62,098 nt of DNA from a virus (taxonomy: Duplodnaviria > Caudoviricetes): the IMG/VR virus record IMGVR_UViG_3300046777_000588, positions 1 through 62,098 of that record, one strand, 5' to 3'. Positions 1 through 62,098 of the stretch are shown piece by piece; positions within the stretch are counted from its first letter, which is position 1; the number at the start of each line of letters is the position of its first letter. The notes under the pieces are model-generated. The model searched no databases, was not told the DNA's origin, and worked only from the letters and a program-made list of their open reading frames with translations. The position numbers and the translations under genes are program-made.

Positions 1-127
1 AGAAAGAGACTCTCGCGAAACTCTCAAAACACCAAGAAAAATAATTTCTCGCGCACGCATTTATTTTATTGACTAGCCCACGGAACCGCACTGGATGCGG
101 GTTTGCGGGCGTTTCAATTTCCAAAAA
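1..127. repeat. 127-bp direct repeat identical to 61972-62098 (circular assembly overlap)
   Basis: Sequence from AGAAAGAGACTCTCGCG to TTTCCAAAAA is identical at both ends; 127 is a common maximum assembler k-mer. Confidence 0.95.
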
Positions 128-428
128 TAATTGAAAAAAACATTTTGAGAGACCAAAAGAAAAATCAGATTTTGCAACTTCCCGCCCGTAAGAGGCAGGG
201 GAATGTTGCTAGCAATTTGCCAGATTCATTTTCCATGCCAATTTAATAACTTCACAAATTAATTATCATGCCAACTAATCCCGATTAGATGGCGAATACA
301 TTCAGTCTATTTACTGCAAGCAATCGACGGAAAATATGATGAACATCATATTGCCACCGCGTTGCGGCGGAGGGTAACATCAGAAAAAAAGACTTGGCAA
401 GCACAAAATCACTTCTAGGCTAAAAAAT

Positions 429-902
429 ATGGAAAAGAAAATGGGAAGGCCCACAGACTACACAGACCAAAAGGGAAAAGAAATCTGCATGATGGTTGAA
501 TCTGGAATGACGCTTACAAGCATATGCAACCTTCCAGATATGCCACACATATCCACGATCTATGATTGGCAGGATTCGCATCCCGACTTTGCCGAACGCT
601 ACTCACACGCGAGGGCGAGATGTGCAGACACTTTAGCAGGCAGAGTAATCGATGAAGCTATGAACTCACACGATGCGCCAATCGGCAGGCTCCGCATGGA
701 TGCATTGAAGTGGTATGCCTCCAAACTGGCTCCCAAGAAGTATGGCGATAAGGTAGAGGTTGAACAGACGGGAAGTCAGAACTTCAAGATTTCGTTCGCC
801 GTTCCAGAGCGTGACACGCGTGACTCACTGAAAGAACTATCGGTTCCAGTTTCTAGGTTAGCTGATGCTCCGATTGAGGCTGAAATCGTCGATTCAGAAT
901 AG
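429..902 (+). CDS. terS: Terminase small subunit (Sf6/P22-like)
   Basis: N-terminal GRPTDYT HTH and DALKWYASKLAPKKYGDK motif typical of this TerS family; first gene of the packaging arm. Confidence 0.85.
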   Translation: MEKKMGRPTDYTDQKGKEICMMVESGMTLTSICNLPDMPHISTIYDWQDSHPDFAERYSHARARCADTLAGRVIDEAMNSHDAPIGRLRMDALKWYASKLAPKKYGDKVEVEQTGSQNFKISFAVPERDTRDSLKELSVPVSRLADAPIEAEIVDSE

Positions 903-1162
903 CAATACGCATAGTGAATCCATGCATACTGGAATTGGCATATGGTGTTTTCAGATGTATGTCACTGGTAAATAGTGGGTTGTTCTGCGTAATCAGCCTA
1001 TAAGTTCAAATAATGCAGATTGTAGATAATCAAATCTGCTGGAATCTGTCATATTTCGACATTCCCGTGCAGGAATAATATCCCGTTATCCATCACGGAA
1101 TCGCGCATTCTTCCCGATAGGGAATTGACTCTGATTTGATTTGTGGCACACTCCGCGCCCCT

Positions 1163-1369
1163 ATGTCCAAAAAAACACGCACCGAACTAGAAATACTTTC
1201 ACACGCATACGAAAAGAACCCTACCCCCGAAAACTCCGCCATGTTTATCAAAACCCTACTGGAAGCCCTCAAATCCCGAGAAGAGGCCATTGATGAGTTG
1301 GAAAAGGGAATCCGCACGCTAGAGCTTTTTCTAGCTGAAAAAACCGATTGCGGTAGAAAAAAACCATGA
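1163..1369 (+). CDS. Hypothetical coiled-coil protein
   Basis: ORF with likely ATG at 1163, closely followed by the next gene. Confidence 0.55.
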   Translation: MSKKTRTELEILSHAYEKNPTPENSAMFIKTLLEALKSREEAIDELEKGIRTLELFLAEKTDCGRKKP

Positions 1370-1383
1370 TAGAGGGAAAGTCT

Positions 1384-1854
1384 ATGGAATATCAAACTCA
1401 CCGAGAATTTGTCCGAAAACTTTGCAAAGCTGGATCAGTCATTGCCGAAGAACTCACGCCCGATGATTGCCACCGCCTACATATGGCAATCGGTATCAGT
1501 GGCGAGGCTGGCGAACTTCTCGACGCCGTAAAGAAAGCCACTATTTACCGCAAGCAACTAGACATTGCCAACATTGTCGAAGAATGCGGGGATTTGCTTT
1601 TTTACATTGCTGGAATGCTCGATTCCATTGGCGTGGATATTGAATCCGCTATGGCCGCGAATGTGTCGAAACTCTCGATCCGATACGGGAAAAGTTACAG
1701 CGACGAATCAGCCATTGCGCGACTCGACAAGGTTGAGACGCTAGACAAAGACCACGGCGACGAAGTAAAGAAGCCAGAACCCGACGAAGATTTTAACGAG
1801 ATCGTTCCTCGCGCCTGTAGCCTCGAAGATGAAGATTGCGAATCATGCCAATGA
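1384..1854 (+). CDS. MazG-like NTP pyrophosphohydrolase with acidic Cys-rich C-terminal tail
   Basis: GISGEAGELLDAVKK...EECGDLLFY...N.SKL..RY motifs of the MazG/all-alpha NTP-PPase fold. Confidence 0.85.
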   Translation: MEYQTHREFVRKLCKAGSVIAEELTPDDCHRLHMAIGISGEAGELLDAVKKATIYRKQLDIANIVEECGDLLFYIAGMLDSIGVDIESAMAANVSKLSIRYGKSYSDESAIARLDKVETLDKDHGDEVKKPEPDEDFNEIVPRACSLEDEDCESCQ

Positions 1855-2243
1855 GTGACAAGTCACAACAATATTGGGAAGGGTTCGCAGATGGACAGCG
1901 TGATATTGAAAGCCAGATGGACATTGAGGAAAGTTACATCGACCCGAACGATTTCATTCAATCGCTCGATTTGTATGCGGGTTGGCTGATGGGATTGATT
2001 CAAAACAATGGAAGCGATGAGATAGACGATGAGGGTGCGCCGATATACGCGAAATATTCAGACGCTACCATTGCCGGAATTGCCGCCGCATTCACCTATG
2101 CAAGACTTTTGCGCGTTGTATCGGCTTGCATTTTTCGACTGAATCAGGGTGACTTCACCGAGGAACATTTCCATCACGAACTGAATCATGCTTTGCATAT
2201 GCTGGAAACGAACAGCCCCGAAACGCTAGACTATGAGGACTGA
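1851..2243 (+). CDS. Hypothetical protein
   Basis: ATGA-coupled ORF in an operon. Confidence 0.65.
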   Translation: MSDKSQQYWEGFADGQRDIESQMDIEESYIDPNDFIQSLDLYAGWLMGLIQNNGSDEIDDEGAPIYAKYSDATIAGIAAAFTYARLLRVVSACIFRLNQGDFTEEHFHHELNHALHMLETNSPETLDYED

Positions 2244-2553
2244 AAAGCAAATCACCGAACTTGCGGAGAAATATCACGCATTGATAGCGGGAGACCATCA
2301 CAAGGACAGGGATTGCCATTGGCACATTGAAACCCGTTGGAGTTACGGCAAGCCGCCTGTTTTCATCGTGGAACATTGCGGATATTTACACGAAACGGAG
2401 CGTGCTATTTTCGACAAATACGAAACGGCAATGGCATTCCTGCGCGATGAGTTAAAAGACGCGATAGAAATAGAAGAGTTTCACAAGGCTAACATCGACA
2501 GCATAAGATTCCCTGATGACATCCCCGGCGAACTCAGAGCGTTTGAACTATGA
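2233..2553 (+). CDS. Hypothetical protein
   Basis: Overlapping operon ORF with DHHKDRDCHW motif. Confidence 0.65.
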   Translation: MRTEKQITELAEKYHALIAGDHHKDRDCHWHIETRWSYGKPPVFIVEHCGYLHETERAIFDKYETAMAFLRDELKDAIEIEEFHKANIDSIRFPDDIPGELRAFEL

Positions 2554-3062
2554 ACTGGAACGAGTATGCGTTAGAGCTTGCAACTGTAGCAGCAAAGAAA
2601 AGCAAAGACCCATGGCGTCAAGTTGGAGCTTGTTTGCTTCGCCATGATAATACAGTGGCAGGGATTGGCTATAACGGCTTTCCCGCTGGTATGCGTGAAG
2701 ATTGGGTGGATAGGGATAAGCGAAGGCTCTACATCGTCCATGCAGAGCAAAATGCTTTGCGTTATGTAAAGCCAGATGAGTGTTCGACGATTGCTGTGAC
2801 ATTGTTGCCGTGCAATGATTGCTTGCGTTCTATTGCATCCTATGGAATCAAGACTGTGATCTATAGAGATATTTATGACAGAGACATCACGAGCATTTCA
2901 CTAGCGCAAGATTTCGGAATAAAGTTAGTGAGGATGCAGGATAAACGATTTTCCTCATATTGGGATCATTCAACAAAGCCGTCGATGTTTGTCGTGAAAG
3001 AAAATGGAGTTGAGATTTATCGTGGAGGGTATACAGAAGGCGAGAAGCTTTTAGGAAAATAA
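2550..3062 (+). CDS. dCMP deaminase (ComEB-like)
   Basis: SKDP..QVGAC, GYNG, HAEQNA and PCNDC zinc-binding motifs. Confidence 0.92.
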   Translation: MNWNEYALELATVAAKKSKDPWRQVGACLLRHDNTVAGIGYNGFPAGMREDWVDRDKRRLYIVHAEQNALRYVKPDECSTIAVTLLPCNDCLRSIASYGIKTVIYRDIYDRDITSISLAQDFGIKLVRMQDKRFSSYWDHSTKPSMFVVKENGVEIYRGGYTEGEKLLGK

Positions 3063-3066
3063 ATAT

Positions 3067-4173
3067 ATGCGGTTCCACATTCTTGGCCTTCCCCATACAG
3101 TAACATCAAAAGAGTTCAATGCCTGTGCATATACTCAGAAGGTTGTAAAGTTTGGCAAGATGATGGTGGAGCGAGGGCATGAAGTGATTCACTACGGTCA
3201 TGAGGATTCGGATTTAATCTGCACGGAGAATGTGCCAGTGTTGACGAATGATGACTTCCAGAAAAGCTATGGTTCGCATGATTGGAGAAAGACATTTTTC
3301 AAGTTCAATATGCAGGATCACGCTTATCAGACCTTTTTCAAGAATGCTATTGAGGAAGTAGGGAAAAGGAAACTGAAGCATGATTTCATTCTGCCTTTCT
3401 GGGGTAGTGGAGTAAGGCCGATTTGTGACGCACATCCTGACATGATTTGCGTTGAGCCGGGCATTGGGTATGCGGGCGGGCATTGGGCAAGGTGGAAAGT
3501 CTGGGAGAGTTACGCGATTTACCATGCTTATTACGGCTTGCAGGCTGTTGGAAATTGTCGGCAAGATTGGTATGATGTTGTGATACCGAATTATTTCGAT
3601 GTAGAAGATTTCGAGTTTAATCCTCACAAAGAAGATTACTTTCTGTATCTAGGCAGGGTTTACAGTGGAAAAGGTGTTGATGTAGCGATTCAGGCAACAG
3701 AGAGGGCAGGGGTGAAGCTAGTCATCGCAGGTCAGAAAGAAGAAGGATACAAATTGCCAGACCATGTGGAATATGTTGGGTATGCTGATGTGGAGAAAAG
3801 AAAGAAGCTAATGGCTAACGCAAAAGCTAGTTTCGTTCCTAGCCAGTATATCGAGCCATTCGGAGGGGTTCAGGTTGAGAATTTGCTGTGTGGAACGCCA
3901 ACGATTACGACAGACTGGGGTAGCTTTACGGAAAATAACCTCCATGGCATCACAGGATTCCGATGCAGGACGATGGGTGACTTTGTGGATGCTATCAATA
4001 ATATTGATGAGATTGACCCGAAAGATTGCAGGAAATGGGGCATGAACTTTAGTCTGGAGAAAGTTGCGCCGATGTATGAGAAATATTTCAGCGATGTGCT
4101 TGATGTCTACGAAGGCAAAGGTTGGTATGCAGAAGGCAATGGCTTGTTTTCCTCAGTAAAGAATTATCCATGA
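3067..4173 (+). CDS. Glycosyltransferase, GT-B fold (GT4-like)
   Basis: YLGRV..GKG, EPFGGVQVE..LCGTP.I.TD.G motifs. Confidence 0.9.
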   Translation: MRFHILGLPHTVTSKEFNACAYTQKVVKFGKMMVERGHEVIHYGHEDSDLICTENVPVLTNDDFQKSYGSHDWRKTFFKFNMQDHAYQTFFKNAIEEVGKRKLKHDFILPFWGSGVRPICDAHPDMICVEPGIGYAGGHWARWKVWESYAIYHAYYGLQAVGNCRQDWYDVVIPNYFDVEDFEFNPHKEDYFLYLGRVYSGKGVDVAIQATERAGVKLVIAGQKEEGYKLPDHVEYVGYADVEKRKKLMANAKASFVPSQYIEPFGGVQVENLLCGTPTITTDWGSFTENNLHGITGFRCRTMGDFVDAINNIDEIDPKDCRKWGMNFSLEKVAPMYEKYFSDVLDVYEGKGWYAEGNGLFSSVKNYP

Positions 4174-4177
4174 ATAT

Positions 4178-4396
4178 ATGAAAAATAAAAAAATAGATCA
4201 GTTGAAAATTGAAAACGCAGTTCTTGAAAATAGAATACAATACTGTGTTGATTTTTCAAATTACATAATAAAGAATGATGCTAAGATTGATATTGTTAAG
4301 TTTTGTGGTCATTTGATTTCTGTATTTAGACCTCCTATTGGAGAATTGCCGATACCTCGTAAATTCCATTTCAGGATTCCGCCAGAAGAACCATGA
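4178..4396 (+). CDS. Hypothetical protein
   Basis: AT-rich ORF in operon context. Confidence 0.5.
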   Translation: MKNKKIDQLKIENAVLENRIQYCVDFSNYIIKNDAKIDIVKFCGHLISVFRPPIGELPIPRKFHFRIPPEEP

Positions 4397-4450
4397 ATTA
4401 TATTGTTGTTGGTGTTATTATTTATTGTATTATACTATATTATATTGAAT

Positions 4451-4732
4451 ATGAAAGCAATACTTGAATTTAATCTGCCTGAAGACCAAGACGACCATGC
4501 CTATGCTCTCCATGGGCTGGATGCTTTGTTAGTCATTAACGACTTGGAGGAAGAAATTAGACGCAAACTGCGATATGATACTGGAGAGTTTAAGGAGTTT
4601 AATGTTGAAGGATACGACGATGATGGAAAACAAGTGAATCGTAGAGTTAAGGGTTGCTCTGATACACTGGAACAGGTTTGGAATGTGTTGCTTCGATTTA
4701 AGCGCGAAAGGAATTTGCCAGAGCTTACATGA
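4451..4732 (+). CDS. Hypothetical phage protein (MKAILEFNLPED type)
   Basis: ATG at 4451; ATGA-coupled to terL. Confidence 0.7.
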   Translation: MKAILEFNLPEDQDDHAYALHGLDALLVINDLEEEIRRKLRYDTGEFKEFNVEGYDDDGKQVNRRVKGCSDTLEQVWNVLLRFKRERNLPELT

Positions 4733-6585
4733 TTGGCGGAAGCGTTAATAGGGTTATCAAGTTAGCCGAGGAGATTAGAGAAGAGGCTGACAAGGATGAA
4801 GATGTAGGAATTGTCTATGCGGCAAAGCATATTATTCTTAACGCTGGAATTGTTAAAGGTAAGGTCGAGTTGGACATTCCAAAGTCAAAAGAAGTTGTAC
4901 AGTCTTATGTCCAGAGCTTACTAGATGCAGACCAGTTTGAAGCAGCGGCAACGATTCTCTGGGGTCCGCAGGTCTATGATTGGAGGCCAATGTCCAGTCA
5001 AAACACATGGAGATGTTTGTTCGATCACGATAAGTTGCTGATTCAAGGTGCAGGCGCGATGGGTAAAACATTCGGTGCGGCGGCATGGTTCTTGTTGGAT
5101 TGGATGCGTGATCCTCACTATACTTGTATTAAAGTTGTGTCATTGACAGCAGAACACGCACAACGAAATGTATTTGCAGCTATTAAGAAGTTCTATACTA
5201 CTGCATTGGTTAGACCAGAATTTGAAGGCAGTGAGACACTTGTAAAAAGTATCCAAGCTAATAGTGATAATAAAAATGGCATTCACCTAGTTGCTGTTCC
5301 AAGGGGCGATAGCGGAACGGGAACATTGCGTGGTTTCCATCCTAGCCCAAGAAGTGGTAAGCCGCATCCGAAATGGGGCAGGATGTCTAGGACTCATGTT
5401 GTGCTGGACGAGGCGGAAGAAGTCCCTGCTGGAGTCTGGGAAGGCTTGCAGAACATCTTGTCAGCGGCAGATACAGAAGGCGCAAAAGGACGAATCAAGA
5501 TTTTTGCGGCAAGCAACCCGAAAGATAGGACTAGTGAATTTGGCAAGCGTTGTGAGCCAACAGCAGGCTGGGGTTCGATTGACTGCGAGGATGACTTGGA
5601 ATGGAAAAGTCGTGATGGTTGGCATATCTTGCGATTGGATGCCGCTAGGTGCGAGAATGTGATTGAGAAGAAAATCGTATTCCCCGGTCTTCAGACTCAC
5701 GAAGGCTATCAAGCCTACGAATCTAAGGGCAAGACGGCAGAATATTATACAATGGCTAGGGGTTGGTTCCCACAGGAAGGTGTGTCCATGGCGATAATGA
5801 CGCCAGCAATGATGGACAATGCCATGGGAATTACCCGCTTTGTTGGGCCTGTAGTGCCTCTGTGTGCGTTCGATTTGGCTTTGGAGGGCAATGACCAAGT
5901 AATCTGTTCTTTTGGCAGATTTGGGCTATCTGATGGCTATACGCCAATGAGTGGTAGATTTGTTGATTACAAGAAGCCAAAGGTTGTCTTGCAACTTGAC
6001 TCACAGATTCCATTTCCAAAGGCCGCGACATTGGAGCAAGCGAATAACATTATCAAATTCTGCAAGAATATGCGTATTGCTCCGAACTGGGTATGCGTTG
6101 ACCGAACAGGCAATGGTGCTGGTATCCATGACTCTCTTGTTTCTGTGTGGGGAGATGTTCTTGGAGTCAACTACTCAACAGCGGCTACAGATACTCACAT
6201 TCTTGGCGACGATTCATTGCCAGCATCGCAACTTTATTCTGGTGTAGTCACCGAATTGATTTTCGGTCTAGCAAAGTATCTGGAGTTTGAGTATCTGAAA
6301 ATCTCGCCGGGGTTCCGTAGCGAAGAGTTGGTGCGACAAGCTACTGCGAGACGATACAAGCAGAAAGGCCAAGGCTTGGTTCGTGTGGAAAGCAAAGGAG
6401 ATTATTGCAAGCGCACACGGCAACATTCACCAGACGCATTGGATTCGCTTTCCTTGCTTGTGTTTCTTTTGAGACAACGAGGAGGCGCAATTGCGACGAT
6501 GACAGATGCAAAGCCAGAGTTACCAACAAGAACAAAAGCCTTGCAAGGAATTGAAAAAATGGAATATGTAGATTTTTCAGAATAA
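4729..6585 (+). CDS. terL: Terminase large subunit
   Basis: Walker A GAGAMGKT, Walker B VVLDEAEE, ASNP coupling motif, RNase H-like FDLA, VDRTGNG and SPDALD motifs. Confidence 0.9.
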   Translation: MIGGSVNRVIKLAEEIREEADKDEDVGIVYAAKHIILNAGIVKGKVELDIPKSKEVVQSYVQSLLDADQFEAAATILWGPQVYDWRPMSSQNTWRCLFDHDKLLIQGAGAMGKTFGAAAWFLLDWMRDPHYTCIKVVSLTAEHAQRNVFAAIKKFYTTALVRPEFEGSETLVKSIQANSDNKNGIHLVAVPRGDSGTGTLRGFHPSPRSGKPHPKWGRMSRTHVVLDEAEEVPAGVWEGLQNILSAADTEGAKGRIKIFAASNPKDRTSEFGKRCEPTAGWGSIDCEDDLEWKSRDGWHILRLDAARCENVIEKKIVFPGLQTHEGYQAYESKGKTAEYYTMARGWFPQEGVSMAIMTPAMMDNAMGITRFVGPVVPLCAFDLALEGNDQVICSFGRFGLSDGYTPMSGRFVDYKKPKVVLQLDSQIPFPKAATLEQANNIIKFCKNMRIAPNWVCVDRTGNGAGIHDSLVSVWGDVLGVNYSTAATDTHILGDDSLPASQLYSGVVTELIFGLAKYLEFEYLKISPGFRSEELVRQATARRYKQKGQGLVRVESKGDYCKRTRQHSPDALDSLSLLVFLLRQRGGAIATMTDAKPELPTRTKALQGIEKMEYVDFSE

Positions 6586-6588
6586 TAT

Positions 6589-7170
6589 ATGCCAAGAGTA
6601 ATTCAAGGAATGGTCCCACCCGGAGGTTATCACTATATTGATGGTGATGTTAAAATTGTTGGTTATACATATCGCAATCTTATAGATAATGTAACAAGTT
6701 ATAGGGCAGAAAACCACTTGCCTATTAACGATGTTGAGGGAGATATAACCAACTACATCTGCGGTAATTGGCCGCATTTTTGTCATGGTGTCGATATGGT
6801 TACTGTAACGAGCATAAAACCTCCTACTCGGCAAGGTGACTTAATGAATGACATCTCCACTTGGGCTAGGAATATATTGCACTCTACAAAGCAGAATCAA
6901 CTTGTCAGCGATGAATTGGCTGAACAACGAGCTAAGATTTGTAGGCAATGTCCGAATAATGTGAACTGGCGAGGAGGATGTTCTTCTTGCATTGCGGCAA
7001 CAGATCGCATCTGCGCGAGTATCCGAAATGCTAGAGATACAAAATCATCACAAGTTCTAGGCGGATGTAAGTTATTGCGACACGATAACCGAACGGCGAT
7101 TTTCTTTGACAAAGACAATCTATCAGAATCAAATGATTTGCCAGAATTTTGCTGGTTGAATAATAAATAA
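6589..7170 (+). CDS. Cys-rich hypothetical protein between terL and portal
   Basis: 9 Cys including CRQC and CSSC. Confidence 0.7.
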   Translation: MPRVIQGMVPPGGYHYIDGDVKIVGYTYRNLIDNVTSYRAENHLPINDVEGDITNYICGNWPHFCHGVDMVTVTSIKPPTRQGDLMNDISTWARNILHSTKQNQLVSDELAEQRAKICRQCPNNVNWRGGCSSCIAATDRICASIRNARDTKSSQVLGGCKLLRHDNRTAIFFDKDNLSESNDLPEFCWLNNK

Positions 7171-7172
7171 TT

Positions 7173-9596
7173 ATGGCAGATGTTTTAAAACCGCTACCCG
7201 CAATTGTTACCGATACTTACGCTAACAAGGCTCCGCGCATTTCAGATCAAAGCAAACCAAGGACATTAAACCTTGATGTTGTTGATCCTTCTCCTACTAG
7301 CAATGGAGATACTGTTGATCCAAAGACGCTACAAGTTCGTCGCACATTCAAAGATGCTGCCCAAGCTCACTCTGCCTATCGTCGCTTGAAACAACAGAAT
7401 GTTGAGCGCAACCGCAAGAATCAACTGATCCAAAAGAAGCTCAACAACGAGCCTCCATATAGCGCAAAGAAGCTGGAGAGCATGGGGCAGAACTGGCGCA
7501 GCAATCGTCCGACAGGATTCTTGTCCACGATGGTTAGCCGCATTCAGCCTCCGTTCAAACAAGTCATTGAGCAAGCTCCTACGCTGACATACACAAAGTT
7601 TCCTGTTGAGGGAGTTGACTCTGAAAACAAGACCAAGGTTTTCCGCGAAGAGATTACAAAATGTATCCGTGGATGGAAGGGCCATGACGACATCGTTGCA
7701 CAAGTTGTTCACGAGAATACCACCTTTGGATTCTGTGCATTGTGCTGGGATGATCTTCGTGATTGGAAGCCAGAGTTCCTTCGTCAAGACTACACATTCT
7801 TTTCTATCGAGACTCCGCAAGAAACAGAAGCAACTCCAATCTGGGCGCGGAAACGCCGCTATCAAATTGCAGAGTTGTTGCCAGTTCTCGAAGACCCGCA
7901 GATGTCCGCAATGGCTGGTTGGCACATCAAGAATCTTGTTAAAGCAATCAACAATGCTATCCCTGCTGGACGCACGCTTGATTCTGATGACGATGCTCGC
8001 CGATACGAGGATTGGATTCGTGAAGGAAGCTACGGAGCAAGCTACGAGAACGATGCGAAGTATGTCGAGCTAGGCGAGCTTTTGGTTCGTGAGCCAAATG
8101 GTAAGATTAGCCGTTTCCTTTTTGATGATAAATCTGGCGACGAGATTTGCACACAGATTGATCGTTACAGCAAAATGAGCGAATGCCTCGCGTTGTTTTC
8201 TGTTGAGATTGGTAGTGGTGCATTGATGAGTTCCCGTGGTGCTGGGCGCGATCTTTACAATACTCATATTGCTGTTGAGAAGGCTCGCAACCTTGTTGTG
8301 GATAATTCCTATCTATCTGGAATGTTGCTTCTCAAGAAAGGCCCGAATGCCAAGGCTGGGGCTGCTCCGCTGACTGTCCATCATCCTGTCGCTTATATCG
8401 CGGAGGGATATGAAGTGATTCCGCAGAATATGCCTGCGAATGTGAATGACTTCTTGAACTTGGATCGCTTCATTTCTGGTCTTGCTGAAATTCAGATTGG
8501 CACATTCCTTCCAAGTTCTGCTCTTGGAATGCGCGACCAGAAAGTTACTGCTTCTGAGATTAACAGGGTGGCGGCTATCGAGAATCAAATCCGCGAAGGA
8601 ATCTTGATGCGGTTTACCAAGCAATACAGCAAAGCAGTTGAGCGTATGCAACGAGGCATATGCCATCCAGAACATATCAAAGCTGCCGCTGAGTTGAAGA
8701 CCAAGCTAGACATCGCTCGCCAGATGGTTCCTAACGCTGTTTGGGCTAGGGCTGATGTTGTCGATGCGTTTGATCGTAGCGTCATGGAATTGCCATCGTT
8801 CATGGTTCCATTCCAAGTTCCAGATCATTTGGATGAGGAGGCGATTGCTTGTTGTCTTAATATGCTTGAGCGCAATCTTCCTCCTTCGGATATTCTTCTC
8901 ATGGCATATAGCCCTGCTGAAGAGTTGTTGCCAGATACCCAAGCTCAGAACGATCAGATTCTTGACATGATGATCCAACGATACATGGGCAATCCTAATG
9001 TCAATCAAGACGAATTGCTCAAGTTGGATTGGAGTCGTAAACTTGGTGAGAGTATTGCGAATAGTGTAATTCTTCCAAAAGACCAAGTTGAGTCTCTGGC
9101 TATCGAAGCAACCCGCCAGCAGATTATCGAGCTTCAATCCATCATCGCTGGTCAAGAGGTTCCAGTCTCTCCGCGAGATAATGACATGGTTCATTTGAGT
9201 GTCATGGCTCAAAAGCTAATGCCGCTTATTGAAAACGCTCCTGCTGGTTCATTGCCTCCAGAGATGGTTCAACCGCTGAACAAAGCATTGGAGCATTTCA
9301 TGGGACATATCATGCAAGCTCAAGCCAAGGGAGCAGATAATAAAAAATTGGCAGAGTTTCGTTCTGCCGCAGAACAAGCATTCAGTCATCTTACCGCAGG
9401 ATATGGTGTTCCTCCTCCACAAGACTTAATGCCAGCAGCCGCAGGTGGCGCACCATCTCCAGCAGCAGGCGGACGGACTGGCCGTGTTGCACTTGGTCAA
9501 TCACGCGAGTTTGGAAAACTTGAAGGAGAAGTTCCTACACAATTTGGGATGGTTAATGATGTGGCTAACCCTCCAAAGCCTCCAACTGCTGGATAA
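7173..9596 (+). CDS. Portal protein
   Basis: 807 aa, follows terL, KVTASEI motif, helical Q/P-rich C-terminus as in podovirus-type portals. Confidence 0.75.
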   Translation: MADVLKPLPAIVTDTYANKAPRISDQSKPRTLNLDVVDPSPTSNGDTVDPKTLQVRRTFKDAAQAHSAYRRLKQQNVERNRKNQLIQKKLNNEPPYSAKKLESMGQNWRSNRPTGFLSTMVSRIQPPFKQVIEQAPTLTYTKFPVEGVDSENKTKVFREEITKCIRGWKGHDDIVAQVVHENTTFGFCALCWDDLRDWKPEFLRQDYTFFSIETPQETEATPIWARKRRYQIAELLPVLEDPQMSAMAGWHIKNLVKAINNAIPAGRTLDSDDDARRYEDWIREGSYGASYENDAKYVELGELLVREPNGKISRFLFDDKSGDEICTQIDRYSKMSECLALFSVEIGSGALMSSRGAGRDLYNTHIAVEKARNLVVDNSYLSGMLLLKKGPNAKAGAAPLTVHHPVAYIAEGYEVIPQNMPANVNDFLNLDRFISGLAEIQIGTFLPSSALGMRDQKVTASEINRVAAIENQIREGILMRFTKQYSKAVERMQRGICHPEHIKAAAELKTKLDIARQMVPNAVWARADVVDAFDRSVMELPSFMVPFQVPDHLDEEAIACCLNMLERNLPPSDILLMAYSPAEELLPDTQAQNDQILDMMIQRYMGNPNVNQDELLKLDWSRKLGESIANSVILPKDQVESLAIEATRQQIIELQSIIAGQEVPVSPRDNDMVHLSVMAQKLMPLIENAPAGSLPPEMVQPLNKALEHFMGHIMQAQAKGADNKKLAEFRSAAEQAFSHLTAGYGVPPPQDLMPAAAGGAPSPAAGGRTGRVALGQSREFGKLEGEVPTQFGMVNDVANPPKPPTAG

Positions 9597-9638
9597 AACA
9601 TTTGCACAATAACAAAATAACATATAACTAATAAAAAT

Positions 9639-9896
9639 ATGGGCGGATCACCTACAGAAATGCGAAAGAATGAAGCTGGCTCGGCTATGCCTAGCCAACC
9701 TGCTAAACTTGATACTCCTTACGAGCCTCAAGCATACGATAAATTCTATTCTCAGAAAGCTAATGCTAACGATCAAGAGATGCTTCGCAGTCTTGCTCGT
9801 GATCTTTACAACTCCGCTAAGGGAGCATTGAGCCAGAACTTTACTGGCCGCGATGCTTCTCCTGCCGCGAGTGCTGATAATACAAAAAATAAATAA
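9639..9896 (+). CDS. Hypothetical protein (MGG start)
   Basis: ORF with A-rich leader. Confidence 0.6.
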   Translation: MGGSPTEMRKNEAGSAMPSQPAKLDTPYEPQAYDKFYSQKANANDQEMLRSLARDLYNSAKGALSQNFTGRDASPAASADNTKNK

Positions 9897-9899
9897 TAA

Positions 9900-10139
9900 A
9901 TGAATTGGACGAGTGAAGACTCTGCCAAGTTTAGAGACTACTCACAAAAGAGTGGCTATAAGCTACGAGCATATTTGCAATCAATGGTTCCGCTTTGTGA
10001 CGGCAAAACAATCGAAGAGGTTGCTTTGCAGGCAAAATACAAAGAGGGCTATGAGCGAGTTTTGAAAGAAATTGATAGTATTGTTTCTTCCAAGACAAAT
10101 GAAGACGATGCCTCTAATGGCGGATTCACAACGATGTAA
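9900..10139 (+). CDS. Hypothetical portal-adjacent small protein
   Basis: Operon ORF. Confidence 0.65.
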   Translation: MNWTSEDSAKFRDYSQKSGYKLRAYLQSMVPLCDGKTIEEVALQAKYKEGYERVLKEIDSIVSSKTNEDDASNGGFTTM

Positions 10140-10141
10140 TT

Positions 10142-10297
10142 ATGGCAAGAACTAAACAACAAGGTCTGTGGGCCAATATTCATGCTAAACGCGAGCGCAT
10201 TAAAGCTGGCAGTGGAGAGAAGATGAGGAAGCCGAGTAGCAAAGGCGCACCAACAGCGAAAGCATTTAAGAAGTCTGCCAAAACTTCTAAAAAATAA
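10142..10297 (+). CDS. Small basic phage protein (GLWANIHAKRERIKAGSGEKMRKP family)
   Basis: 51-aa ORF translated by hand and missing from the ORF track; motif familiar from aquatic phages. Confidence 0.8.
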   Translation: MARTKQQGLWANIHAKRERIKAGSGEKMRKPSSKGAPTAKAFKKSAKTSKK

Positions 10298-10299
10298 TT

Positions 10300-10569
10300 A
10301 TGGCAACTATTAAAAAACGATTCACAAAGATCATAGTTAATAAAGCCACTGGCCGCACTCGCACAGTTAAGTATGGGCAAGCAGGGAAAGCAGCAGATGG
10401 AGGAGATCGTATTCGCCCTTCCACAAAAAAGGCGGACGCGTATTGCAGTAGAAGTCTTGGAATTAAAAAGCGTCTGCCAAAATCAAAGCAGAATGACCCT
10501 AATACTCCCAACAATTTGAGCCGCAAGAAGTGGAAGTGCAAAGGCGCAAAATCAGTTCGCAAAAAATAA
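10300..10569 (+). CDS. Small basic phage protein
   Basis: K/R-rich, with YC.RS and DPNTPNNLSRKKWKC motifs. Confidence 0.75.
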   Translation: MATIKKRFTKIIVNKATGRTRTVKYGQAGKAADGGDRIRPSTKKADAYCSRSLGIKKRLPKSKQNDPNTPNNLSRKKWKCKGAKSVRKK

Positions 10570-10630
10570 ATTTTAGATAAAATCATTTATCTAATAAATC
10601 AATCAACCAACCAACCAACCAAAAATAAAT

Positions 10631-11917
10631 ATGGCAGATACCGACGAAAACATTGTCGAATCCGATGTTACTGGATTCGGAAACCCATCACTTGATGCAG
10701 ACAAGATTGATGACTCTACCGAACAGCAAATTGATAATTTGCTTGATGAGGTAATTAAACAACAAGAAGAACCAAGCAATGAAATTGAAACAAGCAATAG
10801 TGATGTTCCTGAACAAAATCTACTTCAAGATGATGTGGAGCCTGTTTTGGAAACCAAAACTGAAGAGGGAAATGTCCCAGATCAAGTTGACGCTGGACAA
10901 CTGGAGCAAGCGAAACCCCAAGTCGAAATCGACCCTGAAATCGCGGCTATTGAACAACCCCGAAATCTTTCGGAAAAGAACCAAAGTAACTGGCGTAAGC
11001 TCCAAGAAACTGCAAGCACCTACAAAAAGCAAGCCGAAGAAGCGGAAAACCTCCGTCAAAGGATCGCGCAGCTTGAGCAAGCCCCAGCCCAAACGCCGCA
11101 AGACTACGAAGAACTAAAGAAGTTCCGTCAGATTTTCGACATCAAGAACGATCCAGAGTTCCAGTCGAAATATTCTAAACCGATTGAGAATGCAAAGGAG
11201 AATGTCTATGGCATCCTTCGTAAGCACGGAGCATCTGATGAAGTCATTGCTAGCATTGAGAAAGCTGGTGGCCCAGATAAGATCAATGACGAGTTCTGGC
11301 GCAATCCAGCATTCGGAAACCTGCCATTTACTGATTCTGAAAAACTGAAGCGTAATCTTGTTGATGTTGCTGATCTTCGTGAGAAGCAAGAACAGGAAAT
11401 CCAATATGCTGCTGAAAACGCTGACAAGATTCTTCAAGAGCGCGAGCAAGAGAAGGGTCAGTGGTATGAGAAGACTGTTACCGAGATTGACCAAGAGCTT
11501 GATAACATCACAAAAGAGTTGCCTTGGGCTAGGTTTGCAGAAGTTCCCGCTAATGCTACTCCAGAGCAACTTCAGCAAGTGAAGGCACATAATGCTCGTG
11601 TTTCAGACCTAGCAACTAAGTTTGAAGCTGCTCTTTGGCCTACAACTGCCAAGGATCGCACGAACATTGCCGCTGCCGCAGTATTCAGTCATGTGCTTTC
11701 AGACCAACTACGCACAGAGCAAACGCAAAAGAACGCATTGCTAGAACAAGTCAAGAAACTGACTGCTGAGAATAATGCTTTGAAGTCATCAAGTAAGATG
11801 CCAAAGCAAACTATCGCCAATCAGTCCGTTAATAAACCATCTAGCATGAGTGATCGTATCAAGATGAATGCCGCTGACGCTATTGATCTTGGTATTGATG
11901 AAGCTATTGGCGGATAA
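10631..11917 (+). CDS. Probable capsid scaffolding protein
   Basis: Acidic disordered N-terminus, coiled coils, position between portal and capsid. Confidence 0.6.
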   Translation: MADTDENIVESDVTGFGNPSLDADKIDDSTEQQIDNLLDEVIKQQEEPSNEIETSNSDVPEQNLLQDDVEPVLETKTEEGNVPDQVDAGQLEQAKPQVEIDPEIAAIEQPRNLSEKNQSNWRKLQETASTYKKQAEEAENLRQRIAQLEQAPAQTPQDYEELKKFRQIFDIKNDPEFQSKYSKPIENAKENVYGILRKHGASDEVIASIEKAGGPDKINDEFWRNPAFGNLPFTDSEKLKRNLVDVADLREKQEQEIQYAAENADKILQEREQEKGQWYEKTVTEIDQELDNITKELPWARFAEVPANATPEQLQQVKAHNARVSDLATKFEAALWPTTAKDRTNIAAAAVFSHVLSDQLRTEQTQKNALLEQVKKLTAENNALKSSSKMPKQTIANQSVNKPSSMSDRIKMNAADAIDLGIDEAIGG

Positions 11918-11989
11918 GTATTGATAAACGATACTATAGTTATACAAAAGTTATTACATTTTTGTATAAAATCATAATAAATACAAAAT

Positions 11990-12982
11990 ATGGAATCAAA
12001 AATGTCTCCTGATGAGAAAATTACAATGAATGCTCTTGAATCTGCTGATCCTTTTGCAAGAAAAGGCGTTCAAAGTAAACCTATAAATAGTAATATGCCC
12101 AAAAAACCACAACGAGACTTCTCGCATTACGACGAGCCAGTTGAAAATAAAAAGCAAAAAGTTGATAAAACAGAAGTTATAGAGGAGCCTAAAGCTCAAA
12201 AGCGTGGGAGAAAGCCAAAAGTGGAAGAGAAAGAAGTAGAGAAATTCAACAATCCTATCATGCAATCCCGCAATCAAGATGGTATGCCTTCATATCGTTG
12301 TGAGTTTGCAGGAAGGGACATCTTTGTTGGTTTCCCTTGCTACAAAACTACCAATCCAGTCACTGCATTTGCTCTGATTGCGATGGCACTTGACTTTGGT
12401 AAAGACAAGATTCGCTTCGATATGTCGATTGGTGATGCGATGATCTATCATTCTCGCAACAAGATCGCTCAAAAGTTCCTTGAGACAGACGCAAAGTGGC
12501 TACTGATGATTGATGACGACATCATTCCTTGCATTGGACGGCCTAACTGGATGCGTTCAACTGTTTCTAATGCTAGGACATTGCCAGATGCGCCACTCCA
12601 GCGTCATGTATTGCAACGACTCATCGGAGCTAACAAAACATTGATTGGTGGAGCATACTTTGGAAGGCAAAAAGACGCTCCGCTCATGTGTTCTGATCCA
12701 TCTCTGACAGCAAAAGCTCGCGCATATCAAGATGAGGTTGCTCCTGTTGATTGGGTGGCTACTGGATGTATGCTTGTTCATCGAAAAGTCTTCCAAGACA
12801 TCGAAGAAAAGTATCCAGAACTAAAATCGCCAATCGCGAATGGCGAATTTGACTACTTCCATCCGATTAACTCTGTTACTGGAGAGGATGTTTCGTTCTG
12901 CAAGCGTGCAAAACAAGCTGGACATCAACCACACATTGATCTTGGTCTTCCAGTCTTCCATGTTGGATACGCCTGTTATTAA
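11990..12982 (+). CDS. GT-A fold glycosyltransferase (GT2-like) with a disordered N-terminal extension
   Basis: SRNKIA, LMIDDD (DxD), ATGCMLV.R.VF, GEDVSFC, H.G motifs. Confidence 0.85.
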   Translation: MESKMSPDEKITMNALESADPFARKGVQSKPINSNMPKKPQRDFSHYDEPVENKKQKVDKTEVIEEPKAQKRGRKPKVEEKEVEKFNNPIMQSRNQDGMPSYRCEFAGRDIFVGFPCYKTTNPVTAFALIAMALDFGKDKIRFDMSIGDAMIYHSRNKIAQKFLETDAKWLLMIDDDIIPCIGRPNWMRSTVSNARTLPDAPLQRHVLQRLIGANKTLIGGAYFGRQKDAPLMCSDPSLTAKARAYQDEVAPVDWVATGCMLVHRKVFQDIEEKYPELKSPIANGEFDYFHPINSVTGEDVSFCKRAKQAGHQPHIDLGLPVFHVGYACY

Positions 12983-12984
12983 TT

Positions 12985-13548
12985 ATGAAAAACATTTACG
13001 CATTTTACACTAGCATTCAGCTTGCAGATCAGAACGAGGAGTTCGCTTGCATTAATTTGTGGAAAAAGTCATGGGAAAAACTTGGCTGGAAAGCAGAATT
13101 GTTAAATAACTCTCACATTCAAGGCTCTCATCTCTACAATAAGATCATTGCTAAAATGGTTAATTCCAAGGCAACATTGCCTCGTGAGCGCAGTGATGAA
13201 TTTAATTGGCTTATAGCTCGCTTTTCTAGGTGGTGCGGATTACACGCTGCTGGTGGTGGATGGATGAGTGACTATGATGTGTTTAATCTTGATTTCACTC
13301 CAGATAAAGCTAATGAAATTGAGAAAAATCAATCTTTGTATTTATGTGGTGAGCCAGCATACTTGTTTTACGCAACACGAGAAATGTGTTCTGCTGCAAT
13401 TATTAAATTCATAAATCAAAACATATTCAATTTGACGGAAAAGAGTATGGTAAATTCCGTCGATAAAGATTTGTCTAACAAATTGGTTAAACATTGCCAA
13501 TTCACTCCCAAAAAGAAGCGTTCAGAAGTGATGCGGTTGTTGGCGTGA
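12985..13548 (+). CDS. Putative DxD glycosyltransferase
   Basis: RW.....GGGWMSDYDV motif. Confidence 0.6.
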   Translation: MKNIYAFYTSIQLADQNEEFACINLWKKSWEKLGWKAELLNNSHIQGSHLYNKIIAKMVNSKATLPRERSDEFNWLIARFSRWCGLHAAGGGWMSDYDVFNLDFTPDKANEIEKNQSLYLCGEPAYLFYATREMCSAAIIKFINQNIFNLTEKSMVNSVDKDLSNKLVKHCQFTPKKKRSEVMRLLA

Positions 13549-14246
13549 AGACATTTCTCCATTCTGGTCATATTGGGGACATAATTGCGTTCCTTCCACT
13601 TATGCGGAAGCTAGGTGGTGGTCATTTAGTAATTACAGACCACAATTCCACTCCGCAGTTGAAGATGGAAGGGTTCAGATACCAGTCAATAAAGCCTTTA
13701 TTGGAGCAACAAGATTACATTACAGGGGTGTCTTTTGAGAAAGCCCCTAAAAACATAGATTTCAATGTTTGTGGCTTCAGAAAATACTGGGGGACTGGCA
13801 CAATCATTGAAATGCAGGCTAAAGAGCTTGGAGTTGAGCCTTGCATAGAAAAATGGTTACAGGTTAAGCCAAACTTGATCTTACAAGGTAAGATTGTGTG
13901 TTGCAGGTCGCCTAGATACCGCAATGATTTGTTCCCATGGCGGGAACTTATTGATAAAATCAGAGATCGTGCTGTTTTCATCGGAGTCCACGATGAATAT
14001 GGTGATTTTGTAAATAAATTCGGCAAGGTTGATAGATTTTTGACGAATAATTGTCTGGATATAGCTCAAGCTATCGCTGGAAGTGATATGTTCATTGGAA
14101 ATCAATCATCTCCATTCTGGATAGCCGCTGGACTCCATCATCCGCTAATCCAAGAGACTTCTCTTGATGTCCCAGACAGTATTGTTAGATACAAAGGCGC
14201 AAATTACTTTATAGACGGAATCAACCCACTAAAACTAATCAAATGA
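13545..14246 (+). CDS. GT9/heptosyltransferase-like glycosyltransferase
   Basis: HSGHIGDII.LP and IA.S.MFIGNQS.P..IA.GL motifs; GTG start overlaps the upstream stop. Confidence 0.75.
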   Translation: MKTFLHSGHIGDIIAFLPLMRKLGGGHLVITDHNSTPQLKMEGFRYQSIKPLLEQQDYITGVSFEKAPKNIDFNVCGFRKYWGTGTIIEMQAKELGVEPCIEKWLQVKPNLILQGKIVCCRSPRYRNDLFPWRELIDKIRDRAVFIGVHDEYGDFVNKFGKVDRFLTNNCLDIAQAIAGSDMFIGNQSSPFWIAAGLHHPLIQETSLDVPDSIVRYKGANYFIDGINPLKLIK

Positions 14247-14818
14247 AAGAATCAAGCAAGGCAATGGAGCGTCGATTTAACTCAGAAAAACGAGAACTAT
14301 TTTCTAAGATATTCAAAGGCTCTGGATTGGATATTGGGTGTGGCGATGACATCATAACAGTCAAAGGTGCAACTGTTGGGCCTTTCGACATGGAGCATGG
14401 TGACGCAAACCATCTCGACCAATACTTTGAAGACGAATCTTTCGACTTCATTCATGCCTCACAATGCTTGGAGCATATGCGCGATCCTAAAGCTGCATTG
14501 GAGTCTTGGCTGAAAGTTCTCCGCAAAGGTGGTTATGCAGTTATCTCTATTCCATCTTGGGAACTCTACGAAGGCATGATTTGGCCTAGCCGATTCAATC
14601 CAGACCACAAGTCAACTTGGTCTTTGTGGCAAAAAGGTTCGCCAGCACCAACCCATGTAAAACTTCCAGAGTGGTTGGCAAACTTTAATTGCGAAATAGT
14701 CTACTGCGAGCTAATCGACACAAACTATAATTACAAGATTGGAACTCGCGTCGATCAGACATATCCATACGAGAATCGCGTAGAAGCCTTCATTGAATTT
14801 GTTCTACAGAAAAGGTGA
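14243..14818 (+). CDS. SAM-dependent methyltransferase (type 11)
   Basis: LDIGCG, GDA, FDFIHASQCLEH, LRKGG motifs. Confidence 0.9.
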   Translation: MKESSKAMERRFNSEKRELFSKIFKGSGLDIGCGDDIITVKGATVGPFDMEHGDANHLDQYFEDESFDFIHASQCLEHMRDPKAALESWLKVLRKGGYAVISIPSWELYEGMIWPSRFNPDHKSTWSLWQKGSPAPTHVKLPEWLANFNCEIVYCELIDTNYNYKIGTRVDQTYPYENRVEAFIEFVLQKR

Positions 14819-14862
14819 ACACTACACACGCTTATATTATCATTTAAGATAAGTGTAGTATT

Positions 14863-15555
14863 TCAGAATGGATTTACTATTTTAGGTTGTCTTATTCCTA
14901 ATTCAATTTTCATTTGTTTTAATCTTTCTTTTTCTTTTCTGCTAATTTCTGGAGGTTTTGTTGCTTTTGCGTATTCACTCAATCCAGATGTAGGCTTTGT
15001 TTTTGCAATCCATTCAAGATGATTTATTTGATCTCTTGTTGCCTTTAAATTTGGAGGGATTGAACAAAATGTATTGATTGTAATTTTCAGTATACCGCAA
15101 GCCATTTTGATTCCATGCCATGATCCATGATTCACTATATTACTAATAAGCATCATTGAAACTAAATGCTTTTTCTTGCTTTTGCTGTTTTGATTCTTTA
15201 CCGCGTCTTCAGTTATTTTTAATATTTGATCCTTATAGTGTGGGAATTTGAGAATTTTGCATTTGATTGCTGAATGAACCAAGTTGTGGCATTGTCTACA
15301 CAAGAATATCATTCTTGACTTTTGTTCTGCATTTGTTCGTAGAAACCTATATTCCATGTGATGAATATCGCTTCCCGTATTGCCGCATTTTTCGCAATTA
15401 CCATCATGGTTTCTTAAAAAAGAATCTCGCAATCTTTTCCACTCTTCTGATTTTAGATATTCATTCCTATACTCGTGACGAGTCATTTTGAACCCGCCAA
15501 TGCCTTTTAACTTTCTTTGTAGTTTTCTGTAGTTTTTAGGATTTAGTTTTTGCAT
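14863..15555 (-). CDS. HNH endonuclease (free-standing, inverted orientation)
   Basis: Y.EYL.S.EW, CEKC, HH..Y, LCRQCHN.VH; low GC. Confidence 0.85.
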   Translation of the reverse strand: MQKLNPKNYRKLQRKLKGIGGFKMTRHEYRNEYLKSEEWKRLRDSFLRNHDGNCEKCGNTGSDIHHMEYRFLRTNAEQKSRMIFLCRQCHNLVHSAIKCKILKFPHYKDQILKITEDAVKNQNSKSKKKHLVSMMLISNIVNHGSWHGIKMACGILKITINTFCSIPPNLKATRDQINHLEWIAKTKPTSGLSEYAKATKPPEISRKEKERLKQMKIELGIRQPKIVNPF

Positions 15556-15560
15556 ATAAA

Positions 15561-15636
15561 AGAAAACCCGCCCTGATGGTCGTAGTCATCAAGACGGGTC
15601 TTTCTAGTTGGGGAAATTTTGGATTGATTCTACGAC
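15561..15636 (-). promoter_or_regulatory. Terminator-like hairpin with a pseudoknot partner directly upstream of the HNH start
   Basis: Long stem fully paired on the - strand using GU pairs, followed by a U tract; loop CUACGAC is complementary to upstream GUCGUAG. Confidence 0.55.
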
Positions 15637-15723
15637 AAATCAATATGTGCATTTACGCTACTTTAGTTTTTGCTTGAGTCAACTTTTTTATTCTCTGTCA
15701 AAAATATTTTCAGAAAAAATGAT

Positions 15724-15752
15724 TTGACGAAATACTAAATATATTATAGCAG
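15724..15752 (+). promoter_or_regulatory. Putative sigma70-like promoter for the capsid operon
   Basis: TTGACG followed by an AT-rich TATATTATAG segment; similar TTTGAC motifs occur near 22462 and 26842. Confidence 0.4.
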
Positions 15753-15784
15753 TTCACACATCGGCGACGAGCTATGCGTTAATG

Positions 15785-16000
15785 GCAACTCCGTGGTAGT
15801 TTAAGAAACCACATCACAGGCCGCACAATAAGCCCAGCGTGCCGGGGCGAAAAAACAACTTGCAAGCTATCCAGCAATGGATCGCCTCGCACTTGAATTT
15901 CGCCCGAAGTTTTCTAAACGGAGGGTAGTTCAAGCAGAACAAAACCCAAACACACTCGATTCTCCTCTAGCAGAAATGCAATGGGAATAAAGGTCGAGTA
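15785..16000 (+). ncRNA. Candidate structured RNA or leader upstream of the major capsid gene
   Basis: Multiple nested stems with GCAA and GAAA tetraloops. Confidence 0.55.
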
Positions 16001-16037
16001 AAACAACAAACAAAACTAAAACTAGAAAACTAATAAT

Positions 16038-17270
16038 ATGCCTACTTGTCAAACTATCCCTTTGAATGCAATTCAAGACTTTGCATCCAAAGATACACTT
16101 CGCATCATCGGTCAGATTGGCCGCGTGCTTGCTCGTAAATCCCCATACATCAACTCGATTGATGGTGGAACTCTCCCCAATGTCTCGGATGTTGTCCGTA
16201 GCGTTGTTGAGGAAATGGCCGTTCCATCTAATGCTGGTGTCAATGGTGCTGGTGCGCTTGCCGCTCCTTTGTTTTTGAATGACACCTCGCTTTGCGGTGC
16301 TGGTGCTACTCCTGATCAAGTTGGTTCGACTGAATACACATTCCAACTCCAGACCCTCCGTGGTGCTGGTCCTCGCGTTTGTGTCAAGCAAGCTCGCACG
16401 GCCTTCAAGGGTTCCTACCTCCAAGCTCAAATTGCGTTGGAAAAGACGATCCTTCAGCTCATCAACGCCGACATCCGCTATCAATACCTGATTCAGTCTG
16501 GCATCAAGTATGTTGTCAATAGCACCAAAACATTCTCTCAGAATCTGACTGGTGATATGCAAGTTCAGGGCGCACCTTGGGCTTCACACCTTCCAGATGC
16601 TCCGATGAACTTCAAGACCCTCTATCGTATCGGAACCTTCCTCCGTGAAGAGATGCTTGCAGAGCCTTTCGCCAGCAAAGATGGCGAGTTCTTCCAAGTT
16701 CTTGCTTCCTCCGACCAGATTGAAAACTTCCGCAACGATGCAGATGTCAAAGAAGACCTCCTGTATCTTTCCGCTGGTAGCTTCAAGCTCGGCGAAGAGA
16801 GCATCAGTGGTTATCAGTTCATGGGTTATCGTGGTTTCGCCTTTGGTATCGACCAACAGCCGCTTCGTGCGACTGGCTTCGATGGCAGCGGTAACCTCGT
16901 TCTCGTGAATCCTATCATTAGTCAAGCTGTTGACACAGGATTTGCTCAACGCCGCAACCCAATCTGGGTTGATGCTCCTTACGAAGTTATGTTCGTCATC
17001 GCTGGTGAAGCCTTCAAGCGTCTCATTCCTGAGCAGTATGTTGGTGAGGGAACCTTCAAGTTCGCTCCTCAACTCGCCATGGGTGAACTTGAGTGGACTT
17101 ACTTCCGTGATAACGATTGCAACCTCTATGGTGATTATGGTCAGCACATCTACCAAATCTCTCGTGCGATTCAGCCGATTCGCCCGCAGAATGTGTGCGC
17201 CATCGTCTACAAGCGTTGTCAGCTTGATGTAAATCCTCTCCCCTGCTCGACCTCTGCTACGGGTCTGTAA
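16038..17270 (+). CDS. Major capsid protein
   Basis: 410 aa, strongly biased codon usage typical of high expression, long leader, position after scaffold, downstream hairpin. Confidence 0.75.
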   Translation: MPTCQTIPLNAIQDFASKDTLRIIGQIGRVLARKSPYINSIDGGTLPNVSDVVRSVVEEMAVPSNAGVNGAGALAAPLFLNDTSLCGAGATPDQVGSTEYTFQLQTLRGAGPRVCVKQARTAFKGSYLQAQIALEKTILQLINADIRYQYLIQSGIKYVVNSTKTFSQNLTGDMQVQGAPWASHLPDAPMNFKTLYRIGTFLREEMLAEPFASKDGEFFQVLASSDQIENFRNDADVKEDLLYLSAGSFKLGEESISGYQFMGYRGFAFGIDQQPLRATGFDGSGNLVLVNPIISQAVDTGFAQRRNPIWVDAPYEVMFVIAGEAFKRLIPEQYVGEGTFKFAPQLAMGELEWTYFRDNDCNLYGDYGQHIYQISRAIQPIRPQNVCAIVYKRCQLDVNPLPCSTSATGL

Positions 17271-17286
17271 TAGGTAAGTTGGTATC

Positions 17287-17317
17287 GGTGGGGGGTGGTC
17301 CGAACCCGCCCCTCACC
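17287..17317 (+). terminator. GC-rich hairpin after the capsid gene (terminator or processing site)
   Basis: 12-bp stem with loop UCCGAAC; no canonical U tract. Confidence 0.5.
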
Positions 17318-17366
17318 TAATCAGCTTACATTTTACAAACTAAATCAAAACAACTACAATACCATT

Positions 17367-17636
17367 ATGGATATTCCTTCTATTCTCGACACAGCAAAAT
17401 ATCGCCACCTAGTCCTTGATGGTGTTCAAAGTGTATCTACTGCCCTTGCAAGTATTCAAGGTTTTCAGATTCCAGAGTATGACGAACTTTCTTTGACTTA
17501 CTACGGAGTCACCAACAACATCGCTACTGTTGTTTACAAAAAGGCATCTGCTCCTGTTGCAACATTGACTCTGACCTATTCTGTTCAGCCTCCTACCGCC
17601 AATGATGCCAATCTTGTCAATGTCAGCATATCTTAA
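17367..17636 (+). CDS. Small virion protein, possible capsid decoration or fibre anchor
   Basis: YDELSLTY...VVYKK...VATLTLTY beta-rich motif; immediately after the capsid gene. Confidence 0.65.
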   Translation: MDIPSILDTAKYRHLVLDGVQSVSTALASIQGFQIPEYDELSLTYYGVTNNIATVVYKKASAPVATLTLTYSVQPPTANDANLVNVSIS

Positions 17637-17638
17637 AT

Positions 17639-17812
17639 ATGGCAGTAAGATTCAATCCATTTACTGGGAAACTGGACTTAAGTTCTAATTCAACGCTTCA
17701 AATTAGCGAAGACGGAACTCTGCCAAATGGAAATGAAATTGCTCAAATACAAAGTGGAGAACTTACAAATGTAGCTGAAATTGATGCAGGAGAATATACA
17801 GAACCAGTTTAA
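17639..17812 (+). CDS. 57-aa fibre adaptor (N-terminal FNPFTGKLD, C-terminal IDAGEY)
   Basis: ORF translated by hand and missing from the track; shares its N-terminal motif with 22499. Confidence 0.7.
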   Translation: MAVRFNPFTGKLDLSSNSTLQISEDGTLPNGNEIAQIQSGELTNVAEIDAGEYTEPV

Positions 17813-17870
17813 AACTTTCTGAATAACCAGAAAAACCACCACAACAACAACAACAATAAAATAAAAAACT

Positions 17871-18659
17871 ATGGCAAATCCCATCATTCGTATTAAACGC
17901 GGTTCTAGCACCCCAGTTAGCTTGTCTTCTGGTGAGTTGGCAATCGACCTGACAAACCTCAACCTCTTCGTTGGTAAAGCTGACGGAACAGCACTCGCCG
18001 TTGGCGGTTCTGGAACTTTCGCTACCAAGAGCTATGCTGATAGTGCAGTCTCGACTGCGAACACTACTCTCTCTGCTGCTATCGCCGCTGAAGAGTCTGC
18101 TCGTATCGCTGCTGATGGCGTTCTGACAACCGATCTTAGCAATGAGATCACTCGCGCTACCGCCGCTGAAGGCGTTATCGCCAGCAATCTTGCAACTGAA
18201 ATCAGCGACCGCACCGCTGCTGTTTCGGCAGAAGCCACTGCTCGCAGCAATGCTGACACCGCCCTCGACGGCAAAATCACCACGGAGAAAAATCGCATCG
18301 ACGCGATCCTTTCCGCTGCTGACGCTGACAAAGACACCTTCGCTGAAATCGTAAGCCTCATCAACAGCGTTGATACTGCTAACGATTCTGCTTTTGCTGG
18401 TTATGTTACTAGCAACAATGCGGCTCTCGCCCAAGAGGTGACTGACCGCACGAATGCAGACACCGCTCTTGGTATTCGCATTGATGGCGTTGAGTCTGAT
18501 GCGACTGCTCTTGAAGCTCGCGTCACTACTGCTGAAGCTGACATTGTTACTAATGCTGGAGCCATTTCTAGCGAAGCGACCACTCGCGCCAATGCTGACT
18601 CGGCTCTTGACACCCGTGTTACTGCTCTCGAAACCACCATCGACGGCGGAGTTTACTAA
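17871..18659 (+). CDS. Coiled-coil fibre protein with Mtd_N-like head
   Basis: IRIKRG...LSSGELAID N-terminus, E..AR.AAD repeats, C-terminal IDGGVY. Confidence 0.75.
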   Translation: MANPIIRIKRGSSTPVSLSSGELAIDLTNLNLFVGKADGTALAVGGSGTFATKSYADSAVSTANTTLSAAIAAEESARIAADGVLTTDLSNEITRATAAEGVIASNLATEISDRTAAVSAEATARSNADTALDGKITTEKNRIDAILSAADADKDTFAEIVSLINSVDTANDSAFAGYVTSNNAALAQEVTDRTNADTALGIRIDGVESDATALEARVTTAEADIVTNAGAISSEATTRANADSALDTRVTALETTIDGGVY

Positions 18660-18675
18660 AATAAAACAAACAAGT

Positions 18676-18701
18676 CCTCCGTGGGGTAAAACCCACGGGG
18701 G
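18676..18701 (+). terminator. GC-rich intergenic hairpin
   Basis: CCTCCGTGGG/CCCACGGGGG stem. Confidence 0.45.
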
Positions 18702-18718
18702 CAACCCTCTTCAATAAG

Positions 18719-19240
18719 ATGGCAAATCCTAGGATCATTCCTAAAAAATCGACTGTCGTTGCTAAAGTCCCTATGACTGGCGACCTCGAAAACGGCGAGA
18801 TTTGTATAAATCACGCTGACAAGAAACTCTACGCTAAACATCCTAGCACGGGAGCTATACAAGAAATTGGCGGAATGCTCGTCCATTCTCACGATGAGCT
18901 TTACTCACCCGATAGCAGTCAGGTTTTAGAACTGCAAAATAATAGCGACCTCACAATAACAGCAGGTGGTTCTACAAAGACTTTCGTTCTACCTAGTGCA
19001 TCTGGAACGATTGCTACATTATCTGACATAACGGCAAGTGTGGCTGGAGTTACATCTGTAAACACTCGCACTGGTGCTGTAACGCTCACTATATCGGATA
19101 TTCCGGGGGCCGTCTCAAGCAGCACAACGGGCATGACTGGCGCAACGGCTTTAACAAATATAGTGCAAATCACTCAAAGCGGCTATAATGCGTTAGGCGC
19201 AAGCGTAAGCGCAAGCACTTTGTATATTATTGTGGGATGA
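18719..19240 (+). CDS. Fibre connector protein
   Basis: Mtd_N-like N-terminus (KKS...P..DL.NGEI.IN.AD.KLY), VTSVN..TGAV motif, C-terminal TLYIIVG. Confidence 0.7.
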   Translation: MANPRIIPKKSTVVAKVPMTGDLENGEICINHADKKLYAKHPSTGAIQEIGGMLVHSHDELYSPDSSQVLELQNNSDLTITAGGSTKTFVLPSASGTIATLSDITASVAGVTSVNTRTGAVTLTISDIPGAVSSSTTGMTGATALTNIVQITQSGYNALGASVSASTLYIIVG

Positions 19241-22197
19241 TACTTTCGGATTCCAGTTCAGCACGAGTTGGAGCCAGTGTGGTAAGTGCGGCATTGTCGA
19301 TTGTTGGAGCGATCAGGAATTTTTTTGTTTACACGGATTTTTTATTTAGTTCGGCGTTGTCCGGGGCTGTGGACTTGATAAAGGTGGGTGTGGGAACACT
19401 TACTTTGTCTGGAAATAATACTTACTCGGGGACGACAAAGATAAATACAGGAGTTCTTTCGATTGCGGACATAGCTTCCCTACCCGGTTGGAATGCTAAC
19501 GGAAGATATTCTGTAGAGTCAGGCGCAACGCTTGCGGTCTATAACGCAGTAACCGATGCGAATGTTGTCACGATTCTAGGAACGACTAACTTTAACGCAG
19601 GATCGGCTATAGGTTTCGATACGACATCAGGCAATAGGACATACTCGAATGTCATAGCAAACACTGCCAAAGGGGCTTTGGGGCTAACCAAGCTAGGGGC
19701 TAATACGCTGACGATCTCTGGCGCGAATACATATACCGGACCAACGCTTGTTATCGCTGGGACTCTCGCTACATCTACAGCTAACAGAATCCCTGATGCG
19801 TCTGCCGTTACGATCTTGTCTGGCGCGACAATTACTCTCGGAGGTGCGGACACCTTTGCCACTCTTGCGGGTTCAGGGACATTAACCTGTGGTGCAAACT
19901 CATTAACACTTAACTCTGCAAACTCTGCGACATTCAGCGGAACATTAACCAATACAGCAGGAACATTCTTTAAGTTAGGGTCAGGAACGCAAACGCTCTC
20001 TGGATCAACAACTGTTGCCACACAGGTTCGACTTGATGGTGGGGGAATTATATCCAGCGGGACATTTACTCAAACGGCAGTGGCTGGCGCGCGTAACTTC
20101 CAAATAGCTCTTAATGGAGGGACAACAGCCGCGCTAACTGTATCTAGCGGAACTATGACTGTTACTGGGTTATTCTTTGGAGAGAATAACGGCGGATCAG
20201 GGACAGTTAATTGCAATGCTGGAACGCTTCAGGTTAATGGCGAGACATGGATGACTGGTCTTGCCAGCATACTTAATGTTAATGGCGGAACATTTAATGG
20301 ATCAGCTTATGATATTGGTGGTGGTAGTGGAACTACGACAAGTATTGTAAACATAATATCTGGGACATTTGCATTAACTGGGAACCTTCGCTGGGGTATC
20401 GGCGGCGTGTCTGCAACATCTGTAATAAACCTAGATGGTGGAATATTTCGTTGCAATAACTGGTTTAGAAATGGCGGGACGAATACATTCAACTTTAACG
20501 GTGGAACATTTACTACAAACGCTAATAATTTAACGATAACTCAGCCGCTTATATCCTGCTTGATTAAAAGTGGTGGAGCTATATTTGGAAATGCTGTTAC
20601 GCTTATCTTCGATACTGTTCTAGCAAATGCACCTAGCGTTTCAGGGAATCTCGTAATGAATGGAACTGGAACACTGATTCTTCGTCAGGCCAATACATTC
20701 TCTGGAACGATTACAATCAATGCTGGCATACTTCAATTTGGGAATGGTTCTACAACTGGATCGGCTGGCTCAAGCAGTGGAATAACCAACAACGCAACAC
20801 TTACATTTAACCGCACTAATACAATAACGCAGGGAACAGACTTCCCTGTTATTAGCGGAAGCGGAATTCTTATTCAGTCTGGCAGCGGAACCACTATACT
20901 CGGTCTATCAAATAGTTATACAGGAGAAACTAGGATCAACGCTGGAACTTTGAGATTAGGCAACGCTAATGGATTTGGTTCTGGGAGCATTCGATTTAAC
21001 GGTGGAACGATGCAGTATGGAAGTGGCATTACAACAGATGTCTCATCTAGAATTGTAAATAATTCTTCCGCGATTCGCATAGATACAAATGGGCAGAATG
21101 TTGATTTCACATCTCTTGGATCAACCAATACTGGAGGACTGGTTAAAACCGGAACTGGGATATTAACAATGTCTGGTTCTGGTAATACTTATACTGGTGT
21201 CAATACAATTAGCGTAGGGGAAATGACATTCTCTGGAACCTATACTGCAACAAATGATGTCAAAATCAATGGTTCAGCTAATCCAATATTAAATATCAGC
21301 GGTAATTTTACACAGACATTTACTGGAAGCGGTGTGCGTAGCTTTCAACTCGCAGGCAGTGCAGGAAATACAGGAACCGTAAATGTAAGTGGATCAGCAG
21401 TTGTTACACTTAATGGCGGAATGATGCTTGGTGATAACGGCGGTGGCAACGGAACATTCAATCAAACTGGCGGGACGGTTAGCACTAGCACTAGTGGAAC
21501 TTGGTTGGCTGGCGCTGTCTGCTTGTTGAATGTATCAGGGGGAACTTTCACAACACCCGGCATTGAGTGCGGTGGTGGAACTGGCGCTGGGACTTTAACC
21601 GTTTCTGGAACAGGAACAATCAATACGGGTAGCCTTTTTCTAAATCGCGGAAGCGGGGCTGGTGTATCTGCTGTATTGAATGTAAATGGAGGAACGCTGA
21701 CAACTACTGGCATAACGCATGTTACTACCGCTAGACCAGCGACTATAAATTTCAACGGTGGAGCATTCACAAGTCTTAATGCAATGACGATACCATCAAC
21801 AGTATCGTGTATTGTTAAGTCTGGCGGAGCCGTTTTCAATGTGGCAGGCGCATTAACAATCAATAGCGCACTGACCGATGGCATAGGTGGCGGCGGGCTA
21901 ACGAAACAAGGCTCTGGCACGCTGGTTCTTAATGGGGCAAATACTTTCACTGGGGCGACAGCTATTTCGGCAGGATTGATCCGAGTCGCCAAAGCAGTTG
22001 GCGGCATCACGGGAACGGCCACTTACTCGCCGACTTCTTTGACCGTTGATTTTGCAAATGTGACCCCTACGAGCGGCGCGGCTTACCGATTCTTTCCCGG
22101 CTCAACAGCAACCACCGGATTGACAATCTCCCTCACTAACGCAGGGGGTAAGACGGCTACTTACGATTACTCAAACTCAACTCTCACCATCGTATGA
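19237..22197 (+). CDS. Adhesin/fibre with autotransporter-associated beta-strand repeats
   Basis: About seven K.G.GTL.LSG.NTY.G.T.I..G repeats; no beta-barrel or signal peptide seen. Confidence 0.85.
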   Translation: MILSDSSSARVGASVVSAALSIVGAIRNFFVYTDFLFSSALSGAVDLIKVGVGTLTLSGNNTYSGTTKINTGVLSIADIASLPGWNANGRYSVESGATLAVYNAVTDANVVTILGTTNFNAGSAIGFDTTSGNRTYSNVIANTAKGALGLTKLGANTLTISGANTYTGPTLVIAGTLATSTANRIPDASAVTILSGATITLGGADTFATLAGSGTLTCGANSLTLNSANSATFSGTLTNTAGTFFKLGSGTQTLSGSTTVATQVRLDGGGIISSGTFTQTAVAGARNFQIALNGGTTAALTVSSGTMTVTGLFFGENNGGSGTVNCNAGTLQVNGETWMTGLASILNVNGGTFNGSAYDIGGGSGTTTSIVNIISGTFALTGNLRWGIGGVSATSVINLDGGIFRCNNWFRNGGTNTFNFNGGTFTTNANNLTITQPLISCLIKSGGAIFGNAVTLIFDTVLANAPSVSGNLVMNGTGTLILRQANTFSGTITINAGILQFGNGSTTGSAGSSSGITNNATLTFNRTNTITQGTDFPVISGSGILIQSGSGTTILGLSNSYTGETRINAGTLRLGNANGFGSGSIRFNGGTMQYGSGITTDVSSRIVNNSSAIRIDTNGQNVDFTSLGSTNTGGLVKTGTGILTMSGSGNTYTGVNTISVGEMTFSGTYTATNDVKINGSANPILNISGNFTQTFTGSGVRSFQLAGSAGNTGTVNVSGSAVVTLNGGMMLGDNGGGNGTFNQTGGTVSTSTSGTWLAGAVCLLNVSGGTFTTPGIECGGGTGAGTLTVSGTGTINTGSLFLNRGSGAGVSAVLNVNGGTLTTTGITHVTTARPATINFNGGAFTSLNAMTIPSTVSCIVKSGGAVFNVAGALTINSALTDGIGGGGLTKQGSGTLVLNGANTFTGATAISAGLIRVAKAVGGITGTATYSPTSLTVDFANVTPTSGAAYRFFPGSTATTGLTISLTNAGGKTATYDYSNSTLTIV

Positions 22198-22454
22198 TTA
22201 TCAACCCCAACTGGACTGTTAGTGACCAAGGCCCTTGGCAACTGATTTACAACAATCAGCAGATTATTTATTTGCACGAAGCGCAAGGAACTACTTCAAC
22301 TCAGGGCAATTTGTTTGTCGGAACAAAAGAGGAGTGTGAGGCTGAGATCACTCGCCTCGGACTGCCATTCCCGCAAGTCGAAGACCCAGAGATCGAGCCA
22401 TTATCGACTTTCCAAACTCTCCCAAACCTTCAGCCACTTGAGATTGAATTATAG
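22194..22454 (+). CDS. Hypothetical protein, possible fibre chaperone
   Basis: ATGA-coupled to the adhesin gene. Confidence 0.6.
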   Translation: MIINPNWTVSDQGPWQLIYNNQQIIYLHEAQGTTSTQGNLFVGTKEECEAEITRLGLPFPQVEDPEIEPLSTFQTLPNLQPLEIEL

Positions 22455-22498
22455 GTGAATATTTGACAAATTTACAAAAAAAACACTAATAATAAATT

Positions 22499-24304
22499 AT
22501 GGCACTCACATTTAATCCATTTACTAGTAAACTTGACTTTACTGGAAGTCAAGCCAGCGCAGCAATTGGTGCGACTGGTGCTACAGGGCCTGCTGGCGGT
22601 CCAACGGGAGCAACTGGAGCAACTGGCGATGCTGGGGCTACTGGAGTAGGTGCTACTGGCGCGACTGGGTTGGTTGGTGCTACAGGGATTCAAGGATCAA
22701 CAGGGTTGACTGGAGCTACAGGGATTGGGGCTACTGGTTCTACTGGACTGACTGGCGATACTGGGTCAACAGGCGCAACAGGAGCAAGCGGAGCTACTGG
22801 CATTGCTGGAAATGATGGGGCTACAGGAGCTACTGGTATTGCTGGAAATGATGGGGCTACGGGATCAACTGGAGCCACGGGTGCTACTGGTTCTTTTGGA
22901 GCGACAGGGGCAACTGGTGTTGCTGGAACTAATGGCTCTACTGGAGCCACAGGTGCTACTGGATTATCTGGAAGCACAGGAGCAACTGGAATCGGTTCTA
23001 CTGGAGCTACTGGAAGCGTTGGTTCTACAGGTGCAACAGGCGTTGGAGCAACAGGAGCAACTGGCCCTACTGGTGCTGGTGGTGCTTCTGGATACTACGG
23101 ATCGTATTTCAGCAATGTAGACCAAGTTGCCGCATTGCCTAGCACGGCCTACGCGATGACTGTAAACAATATCGTTGGTGAAAATGGTGTATCAGTTGTT
23201 AGCGGTTCTCAAATTACTTTTACAAGCACGGGAACTTACGACATCCAGTTCTCTGCTCAATTTCATAACAATGGCGGTGGAGGCTCTGGCAATACAGTCC
23301 AAATCTGGTTCCGTAAAAATGGAACAGATATTCCAGAATCTGCTACTAGAATTTCAGTCCCAACAAACAATCCTTATGTCGTAGCGGCATGGGACTTCAT
23401 GGATAATTTTACTGCTGGAGATAACTTCCAGATTATGTGGTCAACTGATAATACAAATATCAGTATTGACCACAATACAGCAGTTGCTCCTGCTCCCGCA
23501 ATTCCATCAGTAATCATCACAGTAATGCAGGTGATGTATAATCAGCTTGGTCCTCAAGGAGCTACTGGGTTGACTGGAGTTAGGGGGGCGACAGGGGCAA
23601 CTGGTCCTGATGGAGCGACTGGAGCGACTGGGGCATCTTATCTTGCCTATGCCTTTGAAGCAATGGATCATTTCAATGGCTCATCATCCCCATTGCAATT
23701 AACTGGTGCTGGTGTTGCTGGAGGATCGGCAGCATATGTTAATCCAACAACATACAATGGATTTGGAATTTTTAGAATAGAAACTCAAAATAGCACAACC
23801 GCAAATAGCGGAGCCAGAATAAATCAAACTGGAAATACTATTTCATTTTCTCCAAAAGGAATTGGAGAGTTCCGTCATATTAGCAGAGCAATGCGAATTT
23901 CTGCTGATATGTTTGATGGAACAATACAAGGAACATTTAGGACGGGAATTGGAGATGTCATAAATGCGCTGCCAAACAATGGAATTTATTTTCAATGTAT
24001 AAATAGCAATTCTGTTTCATTTGTTACAAGAAGCGCAGGAGTTGAAACGCTCACAAACACAGGATTCTCAATTCTGCAAGACGCATGGAATAGCTTTGAA
24101 TTTATTCTTGCAACAGATGGATTGAGTGTTGTCGCAAAAATAAACAACAATATTGTCGCAACACATACCACAAATATTCCAAATGCCTACATGGGTGTTA
24201 TCACATTCTTGCAAAAACAGGTTGCCGTTGCTGGATATGTTCGTTTTGATTTAGATTTCATATATCAAAAATTTACTCCTTCACCAATACCATTTAATCC
24301 ATGA
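22499..24304 (+). CDS. Collagen-like fibre protein
   Basis: Long Gly-X-Y (GAT) tracts, N-terminal FNPFTSKLD, internal BclA/C1q-like beta domain, C-terminal lectin-like domain. Confidence 0.85.
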
Positions 24305-24468
24305 TAACTGTTTACAAAATTATTTTAGATAATGGATATATTGAGTTTTTGAATATGGATGAAGCAATTCAGTATAGAGATAAAAACCATAAAAATTCAG
24401 AAATAGAAACCATCCAAAGAGAAAATGTAATCAACCCAATCGAAGTAGAATATAATGAACTCAGATAG
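24301..24468 (+). CDS. Small hypothetical protein
   Basis: 55-aa ORF translated by hand, ATGA-coupled to the collagen gene. Confidence 0.5.
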
Positions 24469-24649
24469 CGGATTTTCACATGGAACGGGGTATGCTGGCA
24501 CGATCTATAGCGTGCTTGCTGTTGCAGTATCTATGCTCCCAGAACTTGACATTTGGTTCCGTATCCTAGCCTCTCTGAGTGCGATTGCTGCCGCATGGGT
24601 GTCTATCTACATAATGTTGGCAAAATTCAAAAAAGATAAAGACAAGTGA
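24455..24649 (+). CDS. Small membrane protein (holin/antiholin-like)
   Basis: Two hydrophobic segments, basic C-terminus, lysis cluster. Confidence 0.6.
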   Translation: MNSDSGFSHGTGYAGTIYSVLAVAVSMLPELDIWFRILASLSAIAAAWVSIYIMLAKFKKDKDK

Positions 24650-24876
24650 AGTCTCTTGGAATAATTCTGCTTGCGTTTGCGCTTAATTCATGCGTCAATA
24701 TTCCAATACCTCCAGTAGGACAGAATCAAGGTAAGCTTGGTTCAGTTCAATTAAAGCTGGCAGTATCCTACATTCCATACATCGACCCAGATAAACCAAA
24801 AGAAGATAAACCAGCAGAAGACCCAAGTGTGATGTATGCTTGGGAACACTTCTCAAAAACAATAAAAGACAAATAA
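24646..24876 (+). CDS. Lipoprotein (spanin-like candidate)
   Basis: Signal peptide with LNSC lipobox. Confidence 0.55.
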   Translation: MKSLGIILLAFALNSCVNIPIPPVGQNQGKLGSVQLKLAVSYIPYIDPDKPKEDKPAEDPSVMYAWEHFSKTIKDK

Positions 24877-24877
24877 T

Positions 24878-25054
24878 ATGAAAATCGTAAATGTTCTGAT
24901 TGAGAAATTGAGTGAAAATAGCACATGGCGTGGGCTAATCTTGGTGGCGACTGCTCTTGGCGTTAAACTTGATCCCGCAATGCAAGAGGGAATTTTGGCG
25001 GCTGGATTGAGCCTCGTTGGACTCATCAATATCATCCGCAAAGATAAAAAATAA
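24878..25054 (+). CDS. Putative holin
   Basis: 58 aa translated by hand (LSENSTWRGL...), two TM segments, directly before the endolysin. Confidence 0.7.
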   Translation: MKIVNVLIEKLSENSTWRGLILVATALGVKLDPAMQEGILAAGLSLVGLINIIRKDKK

Positions 25055-25579
25055 ATGTTAGAAAAACTAATTGCCATTGCGGAATCGCAAGTTGGCGTTA
25101 GAGAAATTGGCGGAAATAATCGCGGAGATAAAATCCGTGAATATCAAACCGCAACAGACCTTGCTCCGGGTGCTTGGCCTTGGTGTGCCGCTTTTACGGA
25201 TTGGTGCATCAAGGAATGGCTTGAAGACTCTCAAGTTGCTAAATGGCTCAATCTGAAAAACAGAACTCCAGAAGAGTGGCGACCAAAAACTGCGCTTGCT
25301 TATGGCTTAACTGCATGGGCAAAAAAGCGTCCAAATACTACTCGTGTTTTTTCTGAAAAAGACAGAGCGAAACTTGGAGATATTGTGACATTTGATTTCT
25401 CTCATGTTGGTTTTGTTGTCAGTGACAATGGAATCTGGATAGAAACACTAGAGGGAAATACGAATGGAAAAGGCGAGCGAGATTCAGAGTCTGGTGATGG
25501 CGTTTGGAGAAAAGTAAGAAAAAAAACTCTTGTAAAAGATTTAATTCGTATTAATCCAAGCGGCTCCATCAATAAATAA
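25055..25579 (+). CDS. CHAP-domain endolysin
   Basis: PWCAAF, SHVGFV, EGNT catalytic motifs. Confidence 0.88.
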   Translation: MLEKLIAIAESQVGVREIGGNNRGDKIREYQTATDLAPGAWPWCAAFTDWCIKEWLEDSQVAKWLNLKNRTPEEWRPKTALAYGLTAWAKKRPNTTRVFSEKDRAKLGDIVTFDFSHVGFVVSDNGIWIETLEGNTNGKGERDSESGDGVWRKVRKKTLVKDLIRINPSGSINK

Positions 25580-26344
25580 ATGGCAAACATAAATCATAAG
25601 TGGAAGCGGATACTAGCTGTGTCTTGCTCACATGCTCGTTATTGTGACCGCGAAGCATGGAAGGCAGTAATGTCTTTCAAAGAAAAATACAAACCAGATA
25701 CAATTCTTCATCTAGGAGACTTCATTGATATGTCTGCGCTGATGGCGAATGGTGCTGGTTCTGGAAGCGATGGAGATGAGGTAACTCCAGACATTGATAC
25801 TGGGTTAACTCATCTCCGCGAATTGATGGCTGGATGTAAAGACCCATACATACTTTGTGGAAATCACGAAGATAGAGCATGGAAGCTCACGAATAGCAAA
25901 AATGCTGTAACACAATATTGCGCTCACAAGATTGTTTGCGCGATTGAAGATACATCAAAAAAACTAAAAGCTCGTCTCATTCCATATTCTGGTATTGAAC
26001 AAATTGTTGATATTGCAGACATGGGTTTCACGCATGGAACTTGCTTTGGTGAATCAGCCGCTAGAGACATGGCGGAGCAGTATTGCGATAGGAATAGGCG
26101 CAAGATAATCATGGGGCATACCCATCGTGTAGCAATTCAGAATGCCAGAACATATCATGGTGGAACCTGCTACAATATCGGGACACTTACTGCTCGCGGC
26201 GCATTAGAATATGCTAAAAATCGCAGAAGCACATTCAGTTGGTGTCAAGGATGGTTGTGGGGCGAGTATTGCGAATCACTACACCAATCCTCGCTTCAAA
26301 TTACACAACGCGCAAAGGGAGATATATGGAGATTGCCCATATGA
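25580..26344 (+). CDS. Calcineurin-like metallophosphoesterase
   Basis: SCSH, LGDFID, GNHE, HG, GHTH motifs. Confidence 0.88.
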   Translation: MANINHKWKRILAVSCSHARYCDREAWKAVMSFKEKYKPDTILHLGDFIDMSALMANGAGSGSDGDEVTPDIDTGLTHLRELMAGCKDPYILCGNHEDRAWKLTNSKNAVTQYCAHKIVCAIEDTSKKLKARLIPYSGIEQIVDIADMGFTHGTCFGESAARDMAEQYCDRNRRKIIMGHTHRVAIQNARTYHGGTCYNIGTLTARGALEYAKNRRSTFSWCQGWLWGEYCESLHQSSLQITQRAKGDIWRLPI

Positions 26345-26652
26345 CACCAAATGATTTCCTAAAAATCATCCAGCAAGAATCTATGCCATTGGATGTAATT
26401 CCTGACGGCTGGTATTCCGCTATTGAATTAACAAAAATGTGGGGAGTGACTATAAGTAATGTCCAGAAGAAAATAAAAACTGGAAAAGAACTTGGATATG
26501 TTACAGAGAAGAAGTTCTTGATTAAAAGAGATCGTATAATGAGGATTCCTCACTACAAATTCCATGAAAAAGAAAATAATCAAAAAGACAATCAACGGAA
26601 AGTCATGGAAGATACGATTGGGTCACGCAGGAAAGACAAACGGAGTCGATAA
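26341..26652 (+). CDS. Hypothetical HTH-like protein
   Basis: ATGA-coupled; PDGWYSAIEL...helix pattern. Confidence 0.55.
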   Translation: MTPNDFLKIIQQESMPLDVIPDGWYSAIELTKMWGVTISNVQKKIKTGKELGYVTEKKFLIKRDRIMRIPHYKFHEKENNQKDNQRKVMEDTIGSRRKDKRSR

Positions 26653-26836
26653 CGATGGAATTTGTGACTATTCAAGTAGAACTATTTTCATCAATCCAAA
26701 ATGCGAAAGGTCAATGTTAAATGTTCTCTGCCATGAATTGCTTCATGCAAGGTTCCCTGATCTTGAGGAAGAAGCCGTCGAAGACATGGGGACGCTTTTG
26801 GCGGAAAGTTACGAAGAAATGGAACAGATTTCTTGA
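26564..26836 (+). CDS. Small zincin-like metallopeptidase
   Basis: G.CD...I.I...HELLHA (HExxH) followed by EE. Confidence 0.7.
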   Translation: MKKKIIKKTINGKSWKIRLGHAGKTNGVDNDGICDYSSRTIFINPKCERSMLNVLCHELLHARFPDLEEEAVEDMGTLLAESYEEMEQIS

Positions 26837-26880
26837 TATGTTTTGACAAAGTAATTTCAAACAATTAAATCAAAGAAATT

Positions 26881-27645
26881 ATGTCCTGCAATTGCAATAA
26901 TTCTACCTATGTCAGCACTTGCTGCCCCGACATTCCATATCCTACGATTTCCCCAGAATCGGTTCCATCGCTAATTTCCAATCTTGTAAACGCTCTTTAC
27001 GGAGAAATTACTAAATCAGTTGTGGATGGACGAGTAGTTTGGAATATTCCGTGTGATCCAAACAATACTGCCGAGATTGATGGGTTCCCAAGGTTGCCAG
27101 ACGAAGGATTGCTTTGCTACATCATTCGTTATTTTGATGTTCTTGCTCCATCTTTAATTAATGCTGTTACGATTAATGGAACTCAAACAATTACTGGTCA
27201 GAAAACATTTACTCTTCCAGTTCTTGGCGATGCGGTAAACAGCAGTCTTACTCAAACAATTGCAGGTCAAAAGACATTTACACTCCCAGTTCTTGGAGAT
27301 GCGGTAAATAACACTCTTGCTCAAACAATCACAGGGAATAAAACATTTAACTGGATTAAACTTCCTGTAGGAACAACTGGAACTCGTCCAACTGGCGAGA
27401 CTGGCCTTGTTCGTTTTAATACTGATCGCAATCAATTTGAGGGTTACAACAACACAGCTTGGACTGGCATTGGAGACCAGCCTGTTGGTGGCGGAACAAA
27501 TCGTCTTTTCTTTGAAAACGACCAAGTAATGACAACAAATTACACAATTACATCTGGCAAAAATGCAATGTCAGCAGGGCCAATCACAGTAAACCCCGGA
27601 GTTGTATTAACAGTTCCATCAGGAAGCACCTACACAATCGTATAA
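26881..27645 (+). CDS. Tail fibre/spike anchor protein
   Basis: Cys-rich N-terminus, 23-aa repeats, RFN..FEGY and NAMSAGPITV C-terminal modules. Confidence 0.7.
   Translation: MSCNCNNSTYVSTCCPDIPYPTISPESVPSLISNLVNALYGEITKSVVDGRVVWNIPCDPNNTAEIDGFPRLPDEGLLCYIIRYFDVLAPSLINAVTINGTQTITGQKTFTLPVLGDAVNSSLTQTIAGQKTFTLPVLGDAVNNTLAQTITGNKTFNWIKLPVGTTGTRPTGETGLVRFNTDRNQFEGYNNTAWTGIGDQPVGGGTNRLFFENDQVMTTNYTITSGKNAMSAGPITVNPGVVLTVPSGSTYTIV
27181..27350 (+). repeat. About 2.5 tandem copies of a 69-bp coding repeat
   Basis: (A/G)CTCAAACAAT units start at 27181, 27250 and 27319. Confidence 0.8.
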
Positions 27646-27649
27646 TATT

Positions 27650-29533
27650 ATGTCACTAATTCTCGACGGAACATCTGGACTATTTGGCAATGTAACTGGA
27701 GGAGACATCTCTGGTAATTTCATTGGATTGAACGGGAATGGTAGTTCGCTTACAGCAACCGCTACAGGCAGCACAACCGCTCGCTCGCTTGCGAATCGTT
27801 TTGCTGATGTGGTGAATGTATTGGATTTTGGAGCATTTAATGATGGCACAAATGCGGCAGCTACAACAACTGCAATTCAAAACGCCGTTGCTTTTGTTGC
27901 AACAAGCGGAAAACAAATATTTTTCCCTGCTGGAACATATAAAATATCATCTGTTATTTCTACTACTGGACACCTAAATATTTTAGGTGAAGGTGAAAAA
28001 ACTATATTAGATTTTAGTGGAATAGCATCTGGTTCTTCTGGAATTACTGTTACTGGATCAATTACACAAATACAAAATGTAACAAGCGCAAGCAAGGGAA
28101 GTTTAACAATTACATTTGCCAGCGCACCTTCATTAACAACTGGAGATGTATTCTGCTTGTTTGACAATGCTGTTTTATGGAATAGTGTAAGAGCATATTA
28201 CTATTCTGGTGAGTGGCTTGAATGCCGTGGGACAAGTGGTTCGAACGCTACAACAACAAATCCACTTTATGACAGCTACACTCCAGCAACAGTAAAAGCA
28301 TACAAATTATCAAGCCCAGAAGTTTCATTTAAAAACTTTAGGATTGTTGGTGGAGCAAACATCTTTGGGCTTATTCAAGTATCGTTTTGCGATAAGCCTA
28401 TATTTGAGAACATATCTGCCTACAACGAAAACTATCAATGTATTATTATTGATCGTTGCTACCGCGCAATGGTAACGAACTGCGTGATGTATAACAAAGG
28501 CACAGGAACTTTGGATGATTACGGATTGACTATTGGCAATAGTCAAAAAGTTCAAGTTACTGGAGGAGACTATTATGGTAGACGGCATGGAATAGCAATT
28601 GGTGGAGGAGATTATCCTTGTGCCGTTACCAATAGAAATATACGCATTTCAAATTCAACTATTAGCAATGATATTCTTTCTCAAGTATCTTCTGCTGATA
28701 TGCACGGGAATGTTGAAGATGTATATTATCAAGGTTGTCAAATTTATCAAGGTGCTGCTATTGCTGGTAAAAATACTGGTTATGACAATTGCACAATTGT
28801 GAATCAATATAATGGTATTGTTGTATATGCGTCTGAATTAAAAGGAGGAACTTTTTCAGTAAGAAATTGCACACTAATTACAGCTGCTGATTCTTCAGTA
28901 ATAAGCAGAAGCATAATTGATTTTGGTGGTAATGGTGGAGCAATTGAGAGTTCAACAAATGAAACTGTATCTATTATTATAAATAATTGTCATATTGAAG
29001 GAACTGGACAAAGTTCTGCAACAGATGTTTTGCGTATGGCAAACAACGGGTCTTCTGCTTATGTAAATATTTATATTAATGGATTAACAGCAAATGTAAA
29101 TGCTATGGGTGCAATTTTGAGAACTGGAGTTAATGTAGGCAGCGCACTTTCACAAGCTATTGTTGTAGATAATATTAGTAATTTCCCAAGCGGAGTTTAT
29201 TTACACCTTCCAATGGGTGGTGCATATAGCAATATTCCTCAACGCATGATGCGTCAGTCTGGATATTTAAATATGGCAGCATCAAGTGGAACAAAATTTA
29301 CAGTAGCATCACCAATTTCTTATAAATATTTTTATCCTAAAACTCCTCAAGCGTCTTTTTCTATTGGAGGAACAACAGGATTTTCAAATCCAGCAAGTGA
29401 AAATGTTGGAGTCACTGGCTACAGCGTTACAACTTCAGCTATTAGGCCAGCTTTAGTTTCGACCAGTAACGCAAACTGGACAGCAACATTTACCGCTACA
29501 GCAAATTGGATAGTTGGAATAGAAGAAGTTTAA
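27650..29533 (+). CDS. Tailspike 1 (pectate lyase-like beta-helix)
   Basis: RSLANRFADVVNVLDFGA...T.AIQ.A...FPAGTY motif and beta-helix composition. Confidence 0.85.
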   Translation: MSLILDGTSGLFGNVTGGDISGNFIGLNGNGSSLTATATGSTTARSLANRFADVVNVLDFGAFNDGTNAAATTTAIQNAVAFVATSGKQIFFPAGTYKISSVISTTGHLNILGEGEKTILDFSGIASGSSGITVTGSITQIQNVTSASKGSLTITFASAPSLTTGDVFCLFDNAVLWNSVRAYYYSGEWLECRGTSGSNATTTNPLYDSYTPATVKAYKLSSPEVSFKNFRIVGGANIFGLIQVSFCDKPIFENISAYNENYQCIIIDRCYRAMVTNCVMYNKGTGTLDDYGLTIGNSQKVQVTGGDYYGRRHGIAIGGGDYPCAVTNRNIRISNSTISNDILSQVSSADMHGNVEDVYYQGCQIYQGAAIAGKNTGYDNCTIVNQYNGIVVYASELKGGTFSVRNCTLITAADSSVISRSIIDFGGNGGAIESSTNETVSIIINNCHIEGTGQSSATDVLRMANNGSSAYVNIYINGLTANVNAMGAILRTGVNVGSALSQAIVVDNISNFPSGVYLHLPMGGAYSNIPQRMMRQSGYLNMAASSGTKFTVASPISYKYFYPKTPQASFSIGGTTGFSNPASENVGVTGYSVTTSAIRPALVSTSNANWTATFTATANWIVGIEEV

Positions 29534-29548
29534 CAAACAAACAAAACT

Positions 29549-29806
29549 ATGGCACTAAAATTAACAAAAACTACACCGCAAGGATTTATCGCAACTGATG
29601 CTTATCATCGTGTTGAGTATATTAGTTTACAAAATAAAAACTCTATTGTTTTTATGGTATCAAGTTACAAAGATGAATCAGAATCTCAAGCCTTTCGTTC
29701 TGAAAGGAATTTCTGCTCTTACGACCTAAACGGAGAAAACCCAATCAAGCAAGCCTACCTACATCTTAAAACCTTGCCAGAGTTTGCGGATGCGGTAGAC
29801 TGCTAA
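29549..29806 (+). CDS. Tailspike-associated small protein/chaperone, copy 1
   Basis: NPIKQAYLHLKTLPEFADAVDC; paralog of 31830. Confidence 0.75.
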   Translation: MALKLTKTTPQGFIATDAYHRVEYISLQNKNSIVFMVSSYKDESESQAFRSERNFCSYDLNGENPIKQAYLHLKTLPEFADAVDC

Positions 29807-29812
29807 TACACT

Positions 29813-31810
29813 ATGAGCGCAAACATTAAAGCATCAGTAGACGGAACACAGGCAATCATCGGGGTAGGTGGTGTAGACCAGATGACTGTGAGCAACGCTG
29901 GCGTAGTCACGGCAAATAGCTTTGTAGGCAATGTAACTGGAGGAGACATCTCTGGTAACGCATCAAGTGCTACGGCTATTGCAACTGGATCAACTGGAGT
30001 ATCCGCAGGATCATTCGTTGTTGGACAGCAATACAAAATTACTTCTCTTGGAACAACGACACAAGCGCAATGGAATACAATTGCTGGAACAACAGGACAA
30101 ACTTATGTAGTTGGGTCTTTGTTCACGGCAGCTACTACTGGAGCAAGTTCTGGAAATGGATCGGCAGCAGTAGCAAGGACATTGGCAAATCGCTTCGCTG
30201 ATGTAGTGAATGTAAAAGATTTTGGCGCGGTTGGAGATGGGGTTGCGGATGATACTGCTGCGATTCAAGCCGCGATTAATACTGGGAAATCTATTGTTTT
30301 TCCAGAAGGAATATACATTGTTTCATCCCTTAACATTAATTCAAAAACAAAATTATTTGGCTTGGGTACACTCAAGAAAACAACCGTAACTGGGACATCA
30401 ATTTTAAATATTGCATCAAACGATGTAGAAATTGATGGACTTACATTTTTGGGTGCTAGTGTTGATACATTGATTCCGACAACTAATGACGCAGACAACG
30501 CAATTACTATTTCTGGAACATCAACTCCAACTCAATTTCAAAACATAAAAATCCAAAATTGCACTATTAACGGAGTAGCTGGTTTTGGTGTTAGAGTTAA
30601 CTATGCAACAAATGTTTGGGTTTTGAACAATAACATTTCTTACTGCGGATATGCTGGTATTCTTTTGTTATCTGTAATTCATGGAATTGTTGATGGAAAT
30701 AGAGTAAGAAATATTGACTCTTCTGCTAGTGCAACTAATAATTGGTATGGAATCTCCATTACAAGAGATGCGACTAAAACAATAGCAAATTCTGCAAGAT
30801 CAACAAATTGTGTGATTACAAATAATGTAGTTTCCAATGTTACGAAATGGACAGGCATTGACATCCATGCAGGATATAAAAGCATTATTGACAGCAATCA
30901 AGTATACTATTGCAAAAAGGGAATGTATGCACAATATGATGATGCTACAGAAACAAACAGACAACCATCAGAAACAATTGTCTTTTCAAACAACATTGTA
31001 GAAGGTAATCTTGCGGCAGCAGACTCATCTTTGGGTATTGCATCGCTAGGTCTAGCAGGAATGCCTAACCTAGATATAACAATTACTGGCAATCAAATTA
31101 TTAGAGGCGGAGGTTATGCGTCGAGCAATGGCGGTTTGTATGTTACAGAAACTAAAACCTGCATTGCATCAAACAACATCATAAAAAATAGCTGGCGATC
31201 TGGCATTTCTATTGGAGCAAACTGTGATGACATTGTTTTTGAAAATAATAAAATTAATGGTATACAACCAGATGGATCAGGATTAAGCACATATTATTGT
31301 TATTTTCCAAGCACTACTGTCACAAATACTGTATTGAGAAATAATTATTTCTTAAACAATACTGGAGTATCAGCAAATACTCCAACATATGGAATATTAT
31401 ATTTTGCTGGAACATATACTGGAATAACATTAGATAGAAATAGAATGAATGAATTCCCAACAGTTTCATTTTTATTTAACGCATTAAATTCCAATCGTTA
31501 TCAAGATTTTAAATTTATTCTTGAACCAACATCACAATATGCATCATTGAATGTAACTTCAGCAAATACGACAGAAGTAACAAGCGTCACGATTGGTAGA
31601 AATGTATATGGAACTCAACTTACTGCTACATTAATATATAATGTAAATAGAACTACAGTAACAAATCCAAAAATATTTGCCTGCATTACTGGACAAGCAG
31701 CACTAAATACCTATCAAGTAACTGCATATACATCAGACGCAACAACATTTGGTGTTACTGGAACTATACCAGTAACTTTAACAGTTCAAGGAATATGTTG
31801 GACAGAATAA
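29813..31810 (+). CDS. Tailspike 2 (pectate lyase-like beta-helix)
   Basis: NVKDFGAVGDGVADDTAAIQAA..PEG.Y motif. Confidence 0.88.
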   Translation: MSANIKASVDGTQAIIGVGGVDQMTVSNAGVVTANSFVGNVTGGDISGNASSATAIATGSTGVSAGSFVVGQQYKITSLGTTTQAQWNTIAGTTGQTYVVGSLFTAATTGASSGNGSAAVARTLANRFADVVNVKDFGAVGDGVADDTAAIQAAINTGKSIVFPEGIYIVSSLNINSKTKLFGLGTLKKTTVTGTSILNIASNDVEIDGLTFLGASVDTLIPTTNDADNAITISGTSTPTQFQNIKIQNCTINGVAGFGVRVNYATNVWVLNNNISYCGYAGILLLSVIHGIVDGNRVRNIDSSASATNNWYGISITRDATKTIANSARSTNCVITNNVVSNVTKWTGIDIHAGYKSIIDSNQVYYCKKGMYAQYDDATETNRQPSETIVFSNNIVEGNLAAADSSLGIASLGLAGMPNLDITITGNQIIRGGGYASSNGGLYVTETKTCIASNNIIKNSWRSGISIGANCDDIVFENNKINGIQPDGSGLSTYYCYFPSTTVTNTVLRNNYFLNNTGVSANTPTYGILYFAGTYTGITLDRNRMNEFPTVSFLFNALNSNRYQDFKFILEPTSQYASLNVTSANTTEVTSVTIGRNVYGTQLTATLIYNVNRTTVTNPKIFACITGQAALNTYQVTAYTSDATTFGVTGTIPVTLTVQGICWTE

Positions 31811-31829
31811 TATATTAGAAAACAAAATT

Positions 31830-32087
31830 ATGGCACTACAATTAACAACAACTACACCGCAAGGATTCACGGCAACTGATGCTTATCATCGTGTTGAGAA
31901 TATTAGTCTACATAATAAAAATTCTATTGTCTTCTCAATATCAAGCTATAAAGATAATCTGCATACTAATTTATTTAAGTCTGAAATAAAACACTGCGAC
32001 TACGACCTCAACGGAGAAAACCCGATTAAACAAGCATATCTCCATCTAAAAACCTTGCCAGATTTCGCAGACGCAGTAGATTGCTAA
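31830..32087 (+). CDS. Tailspike-associated small protein/chaperone, copy 2
   Basis: Highly similar to 29549..29806. Confidence 0.75.
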   Translation: MALQLTTTTPQGFTATDAYHRVENISLHNKNSIVFSISSYKDNLHTNLFKSEIKHCDYDLNGENPIKQAYLHLKTLPDFADAVDC

Positions 32088-32096
32088 ATTATTAAT

Positions 32097-32495
32097 ATGC
32101 CATACACATCCAAAAAAGTAAGTTTGCCAGAGGGCTTTGTTGACCTTGGCGAAGAAATGAAGCCAGCGATGGCTATTGAAATTGAGCGTGAACCATCTTC
32201 TGTTCACTATCCTTCTCTCTATTTTAGCAATGCTAAAGAGTTGATGGATTTTCCAAAAGAAGGAACTGCTGTCATTCACTTCAAGAAAGTCATGGAGAAG
32301 AAAGAGACAATCATGCGCGATGGCGAAGAAAAGAAATGCTATTGCGTAGAACTTGAAATCCACGGCATTAAATCCAATGGCAAATCCAAGATGGAGCCAA
32401 TGATGGAGGAAGAAGAGGATGATGAGGACGCTATTGAAAAAGGCTTGAAAGAAGCCGAAGGCGAAGAAGAAAACGAAGAAGAATACGAAGATTAA
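32097..32495 (+). CDS. Acidic hypothetical protein
   Basis: ORF with E-rich C-terminus. Confidence 0.7.
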   Translation: MPYTSKKVSLPEGFVDLGEEMKPAMAIEIEREPSSVHYPSLYFSNAKELMDFPKEGTAVIHFKKVMEKKETIMRDGEEKKCYCVELEIHGIKSNGKSKMEPMMEEEEDDEDAIEKGLKEAEGEEENEEEYED

Positions 32496-32499
32496 TTTT

Positions 32500-32823
32500 A
32501 TGGCTAAGAAAAACGAAATGCTCACTGAGGCTCCAACACCAACACCAGAAGCGATGCCGGGGGAAATGGCCGCACCAACTCCTGACATGGCTCCTCCTGC
32601 TGGTGGCAAGGTTATGGTTCAAATGCCATCTGATGCTTTTGATTCTATCTATACCCTCGTTAGCCAACTCCAATCTGGCCTTGAAACCCTCAAGGCTGAA
32701 GTTGATGCTCAAAAGGGTGGCGAAGCCGTTGCTGTTGCCGAAGAAATGGCTCCAGAGGCTGTTGCAACCGCTGAAGACGAAGAGTTTCTTAAATCACTTG
32801 CGGCAGAAGGTTCGATGCGATAA
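32500..32823 (+). CDS. Acidic hypothetical protein
   Basis: Operon ORF, P/A/E-rich. Confidence 0.7.
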   Translation: MAKKNEMLTEAPTPTPEAMPGEMAAPTPDMAPPAGGKVMVQMPSDAFDSIYTLVSQLQSGLETLKAEVDAQKGGEAVAVAEEMAPEAVATAEDEEFLKSLAAEGSMR

Positions 32824-32832
32824 TGTCGCGCC

Positions 32833-35800
32833 ATGTTTGTCTCGCAAATCTTCGATGAATGCGCTGAAATTTTAGGAACGACAGACGAAAATAAAGTCTT
32901 TCGTAAAATTCAGCAAGCCGTCCAGACTCTACTTGAATCTGGACATTGGACTCACGCAACGGCTGAAGTTGATGTATGCACTGGCTGGGATCGTTGCAGC
33001 CTTGCGCTTCCGCGAGGCGTTGATGTTCCTCTAGCTGTAAACATTGATGGTTCTCCTACATACTTCCGTAATCGTTTATTTCAATACCATGTAAATAAAG
33101 GCGGAATGTTTAATTCCGTTGAATGGGCTTGGGATGATCGCGGATATGTTGCGACACTCATGGACATCATTCAGCCTTCACAGCTTATTGCTGTAGCTGA
33201 AAGCAACAATGATGTTGGCAAGAAGATTCGCGTTCTTGGTCTTGACCAGAATAATCGCAATCTTCGCTCGCAGATGCCAAATGGGGCTGGTGTTGACGGA
33301 ATATTGATACCCATTCATTCACAGCAAGATTTCCAATATGGCACGATTGCGCCTGATGATGCAACAATTGCAACACGCAATGTCTCTATCACTCCTATTA
33401 AAAATTTTACGACTACAACTCCTCATGGTCTTTCATCGGGCCAAGGAATGTCTGCTAGACTTATTTCTGGCACTATTCCGATTCCGCTGAGTGATGGTCA
33501 GACATATTATATTGGAGTAATTGACGCATATACTGTTCAGTTATTCAATGATTCTTTAAATGCACAAGCATTGCAATATCCAATCTCATTGCAATCTATT
33601 GTCGGATTTGGGTCAATGCAGTTGCAAGATCGCAGGAATGCAAGCGTAGTAACTTCAATGGAATTTGCATCTGCTCCAACATTTGCAATTAACTCGCCAA
33701 ATGAAGTTGTATTTCCAAATACTCCTCTTCCCGCGCCACTAGAAGCAGACAAGACATACTTTGCTCAACCAATTGATTCAACTCATCTGAACATATTTTC
33801 GAGTCTTTCTGATGCTCAGAATAACACGAATCCAATTTATACTACTGGTTCAACAAGTCCAATAGACATTGATATTCGTAAGGAAATTGTTCCAGAAACA
33901 AAGCTGGTTTTTTCTGTCAAACATTATTTTAATGATGGAGACCAAGTTCAAGCATTCACATCTGGTGGAACATTGCCGCAACCATTGATTGCCAATCAGA
34001 ATTACTTTGTAAATGTCATTGATGACTTTTCTGTTTCACTGCATGAAAATCAAGCCGATGCGCTTGCATCATCCCCGACAAACTTTGTTAATCCGATTAA
34101 GCTAATTACTGCTGGTGCAGGGACAAACTCTCTTGTTAAGCTGATTCAAGCAACATCTACAGTTGGAACAACAAGTCAAATCACGGCCCAAGGACTTTCT
34201 ATTGGAACACCATCTGGTTCTGGAGCAAATTTCCAAGCTGTTGTTGTTGGTTCTGTGACTGAAGTGAATATTACTGCCGCTGGCGGTGGATATACAACGA
34301 CTCCCAATATAACATTCTCTGCTCCACCAACCCCGCCAGTTGGAAGCCCTATTACTCCAGTAACAGCGACTGGATATGCTGTTCGCAGTGCTATTAATAA
34401 TACGATTACTGGAATTGTAATCACGAATCCGGGCCTTGGATATTCAGCCCCTCCCTCGATTACAATTGATCCTCCTCCAGTAAATCCATCAATTTCAATA
34501 ACAAGGCTTACATCATCTGGAACTACAGCAACTTGCACAACTTTAAATCCACATGGTTTTACAAGTGGAAATGAAGTTACAATTGCTGGAGCATCGCCAA
34601 CTGGATACAATGGAACATATATTGTAAATTCCACTGGTCCTAATACATTTACATATACATTAAATGCTTCAGTTGGATATGATGTTGCTGTAACTTCTAT
34701 TACAAGCACAGGGACAACGGCTACAGTAACAACAACAATCAATCACGGATTTAGCAATGGTCAGAGTGTTCTTATTACTGGAGCAGTTCCAACAGAATAT
34801 AATGGTCAAGTAACAATTTCAACTGCTGGACCAGCGACAAATACATTTACATATACAGTTCAAAGTGGGCTTTTAAGTCCCGCAACTGGAACTATTAGTG
34901 TATTTTCTCGCCCAGCAACTGGAACAATGACTTGCGCGTTGAAGGCTGGAAGTCAAGCCGTAGCAACCGCAAATATAACCACATCATTTGTATCGCATTT
35001 CACTCTTATTTCTGGAGGTTCTGGATATACTGAACCCCCTCAAGTTAAAATTACTGGAGGAAACGGAAGCGGGGCAACTGCAACCGCCAATGTAAGTGCA
35101 GGAGTTGTTACTGGACTTAATCTGATAACATCTGGAACTGGGTATACATCTGTTCCAACAGTCACGATAACTCCATCAACTGGCGTATTTGTAAACTTTT
35201 CTTCTACTGGATCACTACCATCTCCACTTGTTTCTGGAACTGCATATCGTGCAGAAACTCCACTTAACACGCTTACTGGAACATTTACAGTAAAGAATGC
35301 AGATTTTAGTGATGTAAATATAACTTCAGCTCCAACTGGAACATTTTATGTTGTCCTTTCTCGTTCGTTTGGAGTTGATTTCACAAATAACTGGCTAGGT
35401 GATTTTACAAGCCTATCAACTGGTCAACAAATTTACTTTGGAACTGACTACTCGCTTCCAATAACTACTCCATCTATTGATAATGGTGTAACTCCAGCAT
35501 ATTTGAGCATTATATCAACATCGCTTGCTAAAGCATATTCAAATGTTGGTTTAACAACTCTTATCAACATTGATTCGTTTGGAACTGGTCAGACATATTA
35601 TGCAATTCGGACTCAAGTTTCACCATCGGTTGATTCTAACTTAATAAAGCCAATCAATACGGCATACTTGAGTGAAAATGAAGTTGTTCAATTTTCAACT
35701 TCTGGAACATTGCCAACTCCACTTCTTGCATCGACTGACTATACTATAAAAATTATTGGGGATTCTGTCCGTGTTTATAGTGGATCATCTCCAGTTGTTA

Positions 35801-36558
35801 TTACAAGCACAGGAATTGGTCAGTTGAGCCTAGACATCATTCGTAGCGTCAATGTCCAGCCATCTACAAGTATGGTTGCTACATCGTCGCTTTACGAGAC
35901 TGGAACTCAGCTTGTGGCTAGAGCAAATACTGGAGATGTTCTTCCGAATGGATTGCTTGCAAATACGAACTACTATGTTCGCAGGATTAATAATAATTCT
36001 TTCGAGCTTTACGACACGGCGGCTCACGCCATCAATCTTGCATCGACAACTGGGCGCAGGAACTACACAACATCTGGCAACTCTGTTTCATCCACATTCT
36101 TTGTTGATGCCATTTACGATCCAATCTTCGTTAAAAGCGTTGCTCATGTTGAGAAACCTATCACAGATGGATATGTAAGCCTTTACGCATGGGATTATGG
36201 CCGTAGCAATGACATGACCCTTATTGGGCAATATCACCCAACTGAAGTCAACCCAAGCTATCGTAGGATTCGCATTGGTAAACCTTGTGCATGGGCTAGG
36301 ATTATCTACAAAGTAACATCGCCTAGTATTTCTAGCGTGCATGACTTTATCCCTCTTGAGCAAGAAAGGGCGATCATTGCCGCTGTTCACGCTGTTGATT
36401 TGGAAGATAAGGACTTCGCTGATCAATCGGCTCGCTATTGGCAGATTGCTTTTGCTTATTTGAAAAACCAACAAGAATCTATTGATGGTCATGCAATGTC
36501 AGTCCCGCAGATTAATTCGATCACTTATGGCGATACGACTGACCCTGTAATGTGGTAA
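32833..36558 (+). CDS. Head-tail adaptor-like virion protein with a very large beta-repeat insertion
   Basis: Helical N- and C-terminal adaptor-like ends flank HG...G..V and GSGYT..P.V repeats; precedes a nozzle-like gene. Confidence 0.6.
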   Translation: MFVSQIFDECAEILGTTDENKVFRKIQQAVQTLLESGHWTHATAEVDVCTGWDRCSLALPRGVDVPLAVNIDGSPTYFRNRLFQYHVNKGGMFNSVEWAWDDRGYVATLMDIIQPSQLIAVAESNNDVGKKIRVLGLDQNNRNLRSQMPNGAGVDGILIPIHSQQDFQYGTIAPDDATIATRNVSITPIKNFTTTTPHGLSSGQGMSARLISGTIPIPLSDGQTYYIGVIDAYTVQLFNDSLNAQALQYPISLQSIVGFGSMQLQDRRNASVVTSMEFASAPTFAINSPNEVVFPNTPLPAPLEADKTYFAQPIDSTHLNIFSSLSDAQNNTNPIYTTGSTSPIDIDIRKEIVPETKLVFSVKHYFNDGDQVQAFTSGGTLPQPLIANQNYFVNVIDDFSVSLHENQADALASSPTNFVNPIKLITAGAGTNSLVKLIQATSTVGTTSQITAQGLSIGTPSGSGANFQAVVVGSVTEVNITAAGGGYTTTPNITFSAPPTPPVGSPITPVTATGYAVRSAINNTITGIVITNPGLGYSAPPSITIDPPPVNPSISITRLTSSGTTATCTTLNPHGFTSGNEVTIAGASPTGYNGTYIVNSTGPNTFTYTLNASVGYDVAVTSITSTGTTATVTTTINHGFSNGQSVLITGAVPTEYNGQVTISTAGPATNTFTYTVQSGLLSPATGTISVFSRPATGTMTCALKAGSQAVATANITTSFVSHFTLISGGSGYTEPPQVKITGGNGSGATATANVSAGVVTGLNLITSGTGYTSVPTVTITPSTGVFVNFSSTGSLPSPLVSGTAYRAETPLNTLTGTFTVKNADFSDVNITSAPTGTFYVVLSRSFGVDFTNNWLGDFTSLSTGQQIYFGTDYSLPITTPSIDNGVTPAYLSIISTSLAKAYSNVGLTTLINIDSFGTGQTYYAIRTQVSPSVDSNLIKPINTAYLSENEVVQFSTSGTLPTPLLASTDYTIKIIGDSVRVYSGSSPVVITSTGIGQLSLDIIRSVNVQPSTSMVATSSLYETGTQLVARANTGDVLPNGLLANTNYYVRRINNNSFELYDTAAHAINLASTTGRRNYTTSGNSVSSTFFVDAIYDPIFVKSVAHVEKPITDGYVSLYAWDYGRSNDMTLIGQYHPTEVNPSYRRIRIGKPCAWARIIYKVTSPSISSVHDFIPLEQERAIIAAVHAVDLEDKDFADQSARYWQIAFAYLKNQQESIDGHAMSVPQINSITYGDTTDPVMW

Positions 36559-36562
36559 AAGC

Positions 36563-38665
36563 ATGAAATCTGCTCAAATCACCAAAGACAGGCAAGTTAA
36601 AACCAATGCTGGCTGGGTGCAGGGTGTTAATAGCGTCCGCAATCCTTGGTTTTTACAAGAGAATCAAGTGAAGTGGGCTGTAAATTGTCAGTTCCGTGGT
36701 GGCATTGCACAAACTAGGCCGGGACAAGCAATGCGCTTGTCGCTTCCTCCGGGTAATTTCCAAGGCGGAATCCTCTTTCTAGCCAACAAACAATATGCGG
36801 CTGCCACTGCAACAACATCAACTTTGATTTACGATGTAAATGGCAATGGAGTTGAAGCAGACGAAATCCCATACATTGTATTTGCTGTAAATGGCAAGGT
36901 ATATTGGAGTCCATTCCCATTAACTCAACCTGAATCATGGAAGCCATTCCAATTGTCGGGAATTTCACTTGATCCAAATGTAAAACAATTTGTTTTTGCT
37001 CTTGCAACTCAGTCTGCAAATGTATCAACAGGCGGAGATGTAAGCATCACTCCAGCGCATCGTGTTGTTTTCATTCAAGACGGGGTTTCTTCTCCCGCTT
37101 ATTGGGATGGCAGTAATACAACTGGCTTCCAATCATCTGAAATTCCAGTTGGGACATGGATGGCATTTTCTGGAAATCGACTTTGGATAGCCAACAAGAA
37201 TGTAGTTCTAGCTTCTGATTTGGGCGACCCTACTAGCTGGCAAGAACGCACAACTGGTGCTGGTCGAGGAGACTTTTCTTTTACTAGGCCAGTTACCGCA
37301 ATGGTAAATTATGTTGGTCAAAACAACGACCAGAAATTGTATGTTTTTACAGATAGGGAAACATACGCCCTAGCAAGTGGAATCTACGATAGATCAACAT
37401 GGGCAAATACTGCTAACTTTCAAACAACCTTGTTCCCAACTGTTGGATGTGTAGCTGGAAAATCAATCGCATTCCAAGCAGGTCAAATGTGGTGGTTTTC
37501 GCAAGGTGGATTGGTTTCTGCTGATGTCGCTGGCAACGCTTACCTGTCCTCTCAAGTTCTATACAAAGACCTAGAAATGGTGCGAGCAAAAGCATACATG
37601 GCTGGAGATCAGTCTGGAATTTGCGCTACATCATTTGAGAATTATCTACTTTATTCTATTCCTTACCTTGAGCCTCTAAATTCAGCAACGATGGTTATGG
37701 ATTGGGCGGTTGCCGCTGAATTTGGCTCGCAAAGGCAACCAGCTTGGTGCGGTGTCTGGACTGGAACAAGGCCCGTAGAATGGACTACTGGGATTGTTAA
37801 TGGTCAGCCTCGATGCTTTCATTTTAGCGTGGATTATTCGCCAACAAATGATGGCTCCTACAACTCGCTTTGGGAGTCATTCACACCAAGTAGAGCTGAT
37901 TCGTATTTGAGCATCAATGCTGACGGAACAACGACTCAACTTTTTAATAGAATTTATTCTCAAGTTGAAACCGCATTGCTTGGTGACACCATGGATTACA
38001 AGCAATTCATCTATGCTGAACTTGAGTGTTGCGAGATTGGCGGAACTGTTGATGTGAATGTTTCCTATCGAGGTAGCAAGGGGCAGTATCAAGGAATACT
38101 TAAAACACGATTGCTTGCTGTTACTGAAGATTACCAATGGATGGATACTCCATACGAAGCTGAAATCAAAAAGCTAGGTCTTCTTAATTCTCAATATCGC
38201 CGACTGATTACTGAATCTGCGTCCAGAAATGCAACATCGGTGACTTGCGAATCACATTTGACAACGGACATTGACAAGGGATTTTCTTTGCTAGTTGAAT
38301 GGTGTGGAGAGTTTGGAGTAGAAGTCGTTCGTATGTTCCAAGACCCGTGGAGCGAGCGTTCAACTGGTGTTCCGCAAGCGGACGAAACAAAGTCTTGCGT
38401 TCTTGCTCAAGATGGACAAACGCTGACTATTGATTTGCTTCCTAGCCCGTATGACACGCCACAACCAGATCAAAAATCTTGGTATGCTAAAGTGTATCGA
38501 ACTGTGACATTGACCTGCCCTTCATCTCCGTCAATCTCAGCTACGGCAGCGGCATCATTCCTTTCAACTGTTTCGTTTTCTCACGCTGAAGAACAAGCTG
38601 GAATACTTGCAGAACAAGCCGCAAACGCAGCGGCGCAGCAGTATCGCATTCAACATCCTTGTTAA
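36563..38665 (+). CDS. Tail nozzle/stabilisation protein (P22 gp10/T7 gp12-like beta-propeller)
   Basis: 700 aa beta-rich, RLW.A...SD..DP..W motif, podovirus gene order. Confidence 0.6.
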   Translation: MKSAQITKDRQVKTNAGWVQGVNSVRNPWFLQENQVKWAVNCQFRGGIAQTRPGQAMRLSLPPGNFQGGILFLANKQYAAATATTSTLIYDVNGNGVEADEIPYIVFAVNGKVYWSPFPLTQPESWKPFQLSGISLDPNVKQFVFALATQSANVSTGGDVSITPAHRVVFIQDGVSSPAYWDGSNTTGFQSSEIPVGTWMAFSGNRLWIANKNVVLASDLGDPTSWQERTTGAGRGDFSFTRPVTAMVNYVGQNNDQKLYVFTDRETYALASGIYDRSTWANTANFQTTLFPTVGCVAGKSIAFQAGQMWWFSQGGLVSADVAGNAYLSSQVLYKDLEMVRAKAYMAGDQSGICATSFENYLLYSIPYLEPLNSATMVMDWAVAAEFGSQRQPAWCGVWTGTRPVEWTTGIVNGQPRCFHFSVDYSPTNDGSYNSLWESFTPSRADSYLSINADGTTTQLFNRIYSQVETALLGDTMDYKQFIYAELECCEIGGTVDVNVSYRGSKGQYQGILKTRLLAVTEDYQWMDTPYEAEIKKLGLLNSQYRRLITESASRNATSVTCESHLTTDIDKGFSLLVEWCGEFGVEVVRMFQDPWSERSTGVPQADETKSCVLAQDGQTLTIDLLPSPYDTPQPDQKSWYAKVYRTVTLTCPSSPSISATAAASFLSTVSFSHAEEQAGILAEQAANAAAQQYRIQHPC

Positions 38666-38666
38666 T

Positions 38667-38921
38667 ATGCCATCTATCATTGACGCATCTGTAGCTATTA
38701 CTGAATTCCCAAATCGGTTTGTAACTCCTTTTAAGGACGATCCCGTTGTTCCACTTTATTCATCTATTCCAATACCAATCGACACAGAGAATTGTTTGCC
38801 TTGCGTTGTGTGTGGAAATCTTGCTACAAGAAATAAAGCAATCCAGCAACAAGCTGAAAGATTCAAAAACTATATTCCTACTGAATTGAGTGGAAACGAA
38901 ATTGTAGTAGGATCAAATTAA
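38667..38921 (+). CDS. Small Cys-containing virion-associated protein
   Basis: ATG at 38667; CLPCVVC. Confidence 0.6.
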   Translation: MPSIIDASVAITEFPNRFVTPFKDDPVVPLYSSIPIPIDTENCLPCVVCGNLATRNKAIQQQAERFKNYIPTELSGNEIVVGSN

Positions 38922-38926
38922 TAAAT

Positions 38927-39316
38927 ATGAAAACCAGAATCGACTATCGACTCATCCCTAAAGACTCATTTGAATTTGGAAACCTACAAGACTTCGCTGA
39001 ATCGTTTGACCACAAAATTGTCGAACACCCTAATGTCAATGTTTACGCTCATTATCGGAATGGCGAGTTGTTTGGCTATTCTGATCATGTTTTCCTTCCT
39101 ACTGTCTATCCAGCTTTTCACCCGGCTCATACAAGGCCGCAGGATGTAATCCAAGTAATGAGCGATTGGCGCGCTCACGCTCAACTTTCTGGTGGCCTTG
39201 GATACATTGGTGTTCCACTTATTGATGATCGTCCTAAGTTCACAAATGAAGTTATGAATAAATTAGGATTGACTAAAATGAATAGGGAGATTTATAGTTA
39301 CGATTCATTGACTTAA
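38927..39316 (+). CDS. Hypothetical protein, possibly GNAT-like (T7 gp13 position)
   Basis: Size, position before ejection genes, C-terminal KLGL motif. Confidence 0.45.
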   Translation: MKTRIDYRLIPKDSFEFGNLQDFAESFDHKIVEHPNVNVYAHYRNGELFGYSDHVFLPTVYPAFHPAHTRPQDVIQVMSDWRAHAQLSGGLGYIGVPLIDDRPKFTNEVMNKLGLTKMNREIYSYDSLT

Positions 39317-39317
39317 A

Positions 39318-40250
39318 ATGGGTGGAGCAAAAACAGTAAGCGCAGGAAAATACATTAAGCCACGCGATCCAGCGAGGGATGTTGCTGTCATGCAGATGAT
39401 GATGCAAGTTCAGAAGCAACAGCAGGATGAGCAAGCGGCAATGTTGAGCAAATATGCTCAAATGGCTCCACAAGTTCAAACATTTGATCCAAGAGAGATT
39501 TCGCAGGGGTCCGCAGAGCTTGGAATGGCAAATCTTGCTCAACAACGCGAGCTTGAAAAAATGACAAGCCCAGAAGCCGCCGCGATGCGCTTGTCTCAAT
39601 CAAAGCAAATGGAGCAACTTACAAGCCCAGAAAATGTTCGCCAATATATGAATGAGTATATGCGAACTCAAGGCTTGCCATCGCAGTATGCAACAGGTCT
39701 AGGCGATTCCACCATTGGCCGTGCGGCGATGTATGATCGTGCATTGGCGGCAAAGAAAGCATACGAGGAGAATCTTGCCGCGCAACAACAAGCGTATCTT
39801 GCTCAAACAGAAGCACCAGTTGGCGGTCTGTCTCCAGCGGCACTCATGGCTGCAAAACAAGCTGCACAAGCTCAAAATATTGCATCTGGAGAAGCATATA
39901 AACAAGCAATGCTTGGGACTGTTGGTCAATTTGGTCAAACTGGCGCAGATGTCGCTAATCGTCAATTTTCTACGCTTTCTAATTTACAGAATGCTATTCA
40001 GCAAAGTGATCTTGGAAGGCAGCAAGCTATGATTGATAGTTCTGCACAAAATGCCGCAGCTAAAAATGCAATGACAGGGGCATACATACAAGCTGGGGGT
40101 CAAGTTGCTTCATCTGCTATCAGTGCTATGGGAGGAATGGCTGGCGGCGGCGGCGGCGGATCAATTGCTGGATATGGCGGACAGCAATATATTCCAAAAA
40201 CATCTGCAACAGGAGGGCAATATTACGCTCCAAGTAGCGGAAGAATATAA
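39318..40250 (+). CDS. Putative internal virion/ejection protein A
   Basis: Q/A/M-rich helical, Gly-rich C-terminus, MGG start; paralog of 40254. Confidence 0.6.
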   Translation: MGGAKTVSAGKYIKPRDPARDVAVMQMMMQVQKQQQDEQAAMLSKYAQMAPQVQTFDPREISQGSAELGMANLAQQRELEKMTSPEAAAMRLSQSKQMEQLTSPENVRQYMNEYMRTQGLPSQYATGLGDSTIGRAAMYDRALAAKKAYEENLAAQQQAYLAQTEAPVGGLSPAALMAAKQAAQAQNIASGEAYKQAMLGTVGQFGQTGADVANRQFSTLSNLQNAIQQSDLGRQQAMIDSSAQNAAAKNAMTGAYIQAGGQVASSAISAMGGMAGGGGGGSIAGYGGQQYIPKTSATGGQYYAPSSGRI

Positions 40251-40253
40251 AAT

Positions 40254-41069
40254 ATGGGAGGAGCAAAAGCAAACACAGGCGGAATCAAGAGGCCAGAGGA
40301 TGCGCCAATGTATCAAATTATTGCCGCCAAACAAGGCGTTGGTCAGCAATACTTGCAGAATCAAGCACAACTTCTCCAAATGTATTCGCAGATGCCTCCA
40401 GCAACTCAGGCATTTGATTCTGGTCAAGTATCAAAAGAGGCATCAGAACTTGGAATTGAAAATACAATTCGCTCTCGTGAATTTGAAAGGCTAACCGATC
40501 CTTCCGCTTCAAGGATGCGTGGAGAAATGGGCAGCCGTGTTGCTGAGTTGACAAGCATGGAGGCAACTCAACGCAGCATGGATGAGTTGGCTAAAAAGCA
40601 GGGCTTGACTTCTGGATATTCTTCTGGAGCCGCAGGAACAATTAGGGCATCTGGAATGTATGATGCTGGAACGGAAGCTGGGCGGCAAGCTAGATTGCGA
40701 AATCTTGCGCTTCAGCAGGGATACTTGGCTCAAACTCCCGCTCCCATTGGTGGACTTGATCCTGCTACTGCGATTGAAGCTGAAATGGCGGCGAAAGCAG
40801 CTAATTTTCAAGCAATGCAACAATTCCAGCAAAATGTAATTACTGGTGGGCAGAGGCTGCAACAATCCACATCAGACTTCATCAATCAGAATCTTGGTGA
40901 ATTGGCTCAGGCTAATCAGACTGCCGCGCAAAACAAGAGGGCGCATGAGGAGGCACTGTATAAAGCTGCTGTCCAAACTGCCGCATCACAAAATGCAATG
41001 AGTGGTCAAATGATTGGTGCTGGAGGTGCTGTGGCTGGAGCCGCGCTAGGTGCTGCAATTATGATTTAA
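40254..41069 (+). CDS. Putative internal virion/ejection protein B
   Basis: Shares FD...S..ELG and YLAQT.AP.GGL.P with 39318; hydrophobic C-terminus. Confidence 0.6.
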   Translation: MGGAKANTGGIKRPEDAPMYQIIAAKQGVGQQYLQNQAQLLQMYSQMPPATQAFDSGQVSKEASELGIENTIRSREFERLTDPSASRMRGEMGSRVAELTSMEATQRSMDELAKKQGLTSGYSSGAAGTIRASGMYDAGTEAGRQARLRNLALQQGYLAQTPAPIGGLDPATAIEAEMAAKAANFQAMQQFQQNVITGGQRLQQSTSDFINQNLGELAQANQTAAQNKRAHEEALYKAAVQTAASQNAMSGQMIGAGGAVAGAALGAAIMI

Positions 41070-41905
41070 TGAATAAAAACATAATAAATAAAACAATAAA
41101 TAGAATAAAAGAGTGGAACAAAAGATGGCCTAGAGCAGTTGTAATGTGGAGTGGAGGGAAAGACTCTACTGCATTACTTCATCTTATCCGATACGGAGCA
41201 GAAATTGAGATTCCTGTAATTCAGTATCGTCAGCCAAAATTCCGTGAGCGATATGCTTACTCTGATCAATTAATAAAGGAATGGGGATTGGAAGTATATG
41301 AATATCCTCCGATGAAGGTGTCATTGGCAGATGGCCCTGATGTCAATACTGGAGAGGTTCGCTTCGATATGCTGCATTACTTCCAATGGGGTCAGAATTG
41401 CGTTGTATTGTCTCTAGGAACAGAGAAGCCAAAGAATGGCGAGAAGTTTCTGTGTGGAGTTACGGACTTTTTACAACGACCTACTGGAACATTCAACTGG
41501 CCGTGGGGAGCAGTTTATATTGGAACAAAGTATGAAGATACTGACCTAATCAAAGGTCATGTTCCACTTGCTCAAGATATACGCATTGTTGATGGCGCGC
41601 CAGTGTCGCTATACCCAATGCGTGATTGGAGCGATGATGATATATTTGAGTATTTAGAGGAAAGCGGAGTTTCGGCTGATCCAACTCGATATGTTAAAGA
41701 AAATGGGAAATGGAAGAACAATCCAGACAAGTCACTCAATGCTGACTTCTACCCTACTTGTTTTAATTGCGTTAATCGCCATTTAGGTCGCCATGTTCAT
41801 TGTCCAAAACTAGACGCTACTATCACGAATATAAGCGAAATAGTTCCATACGAGGACATCGTTATTGATGATCTTGGATTCCGCCCTGTGGAATGGAAGA
41901 AGTAA
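41069..41905 (+). CDS. PAPS reductase-family (PP-loop) protein
   Basis: WSGGKDS PP-loop, P..DWSDDDIF.Y, C-terminal CFNC...C. Confidence 0.85.
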   Translation: MNKNIINKTINRIKEWNKRWPRAVVMWSGGKDSTALLHLIRYGAEIEIPVIQYRQPKFRERYAYSDQLIKEWGLEVYEYPPMKVSLADGPDVNTGEVRFDMLHYFQWGQNCVVLSLGTEKPKNGEKFLCGVTDFLQRPTGTFNWPWGAVYIGTKYEDTDLIKGHVPLAQDIRIVDGAPVSLYPMRDWSDDDIFEYLEESGVSADPTRYVKENGKWKNNPDKSLNADFYPTCFNCVNRHLGRHVHCPKLDATITNISEIVPYEDIVIDDLGFRPVEWKK

Positions 41906-42189
41906 CAAGTGAAGACTGTATTTCTTGCGGTGCTTGCTGTGCTTACAAATGGTCTTGGCCGATTTTTAAGCGTGACAGATCGGATGCAGAAAAGATACCG
42001 AAAGAAATGCAACGAGGAGACTATCCTTTGATGAAGACAGAAAACAACCGATGCGTAGCCCTGCAAGGTGTTGTAGGAAATTGCGTATCATGCTCAATTT
42101 ATTTTGACAGACCAGACGCTTGTAGGCATTTTAAGCCGAATGGCGAACTCTGCCTTGAAGCAAGAAGCAAACTAAATATTAAAAATTAA
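41893..42189 (+). CDS. YkgJ/FliB-family CxxCxxCC cysteine-cluster protein
   Basis: CISCGACC...C.AL...CSIY..RP..CR.F. Confidence 0.88.
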   Translation: MEEVTSEDCISCGACCAYKWSWPIFKRDRSDAEKIPKEMQRGDYPLMKTENNRCVALQGVVGNCVSCSIYFDRPDACRHFKPNGELCLEARSKLNIKN

Positions 42190-42202
42190 AATACTGAATA
42201 AT

Positions 42203-42703
42203 ATGGGAGGAAAGAAACCATCAAAATCTAAACCTGAGCAACCCAAGCCCGATCCAATGATTCCCTTGATGGCTCAAATGCAAACTCAACAAAAAGAGCA
42301 AGCAGCCGCTGCCGCTGAAGCTCAACGACAAGCATTGACTCAACAACAAGCTCTCGCTGGACAACAAGCAGAACAAATGGGTGAGACTGCCGCTAAACAA
42401 CAACTCGCTCAAATGGGTTCTATGCAATCTATCCGTGATGCCAATGCACTTGCCGCCGCTCAACAAGCTCAAGCAACCGCTGGACAACAAGCAACTGGTG
42501 GTGGGTTTGATCTTGGCCGCGCTCGTGAAGAGTCCTTGGCTAATATGGGAGCAGTTGGAAGTGCTATTCCTCCTACCCCTGTTAATATTGCCGCTAATCC
42601 AGCATTGAGTGGCATGGCTAATCAAGGAGCTTATGGGACATCCAGACGCGCAAATATGTTTTCGCTTCCCTCATCTAGTGATTTGAGGTTTGGAGGAGCT
42701 TAA
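42203..42703 (+). CDS. Putative internal virion protein (MGG start)
   Basis: Q/A-rich. Confidence 0.6.
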   Translation: MGGKKPSKSKPEQPKPDPMIPLMAQMQTQQKEQAAAAAEAQRQALTQQQALAGQQAEQMGETAAKQQLAQMGSMQSIRDANALAAAQQAQATAGQQATGGGFDLGRAREESLANMGAVGSAIPPTPVNIAANPALSGMANQGAYGTSRRANMFSLPSSSDLRFGGA

Positions 42704-42705
42704 AA

Positions 42706-44421
42706 ATGGCTGAATATTCCTTCTCTCCTCAATTTGCTAACCTAGCTGGTTTGCAACCGCTGCCAGCAATTGATTTGACTCGCGGCGGAGCATTGCAGTT
42801 CCAGCCACTCCAAGCTATCCAAGTTCAGCCCTCTCGACCAGAGCTTGTCGCTGAAGGTATCGCTAGTGCTGTTTCTAGTATCGCTAAAGGTGCGTTGGGT
42901 GGGATTACTGCTAGGTATGAGAAGAAGGAAGAGGAAGCTAAGGAGAAGCGCAAGTATGCACATGAGATTGCGATTGCTGGCATTAGGGCAAAAGAACTTG
43001 ATCCATATCTTGAAGCATTAAAAACCCGCAAACTTGTAGCAGAAACCGAGTCTGCTGAAAACAGGTTAAATGCTGTTCTTCCACCTCTACCATCTGGTGC
43101 AAAAAGGAGGATTCCAATGGTTGATGATGAACCTCTTCCAGAAAAGGGTGAAGACACATCAGGTGAAATTAATTTTTCTTTAACACCATCAGAGGCTGAA
43201 TTAATTGAACCTCCAACAACAAGCAGCATAACTCCTGATTATGCAAAGGGAATAGCTGAAAATGTATCAAGGGATGTAGGATATTTGAGTGGATTGCCAG
43301 CATCTGAATTAACTGCATCTACTGGTGCTGGGCCAATTTCTAAAATGCCAGAAGTTGAACCACCATCAATGACTCTTGGTAAGGTTACTTCCAGTCTTGT
43401 ATCTCCTAAACAAGAAGAAGAAATAAAGGCTTCCTTTGAAAAATATGGAGTTACTCCTGCTGCTTTAGAGAAGCCAGAGCCTAAACGATTACTTTCGCTA
43501 GAAAAAGCAGAGCCTAAGAAAGAAGAAAAAGTAAAGCCCCCTCGTGCTGGCGACTTTGACACAGAGGCACAAGCTCAAGCTGAAGCGTATCGAGATATTC
43601 CCGGCTTCAAGCCCGGAACATACACTGCTGAAATTGATGAAAATGGGCAACCATTCTTCCGTGTTCCTCCTCGTGAAAAAATGACACCCGCTGAAATTTC
43701 TGCTGAACAAAAAAAGACTGAAGCGGGAGCGGACTTTGATACTGAAAAGAAATTGCGTGATGAATATATCGGTCAAACAAAAGACTTTAAAGTAATCCAA
43801 AGTGCATGGAGAAGCATAAAAACATCTGGCATGGAACCATCTGCCGCTGGCGATATGTCATTGATTTTTGGATACATGAAACTCCTTGATCCAGCGTCAA
43901 CAGTAAGGGAAGGAGAGTATGCAAATGCTCAAAATGCTGGAGGAGTTCCAGATAGAGTTATTGCTTCATATAACAAAATTGTAAGCGGACAGATATTGTC
44001 TGAATCGCAAAGAAAAGACTTCTTAAATCAAGCTAAAAAACAATATGATTCAAGACTTGGAGAATATGAAGGTCTTAAAAAATCATATTCTGATTTGGCA
44101 AAACAATACAAACTTGATCCAGAAAGAGTTGTTGTAAAATTTGATATTCCAGAAGTTAAAGCTGAAGAAGGAAAGTTTGATGAAATTGGAAGTTTGTCAA
44201 TGCAACTTGAGCAATTTCCTTTAGAGCAAAGAAATTCTGCTGAATTCCTTGCTTTGCGTAAAAAATTATACAATCTTGTTCGTGAAGAACAATTGCAGAA
44301 AAAAGGAACTCCAAAACCAGCACCGCAAGCCACTCCACCACCTGCTCCTCAATTCCCACTTGCGACTCCTAGAACTACAGAAACCACCGAATCACTTGAA
44401 TCCTTTCTTGGAAGCAAATAA
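42706..44421 (+). CDS. Putative ejection protein
   Basis: GDMSLIF.YMK.LDP.STVREGE motif typical of phage injection proteins. Confidence 0.6.
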   Translation: MAEYSFSPQFANLAGLQPLPAIDLTRGGALQFQPLQAIQVQPSRPELVAEGIASAVSSIAKGALGGITARYEKKEEEAKEKRKYAHEIAIAGIRAKELDPYLEALKTRKLVAETESAENRLNAVLPPLPSGAKRRIPMVDDEPLPEKGEDTSGEINFSLTPSEAELIEPPTTSSITPDYAKGIAENVSRDVGYLSGLPASELTASTGAGPISKMPEVEPPSMTLGKVTSSLVSPKQEEEIKASFEKYGVTPAALEKPEPKRLLSLEKAEPKKEEKVKPPRAGDFDTEAQAQAEAYRDIPGFKPGTYTAEIDENGQPFFRVPPREKMTPAEISAEQKKTEAGADFDTEKKLRDEYIGQTKDFKVIQSAWRSIKTSGMEPSAAGDMSLIFGYMKLLDPASTVREGEYANAQNAGGVPDRVIASYNKIVSGQILSESQRKDFLNQAKKQYDSRLGEYEGLKKSYSDLAKQYKLDPERVVVKFDIPEVKAEEGKFDEIGSLSMQLEQFPLEQRNSAEFLALRKKLYNLVREEQLQKKGTPKPAPQATPPPAPQFPLATPRTTETTESLESFLGSK

Positions 44422-44423
44422 AG

Positions 44424-47400
44424 ATGGCAAGCATTCTTGATGAAATTAGGTCAGAGGTTGAATCTGAGCTATCTGCACAACCAGAAGAAAAGCCGAAAAG
44501 CATTCTTGATGAAGTTAAGCAAGAAGTATCTGCTGAACTAGCTCCGCAAGAACCTAAAACAGATTTCTTCAAGACAGCACAGCAGTCTTTAGAAGAAAAG
44601 CCTCCCACTACAATATCTGGAGGAGATGTTTTTCTTAATGCTATTTCTCACAAACGATCAAACGAACTTGATGACGAAGATAAAGGTTTGTTCAACGCAT
44701 TAAGCGATGATGAGCAGTATAAGGTAGCTCAAGCTCGAAAAGATATTCCGCTTGATGATGCACAGGCTAGAAAGATATTTGAGATTGAAAAATCTAAAAT
44801 GCCATCCATTCCAACATCGTGGGAAGATTGGTATAATCTCGGTGGAGATGCTGTTGATGTCGTAAAGAATGTAGCTAAAATACCAATCAAAGTTGGCCTT
44901 GGAGCAGGTGAATTAGCTCGTGATGTTATCAACGCTACAGACATGACTGTTAGCGATGAGCAAGCATTAAAAAATCTTCAGAAAGCCAAAGGATCGGTAT
45001 ATTCCTTCATGGCTCCAGTATTTGAGCTTCCAGAAAGCGTTACTTGGGCAGCTACAAAAGCAAAAGAAGGTGGTTTCTCATGGGCTGATGCTCTCGGCGA
45101 GAAATCTGGCCTTGTTGATCCAGAGGATCGTTTTGAGCGTTGGAAAGGTAGGCGGCTTGTTGATCAAGCTCACGCAGAGTATTTCAGGGAACATCCCACT
45201 GTTTACGGAAGGATGCTTGATAATCCTCTTACTAAAGACGCTCTTGCTTTCATCGCTAAATCAGAAATGGAATCGCCAAAAGAATTGTCGGCAAGAACTG
45301 GTATTAGTGTTGAAGAAGCCAAAAAACAACAAGATGATCTTGTAAAAAAAGGCATTGAAGATTTGACATCCCAAATGGAATCGGAGCTTCCAGAGGAGCA
45401 AGCTGGGCCTAGAATCGCAGGCGAGTTCCTCTTGCCGGGAGAGCTTGGCATGGGAACAATGGGTGCGGTTAGCTTGGTTGCCAAGGTAACTCCAGAAATT
45501 GCCAAAGGATTAAAATATATCGGCAAAACGGACGATGAAATAGCTGAAATAAATAAAGCTGCTCAAGTTCTGGAAAAGCAAAAGTTTGAAAAGATTCTTG
45601 AGCAAAGGACGGCAAGAGCCGAATCCGTTGCAAGGGGGGCGGAAAAACTTGAAGAAGCAGTTCAGAAATTCAAGCCGATTGCTGAAAAAGCAACTGGAAC
45701 ATTAAGCAAAATTGCCGCTCCTGTTATTGGTGGCGTGGCTGGCTATGAAGCAGCTCCAGAGAGTCCGTTGGCTGGACTTTTGACAGGCGCATTAGGTGGT
45801 GCTGCCGCAAGGTCTGTGTTGAAAGGAACGAAGCTCGGACTTGAGATTCCAACACTGGTAAAAGAAGTTGCAGAGGCGAGGAAAGTGGCTCCTCTAGGAA
45901 AGACATTTGAAACTCTTGGAAGGTCTGCCGAAGGGTCTGCATTGAAGGCTAAACTATTGTCTCATGGCGGCAAGACCATTGATAACATTCTTTCAAATGC
46001 TTCGGAATACGCTAAAGCAGGAATCCATGGAACTACGCTTGCTCTTACTACGGGAGCTTTAGAGTCTGCTGATCCAGAAGAAATGAAGCAGATTCTTTCT
46101 GATGGTCTTGCAATTAGCCTTGGAGGAAGGGCATTGCAACACATCAAGGGTAAATTCATGGGTATTGATCCCGTGATTGCCCAGCGTGAACGAATCTCTG
46201 ATGATTCTCGTATTCATCGTAGGTTCCAAGAGTCTGACGCAGATACGCAAGCCAACCTAAATCAAATATCAGATTTCAATAATGCTATTTTGTTTAGAGA
46301 TAAAAAATTGTCAGAATCACAAGCGGTGTTGGCTAGTGCTATTACTTCAAATGATTCTGCAAGAATAAAAGAAGCGCAATCATTGGTTGATGCAAATACA
46401 AAGGCACTATCGCTTACTAAACGAGCAAATGTTCAAACTCGTAACGAATTTGGTCGTCAATTTCTTAAAACATACGCTGACTTGCAAGACATAACCAATG
46501 GTGTTTTGAGGACTGGTCAGAATAATGTTGGATTCAACATCCTATCCACGGATCAGATTTATCAAAAACTTCGCAACGACCCAGCAAACAAAGATGTTCC
46601 AGATGCCGATTTGGCGCAAATGGCAAGCCAAGCTGGATTTTACTCTAACCCCGCACAGGAGGGGGTTGTATTTGATCGCAGGAAACCATCGATTGTTCTT
46701 AATGCTGATTCCATTCGGGAGAGGATTCGCACATTTGGTGAATCTCCACAAGAAGCATTGGTTCACGAGTCCAGCCACTTTATGGATGCTGTTCCAGAGT
46801 TTCAAGATGCTCTTGGAGATGTCCGTTCAATGTTGTTCCAGAATGAAATTCGTGATGCTGCTGGAAACATAAAGGCAACGACTCCCGGTGTCTTTTCAAA
46901 AGCAAAATTGGTCGAGCTTTTCAACGATGGATACCTTCGCCACTTAGACCCACAAGGCAAAGAATCTTTCGCAAAGCTAAACAAACTTTGGGATGAATCC
47001 CGTGGTCAGTTAGACGAGAACAGGGTGTCTGAATACATGAAAAGAGAGGTTATGGCTGACCTCCTTGGCGAAGTTACTAGCAGGCATCTTGGAAAAGATT
47101 TAAGCTCTGCAACGCTTGCCATGTTTGATCGTGCAAAGATCAAAGCAAGGAAGAACCTGCTTGATCGCGCCATCAATCGTTTCTACGGATTCGGTGGTCG
47201 TGGAGACATTGTAGCAGCGGCAAATACTAGAGCAGAGTTCCCACCAGAAGCGATGGCAGCGGCTCGTGATGCGATGCGCCAGATCGTTGCTTTGAATGGT
47301 GAAATTTCTCCTCCTGTTGCAGAAGCTCAAATGCCTAAAATCAGCAGGGCGCAGATGATGAAAAACTCTGCGTTGCTTGATCGCTTTGGCAAAGATTCTC

Positions 47401-50400
47401 CTCTATTCAAGACTGAATTTAAGGTAAAAGTATTTGATAAAGATGGAAACCAGATTGGTGATTCAATGCCAGTCACAACACCAAATCCACGGGAAGGAAC
47501 ATTCCAAAGCTCGGAAGGTGGATTTAAAAAACTATCTGGATACGGAGACATCCCTGTTGAGGCGCAAGGATTGCAAGTTCCCGAAGGTGGAACGCTTGTT
47601 GTCTCACGCGATTTAGTCATGCAACCAGACGGGGTAACACCTGTCATGTATGACGCGAAAGACGCAAAGAAGATTGCCTCAGAAAGACGCAAGCTGATTG
47701 TTGAAGCATTGGATACCGATGACTACGGAACTCCAAATCGTTTTGAACAAGTTTCGGAAGGATCAGAAACATATCGAGGCACATTCACTCCAGCGCAAAT
47801 CAAAGCCATTCAAGATATGCCAGAGAGCCTTATTCCAAAGACTCTCAAACAGCATATGCTCAAGGTGAATGATGCTATCGCTCGCGGAGATGGCACTAGG
47901 TTCATTACGGACTACGCAGCGGTGATGAATGACAATGGCACATACCAAGCATTCTCACCTAAAATTTATGACTTGGTTCCAATCGGAATGCACCTGTCAA
48001 AAGCTGGCAATTTCCTTGTCACCACAATTTCGGTTGGACGCATCTTTGATAAAATGCGCTTGTGGAACGAGCGTATGCCGGGACGCTTGCGTTTTTGGGA
48101 CAATAATCTTGAGCGCACATTTGATGATTTTACAAAGTATTTGAATAATTGGCAGCAAGGAAAGCCCGGCGAGACTGGTCTTGATGCTAATCCACAAATT
48201 GCTTTGCAAAAGAAGAACATCTTTAACGATCTTCTTAACCTTTACGATAAAGCTACAGAGTATACGAATCTTGATAGGACTGTAATCCCTCGCAAAAAAG
48301 GTGATCCTCGTGGGAAAGACCCTAATCGCACAATCATGTCAATTCGCGTGGATCATATTGCAGAAATGCTTGAAAATCCTAATGCGACGAAGTTGCCAGT
48401 AAGCTACGGGTTTGCAAAGCAAAACTTCATGCCAGAACGCATGGAAGGTGAAGTTGTAGTAGAAACCAAATATCCGATTGAAGAAAAAGGAAAATGGTAT
48501 TCTAACGAAGACTATGCAAAGCGTGGCGGGAAAATTGTAAAAATGTCACCAGACGAGTTTTTATCTCAAGTAAGACCACTTGAAATTGACGAAGCATCTC
48601 GTGATAACATTGATGATCTAAAAAACATGATGCAAGAAGGGCGCAAGCTTGACCCTCTTGCAATTTATCAAGACGGAAAAGAGGATGGGAGACATCGTGC
48701 AATTGCAGCAAAAGAACTTGGAATAACTGAAATTCCTGTAATTGATTTTAGGCAAGAAAAACCAACTGAACAAGAAAGAATCGTTGCCGCGACATACACC
48801 GATCCTCGCACTGGCGAAGTTCGTGAAGGCGTAAATCACAAGGCAGCAAATCCAAATGCTCCTGATGAGCAGACTGATCGTGAATCGCGTTACTATGGCT
48901 TTAAAACTGACACAGGGCGTGTTGTAGATCGTGAGGAGGCATATCGTATTGCCGAGGAATCTGGACAGCTTAAGGAGGCAACCAGCGAGGAAGACAGGTT
49001 CAATGCTGATAGAGGCGTGCTACACAGCAACATGGTTGAGATGGGTGATAAATTAAAAACAATTTACCATGGGACAACGGAAGACGCCGTAAATGCAATT
49101 GAAAAAGGCGGATTTGATGTATCTAAATCAGCAGACGGAACTATTTGGTTTACCAGCAATAAAGATAAAATAATTGGGGGTGAAGTCGCTGCGAGTGGAA
49201 AAGGTGGGATAATTGAACGCCAAATTGACGAAAGTAAACTAAAACTTGGGAGTTGGGAAGAAAGCGATAAATACTCAACAGACGAACTTATTCAAAAAGG
49301 TTACGATGGGTTAAAACTTGATGATGGAGACGAAATTACATATCAAATTTTTTATCCAGAAAAACTTTCTAAAATAATTGAACCTACTATCTCGGAAAAA
49401 CCGCAAAGTTCCGAAATGATAGGTGGAATGCAGTTCATGCCAGAGCGTCCGATTGGAAGAACTGAACAACTTCCAGATTTTGAAAAAACAATTATTAAAG
49501 GTGTTACTCCAATAAATAAGTTTAATTGGGAAAAAGCTACAAATGTTGAGTTTGATATTGGAAATGGTAGAAAAATGTCGTTTTCATACGATCCTAAATA
49601 TCTTGAAAAGCCAGTATTCAAAGATTTGATAAAAGAACTAAAGGGTCAACCAGTAATTCTTCTTGAAGCAGATCGTCAAAGAGCAACTGGAGGAGATATG
49701 GGTGGCCCATTGCACCCATTCCTAAAGTCAAATCAAGTCACAATTACTGGACCTGATGGAAAAGAATACAAAGCGGTTTGGGCTAACATGACATCCACTT
49801 TTGTTTCTGGAGCTAAAAACAGGTTGGCCTCTCATGGCGCAAAATACGCTTTGGTTCATTTAATGGATTCACTCGCGCATAAATCAAACAAGAGAACTGC
49901 AAGAACTCTTGATAAGATGATGAGAGATTCAAATCTCAATCAAAGAGAAAAGGAAATTATTTCTTTGTCTATGCAAGCTGGCATTATTGCAGGTGAAAAG
50001 TCAGCAATGAATGCAGCAGTAACTGCTTTAAAACGCCAAATAAATGCTGCTAAAGGTGATAAAAATAAAATAAAATTAATAAATGATAAAATAAGTAAAA
50101 TTAATAAAGAAAGAGAAAATATTACTCCAAAAGGGATTTATGGTGAAATATTTGATGCAATTTCTAAAATTAAAACTGCTCATAGTAATGTTAAAACTGG
50201 AAATTGGGGGCAGGATAGCATTGAAAAAGCAAATAAAAAATTAGAACAATATATTAAATCAAAACAATATAAAGAATTATTAAGCAAAAATAAATCTTTG
50301 TATATTTCTGATAATATTGGAAATACATTTTCTGATAGAGGGTCAGCAATTGGAAGCATTTTGTCATTCAAATTTAATAAATTTGATCCAAGTCTTGTTA

Positions 50401-50819
50401 TGCGCGAATCTTCTGATTTTAAAGAAGGCGAAAATCTTGACATTATAACTGCGGTTGAACTATCTCAAAACCCAGAAATTTTTGCTTTATATTTTGGGAA
50501 TGATCCAAAAGAGGAAGCTGCAATGTCTCCAGCAGAACGAAAAGCAAGAGACGAGATGAGGGCAAATCCAGATTTTGTAGAGCATGAATCCTACGACTGG
50601 GTAATGCTTGGACCAAAAAACGGAAACAATTTTTTGGTTCAAAATCCAGTAAAACCAGAAGAAGTATTCAAGAAATACAGAGAAACGCACGCTGGTAAAA
50701 CAGTGGTTGATGGTTCTGCTGAAACAGTAGCAGGCGCAATGCGAAAAAATGCTGGATTTATCTTGCGTGTTGGCGAAAATACTGAAAAATTATCTTTGCC
50801 AAAAAATAAAAATAAATAA
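44424..50819 (+). CDS. Large polyvalent internal virion protein (zincin HExxH, ParB-like and ADP-ribosyltransferase-like domains)
   Basis: LVHESSH; DG.EDGRHRA.AA..LG; IYHGT...IWFT...GYDG...YQIF. Confidence 0.7.
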   Translation: MASILDEIRSEVESELSAQPEEKPKSILDEVKQEVSAELAPQEPKTDFFKTAQQSLEEKPPTTISGGDVFLNAISHKRSNELDDEDKGLFNALSDDEQYKVAQARKDIPLDDAQARKIFEIEKSKMPSIPTSWEDWYNLGGDAVDVVKNVAKIPIKVGLGAGELARDVINATDMTVSDEQALKNLQKAKGSVYSFMAPVFELPESVTWAATKAKEGGFSWADALGEKSGLVDPEDRFERWKGRRLVDQAHAEYFREHPTVYGRMLDNPLTKDALAFIAKSEMESPKELSARTGISVEEAKKQQDDLVKKGIEDLTSQMESELPEEQAGPRIAGEFLLPGELGMGTMGAVSLVAKVTPEIAKGLKYIGKTDDEIAEINKAAQVLEKQKFEKILEQRTARAESVARGAEKLEEAVQKFKPIAEKATGTLSKIAAPVIGGVAGYEAAPESPLAGLLTGALGGAAARSVLKGTKLGLEIPTLVKEVAEARKVAPLGKTFETLGRSAEGSALKAKLLSHGGKTIDNILSNASEYAKAGIHGTTLALTTGALESADPEEMKQILSDGLAISLGGRALQHIKGKFMGIDPVIAQRERISDDSRIHRRFQESDADTQANLNQISDFNNAILFRDKKLSESQAVLASAITSNDSARIKEAQSLVDANTKALSLTKRANVQTRNEFGRQFLKTYADLQDITNGVLRTGQNNVGFNILSTDQIYQKLRNDPANKDVPDADLAQMASQAGFYSNPAQEGVVFDRRKPSIVLNADSIRERIRTFGESPQEALVHESSHFMDAVPEFQDALGDVRSMLFQNEIRDAAGNIKATTPGVFSKAKLVELFNDGYLRHLDPQGKESFAKLNKLWDESRGQLDENRVSEYMKREVMADLLGEVTSRHLGKDLSSATLAMFDRAKIKARKNLLDRAINRFYGFGGRGDIVAAANTRAEFPPEAMAAARDAMRQIVALNGEISPPVAEAQMPKISRAQMMKNSALLDRFGKDSPLFKTEFKVKVFDKDGNQIGDSMPVTTPNPREGTFQSSEGGFKKLSGYGDIPVEAQGLQVPEGGTLVVSRDLVMQPDGVTPVMYDAKDAKKIASERRKLIVEALDTDDYGTPNRFEQVSEGSETYRGTFTPAQIKAIQDMPESLIPKTLKQHMLKVNDAIARGDGTRFITDYAAVMNDNGTYQAFSPKIYDLVPIGMHLSKAGNFLVTTISVGRIFDKMRLWNERMPGRLRFWDNNLERTFDDFTKYLNNWQQGKPGETGLDANPQIALQKKNIFNDLLNLYDKATEYTNLDRTVIPRKKGDPRGKDPNRTIMSIRVDHIAEMLENPNATKLPVSYGFAKQNFMPERMEGEVVVETKYPIEEKGKWYSNEDYAKRGGKIVKMSPDEFLSQVRPLEIDEASRDNIDDLKNMMQEGRKLDPLAIYQDGKEDGRHRAIAAKELGITEIPVIDFRQEKPTEQERIVAATYTDPRTGEVREGVNHKAANPNAPDEQTDRESRYYGFKTDTGRVVDREEAYRIAEESGQLKEATSEEDRFNADRGVLHSNMVEMGDKLKTIYHGTTEDAVNAIEKGGFDVSKSADGTIWFTSNKDKIIGGEVAASGKGGIIERQIDESKLKLGSWEESDKYSTDELIQKGYDGLKLDDGDEITYQIFYPEKLSKIIEPTISEKPQSSEMIGGMQFMPERPIGRTEQLPDFEKTIIKGVTPINKFNWEKATNVEFDIGNGRKMSFSYDPKYLEKPVFKDLIKELKGQPVILLEADRQRATGGDMGGPLHPFLKSNQVTITGPDGKEYKAVWANMTSTFVSGAKNRLASHGAKYALVHLMDSLAHKSNKRTARTLDKMMRDSNLNQREKEIISLSMQAGIIAGEKSAMNAAVTALKRQINAAKGDKNKIKLINDKISKINKERENITPKGIYGEIFDAISKIKTAHSNVKTGNWGQDSIEKANKKLEQYIKSKQYKELLSKNKSLYISDNIGNTFSDRGSAIGSILSFKFNKFDPSLVMRESSDFKEGENLDIITAVELSQNPEIFALYFGNDPKEEAAMSPAERKARDEMRANPDFVEHESYDWVMLGPKNGNNFLVQNPVKPEEVFKKYRETHAGKTVVDGSAETVAGAMRKNAGFILRVGENTEKLSLPKNKNK

Positions 50820-51037
50820 TGAACGAAAACTATTCCATACTTGTAAAAGATGCTGATAAAAATTTATCAGATATAAATGACTACAAAAAAATTGGATTTG
50901 AAGAATATCAACTTCCAGAAAACATGGTCTTGATGGTTGCAGAGGATGCACCAGAAGAAATCAAGAATGCCGCTCTTGATGCAGGGAACGGCGATTACAA
51001 CTCCCTCCAAGTAGCACTTGGAATTTCAGAATATTAA
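50819..51037 (+). CDS. Small acidic protein coupled to the polyvalent gene
   Basis: TAATG overlap. Confidence 0.6.
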   Translation: MNENYSILVKDADKNLSDINDYKKIGFEEYQLPENMVLMVAEDAPEEIKNAALDAGNGDYNSLQVALGISEY

Positions 51038-51041
51038 AATT

Positions 51042-51203
51042 ATGCCAATCCGTAAATGTGCCTCACAAAATTGTTTCACACGCAATCTTAAAACTGAACT
51101 AAAATCTGGCAAGCCATTAAAGCAAAGTTTGGCTATCGCCTATAGCGTTCAGCGCAAGGCTCGCGCCAAGAAGGCAGCGATGACCCGCAAGAAAGGCAAG
51201 TAA
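51042..51203 (+). CDS. Small basic phage protein (MP..K..S....N...E...GKP.KQ..AIAYS family)
   Basis: Motif recognition. Confidence 0.7.
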   Translation: MPIRKCASQNCFTRNLKTELKSGKPLKQSLAIAYSVQRKARAKKAAMTRKKGK

Positions 51204-51218
51204 TGACTGGGAGAAGCC

Positions 51219-51314
51219 ATGACGCATGATTCTCTGGTTTCTCTTGTTCTTGCTATTGCTACTTTCGTCGGAGGTGGATACGCGATGGCATCGGCGTTCT
51301 GGTGGGACGAGTAA
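51219..51314 (+). CDS. Possible 31-aa membrane peptide
   Basis: Hydrophobic ORF translated by hand that fills the gap. Confidence 0.35.
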   Translation: MTHDSLVSLVLAIATFVGGGYAMASAFWWDE

Positions 51315-51339
51315 GGATTCTAAAGATATAAATAAATAA

Positions 51340-51942
51340 ATGAAGTTTGAGGCTAAGTCAGTTGATCCATCACTAATGCCGTTTAGTGATTCTGAGATTA
51401 TCGGAGATCATCTGATTATTCCTGTTGTTGATTATGGTGGCAGGGAGGATAATTCGTTCTTGGTAGCTCTTGGCAAACTGGTGGAAACTTTCCTCCGCTC
51501 AAAGTCCATTAGTGGCAGTTCGATTGCTGATGATGTCGAGAAGATGGTCTGTGAGCATATTGGATTGAACTGGGATGAACATTGCGACTGGGTTCAGCGA
51601 GCATTGGATGAAGCAGGGCGTAGCCGCAATCTATCACAATCTGTGATACTCCGCGATGGGCCTAGATACTGGGCGGAACTACATTTGTTCTCACTTCGCA
51701 ACAGGGAATGCCAAGACCTAGCATTCATGCAGAGTTGGTTTAAGAACTGGGCTGATTCTATTCCGTGGAATGGTTGTCCGTGCCAACAACATTTTGAGGA
51801 CTATTGCAAGCAATTTCCTCCAGATTTTTCAGACTTGTGGAAATGGGGAATTGGTATACATAACGATGTCAACTCGCGGAATGGAAGGTCAGTATTGTCT
51901 CTTTCTGATGCAGAGAATTTATGGAAAAAAAGACTTACATAA
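51340..51942 (+). CDS. Protein with a C-terminal Erv1/Alr sulfhydryl oxidase-like domain
   Basis: GPRYWAELH...CPCQQHF...W....HNDVN motif order of the ERV fold. Confidence 0.72.
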   Translation: MKFEAKSVDPSLMPFSDSEIIGDHLIIPVVDYGGREDNSFLVALGKLVETFLRSKSISGSSIADDVEKMVCEHIGLNWDEHCDWVQRALDEAGRSRNLSQSVILRDGPRYWAELHLFSLRNRECQDLAFMQSWFKNWADSIPWNGCPCQQHFEDYCKQFPPDFSDLWKWGIGIHNDVNSRNGRSVLSLSDAENLWKKRLT

Positions 51943-52115
51943 GAGATTCAGCGCATGACCATAGGAAGGCTGGCGTTGATGGCAGCGACTATGATCCGTG
52001 GTTCTATGAGACTTGCAAGTTAGTTAATATTGCTTGCGATAAATTCTGGACAATGACAGCAGAACGAGTTAGGCTTAACGAACTTTACTATAAATCTAGG
52101 TGGGGCAGAATATAA
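51921..52115 (+). CDS. Hypothetical protein
   Basis: Operon ORF. Confidence 0.5.
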   Translation: MEKKTYIRDSAHDHRKAGVDGSDYDPWFYETCKLVNIACDKFWTMTAERVRLNELYYKSRWGRI

Positions 52116-52117
52116 AT

Positions 52118-52369
52118 ATGGTTAATAAATCAAATACATTAGGTGGAAATCACCCTGCATTTCCTGTGCAAGCGTATCCGGGCGATGCTGCAAATCCAAA
52201 GGTGCGCCCGAATACTGGCATGAGCATGAGGGACTACTTTGCGGCTCAAGCCATGAATGGATTGCTTGCTAATCCAGAGGAGTTCGGTGAAAATATTCCC
52301 GTTAAGGATGTCGCAGAATTTGCTTTTGAAATGGCAAATGCCATGATTGAACAGCGAGAAAAACAATGA
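52118..52369 (+). CDS. Conserved phage protein (PAFP...GMSMRDYFAA family)
   Basis: Motif recognition. Confidence 0.8.
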   Translation: MVNKSNTLGGNHPAFPVQAYPGDAANPKVRPNTGMSMRDYFAAQAMNGLLANPEEFGENIPVKDVAEFAFEMANAMIEQREKQ

Positions 52370-52509
52370 AAAAACAAACATCCGCGAGTCTTAAATTTGG
52401 GACTCCAACAATAACAACAACAGCAGACAGCAAACCGAAGAAAACAAGCATTAGCGTTTCCATGATGAAACCTAAGAAGTCAAAAATAAATATCATCCGA
52501 AAGAAATAA
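52366..52509 (+). CDS. Small basic protein
   Basis: 47-aa ATGA-coupled ORF translated by hand. Confidence 0.5.
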   Translation: MKKQTSASLKFGTPTITTTADSKPKKTSISVSMMKPKKSKINIIRKK

Positions 52510-52510
52510 T

Positions 52511-52762
52511 ATGAGCCAAGAAAATACACAACCAGAGCAAATCAGCGAAGACCATACTAAGGCCATTGACCATGTGCTGAAGCAAATCGACATTACTACT
52601 GTCTCTGCTCACGATGTCTTTGCTGACATCATCAATCGAGCAAAGCGTTTCAACTTTGAACTGATGGTTGCTTGCTCTTTAATGGAGAAAGTTCTTATTA
52701 AAGAAAAAACCGAATCTATTGAACAAGGAAATGAAGATGAAGGACAGCGAGTGGAATCGTAA
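52511..52762 (+). CDS. Hypothetical protein
   Basis: Operon ORF. Confidence 0.6.
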   Translation: MSQENTQPEQISEDHTKAIDHVLKQIDITTVSAHDVFADIINRAKRFNFELMVACSLMEKVLIKEKTESIEQGNEDEGQRVES

Positions 52763-52895
52763 CGGAAAAGGCGACAAACCGCGCACCAAGACATGGGAGC
52801 GCAAGTGGCAAGATAACTACGATGAGATTGACTGGTCAGAGCATCGTAAGAAAAAGAAGAATACTGATCGCAAAAAAGAGCGAATCAAGTATTGA
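52731..52895 (+). CDS. Small phage protein (GKGDKPR...NYDEIDW family)
   Basis: 54-aa ORF translated by hand. Confidence 0.6.
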   Translation: MKMKDSEWNRNGKGDKPRTKTWERKWQDNYDEIDWSEHRKKKKNTDRKKERIKY

Positions 52896-52901
52896 GATTT
52901 A

Positions 52902-53035
52902 AGCAGGCAGATGGACATACGACTAGTTGGGCCTCTCGTGGAAGCATACTTCAACTAGTGGGATGGGCGGCTTACTATAAGTCCTAGACTCCCGAAAGCC
53001 CACATCTGAAAAGGGAATGCATACCCGTTCCTGCT
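52902..53035. ncRNA. Candidate structured ncRNA at the convergence of the two genome arms
   Basis: Nested stems AGCAGG/CCTGCT, CAGATG/CATCTG, ACTAGTTG/CAACTAGT, TGGGC/GCCCA. Confidence 0.5.
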
Positions 53036-53390
53036 ACTCTCTCAACCAATCATTGTAATACTTGGCAAGAAGTAGTTTGTTCTCGTTTTGTATATCCTCG
53101 TAGGCTTGTTCGTGTTTCACTGGAAGGTCTGGATTCACATACTTCCAATCTTCCTGAGTGCTTACAGGCTCAACTGGAGTAGCTGGGGCAACCATGACAT
53201 TGTTATTATTGATTGGATTTACTCCATGCGTTGACATATTCCCGCTATTGTCATTACGCAGATACATATCTTTAATGTGAGGATAACCACCTTTGGGATA
53301 TGTTAGAGTGCGTGACTCTGTATATGTTTCTTTGCTAACGCTAGAGCAAGCTGGTATTGCTAGTGCTATTAGTAGTATGTATTTATTCAT
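53034..53390 (-). CDS. Lipoprotein
   Basis: MNKYILLIALAIPAC signal peptide and lipobox. Confidence 0.65.
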   Translation of the reverse strand: MNKYILLIALAIPACSSVSKETYTESRTLTYPKGGYPHIKDMYLRNDNSGNMSTHGVNPINNNNVMVAPATPVEPVSTQEDWKYVNPDLPVKHEQAYEDIQNENKLLLAKYYNDWLRE

Positions 53391-53394
53391 ATAT

Positions 53395-53769
53395 TTATAT
53401 TTGTTTTATTTCGATTTCCGTTCTTTCTTGCGTTTTCTTTGGAACTTTGACTTGGATGAACTCAATCTGGACGCTTTCTGGATCATCGTCTCTGATGAGT
53501 TTAGCGTATCGTAGCTGGTCAATAAGCGGCTTACATCCTCCCGCATAGTTGTCGCAATCGAGTGGTCTGCAACTATATCTCGTAATGCGGACAAAAGAGC
53601 GTTTCTTGCTATTTTCTTTTCGCGCATCAGTATTCGGAAGTGTTTTCCTAGCAACTGGTTTAGGCTTGGGGTCAGATACCCGTGTAGCGTTAGTTTCAGA
53701 GCGTGAGTAGTTTCCATCGGCATCTATCTTATATCCCATTTGTCGCAGAATCTCATGGGTAAAGTTCAT
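53395..53769 (-). CDS. rusA: RusA-like Holliday junction resolvase, catalytic part
   Basis: RPLDCDNY...KPLID.L...IRDD catalytic motif; N-terminus is atypical. Confidence 0.75.
   Translation of the reverse strand: MNFTHEILRQMGYKIDADGNYSRSETNATRVSDPKPKPVARKTLPNTDARKENSKKRSFVRITRYSCRPLDCDNYAGGCKPLIDQLRYAKLIRDDDPESVQIEFIQVKVPKKTQERTEIEIKQI
53406..53723 (-). CDS. Overlapping-frame ORF encoding a RusA-like N-terminal strand and helix
   Basis: LKLTLHGYLTPSLNQLLGKHF...REKK matches the PS.N..H..KK N-terminus of RusA-like proteins. Confidence 0.5.
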   Translation of the reverse strand: MPMETTHALKLTLHGYLTPSLNQLLGKHFRILMREKKIARNALLSALRDIVADHSIATTMREDVSRLLTSYDTLNSSETMIQKASRLSSSKSKFQRKRKKERKSK

Positions 53770-53969
53770 TGTTGTTGTAATTTCATTCTAGCATCGTCGC
53801 GTTGAAGCATCATTGCGTTTGCTTCTAGCCTGTATCGTTCAGCTTTCTCTAGTGCCTCATCCCTCTCCCGCTCCAACTTTCTAGCGAAACTAGCTTCCAC
53901 TACTTCATGTAGGATACCTTCGCTATGGTCTGACCATGCTCTTGCGTCTGTTTCTGGAGTATTATTCAT
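53766..53969 (-). CDS. Coiled-coil phage protein (TPETDA...LERERDEA family)
   Basis: Motif recognition. Confidence 0.75.
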   Translation of the reverse strand: MNNTPETDARAWSDHSEGILHEVVEASFARKLERERDEALEKAERYRLEANAMMLQRDDARMKLQQQ

Positions 53970-54097
53970 TTAATTTGTTGCCCACATAAAGGACATTTCT
54001 TGAAGTCAGGCTTTGTCATCACTTTTTCCCATGCCATGCAGAATGACATATAGGCAATTACTAAAAGCGTAAATGCTGTTATAGTAGTTGTTTTCAT
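53966..54097 (-). CDS. Small membrane protein with CPLC
   Basis: 43-aa ORF translated by hand, coupled at both ends. Confidence 0.5.
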   Translation of the reverse strand: MKTTTITAFTLLVIAYMSFCMAWEKVMTKPDFKKCPLCGQQIK

Positions 54098-54564
54098 TAT
54101 ATGAAATTTAATAATTCAAAATTATTTTTAGGTGAACCATCCCATGTTATACCAGATTTTCCTGATATGTCTTTTAACCTCCACAATGCCCAACAATTTT
54201 GTTCTACAATGTGCGCTGCAAGAATATCAAAATCTCCTTCAACATAATTAGTGTGTAATGATGATTCTTTATTTGAATTTAAGCACGATGGTTTTTTGCT
54301 TGATGTTGATATTTGCCAAGTTCCGCTTTCTCTTAATACCCCCTTTTTTACTTGAACACTAATAGGTCTATTTGGTTTTTTCCAAACAATTAGATCAGCT
54401 TTTTGAGAGTGTCCAATTGGTGTAAATACAACAAATCCATTTTTAACGGCCTCTGACATGAAATTTATTTCACAGAATGTTCCAATGTCACAATTTGAAT
54501 TTCCTTCTTTTTTGCTATAAACAATGTAAGGAGATTCATCAAACAACGAGTGTTGCAATTCCAT
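54097..54564 (-). CDS. PD-(D/E)XK homing-type endonuclease
   Basis: G...E..F, ADLIV, VQVKK, Y..GDFD motifs; low GC. Confidence 0.8.
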   Translation of the reverse strand: MELQHSLFDESPYIVYSKKEGNSNCDIGTFCEINFMSEAVKNGFVVFTPIGHSQKADLIVWKKPNRPISVQVKKGVLRESGTWQISTSSKKPSCLNSNKESSLHTNYVEGDFDILAAHIVEQNCWALWRLKDISGKSGITWDGSPKNNFELLNFI

Positions 54565-54574
54565 AATTTATAGG

Positions 54575-54660
54575 TTGAGAGCGAGCCGTTTTATGTGGTT
54601 ACGGCTCAGGGGCAAATGATAACCAGATACCACTCCGCCACAATCCCCTTGTTCTCTCAA
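54575..54660 (-). ncRNA. Three-way-junction structured element downstream of ssb
   Basis: Stems TTGAGAG/CTCTCAA, AGGGG/CCCCT, GAGCCGT/ACGGCTC; loop-loop TGTGG/CCACA. Confidence 0.55.
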
Positions 54661-54663
54661 AGG

Positions 54664-55164
54664 CTAGAAGGGTATGGCATCTCCTTCATCATCATGTGTT
54701 TTCGGAGTATGCTTTCCTCCAATAGCAAGATGTGGGTAGTCTTTTTTCAACTGCTCAAGAACTGACTTGCGCTTCTTGTCGTATTCCTCTCGGTTCTTCT
54801 CACGCTTTGTTGCAAGAGGATTTAGCCAGCGAGCCTTCACTTGTGTCTTGCCTTGCCATTCAGATTCGTCGCATTGCAAGCGAACCCTGCGGCCAATGAA
54901 GGCATCAAGACTATCTTCGTTGTCCCAGTTGCCGTCCCATTGGAAAACTTGTTTAAGAGTCTCCTCAGTGCGTTCACGGCTCTTTTCTGTTAGGTATCCA
55001 TACCAGACCGACTCGCATCCATGCTGATCGCTCTCTGGCATATCAACAATGCAAGGAATGCGAATGAATGGTGCTTTGCCTTCTGGATGATCCAGCCATC
55101 CGTTGCCGGGGGACTTGACTGTGCAAATATATTTGCCGGGTTTATCAATGTATTTTTTATCCAT
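54664..55164 (-). CDS. ssb: Single-stranded DNA-binding protein (phage type)
   Basis: PGKY...OB-like body and acidic DDEGDAIPF C-terminus. Confidence 0.75.
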   Translation of the reverse strand: MDKKYIDKPGKYICTVKSPGNGWLDHPEGKAPFIRIPCIVDMPESDQHGCESVWYGYLTEKSRERTEETLKQVFQWDGNWDNEDSLDAFIGRRVRLQCDESEWQGKTQVKARWLNPLATKREKNREEYDKKRKSVLEQLKKDYPHLAIGGKHTPKTHDDEGDAIPF

Positions 55165-55197
55165 AGTATTTATTTAGTAGCGTTGCTACGCGAGAGA

Positions 55198-55383
55198 TCA
55201 GAACTCAAAATCATCCTCCGCGCAAATCTTTTTTTCTACAAATTTTTCTTGGTAGATTTTTACTCCGAGTTCGTATGCCTTCATCGCATCATCATACTTG
55301 TCTGATTGGCGCGAAGCCCAGATATGATTTGCAAAGTCGAAGCAATTACTGGCCTCAATGAATGCTGCATCAGTGTCACTCAT
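55198..55383 (-). CDS. Hypothetical protein
   Basis: Operon ORF. Confidence 0.6.
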   Translation of the reverse strand: MSDTDAAFIEASNCFDFANHIWASRQSDKYDDAMKAYELGVKIYQEKFVEKKICAEDDFEF

Positions 55384-55552
55384 TTGCTTTTTTCTTTATG
55401 TAATCAAGAATGATTTTTAGCTTGCGAACTTCTTCCAACGCTTCGTCGCGCTCCTTTTCTAGTCGATGAATTACATCCATCGCAAGATCGCGCTGATTTT
55501 GCATATTGTCTAATTCCTCCAATGCCTCGTCTAAGGTTTTTATGTTTTTCAT
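55376..55552 (-). CDS. Small coiled-coil protein (EKERDEA)
   Basis: 58-aa ORF translated by hand, coupled to the dnaB stop. Confidence 0.6.
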   Translation of the reverse strand: MKNIKTLDEALEELDNMQNQRDLAMDVIHRLEKERDEALEEVRKLKIILDYIKKKANE

Positions 55553-56799
55553 TTTTTCTTTTCTTGTTTTTCTCCTTGCTCAAATCGTGAGATTTCTCCG
55601 CGCATGACAACTGGGAAACCTACCCCCCGCGCGCCTCGGCGGTTCTTTTCCACAACGATGCTGGAATTGTTTTTCTCGTGAATGATGAACAACGCATGGT
55701 CTGCATGATGCCCGATTGCGCGAGACTCGCGGAGCTTTCCATCATCGTTCAGTTGGCTTGCAGTGACCACAAGAGACTGACTTTTTAGGGCAGTCAATTT
55801 TAATCTGCGAGTCAATTCTGAAATCGCTTGCTCACGATTATCAGCTTTCGGCATGGATACAATTTGCAGGTAGTCCACGATAATCACATCAGCTTTTCCT
55901 AGCGATGCCAGTCGTTGTGCTTCAGCGTCGATTGCTCCAACTTCAGAGAGATCATCGCGGAGAGTGATTGGCATTTTATTCAGGGCTTGAAGTGCATTGG
56001 CGATTTCCTTGAATGATGCGACGAATGATGTCCCATCTCCAAAGTCACCTTGATTCACAATCTTCTTTCCAATGATGTTTGAAGCCATACGGCGAAGGAT
56101 CGTTTTGCACGGCATTTCAAGCGAGAAGATCGCAACCGACTTATTGTCCATCAGAGCCTCAAGAGCGATTTGGTAAAGTAAGATTGATTTACCTCCCGAA
56201 GTCTGCGCTCCGACGACAACCATTTCTCCACGATGGAATCCACCACCGAATCCCATGTCGAGATCGTGCATTCCAGTTTTGAATGTATCCAGCTTGTTCT
56301 TGTTCTCAAGATCATCGACTAGCTCATTGATGTGTTGATTGATCGTTTTGATTTCGGAATCAGTGACAACGCATCCTGCGATTTGCTCTGAGAGTTCATT
56401 CAAGTCCATTCGCATCTCACGAATGTCTCTGTCTGAATTTGTGATTAGCTTGATAGCATCTCGGTAGGATTTAGCCTTGATGAGTTGCTGGCGGTAGTCG
56501 TCAGCGATGGATACCGATACTGGGCCGGGAGCAATGTAGATTGTCTTAATCATCTCCATCACGGAATCAGTTCCACCGACCTCTGCGAGTTTACCAGTTG
56601 TCTCTAGCTCTGAAATGACAGAAACTGCCGTGATAACTCCAGTTCGGCTATGGATGGCCTCGATTGCCTCAAAAACGCTTTTAGTGGCATTGTGGAAGAA
56701 ATACGAGGGTTCCCAGTGAAGTTGTGAATAACAATCTGGATTGGATACGAGCAAAGAGATGGCTGCATTCTCTGCTGTGTTTGCGATTGGGATAGTCAT
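55549..56799 (-). CDS. dnaB: Replicative DnaB-like helicase
   Basis: GAQTSGGKS Walker A, FSLEM, IIVDYLQ, SQLN, LRES.AI. Confidence 0.93.
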   Translation of the reverse strand: MTIPIANTAENAAISLLVSNPDCYSQLHWEPSYFFHNATKSVFEAIEAIHSRTGVITAVSVISELETTGKLAEVGGTDSVMEMIKTIYIAPGPVSVSIADDYRQQLIKAKSYRDAIKLITNSDRDIREMRMDLNELSEQIAGCVVTDSEIKTINQHINELVDDLENKNKLDTFKTGMHDLDMGFGGGFHRGEMVVVGAQTSGGKSILLYQIALEALMDNKSVAIFSLEMPCKTILRRMASNIIGKKIVNQGDFGDGTSFVASFKEIANALQALNKMPITLRDDLSEVGAIDAEAQRLASLGKADVIIVDYLQIVSMPKADNREQAISELTRRLKLTALKSQSLVVTASQLNDDGKLRESRAIGHHADHALFIIHEKNNSSIVVEKNRRGARGVGFPVVMRGEISRFEQGEKQEKKK

Positions 56800-56805
56800 A
56801 ATAAA

Positions 56806-57465
56806 TTAAAAAATAAAAACTTCTTGTGACATTCTTTTAGCTGCTATCTCGCAGTATCTTTCATTCATCTCTATACCGATTGATTTTATTCCATTGTCTT
56901 TGCATACTCGCATGGTTGTCCCGCTTCCCATAAATGGATCGAGAACAATCATCTCTTTTGTTGCTACCTTCTGAACCAGCCAAGACCATGCCTTCTCTGG
57001 TTTAGGGCATGGATGCCCGTTCTTTTCTGGGGATTCAGTCATCTTGTAACTTGCCGCTTCTGGTTTTTTGCCCTGCAAATGATGCCATCCATAATAAAGA
57101 ATCGGCTGTGCGTCTGCATACCCAAATCGGTGCATACCGCATGAAGATGGAGAATAAAAACAACCGAATCCATCTGGAGAAGGATAAAGCGTTAGGTTTT
57201 TCCACCCGCTTGTTAACGCCATTGTTTTCCATTTTGCCACTTCAAACAATGCCTTTACAACAACTGACTTGATATATTCTGGAGTATCATCAAAGTCAGA
57301 AGAGTAGTTTCCTTTTCCTCTGAGTTTCGATGTTCCTCCGTTGCCTCCATCAATTCCGTATGGTGGATCAGTAACAATGCAATCAACCTCTCCAATCACA
57401 GGAAGTGCAGTAATACAGTTAGCGTTATAAATCGTCACTAGCGAGTCTTCGTAGTATTTTTTCAT
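56806..57465 (-). CDS. DNA methyltransferase (N4-C/N6-A, beta class)
   Basis: TDPPY, HPCPKP, LDPFMGSGTT, GIE. Confidence 0.92.
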   Translation of the reverse strand: MKKYYEDSLVTIYNANCITALPVIGEVDCIVTDPPYGIDGGNGGTSKLRGKGNYSSDFDDTPEYIKSVVVKALFEVAKWKTMALTSGWKNLTLYPSPDGFGCFYSPSSCGMHRFGYADAQPILYYGWHHLQGKKPEAASYKMTESPEKNGHPCPKPEKAWSWLVQKVATKEMIVLDPFMGSGTTMRVCKDNGIKSIGIEMNERYCEIAAKRMSQEVFIF

Positions 57466-58265
57466 AAGCTAGGGCGGTAGCCTTCAGTAATTCCAAGCAT
57501 TGAGCCGGGAACATAGGATTGTTTCTCCATTGGTTTTTCAATTCGATTCATCCAGTTGGTAACGAAACGACGAGTTTTCTTGCGGTCTGGGTGAGTTGCA
57601 ATCCAAGCATCAATTTTTTTGAGTTCTATATCAACATTTACCCAGTCGTAGGTTTTTTTGAGATATTCTACAAATTCTTCAGTTGTTCTATTATCTTTAA
57701 CTTGTCTTTTTGGCTTGTTGACTTCACAGGGTGAAGGCAATGAAGCCTCCTGCTCCGCTACTGTCTCTTGCATTTCTTTACCAGTATTAGGTATTTTATT
57801 ATTAGTAATAGGTATTTGGGTGCGGTTTAGCCACACTCTGGTGGAACCACCCTGTGGTAAAACCGGAGGGTGGTTTTCTTGAACATCAGCAATGGAGAAA
57901 TTCCCCATCGTTGCGTTCTGTGCAAACTTGACTCCGACATACCAACCAATGACTTTTCCTCCTGCATCTTTGCGCTGAATGTCCTCAATGAATCCAGCTT
58001 CTTTGAGTTGAGACTTTGCCTTGGCAAACCTTTCCCTGCCCCAAGCCATAGCCTTCATCGCATATTCAGATGTTGCGTAAACAGCATTGTTCTTCTGCCA
58101 TTTTCTGGTATAGGCATAGAAGGTATACAATGCTATGCAGTCTGATGGATTATCCATCTTGAGTATTCGGTCAATTGTTGGCTTTGTGATTCCTATGAGA
58201 TGATCCTCAATGGAACCTTCTGCCATTGACTGGCATCTTTCATATTGTTCTATTTTGAATTGCAT
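57462..58265 (-). CDS. Putative replication initiator
   Basis: N-terminal wHTH (L.EAGFI), linker, C-terminal F.TNW domain; upstream of dnaB. Confidence 0.65.
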   Translation of the reverse strand: MQFKIEQYERCQSMAEGSIEDHLIGITKPTIDRILKMDNPSDCIALYTFYAYTRKWQKNNAVYATSEYAMKAMAWGRERFAKAKSQLKEAGFIEDIQRKDAGGKVIGWYVGVKFAQNATMGNFSIADVQENHPPVLPQGGSTRVWLNRTQIPITNNKIPNTGKEMQETVAEQEASLPSPCEVNKPKRQVKDNRTTEEFVEYLKKTYDWVNVDIELKKIDAWIATHPDRKKTRRFVTNWMNRIEKPMEKQSYVPGSMLGITEGYRPSL

Positions 58266-58274
58266 TATGGTCTT

Positions 58275-58583
58275 TCATTTCAAGATCAATGGCTTAATCG
58301 TTTTTCCAGTAATGTTGCACTTGCGCTTCTCTGTGCATTGCAATACACCTTTCTTCTTGAGTCCATTGCATCGGCCAGAGACTGCATTGATTGCGATACC
58401 AGTTAGTTCAGACAACTCTTGCAGAGAATAATCTGATCCTCGTTTCATCTTTTCAAGAATCTGCTTCTCTTGTCTTTGCAGGGTTCCATCATACTGAATT
58501 TCATTATATGCTTCAAGCGATGTGCTTTGCATATCTGTCTTCTTACTCCAACCGAATAGTTCTGTTAGTGATATATCAGTCAT
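58275..58583 (-). CDS. Winged-helix DNA-binding protein
   Basis: TS.EAY...S.QEL..LTGI..N.VSGR...L.K.G. Confidence 0.7.
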   Translation of the reverse strand: MTDISLTELFGWSKKTDMQSTSLEAYNEIQYDGTLQRQEKQILEKMKRGSDYSLQELSELTGIAINAVSGRCNGLKKKGVLQCTEKRKCNITGKTIKPLILK

Positions 58584-58607
58584 ATATTTATTTATTATTG
58601 TTTATGT

Positions 58608-58832
58608 TTATTTCATTCCAAATATGGACATTAGATCGTTTATACTTGATGGCCGTTGTTGAAAATTGTGTGATGTTTTTTCAACAGGCTCATCTTCTCC
58701 ATCCCAATATGCAGTATCCCATGTCGTATCAAATAGCTTGCGTAAGCCTTTGGCCGACATGGTAACATTGCCATCTCCTTCAAACGAAGGATTGCGTTTA
58801 ACATAGATTCTCCACAATTCATTTTTTGTCAT
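58608..58832 (-). CDS. Hypothetical protein
   Basis: Operon ORF. Confidence 0.6.
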   Translation of the reverse strand: MTKNELWRIYVKRNPSFEGDGNVTMSAKGLRKLFDTTWDTAYWDGEDEPVEKTSHNFQQRPSSINDLMSIFGMK

Positions 58833-58846
58833 AGTTTTGTTAATAA

Positions 58847-59191
58847 TTAGAATGCCATTAGACGCAGATCAATTCGGTATTGAGGGTAACCAACAGCCTT
58901 GAGGCATTTGATTATCATTGTCTTTGGAACTGGATCAGTTTCTTCCCTTGGATCAAATTGAAGCCAATGGTCGAACTCAGTCCATCGTTCACCAACTAGG
59001 CGATTGCTCCAGAAATCCCACCAGACCATGCGAGCAATCTGCCCTTGTGCGCGTTCTGGAAGGCTCTTAATGCGTTCCACCCATTCAGCAGGCTTAATCC
59101 TCTGGAGTGACTTCCACTCACGGATTGCTGACTTCTCACTCAATGACATATGATGCCGACTCTTCTGTTTATATCCTGTTCTAATTCTCAT
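58847..59191 (-). CDS. Hypothetical Trp-rich protein
   Basis: Coupled ORF. Confidence 0.6.
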   Translation of the reverse strand: MRIRTGYKQKSRHHMSLSEKSAIREWKSLQRIKPAEWVERIKSLPERAQGQIARMVWWDFWSNRLVGERWTEFDHWLQFDPREETDPVPKTMIIKCLKAVGYPQYRIDLRLMAF

Positions 59192-60195
59192 TTCTTTGCT
59201 TTCTTATCTTCAATAATTTTGTTAAATCCATCTTTGCGTTTAGCTTCTTCCTCAATAACTGGAGTCCTATACTTCTCGCATAGCTCACGGAATGTTGATC
59301 CAGACATTGTGCCGCCAAGAGCATCAACCAGATCATCCATTGACCACTTACCGCGAATAGCCGCACGGACGATGGAAACCCTGTCAAAATACTCTGATCC
59401 CTTGACACTGGATAGCTTGAACCCCGGCAGATAATCGCCAGACTCTAGCTTTTTCTTGGCTAAATCCTTGAGTGGCTTTACTAGCTCAGACTCAAATACC
59501 TTGTTGATTTCAAGGAATCGAGCGTGCCTAGCTGGATCGTTGGCGATTTCATCACGCAACACCGCAAGGTTAGCTGACTCCATTATAGCATGAGCCTCTT
59601 GAACTGGTTGGACAACCATGGGGCATGAGTCTTTTTTGGCACACCAGCTACAATACTGACACGGCTGGGGCAAACGCTCTGGATCATGGTAGGCATCCAG
59701 AATGCCATTAACGACATTCTTGGCTTGGTGGAGCGTGAACTTATGCTCTACGATTTCCTTTTGATCGCAGAACACAAGATAGCAAGTCCATTCCTCGCAG
59801 AAGTGCGCCTCCATGTTACCCCAAGCGTATGCCCCCATTTGTGCGTAGTAACTCCGCTGGATTCCCGCTTTCAAATCTAGGCTGGTCTGAATATCTGGAA
59901 TGCGAACATCTTCTGTTCCTTCATGCTCAATGCCGGGGGTTTGAACCTTGAGAAGTGCCTCATCGGAGATTATAGGATTATTCCCCGCAATCTTGCGGAC
60001 TTGCTTCAATGCCCATTTCAGAGCCTTGATGTCATCCTTAGGCAGATCAACCTCGTTCAACTCTCCAGTTGCTAGAGCCTCGCGGAATCTTCCATCTAGC
60101 TTGGTTCCTCGTTGTGCGGCTGGACCTGCTTCACCTTGCTTGGACTCATAGCAAGGACACTCAGCCAGCTTGGGCAATAGTGAATGTCTAATCAT
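59188..60195 (-). CDS. Cas4-like/DUF2800-type PD-(D/E)XK exonuclease
   Basis: A.RGT, GTED, DLK.G, QM.AY, C.YC.WC..K..CP. Confidence 0.8.
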   Translation of the reverse strand: MIRHSLLPKLAECPCYESKQGEAGPAAQRGTKLDGRFREALATGELNEVDLPKDDIKALKWALKQVRKIAGNNPIISDEALLKVQTPGIEHEGTEDVRIPDIQTSLDLKAGIQRSYYAQMGAYAWGNMEAHFCEEWTCYLVFCDQKEIVEHKFTLHQAKNVVNGILDAYHDPERLPQPCQYCSWCAKKDSCPMVVQPVQEAHAIMESANLAVLRDEIANDPARHARFLEINKVFESELVKPLKDLAKKKLESGDYLPGFKLSSVKGSEYFDRVSIVRAAIRGKWSMDDLVDALGGTMSGSTFRELCEKYRTPVIEEEAKRKDGFNKIIEDKKAKK

Positions 60196-60200
60196 ATTTA

Positions 60201-60305
60201 TTAATTGAGTTTAAGTGTGATATATCCGATTATTGCTACTGGGACTAGAAACTTTGCTGCTTCAAAAACCGCACAGATAATAAAGAGAGTATGGTCTGGA
60301 TTCAT
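60201..60305 (-). CDS. Possible 34-aa membrane peptide
   Basis: Hydrophobic ORF translated by hand. Confidence 0.4.
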   Translation of the reverse strand: MNPDHTLFIICAVFEAAKFLVPVAIIGYITLKLN

Positions 60306-60538
60306 TAGTCTGAGTAACGAGTTGATTTCCCATTATAGAGATGCTGACCATCTGGATTCATGGAGTAGTCAAACGAGAATGTCTGACCTCCACATCCGTG
60401 AGCATTAACTAGCTCCTTGATTGTATCGTGATCAAGCTTCTTGTCGCTGATAATAGTAAACTCAAACCATTCAGTATTGCCAGAGGCGGACATTGAAGTC
60501 CGCTCTCCTTGGAAGTTGATGGTATTATTGATTTTCAT
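60305..60538 (-). CDS. Hypothetical protein
   Basis: ORF in the early operon. Confidence 0.6.
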   Translation of the reverse strand: MKINNTINFQGERTSMSASGNTEWFEFTIISDKKLDHDTIKELVNAHGCGGQTFSFDYSMNPDGQHLYNGKSTRYSD

Positions 60539-60604
60539 TTTGTGGCTCTTGTGGGTTGTCTTGTGGTTCGTCTTGAGTGCGGACGGAATAACGCACGCTT
60601 TCCA

Positions 60605-61252
60605 TTATTTACCTTTCTCTACGGCTGCGACAAAGCGAGCCAATCCAGTGTTAATATTCTTTCGGTAGGTTTCATCGTTAACATCGCGCCATGTTTGTCC
60701 TTCCTTAATCTTTCCACGGCCAACAAGGAATGCGTTTACTTGTGGCAACTCAGAGAGGGTTGCTGCAACTTCTGAAGTCCACCAGTTAGATTCCTTCTCG
60801 ATTTCTGGAGCATCTACCTTGACTTCTACAGGCGCAGGTTTGACTACTGGAGTCTCAACCTTTGGCTTGGGACGGCTAGCGGCATTGCCATCGTCATCTT
60901 CAGGGGCGATGCCACAAGCGGCCATGAGGCTATATCGGCGAGCATAGGTTAAAGCTGATCCATAGCCTTGCGCGTCTTGCTTGGTAGCAGGAACGGAAAA
61001 CTTGCCAGCGGAGAGCATTTCACCAGACTCGTGCAGAAAGATCGTTTCTACAGACACTCCATGCTCGCAATCATGTGTCTGTTGGATCAATGCAATGCCA
61101 TGTTCGTTAAGGCCACCAATGACTGCTTCAACGCAAGCCGCTAGGTCTGCGTAGCGAGAACGGAAATGAGGGTTGGTGGATGATTTGAGCGCAGGGCCGA
61201 ATGCTCGTTGAGCGCGGACTAATGCTGATGCGATGTTCTTTTGGTTTTCCAT
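60605..61252 (-). CDS. erf: ERF-family ssDNA-annealing recombinase
   Basis: NPHF.S.YADL and Q.YGSALTYARRYSL..GIA.EDDDG signature. Confidence 0.93.
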   Translation of the reverse strand: MENQKNIASALVRAQRAFGPALKSSTNPHFRSRYADLAACVEAVIGGLNEHGIALIQQTHDCEHGVSVETIFLHESGEMLSAGKFSVPATKQDAQGYGSALTYARRYSLMAACGIAPEDDDGNAASRPKPKVETPVVKPAPVEVKVDAPEIEKESNWWTSEVAATLSELPQVNAFLVGRGKIKEGQTWRDVNDETYRKNINTGLARFVAAVEKGK

Positions 61253-61254
61253 AT

Positions 61255-61404
61255 TTATTTATTTTTGGTTTTTTTGGTTTGTTGCTTCTGGGGATAGACT
61301 GATGATTTGAACTTGGGCAGAGCATCGGATTGTGCGCTGCGGATGATTCGGATGTATGCTTCTGGAGGAAGGCAGGTCTGGTATTGTTTTTCGATGGCAC
61401 TCAT
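61255..61404 (-). CDS. Small hypothetical protein
   Basis: 49-aa ORF translated by hand (MSAIEKQYQTCLPPEAY...). Confidence 0.5.
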   Translation of the reverse strand: MSAIEKQYQTCLPPEAYIRIIRSAQSDALPKFKSSVYPQKQQTKKTKNK

Positions 61405-61442
61405 TTTTCTTTTGGGTTTGTTCTGAGGGGAACAGGGAATGG

Positions 61443-61652
61443 TTAGGCTAGGCAGATTTGAGATTGTTTGACTTCAAACAAATCCTCGGATGGAATCCGA
61501 TGCGCGGGATTTTCAATTGTGGAAACAATAACCGAACCGCTTTCGCATTCTTTCACATAGTAAACCAGCGTTCCGGGTTCAAGCTGGTAAAAGTAACCAG
61601 CAAGTGAGCGAGGGGAGCGAGTGACTTTTGAGGTTAGTTGGTAGGTTATCAT
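61443..61652 (-). CDS. Small early protein
   Basis: Leader AAATAGAAAAACCAAAATG. Confidence 0.65.
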   Translation of the reverse strand: MITYQLTSKVTRSPRSLAGYFYQLEPGTLVYYVKECESGSVIVSTIENPAHRIPSEDLFEVKQSQICLA

Positions 61653-61675
61653 TTTGGTTTTTCTATTTGAGTTGT

Positions 61676-61698
61676 GGCGCGGGGATTGAACCCGCGCC
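61676..61698 (-). other. tRNA T-arm-like hairpin
   Basis: 8-bp GC stem with loop UUCAAUC. Confidence 0.5.
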
Positions 61699-61707
61699 GA
61701 TGAGTGG

Positions 61708-61920
61708 TTAGGAAAGGTTAGCTTCTATGGTGTTCTCGCCGCCGGTTGTTAGAACGATTCCGTCACGCTCTGCGCCGAAAACGGTGATCGGTGTATCCAA
61801 GTCAATAAAGTGAAGGTAAGAATCGTTCATGGTATGAGGGCGTCCATAATTAACAACGCCGGTAAATTTCACTCCGTAGTATTGTCCTTTCACTTTTGCG
61901 CCGTCTTTGTAGATATTCAT
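61708..61920 (-). CDS. Small early protein (SH3-like beta pattern)
   Basis: ATG at 61920 with the same leader as 61652. Confidence 0.65.
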   Translation of the reverse strand: MNIYKDGAKVKGQYYGVKFTGVVNYGRPHTMNDSYLHFIDLDTPITVFGAERDGIVLTTGGENTIEANLS

Positions 61921-61971
61921 TTTTGGTTTTTCTATTTGGTTTTTTGCTCTCAGCGGTTGTCGCTGATCACG

Positions 61972-62098
61972 AGAAAGAGACTCTCGCGAAACTCTCAAAA
62001 CACCAAGAAAAATAATTTCTCGCGCACGCATTTATTTTATTGACTAGCCCACGGAACCGCACTGGATGCGGGTTTGCGGGCGTTTCAATTTCCAAAAA
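61972..62098. repeat. Second copy of the 127-bp end repeat
   Basis: Identical to 1-127. Confidence 0.95.

Follow-up and report, generated by a model that had tools for sequence, protein, structure and literature searches.

A candidate segmented, non-covalent fibre system with two conserved joint types, encoded downstream of the putative capsid gene of a tailed phage

Introduction

Fibres determine the host range of phages, and no other part of phage genomes is as mosaic as the fibre genes. In Klebsiella and Escherichia podoviruses and in phages of the CBA120/G7C type, several separately encoded fibres or spikes are attached at one virion site. The first protein of these anchor-branch sets docks to the virion and later ones join via conserved N-terminal pieces; the cassettes are swapped between phages, and the sets make use of a folded anchor and T4-gp10-like branching domains. 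The long tail fibre of T4 (gp34-gp35-gp36-gp37) is composed of trimeric or monomeric segments whose genes are neighbours and which connect non-covalently at their ends.

Here, a fibre cassette is described that occupies positions 17367-24304 of a stretch of 62,098 nucleotides (the window), which represents a whole phage genome. A sequence-only reading had proposed that the cassette encodes a chain of capsid fibres plugged together through short terminal motifs, and this chain idea is largely supported by the sequence comparisons below. Proteins are designated by the first position of their genes (Table 1).

Table 1. Features of the fibre cassette and its upstream border
Feature	Position (nt)	Strand	Basis
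Putative major capsid protein, 410 aa, N4-gp56-like fold (context)	16038..17270	+	Atlas structure search
Strong RNA hairpin between capsid gene and adaptor gene	17274..17329	+	-36 kcal/mol, z -6.06
89-aa adaptor ('socket' protein)	17367..17636	+	AF2 model, profile, gene order
N-terminal anchor motif IPSILDTAKYRHLVL of 89-aa protein	17373-17417	+	sequence
C-terminal beta-meander core, residues 32-89 of 89-aa protein	17460-17633	+	AF2, profile
57-aa connector	17639..17812	+	14 distinct homologues
FNPFTGKLD plug, residues 5-13 of 57-aa connector	17651-17677	+	sequence
Tail half TLPNGNEIAQIQSGELTNVAEIDAGEY of 57-aa connector (position of motif)	17780-17797	+	sequence
262-aa shaft protein: head, coiled coil, tail	17871..18659	+	Pfam Mtd_N in homologues, AF2
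Mtd_N-like head, residues 1-52 of 17871	17871-18026	+	sequence, Pfam
C-terminal IDGGVY of 17871	18639-18656	+	sequence
Hairpin between shaft gene 17871 and next gene	18674..18702	+	-22 kcal/mol, z -4.67
173-aa connector or tip protein	18719..19240	+	hhalign, phrog_29752
Second-type head (MANPRIIPKKS...) of 18719	18719-18877	+	sequence, hhalign
C-end TLYIIVG of 18719	19217-19237	+	sequence
986-aa PATR-repeat beta-helix-type adhesin	19237..22197	+	Pfam PATR
86-aa protein after adhesin	22194..22454	+	position only
601-aa collagen-like fibre	22499..24304	+	Pfam Collagen, phrog_6320
FNPFTSKLD plug at N-terminus of collagen fibre	22511-22537	+	sequence

Genomic setting of the cassette

The variable fibre cassette sits between the capsid gene and the lysis genes of the window. 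Pfam and PHROG scans of the 16038 protein return no match, and its assignment is based on structural similarity to clusters of the N4-gp56 capsid family with PF13252/PF25209 (Atlas; TM by query 0.65, by row 0.82). The cassette begins directly after the putative capsid gene not only in the clade of the window but also in another clade whose capsid gene set differs. In the window, the hairpin between capsid gene and cassette is matched in stability by none of 200 shuffles and is not followed by a U-tract. Since an upstream GTG at 17295 falls within this hairpin, the ATG at 17367 is likely the true start of the 89-aa gene. A scan for promoters and terminators yielded counts no higher than in shuffles, and searches of GenBank phages gave no matches to the region as a whole, nor to the capsid protein, the 89-aa protein or the head of 17871. 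At 26881-31810 lies a distinct tail-fibre and spike module, which has a conserved Cys-rich N-terminus of its own.

The 89-aa adaptor and its core family

In the AF2 model of the 89-aa protein, core residues 40-89 form four strands (pLDDT about 90), preceded by an N-terminal helix (residues 13-29, pLDDT 54-57). The sole family match is a weak one to phrog_26903, a PHROG of unknown function, whereas a profile of the core matches 2637 cluster representatives. In about 141 of the best 150 of these, the core forms the C-end, behind N-terminal extensions of 0 to about 370 aa. The core also ends long coiled-coil proteins (e.g. a 419-aa representative), and one representative of 3236 aa contains 16 stretches that match the core profile. 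Neither the PHROG match nor the nameless representative library provided a name or a described function for the family. No Pfam entry matches the 89-aa protein, YD repeat included; its profile finds nothing significant among PDB sequences, and Foldseek of the model against PDB returns no row at E<=0.001. A wide VIA-align search reaches a best Z of 3.9 and no informative fold.

A possible, weak likeness is to the hairpins of RHS/YD repeats. The core sequence is YD-like (..TLTLTYD..N.L..V..), the RHS shells 4igl_D, 8qjc, 7q97 and 8uy4 are its best, albeit weak, Foldseek rows (E about 1-3), and a BFVD entry from Synechococcus phage S-SRP01, a 'YD repeat-containing protein' of 71 aa, is listed at E 7e-4. 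Unlike RHS/YD systems, the core comprises two hairpins only, without a shell and without a toxin. BFVD also lists Syn5 gp52 at E 0.19; gp52 adjoins gp53 and gp54, which we take to be the horn proteins. The Syn5 parallel was not retained beyond a lead, as the core HMM misses gp52 and gp53 starts with MALIVDPDDLTKD and not with FNPFT; a literature search on the Syn5 horn found nothing relevant.

The N-terminal anchor motif of the 89-aa protein is found in duplicate in loci L073-L080, fused straight to long fibres; these loci lack an FNPFT gene. An HMM of this motif run over the window proteins matches 17367 alone, and a motif shared between 17367 and tail fibre 26881 was rejected on these grounds.

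Joint 1: beta-meander core and FNPFT peptide

The sequence-only reading had noticed FNPFT.KLD in both the 57-aa ORF and the collagen fibre. The motif is indeed located at the N-terminus of each, and the back-translated pattern has exactly these two matches in the window (17651-17677 and 22511-22537), far above the zero expected from 100 shuffles. Judged by its conservation, the 57-aa ORF (17639-17812; N-terminus MAVRFNPFTGKLD) is a real gene, with 14 distinct homologues, 29 invariant columns and a 17871-type head encoded next in every case. Its tail half is also found fused to another N-terminal half of the CFKEKTLDGQLY type (L214, L252, L254, L259). The collagen fibre matches Pfam Collagen (PF01391) in 3 stretches with 75.9 bits against a cut-off of 27.2 (E 2e-21) as well as the tail fiber family phrog_6320 (1e-43).

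Adjacency of the 89-aa gene and an FNPFT-headed gene is conserved in many lineages. Free-standing 89-aa genes number 32 among 67 distinct relatives, and 29 of them have an FNPFT-headed gene next (26 identified by regex and 3 as motif variants). In relatives without the 57-aa chain, a collagen-type FNPFT fibre takes the position directly after the 89-aa gene, in agreement with the idea that this fibre is a second user of the socket. The FNPFT pattern is present in at least 130 IMG/VR stretches. Its position is strict: 66 of 75 distinct occurrences have a Met exactly four residues before FNPFT. A core-bearing frame ends no more than 60 nt upstream in 48/75 and is found elsewhere in the 5-kb locus in 5 more. 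The remaining 22 show no core gene within the locus, many of them being second fibres or lying at locus edges. A distinct FNPFT class instead follows small proteins that end in W.DRA..TY. The cultured cyanophages S-RIP1, S-SRP02, S-H1 and KBS-S-2A all (4/4) encode a core-bearing protein (62-82 aa, E 4e-19 to 5e-23) directly upstream of the FNPFT gene. Neither FNPFTG nor NPFTGKLD occurs in the papers searched, and the sole match for FNPFT was unrelated.

Joint 2: C-terminal tail and Mtd_N-like head

The second motif, ID(A/G)G.Y, had been described as the ending of both 17639 and 17871. This is accurate for the latter, which ends exactly in ...TIDGGVY; in 17639, IDAGEY covers residues 48-53 and is followed by four more residues (TEPV), so that it lies near the end but not at it. 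The heads that were proposed to receive these tails differ in how well they can be assigned. Protein 17871 (MANPIIRIKRGSS...GELAIDL) matches Pfam Mtd_N (PF18454) at E 0.003 to 6.5e-4, and its 17.9-20 bits fall short of the curated threshold of 26.3. The same Pfam model is found at E<=0.01 in 21/24 homologues of the 17871 type (best 1.7e-7), and the head of protein P0155, 77% identical to that of 17871, carries a precomputed PF18454. For 18719 (MANPRIIPKKST...GEICINHADKKLY) there is no Pfam Mtd_N match, nor is there one in any of 12 homologues, and its head is assigned via hhalign, in which the two head profiles align over 47 columns (probability 96.7%, E=3.7e-10). The 18719-type head is also present in cultured phages.

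According to AF2, residues 1-110 of 17871 form four strands followed by a long helix (pLDDT 88). Of the first 16 Foldseek rows listed for the head, 13 are chains of Mtd (such as 1yu1 and 1yu0) or of HylP, a streptococcal prophage hyaluronidase (6x3m, 2c3f, 2dp5), all of them weak (E 0.6-2.7, probability 0.2-0.57), and PDB sequence searches with both head profiles found nothing significant. The body behind the head is a coiled coil in 17871, in contrast to the lectin or lyase of Mtd and HylP. In Bordetella phage BPP-1, the founding Mtd phage, the Mtd gene likewise follows a tail-fibre gene, bbp9; however, Bbp9 ends in ...ADLGGIA, which resembles [ILV]DGGx[YF] only loosely. A literature search on 'Mtd_N' led to a phage K8 paper, the available part of which has no bearing on joints.

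The head occupies a fixed place, beginning at residue 1-6 in all 46 proteins of the 17871 type, all 36 of the 18719 type and 2/2 longer relatives. Proteins of the 17871 type combine an invariant head and tail with a shaft that varies from 194 to 387 aa in the loci compared and also differs in type; two further relatives in the protein collection measure 476 and 461 aa. The partnership of DGGxY-type tails with Mtd_N-like heads, as originally suggested, is borne out by conserved adjacency. Among 3051 unique adjacent gene pairs, tail and head occur together in 89 and neither occurs in 2944; 4 pairs have the tail only, and a single pair with the head only is an artefact of locus truncation. A further 13 tail-head pairs involve 58-aa connectors, whose motif falls outside the 10-residue search window. 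Thus, 102 of 103 heads in the loci compared are directly preceded by a protein with an [ILV]D[AGC]Gx[YF] tail. Only 8 internal tail-like motifs were detected in 868,845 residues of open frames. The first elements of these pairs vary widely: they include small proteins (56-87 aa), collagen-like proteins (114 and 179 aa) and others with lengths of 353 and 504 aa, and fall into 25 leading-hexamer groups, two of which are the shaft's own MANPII/MANPIL. In L013-type loci, a VDGGSF tail is followed by an 83-aa protein without a recognizable head.

A tail-type ending upstream of the head was also found in 7/7 cultured phages examined, as an exact match in P-HM2, MED4-213, DC31 and 172P1 and as a variant in S-CBS2, S-CRES3 and BcepSaruman. 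The tail and head genes of P-HM2 and MED4-213 are separated by an annotated ORF of 69 aa. All matches listed in literature searches for the tail strings were unrelated papers.

Tail subtypes correspond to head subtypes: 17871-type heads are preceded by DAGE[YF] or DGGEF in 43/51 pairs and 18719-type heads by DGG[TVAS]Y or DCGTY in 50/50. Protein 17871 carries both a head and a tail and had been thought able to polymerize and lengthen the fibre. Since the tail subtype predicts the head subtype, self-polymerization is disfavoured; in addition, tandem 17871-type genes are absent from all loci. Open frames with a fused tail and head are likewise absent (0 in all loci), and a search of longer proteins for such fusions brought up two proteins in which the head is N-terminal; this is weak evidence.

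The 18719 protein, the PATR adhesin and the 86-aa protein

Protein 18719 belongs to phrog_29752 (2e-11) and ends in ...STLYIIVG, with its stop codon overlapping the ATG of 19237 by 4 nt (ATGA). The two genes, already noted as coupled from the sequence, are accordingly taken to be translationally coupled. The adhesin matches Pfam PATR (PF12951) in 6 stretches with 129.8 bits against a cut-off of 27 (3.5e-38). A specific link between this ending and the adhesin is less secure. On the one hand, the genes overlap and 12 unique pairs combine an 18719-type protein ending in NTxYxIx with a MILT/SNS-type adhesin N-terminus; on the other hand, TLYIIVG-type endings precede the adhesin type in only 5/13 cases within the 67 loci of capsid gene relatives. 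In the wider locus set, the adhesin type follows in 13/32 and lysis genes in 9/32. By its distribution in sequences, TLYIIVG is a generic fibre ending, and the link to the adhesin is weaker because the ending is also found on partnerless fibres. Residues 146-172 of 18719 align with profile positions 1-26 of 26 of Phage_tail_C (PF24243) at 12.6 bits (E 0.089), below the cut-off of 23.7, and this is noted as a lead only.

The 86-aa protein 22194 has no Pfam or PHROG match and is possibly a fibre chaperone. Relatives encode a 71-81-aa protein in its place, a correspondence by position and not by alignment.

Proposed assembly and alternative explanations

The motif co-occurrence across phage genomes that the chain idea predicts is found for joint 1 (29/32, 48/75 and 4/4) as well as joint 2 (102/103 and 7/7), with much of these adjacency counts reflecting shared ancestry and not independent events. 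We regard it as probable (roughly 0.6) that 17367-24304 encodes a segmented, non-covalent fibre system, in which two conserved types of joint link neighbouring polypeptides. At joint 1, the C-terminal four-stranded beta-meander of the 89-aa protein would dock the N-terminal M-x-x-x-FNPFTGKLD peptide. Both the 57-aa connector and the collagen fibre carry the FNPFT peptide and therefore would share, or compete for, one 89-aa platform. At joint 2, the C-terminal [ILV]D[AGC]Gx[YF] tail would dock onto the Mtd_N-like head, presumably a trimer, with which the next protein begins; such a joint would occur once between the 57-aa connector (IDAGEY) and the 262-aa coiled-coil shaft and again between the shaft (IDGGVY) and the 173-aa protein. 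The latter, together with the translationally coupled PATR adhesin, would carry or end the chain, and the anchor motif IPSILDTAKYRHLVL would fix the assembly to the virion. Segments would presumably be trimeric, with N-proximal to C-distal polarity. Conserved gene order supports the proposed sequence of socket, 57-aa connector, coiled coil and connector, as does conserved adjacency the pairing of 17367 with FNPFT-headed proteins. Fold matches of both joint modules are weak (E about 1).

An alternative explanation holds that the terminal motifs are folding or trimerization caps, that each protein attaches alone and that the neighbourhood reflects inherited cassettes. Fibre ends often carry folding nuclei, as in T4 fibritin, and this explanation would fit both the lack of a fused tail-head protein and the presence of the head in Mtd and HylP despite the loose ADLGGIA ending upstream in BPP-1. 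It is nevertheless unlikely, as proteins of 56-87 aa that consist only of an anchor or plug and a tail would be purposeless as independent fibres, tail subtypes predict head subtypes (43/51 versus 50/50 pairs) and the pairing holds with unrelated first-element N-termini and in 7/7 cultured phages. Still less probable is a role of the 89-aa and 57-aa proteins as fibre assembly chaperones outside the virion. Their small size, lack of a known family and location next to fibre genes would suit chaperones, but they are encoded upstream of the fibre genes, while fibre chaperone genes (Tfa, gp38) are usually located downstream. Moreover, the N-terminal motif of the 89-aa protein is found fused to long fibres, and the core ends long coiled-coil proteins such as the 419-aa representative. 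The high mosaicism of the cassette, with modules swapped exactly at the conserved ends, could also indicate that these ends are recombination linkers acting at the DNA level at module boundaries. We give this very little credence: the motifs are selected at the protein level, with synonymous codons varying at every motif position (for example, F is TTT in 37 and TTC in 36 cases, while G uses four codons and L six), the intergenic DNA of the two junctions is unlike beyond ATGGCAAATCC and the motifs persist in phages without detectable DNA similarity.

The strongest competing view, to which we assign slightly less than an even chance, accepts the chain but treats it as a tail or neck appendage, with the 89-aa protein anchored to the tail, portal or neck. 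The FNPFT protein of S-RIP1 is annotated as a tail fiber, and joint 1 follows a 496-aa gene whose N-terminus we take, by eye, to be T7-gp17-like. In S-H1 and KBS-S-2A, joint 1 follows a 186-aa gene that, judged by similarity, presumably encodes a head-tail connector. In P-HM2, the neighbour of joint 2 is annotated as a baseplate gene (gp7, baseplate wedge initiator), and the genes that contain joint 2 in S-CBS2 and BcepSaruman are annotated as structural, tail-fibre or long-tail-fibre genes. Against this, the cassette starts right after a putative capsid gene in two clades with different capsid gene sets, the phage has its own tail-fibre and spike module (26881-31810) and no other window protein has the 17367 anchor motif. 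The original placement of the socket on the capsid is one candidate only; in cultured phages, the joints are found within or next to genes whose annotation is tail fibre or baseplate. For the virion site we estimate that the capsid or neck on one side and the tail on the other each fall somewhat short of even odds, and that a site at neither is improbable.

A broader interpretation is tentative and, in our view, rather doubtful: the two joints would be universal 'snap joints' of tailed phages, with a subtype code that sets assembly order and, in this phage, with the adhesin chain and the collagen fibre as alternative fibres on a head-associated anchor. The six-residue C-terminal peptide would then complete or cap the trimeric Mtd_N-type head of the next protein, and the nine-residue N-terminal peptide would extend the two-hairpin beta-meander at the C-end of the previous one. 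T4-like and T7-like cyanophages, Zobellviridae and this N4-capsid-type podovirus would swap whole genes, and such exchange would set fibre length and specificity.

Comparison with known fibre systems

If short portable ends suffice for joining, as the segmented fibre system would imply, this would explain how receptor-binding genes move between unrelated phages and yet assemble. It would also provide an annotation rule by which orphan ORFs of 57-90 aa could be assigned to partner fibres, and simple handles for chimeric fibres in laboratory phages. The joints are present in cultured S-RIP1, KBS-S-2A, Vibrio phage 172P1, Limnohabitans phage DC31 and P-HM2 and are therefore directly testable.

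The cassette would belong with the known modular phage fibres. Compared with the anchor-branch sets, it would form a linear chain and not a branch, and a scan of nine proteins at E<=0.1 gave no Pfam match to a T4-gp10-like branching domain. In place of the folded domains of those sets, it would rely on a roughly 60-aa beta-meander with a 9-residue peptide and on a 6-residue C-terminal peptide with an Mtd_N-like head. If the chain sat on the capsid, its known counterparts would be the head fibres of phi29 (gp8.5), P68, 7-7-1 and crAss-like phages, and the phi29 head-fibre gene likewise follows the capsid gene. As described, those head fibres are single proteins and not chains, and no sequence or fold relation to the cassette was found. 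The T4 long tail fibre is likewise segmented; no sequence relation to it was found and its joints are different, and in the cassette the 57- and 89-aa connectors consist of joint elements only.

Genomic setting of the fibre cassette

The 62,098-bp virus record carries direct terminal repeats and its completeness is estimated as complete. No relative, near or distant, was found among 50,697 GenBank phage records; in IMG/VR, the capsid protein has at least 147 relatives, and 80 loci were retained. The region 17367-24304 is a cassette flanked by the capsid and lysis genes, and it forms the most variable portion of the locus among relatives. A conserved Cys-rich N-terminus (MSC.C...CCP[DE].PYP..S.ESVPSLI) on the fibre of the separate tail module also heads 204- to 1366-aa proteins in relatives (e.g. 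L073, L075, L080) and reads as a third portable anchor type in this phage group. The Erv1/Alr-type protein, unusual in a tailed phage, may be linked to these Cys-rich N-termini.

Features of the virus record by position (proteins of the cassette are named by start nucleotide)
Position	Feature	Observation
3067-4173	Glycosyltransferase	phrog_3408 at E 3e-196, far exceeding any match by structural genes of this phage
7173-9596	807-aa ORF	Neither Pfam nor PHROG match
14863-15555 (- strand)	230-aa protein	Between upstream + strand genes and capsid gene; no Pfam match; CxxC and HH motifs look like HNH endonuclease
16038-17270	410-aa putative capsid protein	No match in Pfam or PHROG; Atlas model N4-gp56-type capsid-like (TM 0.65 by query, 0.82 by row)
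17274-17329	RNA hairpin	3' of capsid gene; -36 kcal/mol, z -6.1; no U-tract
17367	89-aa adaptor	Core of joint 1
17639	57-aa connector	FNPFT plug
17871	262-aa shaft	IKRG-type head
18674-18702	RNA hairpin	3' of shaft gene; -22 kcal/mol, z -4.7; no U-tract
18719	173-aa connector/tip protein	PKKS-type head
19237	PATR adhesin	
22194-22454; 24301-24468	Small genes	Directly after long fibre genes
22499	Collagen-like fibre	FNPFT plug
25055	Endolysin, with small membrane proteins	3' of cassette
26881-27645	Tail-module fibre, Cys-rich N-terminus	Separate tail module 3' of cassette
27650; 29813	Pectate-lyase-type spikes	Same tail module
32833-36558	1241-aa ORF	No Pfam match; PHROG matches domain-level only, residues 475-801
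36563-38665	700-aa ORF	Only a weak PHROG internal-virion-protein match
44424-50819	2131-aa ORF	No Pfam family at E<=0.001
51340-51942	200-aa protein	Erv1/Alr sulfhydryl oxidase match, 26.8 vs Pfam cut-off 27.6 bits, E 6.8e-6

The sequence-only reading had proposed a chain of fibres assembled through short terminal motifs. All of its motifs are present, with two corrections: IDAGEY in the 57-aa connector is followed by four residues and is thus not terminal, and the Mtd_N-like head of 18719, although it aligns to that of 17871 (probability 96.7%), is tied to it by profile-profile comparison only and escapes recognition by Pfam Mtd_N.

The proposed core-plug joint

The first proposed joint would pair the C-terminal beta-meander core of the 89-aa-type adaptor with an N-terminal FNPFT plug on the next protein. 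A free-standing ~89-aa gene with a visible next gene is present in 32 of 67 distinct relatives, and the product of that next gene starts with the FNPFT motif in 29: 26 match a regular expression, while L024, L042 and L043 carry FNPFTGS or FNPFTGM. It does not in L006, L015 and L017. Partners are either connectors of 56-58 aa or long fibres (470-730 aa), many of them collagen-like. A back-translated motif scan of IMG/VR returned at least 130 stretches; 80 loci gave 75 distinct occurrences. A Met stands exactly four residues 5' of the motif in 66 of the 75, and a core-bearing frame ends within 60 nt upstream in 48, with the core elsewhere in the locus in 5 more. Among the other 22, where the ~5 kb of locus examined has no core, are second fibres of the same cassettes, occurrences at locus edges and a separate class preceded by small proteins that end in W.DRA..TY. 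Because synonymous codons vary throughout the motif, constraint acts at the protein level.

Proteins upstream of FNPFT genes have only their C-terminal ~60 aa in common; their N-termini belong to unrelated types (IPSILDTAKYRHLVL, QPCF..LTPDQQNYNIY, ENCFKESTPDVQNWE) or are almost missing (62-65-aa proteins). The family profile matched 2637 cluster representatives of a wider protein collection at E<=0.001 and 303 at E<=1e-10, in proteins of 68-452 aa including a 419-aa coiled-coil protein, and for about 141 of the 150 best matches the aligned part ended no more than 3 residues short of the C-terminus (table read by eye). In the AF2 model, the core is a meander of four strands (pLDDT about 90), and the helix before it has low confidence. 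Fold searches with the 89-aa model gave weak rows only (RHS/YD shells at E about 1; best VIA Z 3.9), and BFVD returned small cyanophage proteins, one named 'YD repeat-containing'. A further, weak BFVD match (E 0.19) is Syn5 gp52 (114 aa, YD-like C-end; L283 12639-16204), which the core HMM does not confirm; its neighbours gp53 and gp54 are the capsid 'horn' proteins.

Small proteins of 80-99 aa ending in W.DRA..TY[SIK] replace the core before FNPFT-headed proteins in several IMG/VR loci (L102, L105, L137, L146, L085, L094), and similar endings (..NDRASLTYT, ..SNRTSLSYS) close some 18719-type proteins; this type may represent a further joint.

The proposed tail-head joint

The second proposed joint would pair a C-terminal [ILV]D[AGC]Gx[YF] tail with an Mtd_N-like head on the next protein. 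The 18719-type head, used as query, added 62 loci, and pair counts cover all loci. Among 3051 unique adjacent gene pairs, a tail-type C-end precedes a head in 89; 13 further pairs involve 58-aa connectors with the motif 11 residues from the end, which were missed because tails were scored within the last 10 residues. One head lacks a tail, an artefact of an incomplete locus, and four tails lack a head, all on an L013-type 121-aa protein whose 83-aa downstream neighbour has the ending IIDAGEFE and precedes a head. In the remaining 2944 pairs, no first protein has the motif at its end; inside proteins, it occurs 8 times in 868,845 residues.

Adjacency counts for both joints contain much shared ancestry, and independent support comes from how varied the first elements and the shafts are, and from the cultured lineages. 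Elements found before heads are FNPFT connectors, proteins of 59-69 aa with a CFKE-type N-terminus, proteins of 71, 81, 87, 353 or 504 aa, and two sizes of collagen-like protein (114 and 179 aa). Shafts of the 17871 type measure 194-387 aa in the loci and 461-476 aa in two further relatives, and are either coiled coil or non-helical between constant ends. To judge by first elements that vary so widely and ends fixed across shafts, tail-head pairing goes beyond inherited blocks.

Tails differ by the head they precede. Before 17871-type heads (n=51) they read DAGE[YF] in 38, DGGEF in 5, DGGT[YF] in 2 and otherwise in 6, often with 1-5 extra residues; before 18719-type heads (n=50) they read DGGTY in 38, DGGVY in 8, DCGTY in 2, and DGGAY and DGGSY once each, always as the final residues. 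Since 17871 carries both a head and a tail, it had been proposed to polymerise and lengthen the fibre. This is disfavoured by these tail preferences, by the gene order, which is always X, 17871-type, 18719-type, and by shaft length, which varies by indels within the coiled coil; DGGT[YF] before a 17871-type head in two X proteins leaves self-polymerisation some room.

Exchange of parts and the proposed last link

The 57-aa connector consists of two halves. In L214, L252, L254 and L259, the tail half (TLPNGN.IAQIQ.GEL.NV..IDAGEY) is instead joined to a CFKEKTLDGQLY-type N-terminus, which resembles those of ENCFKES- and QPCF-type 89-aa-like adaptors. The QPCF-type adaptor matches the same PHROG core, in a clade with three complete genomes where no window-like capsid protein was found (0/5 records searched). 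In L073-L080, fibres of 184-770 aa carry a duplicated IPSILDTA.YR.L.L-type motif by direct fusion, with no FNPFT gene after them. These swaps suggest that the peptide at the N-terminus of the 89-aa protein would be specific to the virion, with core-plug and tail-head pairs serving as portable couplings.

At the last link, the type of C-terminus on an 18719-type protein changes together with the gene that follows, a 4- or 1-nt overlap being the rule: NTxYxIx precedes the MILTNS adhesin in 12 pairs and MPQPIK in 3, KVWLIGTR precedes MLLINPYRF in 8, SNRTSLSY a 93-aa MNA..PLQIDG protein in 13, and AVEVRSAA MARAF in 5. The proposed TLYIIVG link of 18719 to adhesin 19237 is plausible on this co-variation, but it is not motif-specific, as 9 of 32 proteins with the NTxYxIx ending are FNPFT collagen fibres followed only by lysis genes. 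The similarity of this ending to Pfam's phage tail tip domain does not reach the cut-off.

In the window and in relatives (L002, L009, L014), each long fibre gene has a small gene of 50-90 aa immediately behind it; these small genes fall into recurring types, e.g. MI.RYVILN..GGWLEN..LWDGN after fibres ending ..TTYF, and are candidate fibre chaperones. The two hairpins could set the expression ratio of chain members.

Position on the virion

A capsid or neck site, with a probability of roughly 0.4-0.45, accords with a cassette that, in two clades, has the capsid gene as its immediate upstream neighbour, a separate tail-fibre module in the same phage, an anchor motif of 17367 that is unique in the genome, and S-H1 and KBS-S-2A, where the coat gene precedes the core-plug pair by two to three genes. 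Attachment to the tail is held at least as probable: in S-RIP1 the same pair follows a 496-aa protein with an N-terminus that we take, by eye, to be T7-gp17-like, and the FNPFT protein carries a tail fiber annotation. In the myoviruses and siphoviruses examined, the tail-head joint neighbours a gene annotated as baseplate, or falls within genes annotated as tail-fibre or structural. That the cassette belongs to neither, or stays undecided between them, is improbable. Both joints seem indifferent to location.

Comparison with cultured phages

A search of open-access and preprint literature for the literal motif strings found no paper with FNPFTG or NPFTGKLD and, among the matches listed, only unrelated papers for the tail strings. 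In cultured cyanophages with the plug motif, the core gene is directly upstream in 4/4. A tblastn search with 18719 gave 15 records from 9 phages, and the tail motif is exact in four and variant in three of the seven examined. P-HM2 and MED4-213 encode, in this order, a 74-aa protein (..NGGSF), a 562-aa head protein (..IDGGTF), a 69-aa ORF and a giant gp7-annotated head protein; in Limnohabitans DC31, a 93-aa protein (..IESGQY) precedes head proteins of 590 aa (..IDGGTY) and 119 aa (..NTLYIVTGV). Tails read ..SGGTFGSG in S-CBS2 and S-CRES3 and ..IDGGVIG in BcepSaruman. Vibrio phage 172P1 (L279 2028-5264) has four consecutive genes with three tails, on gp18 (..IDGGVY), gp19 (..IDGGAY) and gp20 (..IDGGSY), and two heads, on gp20 and gp21, which suggests branching or alternative first elements. 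In BPP-1, the Bbp9 fibre upstream of Mtd ends in ..ADLGGIA, which is only loosely tail-like.
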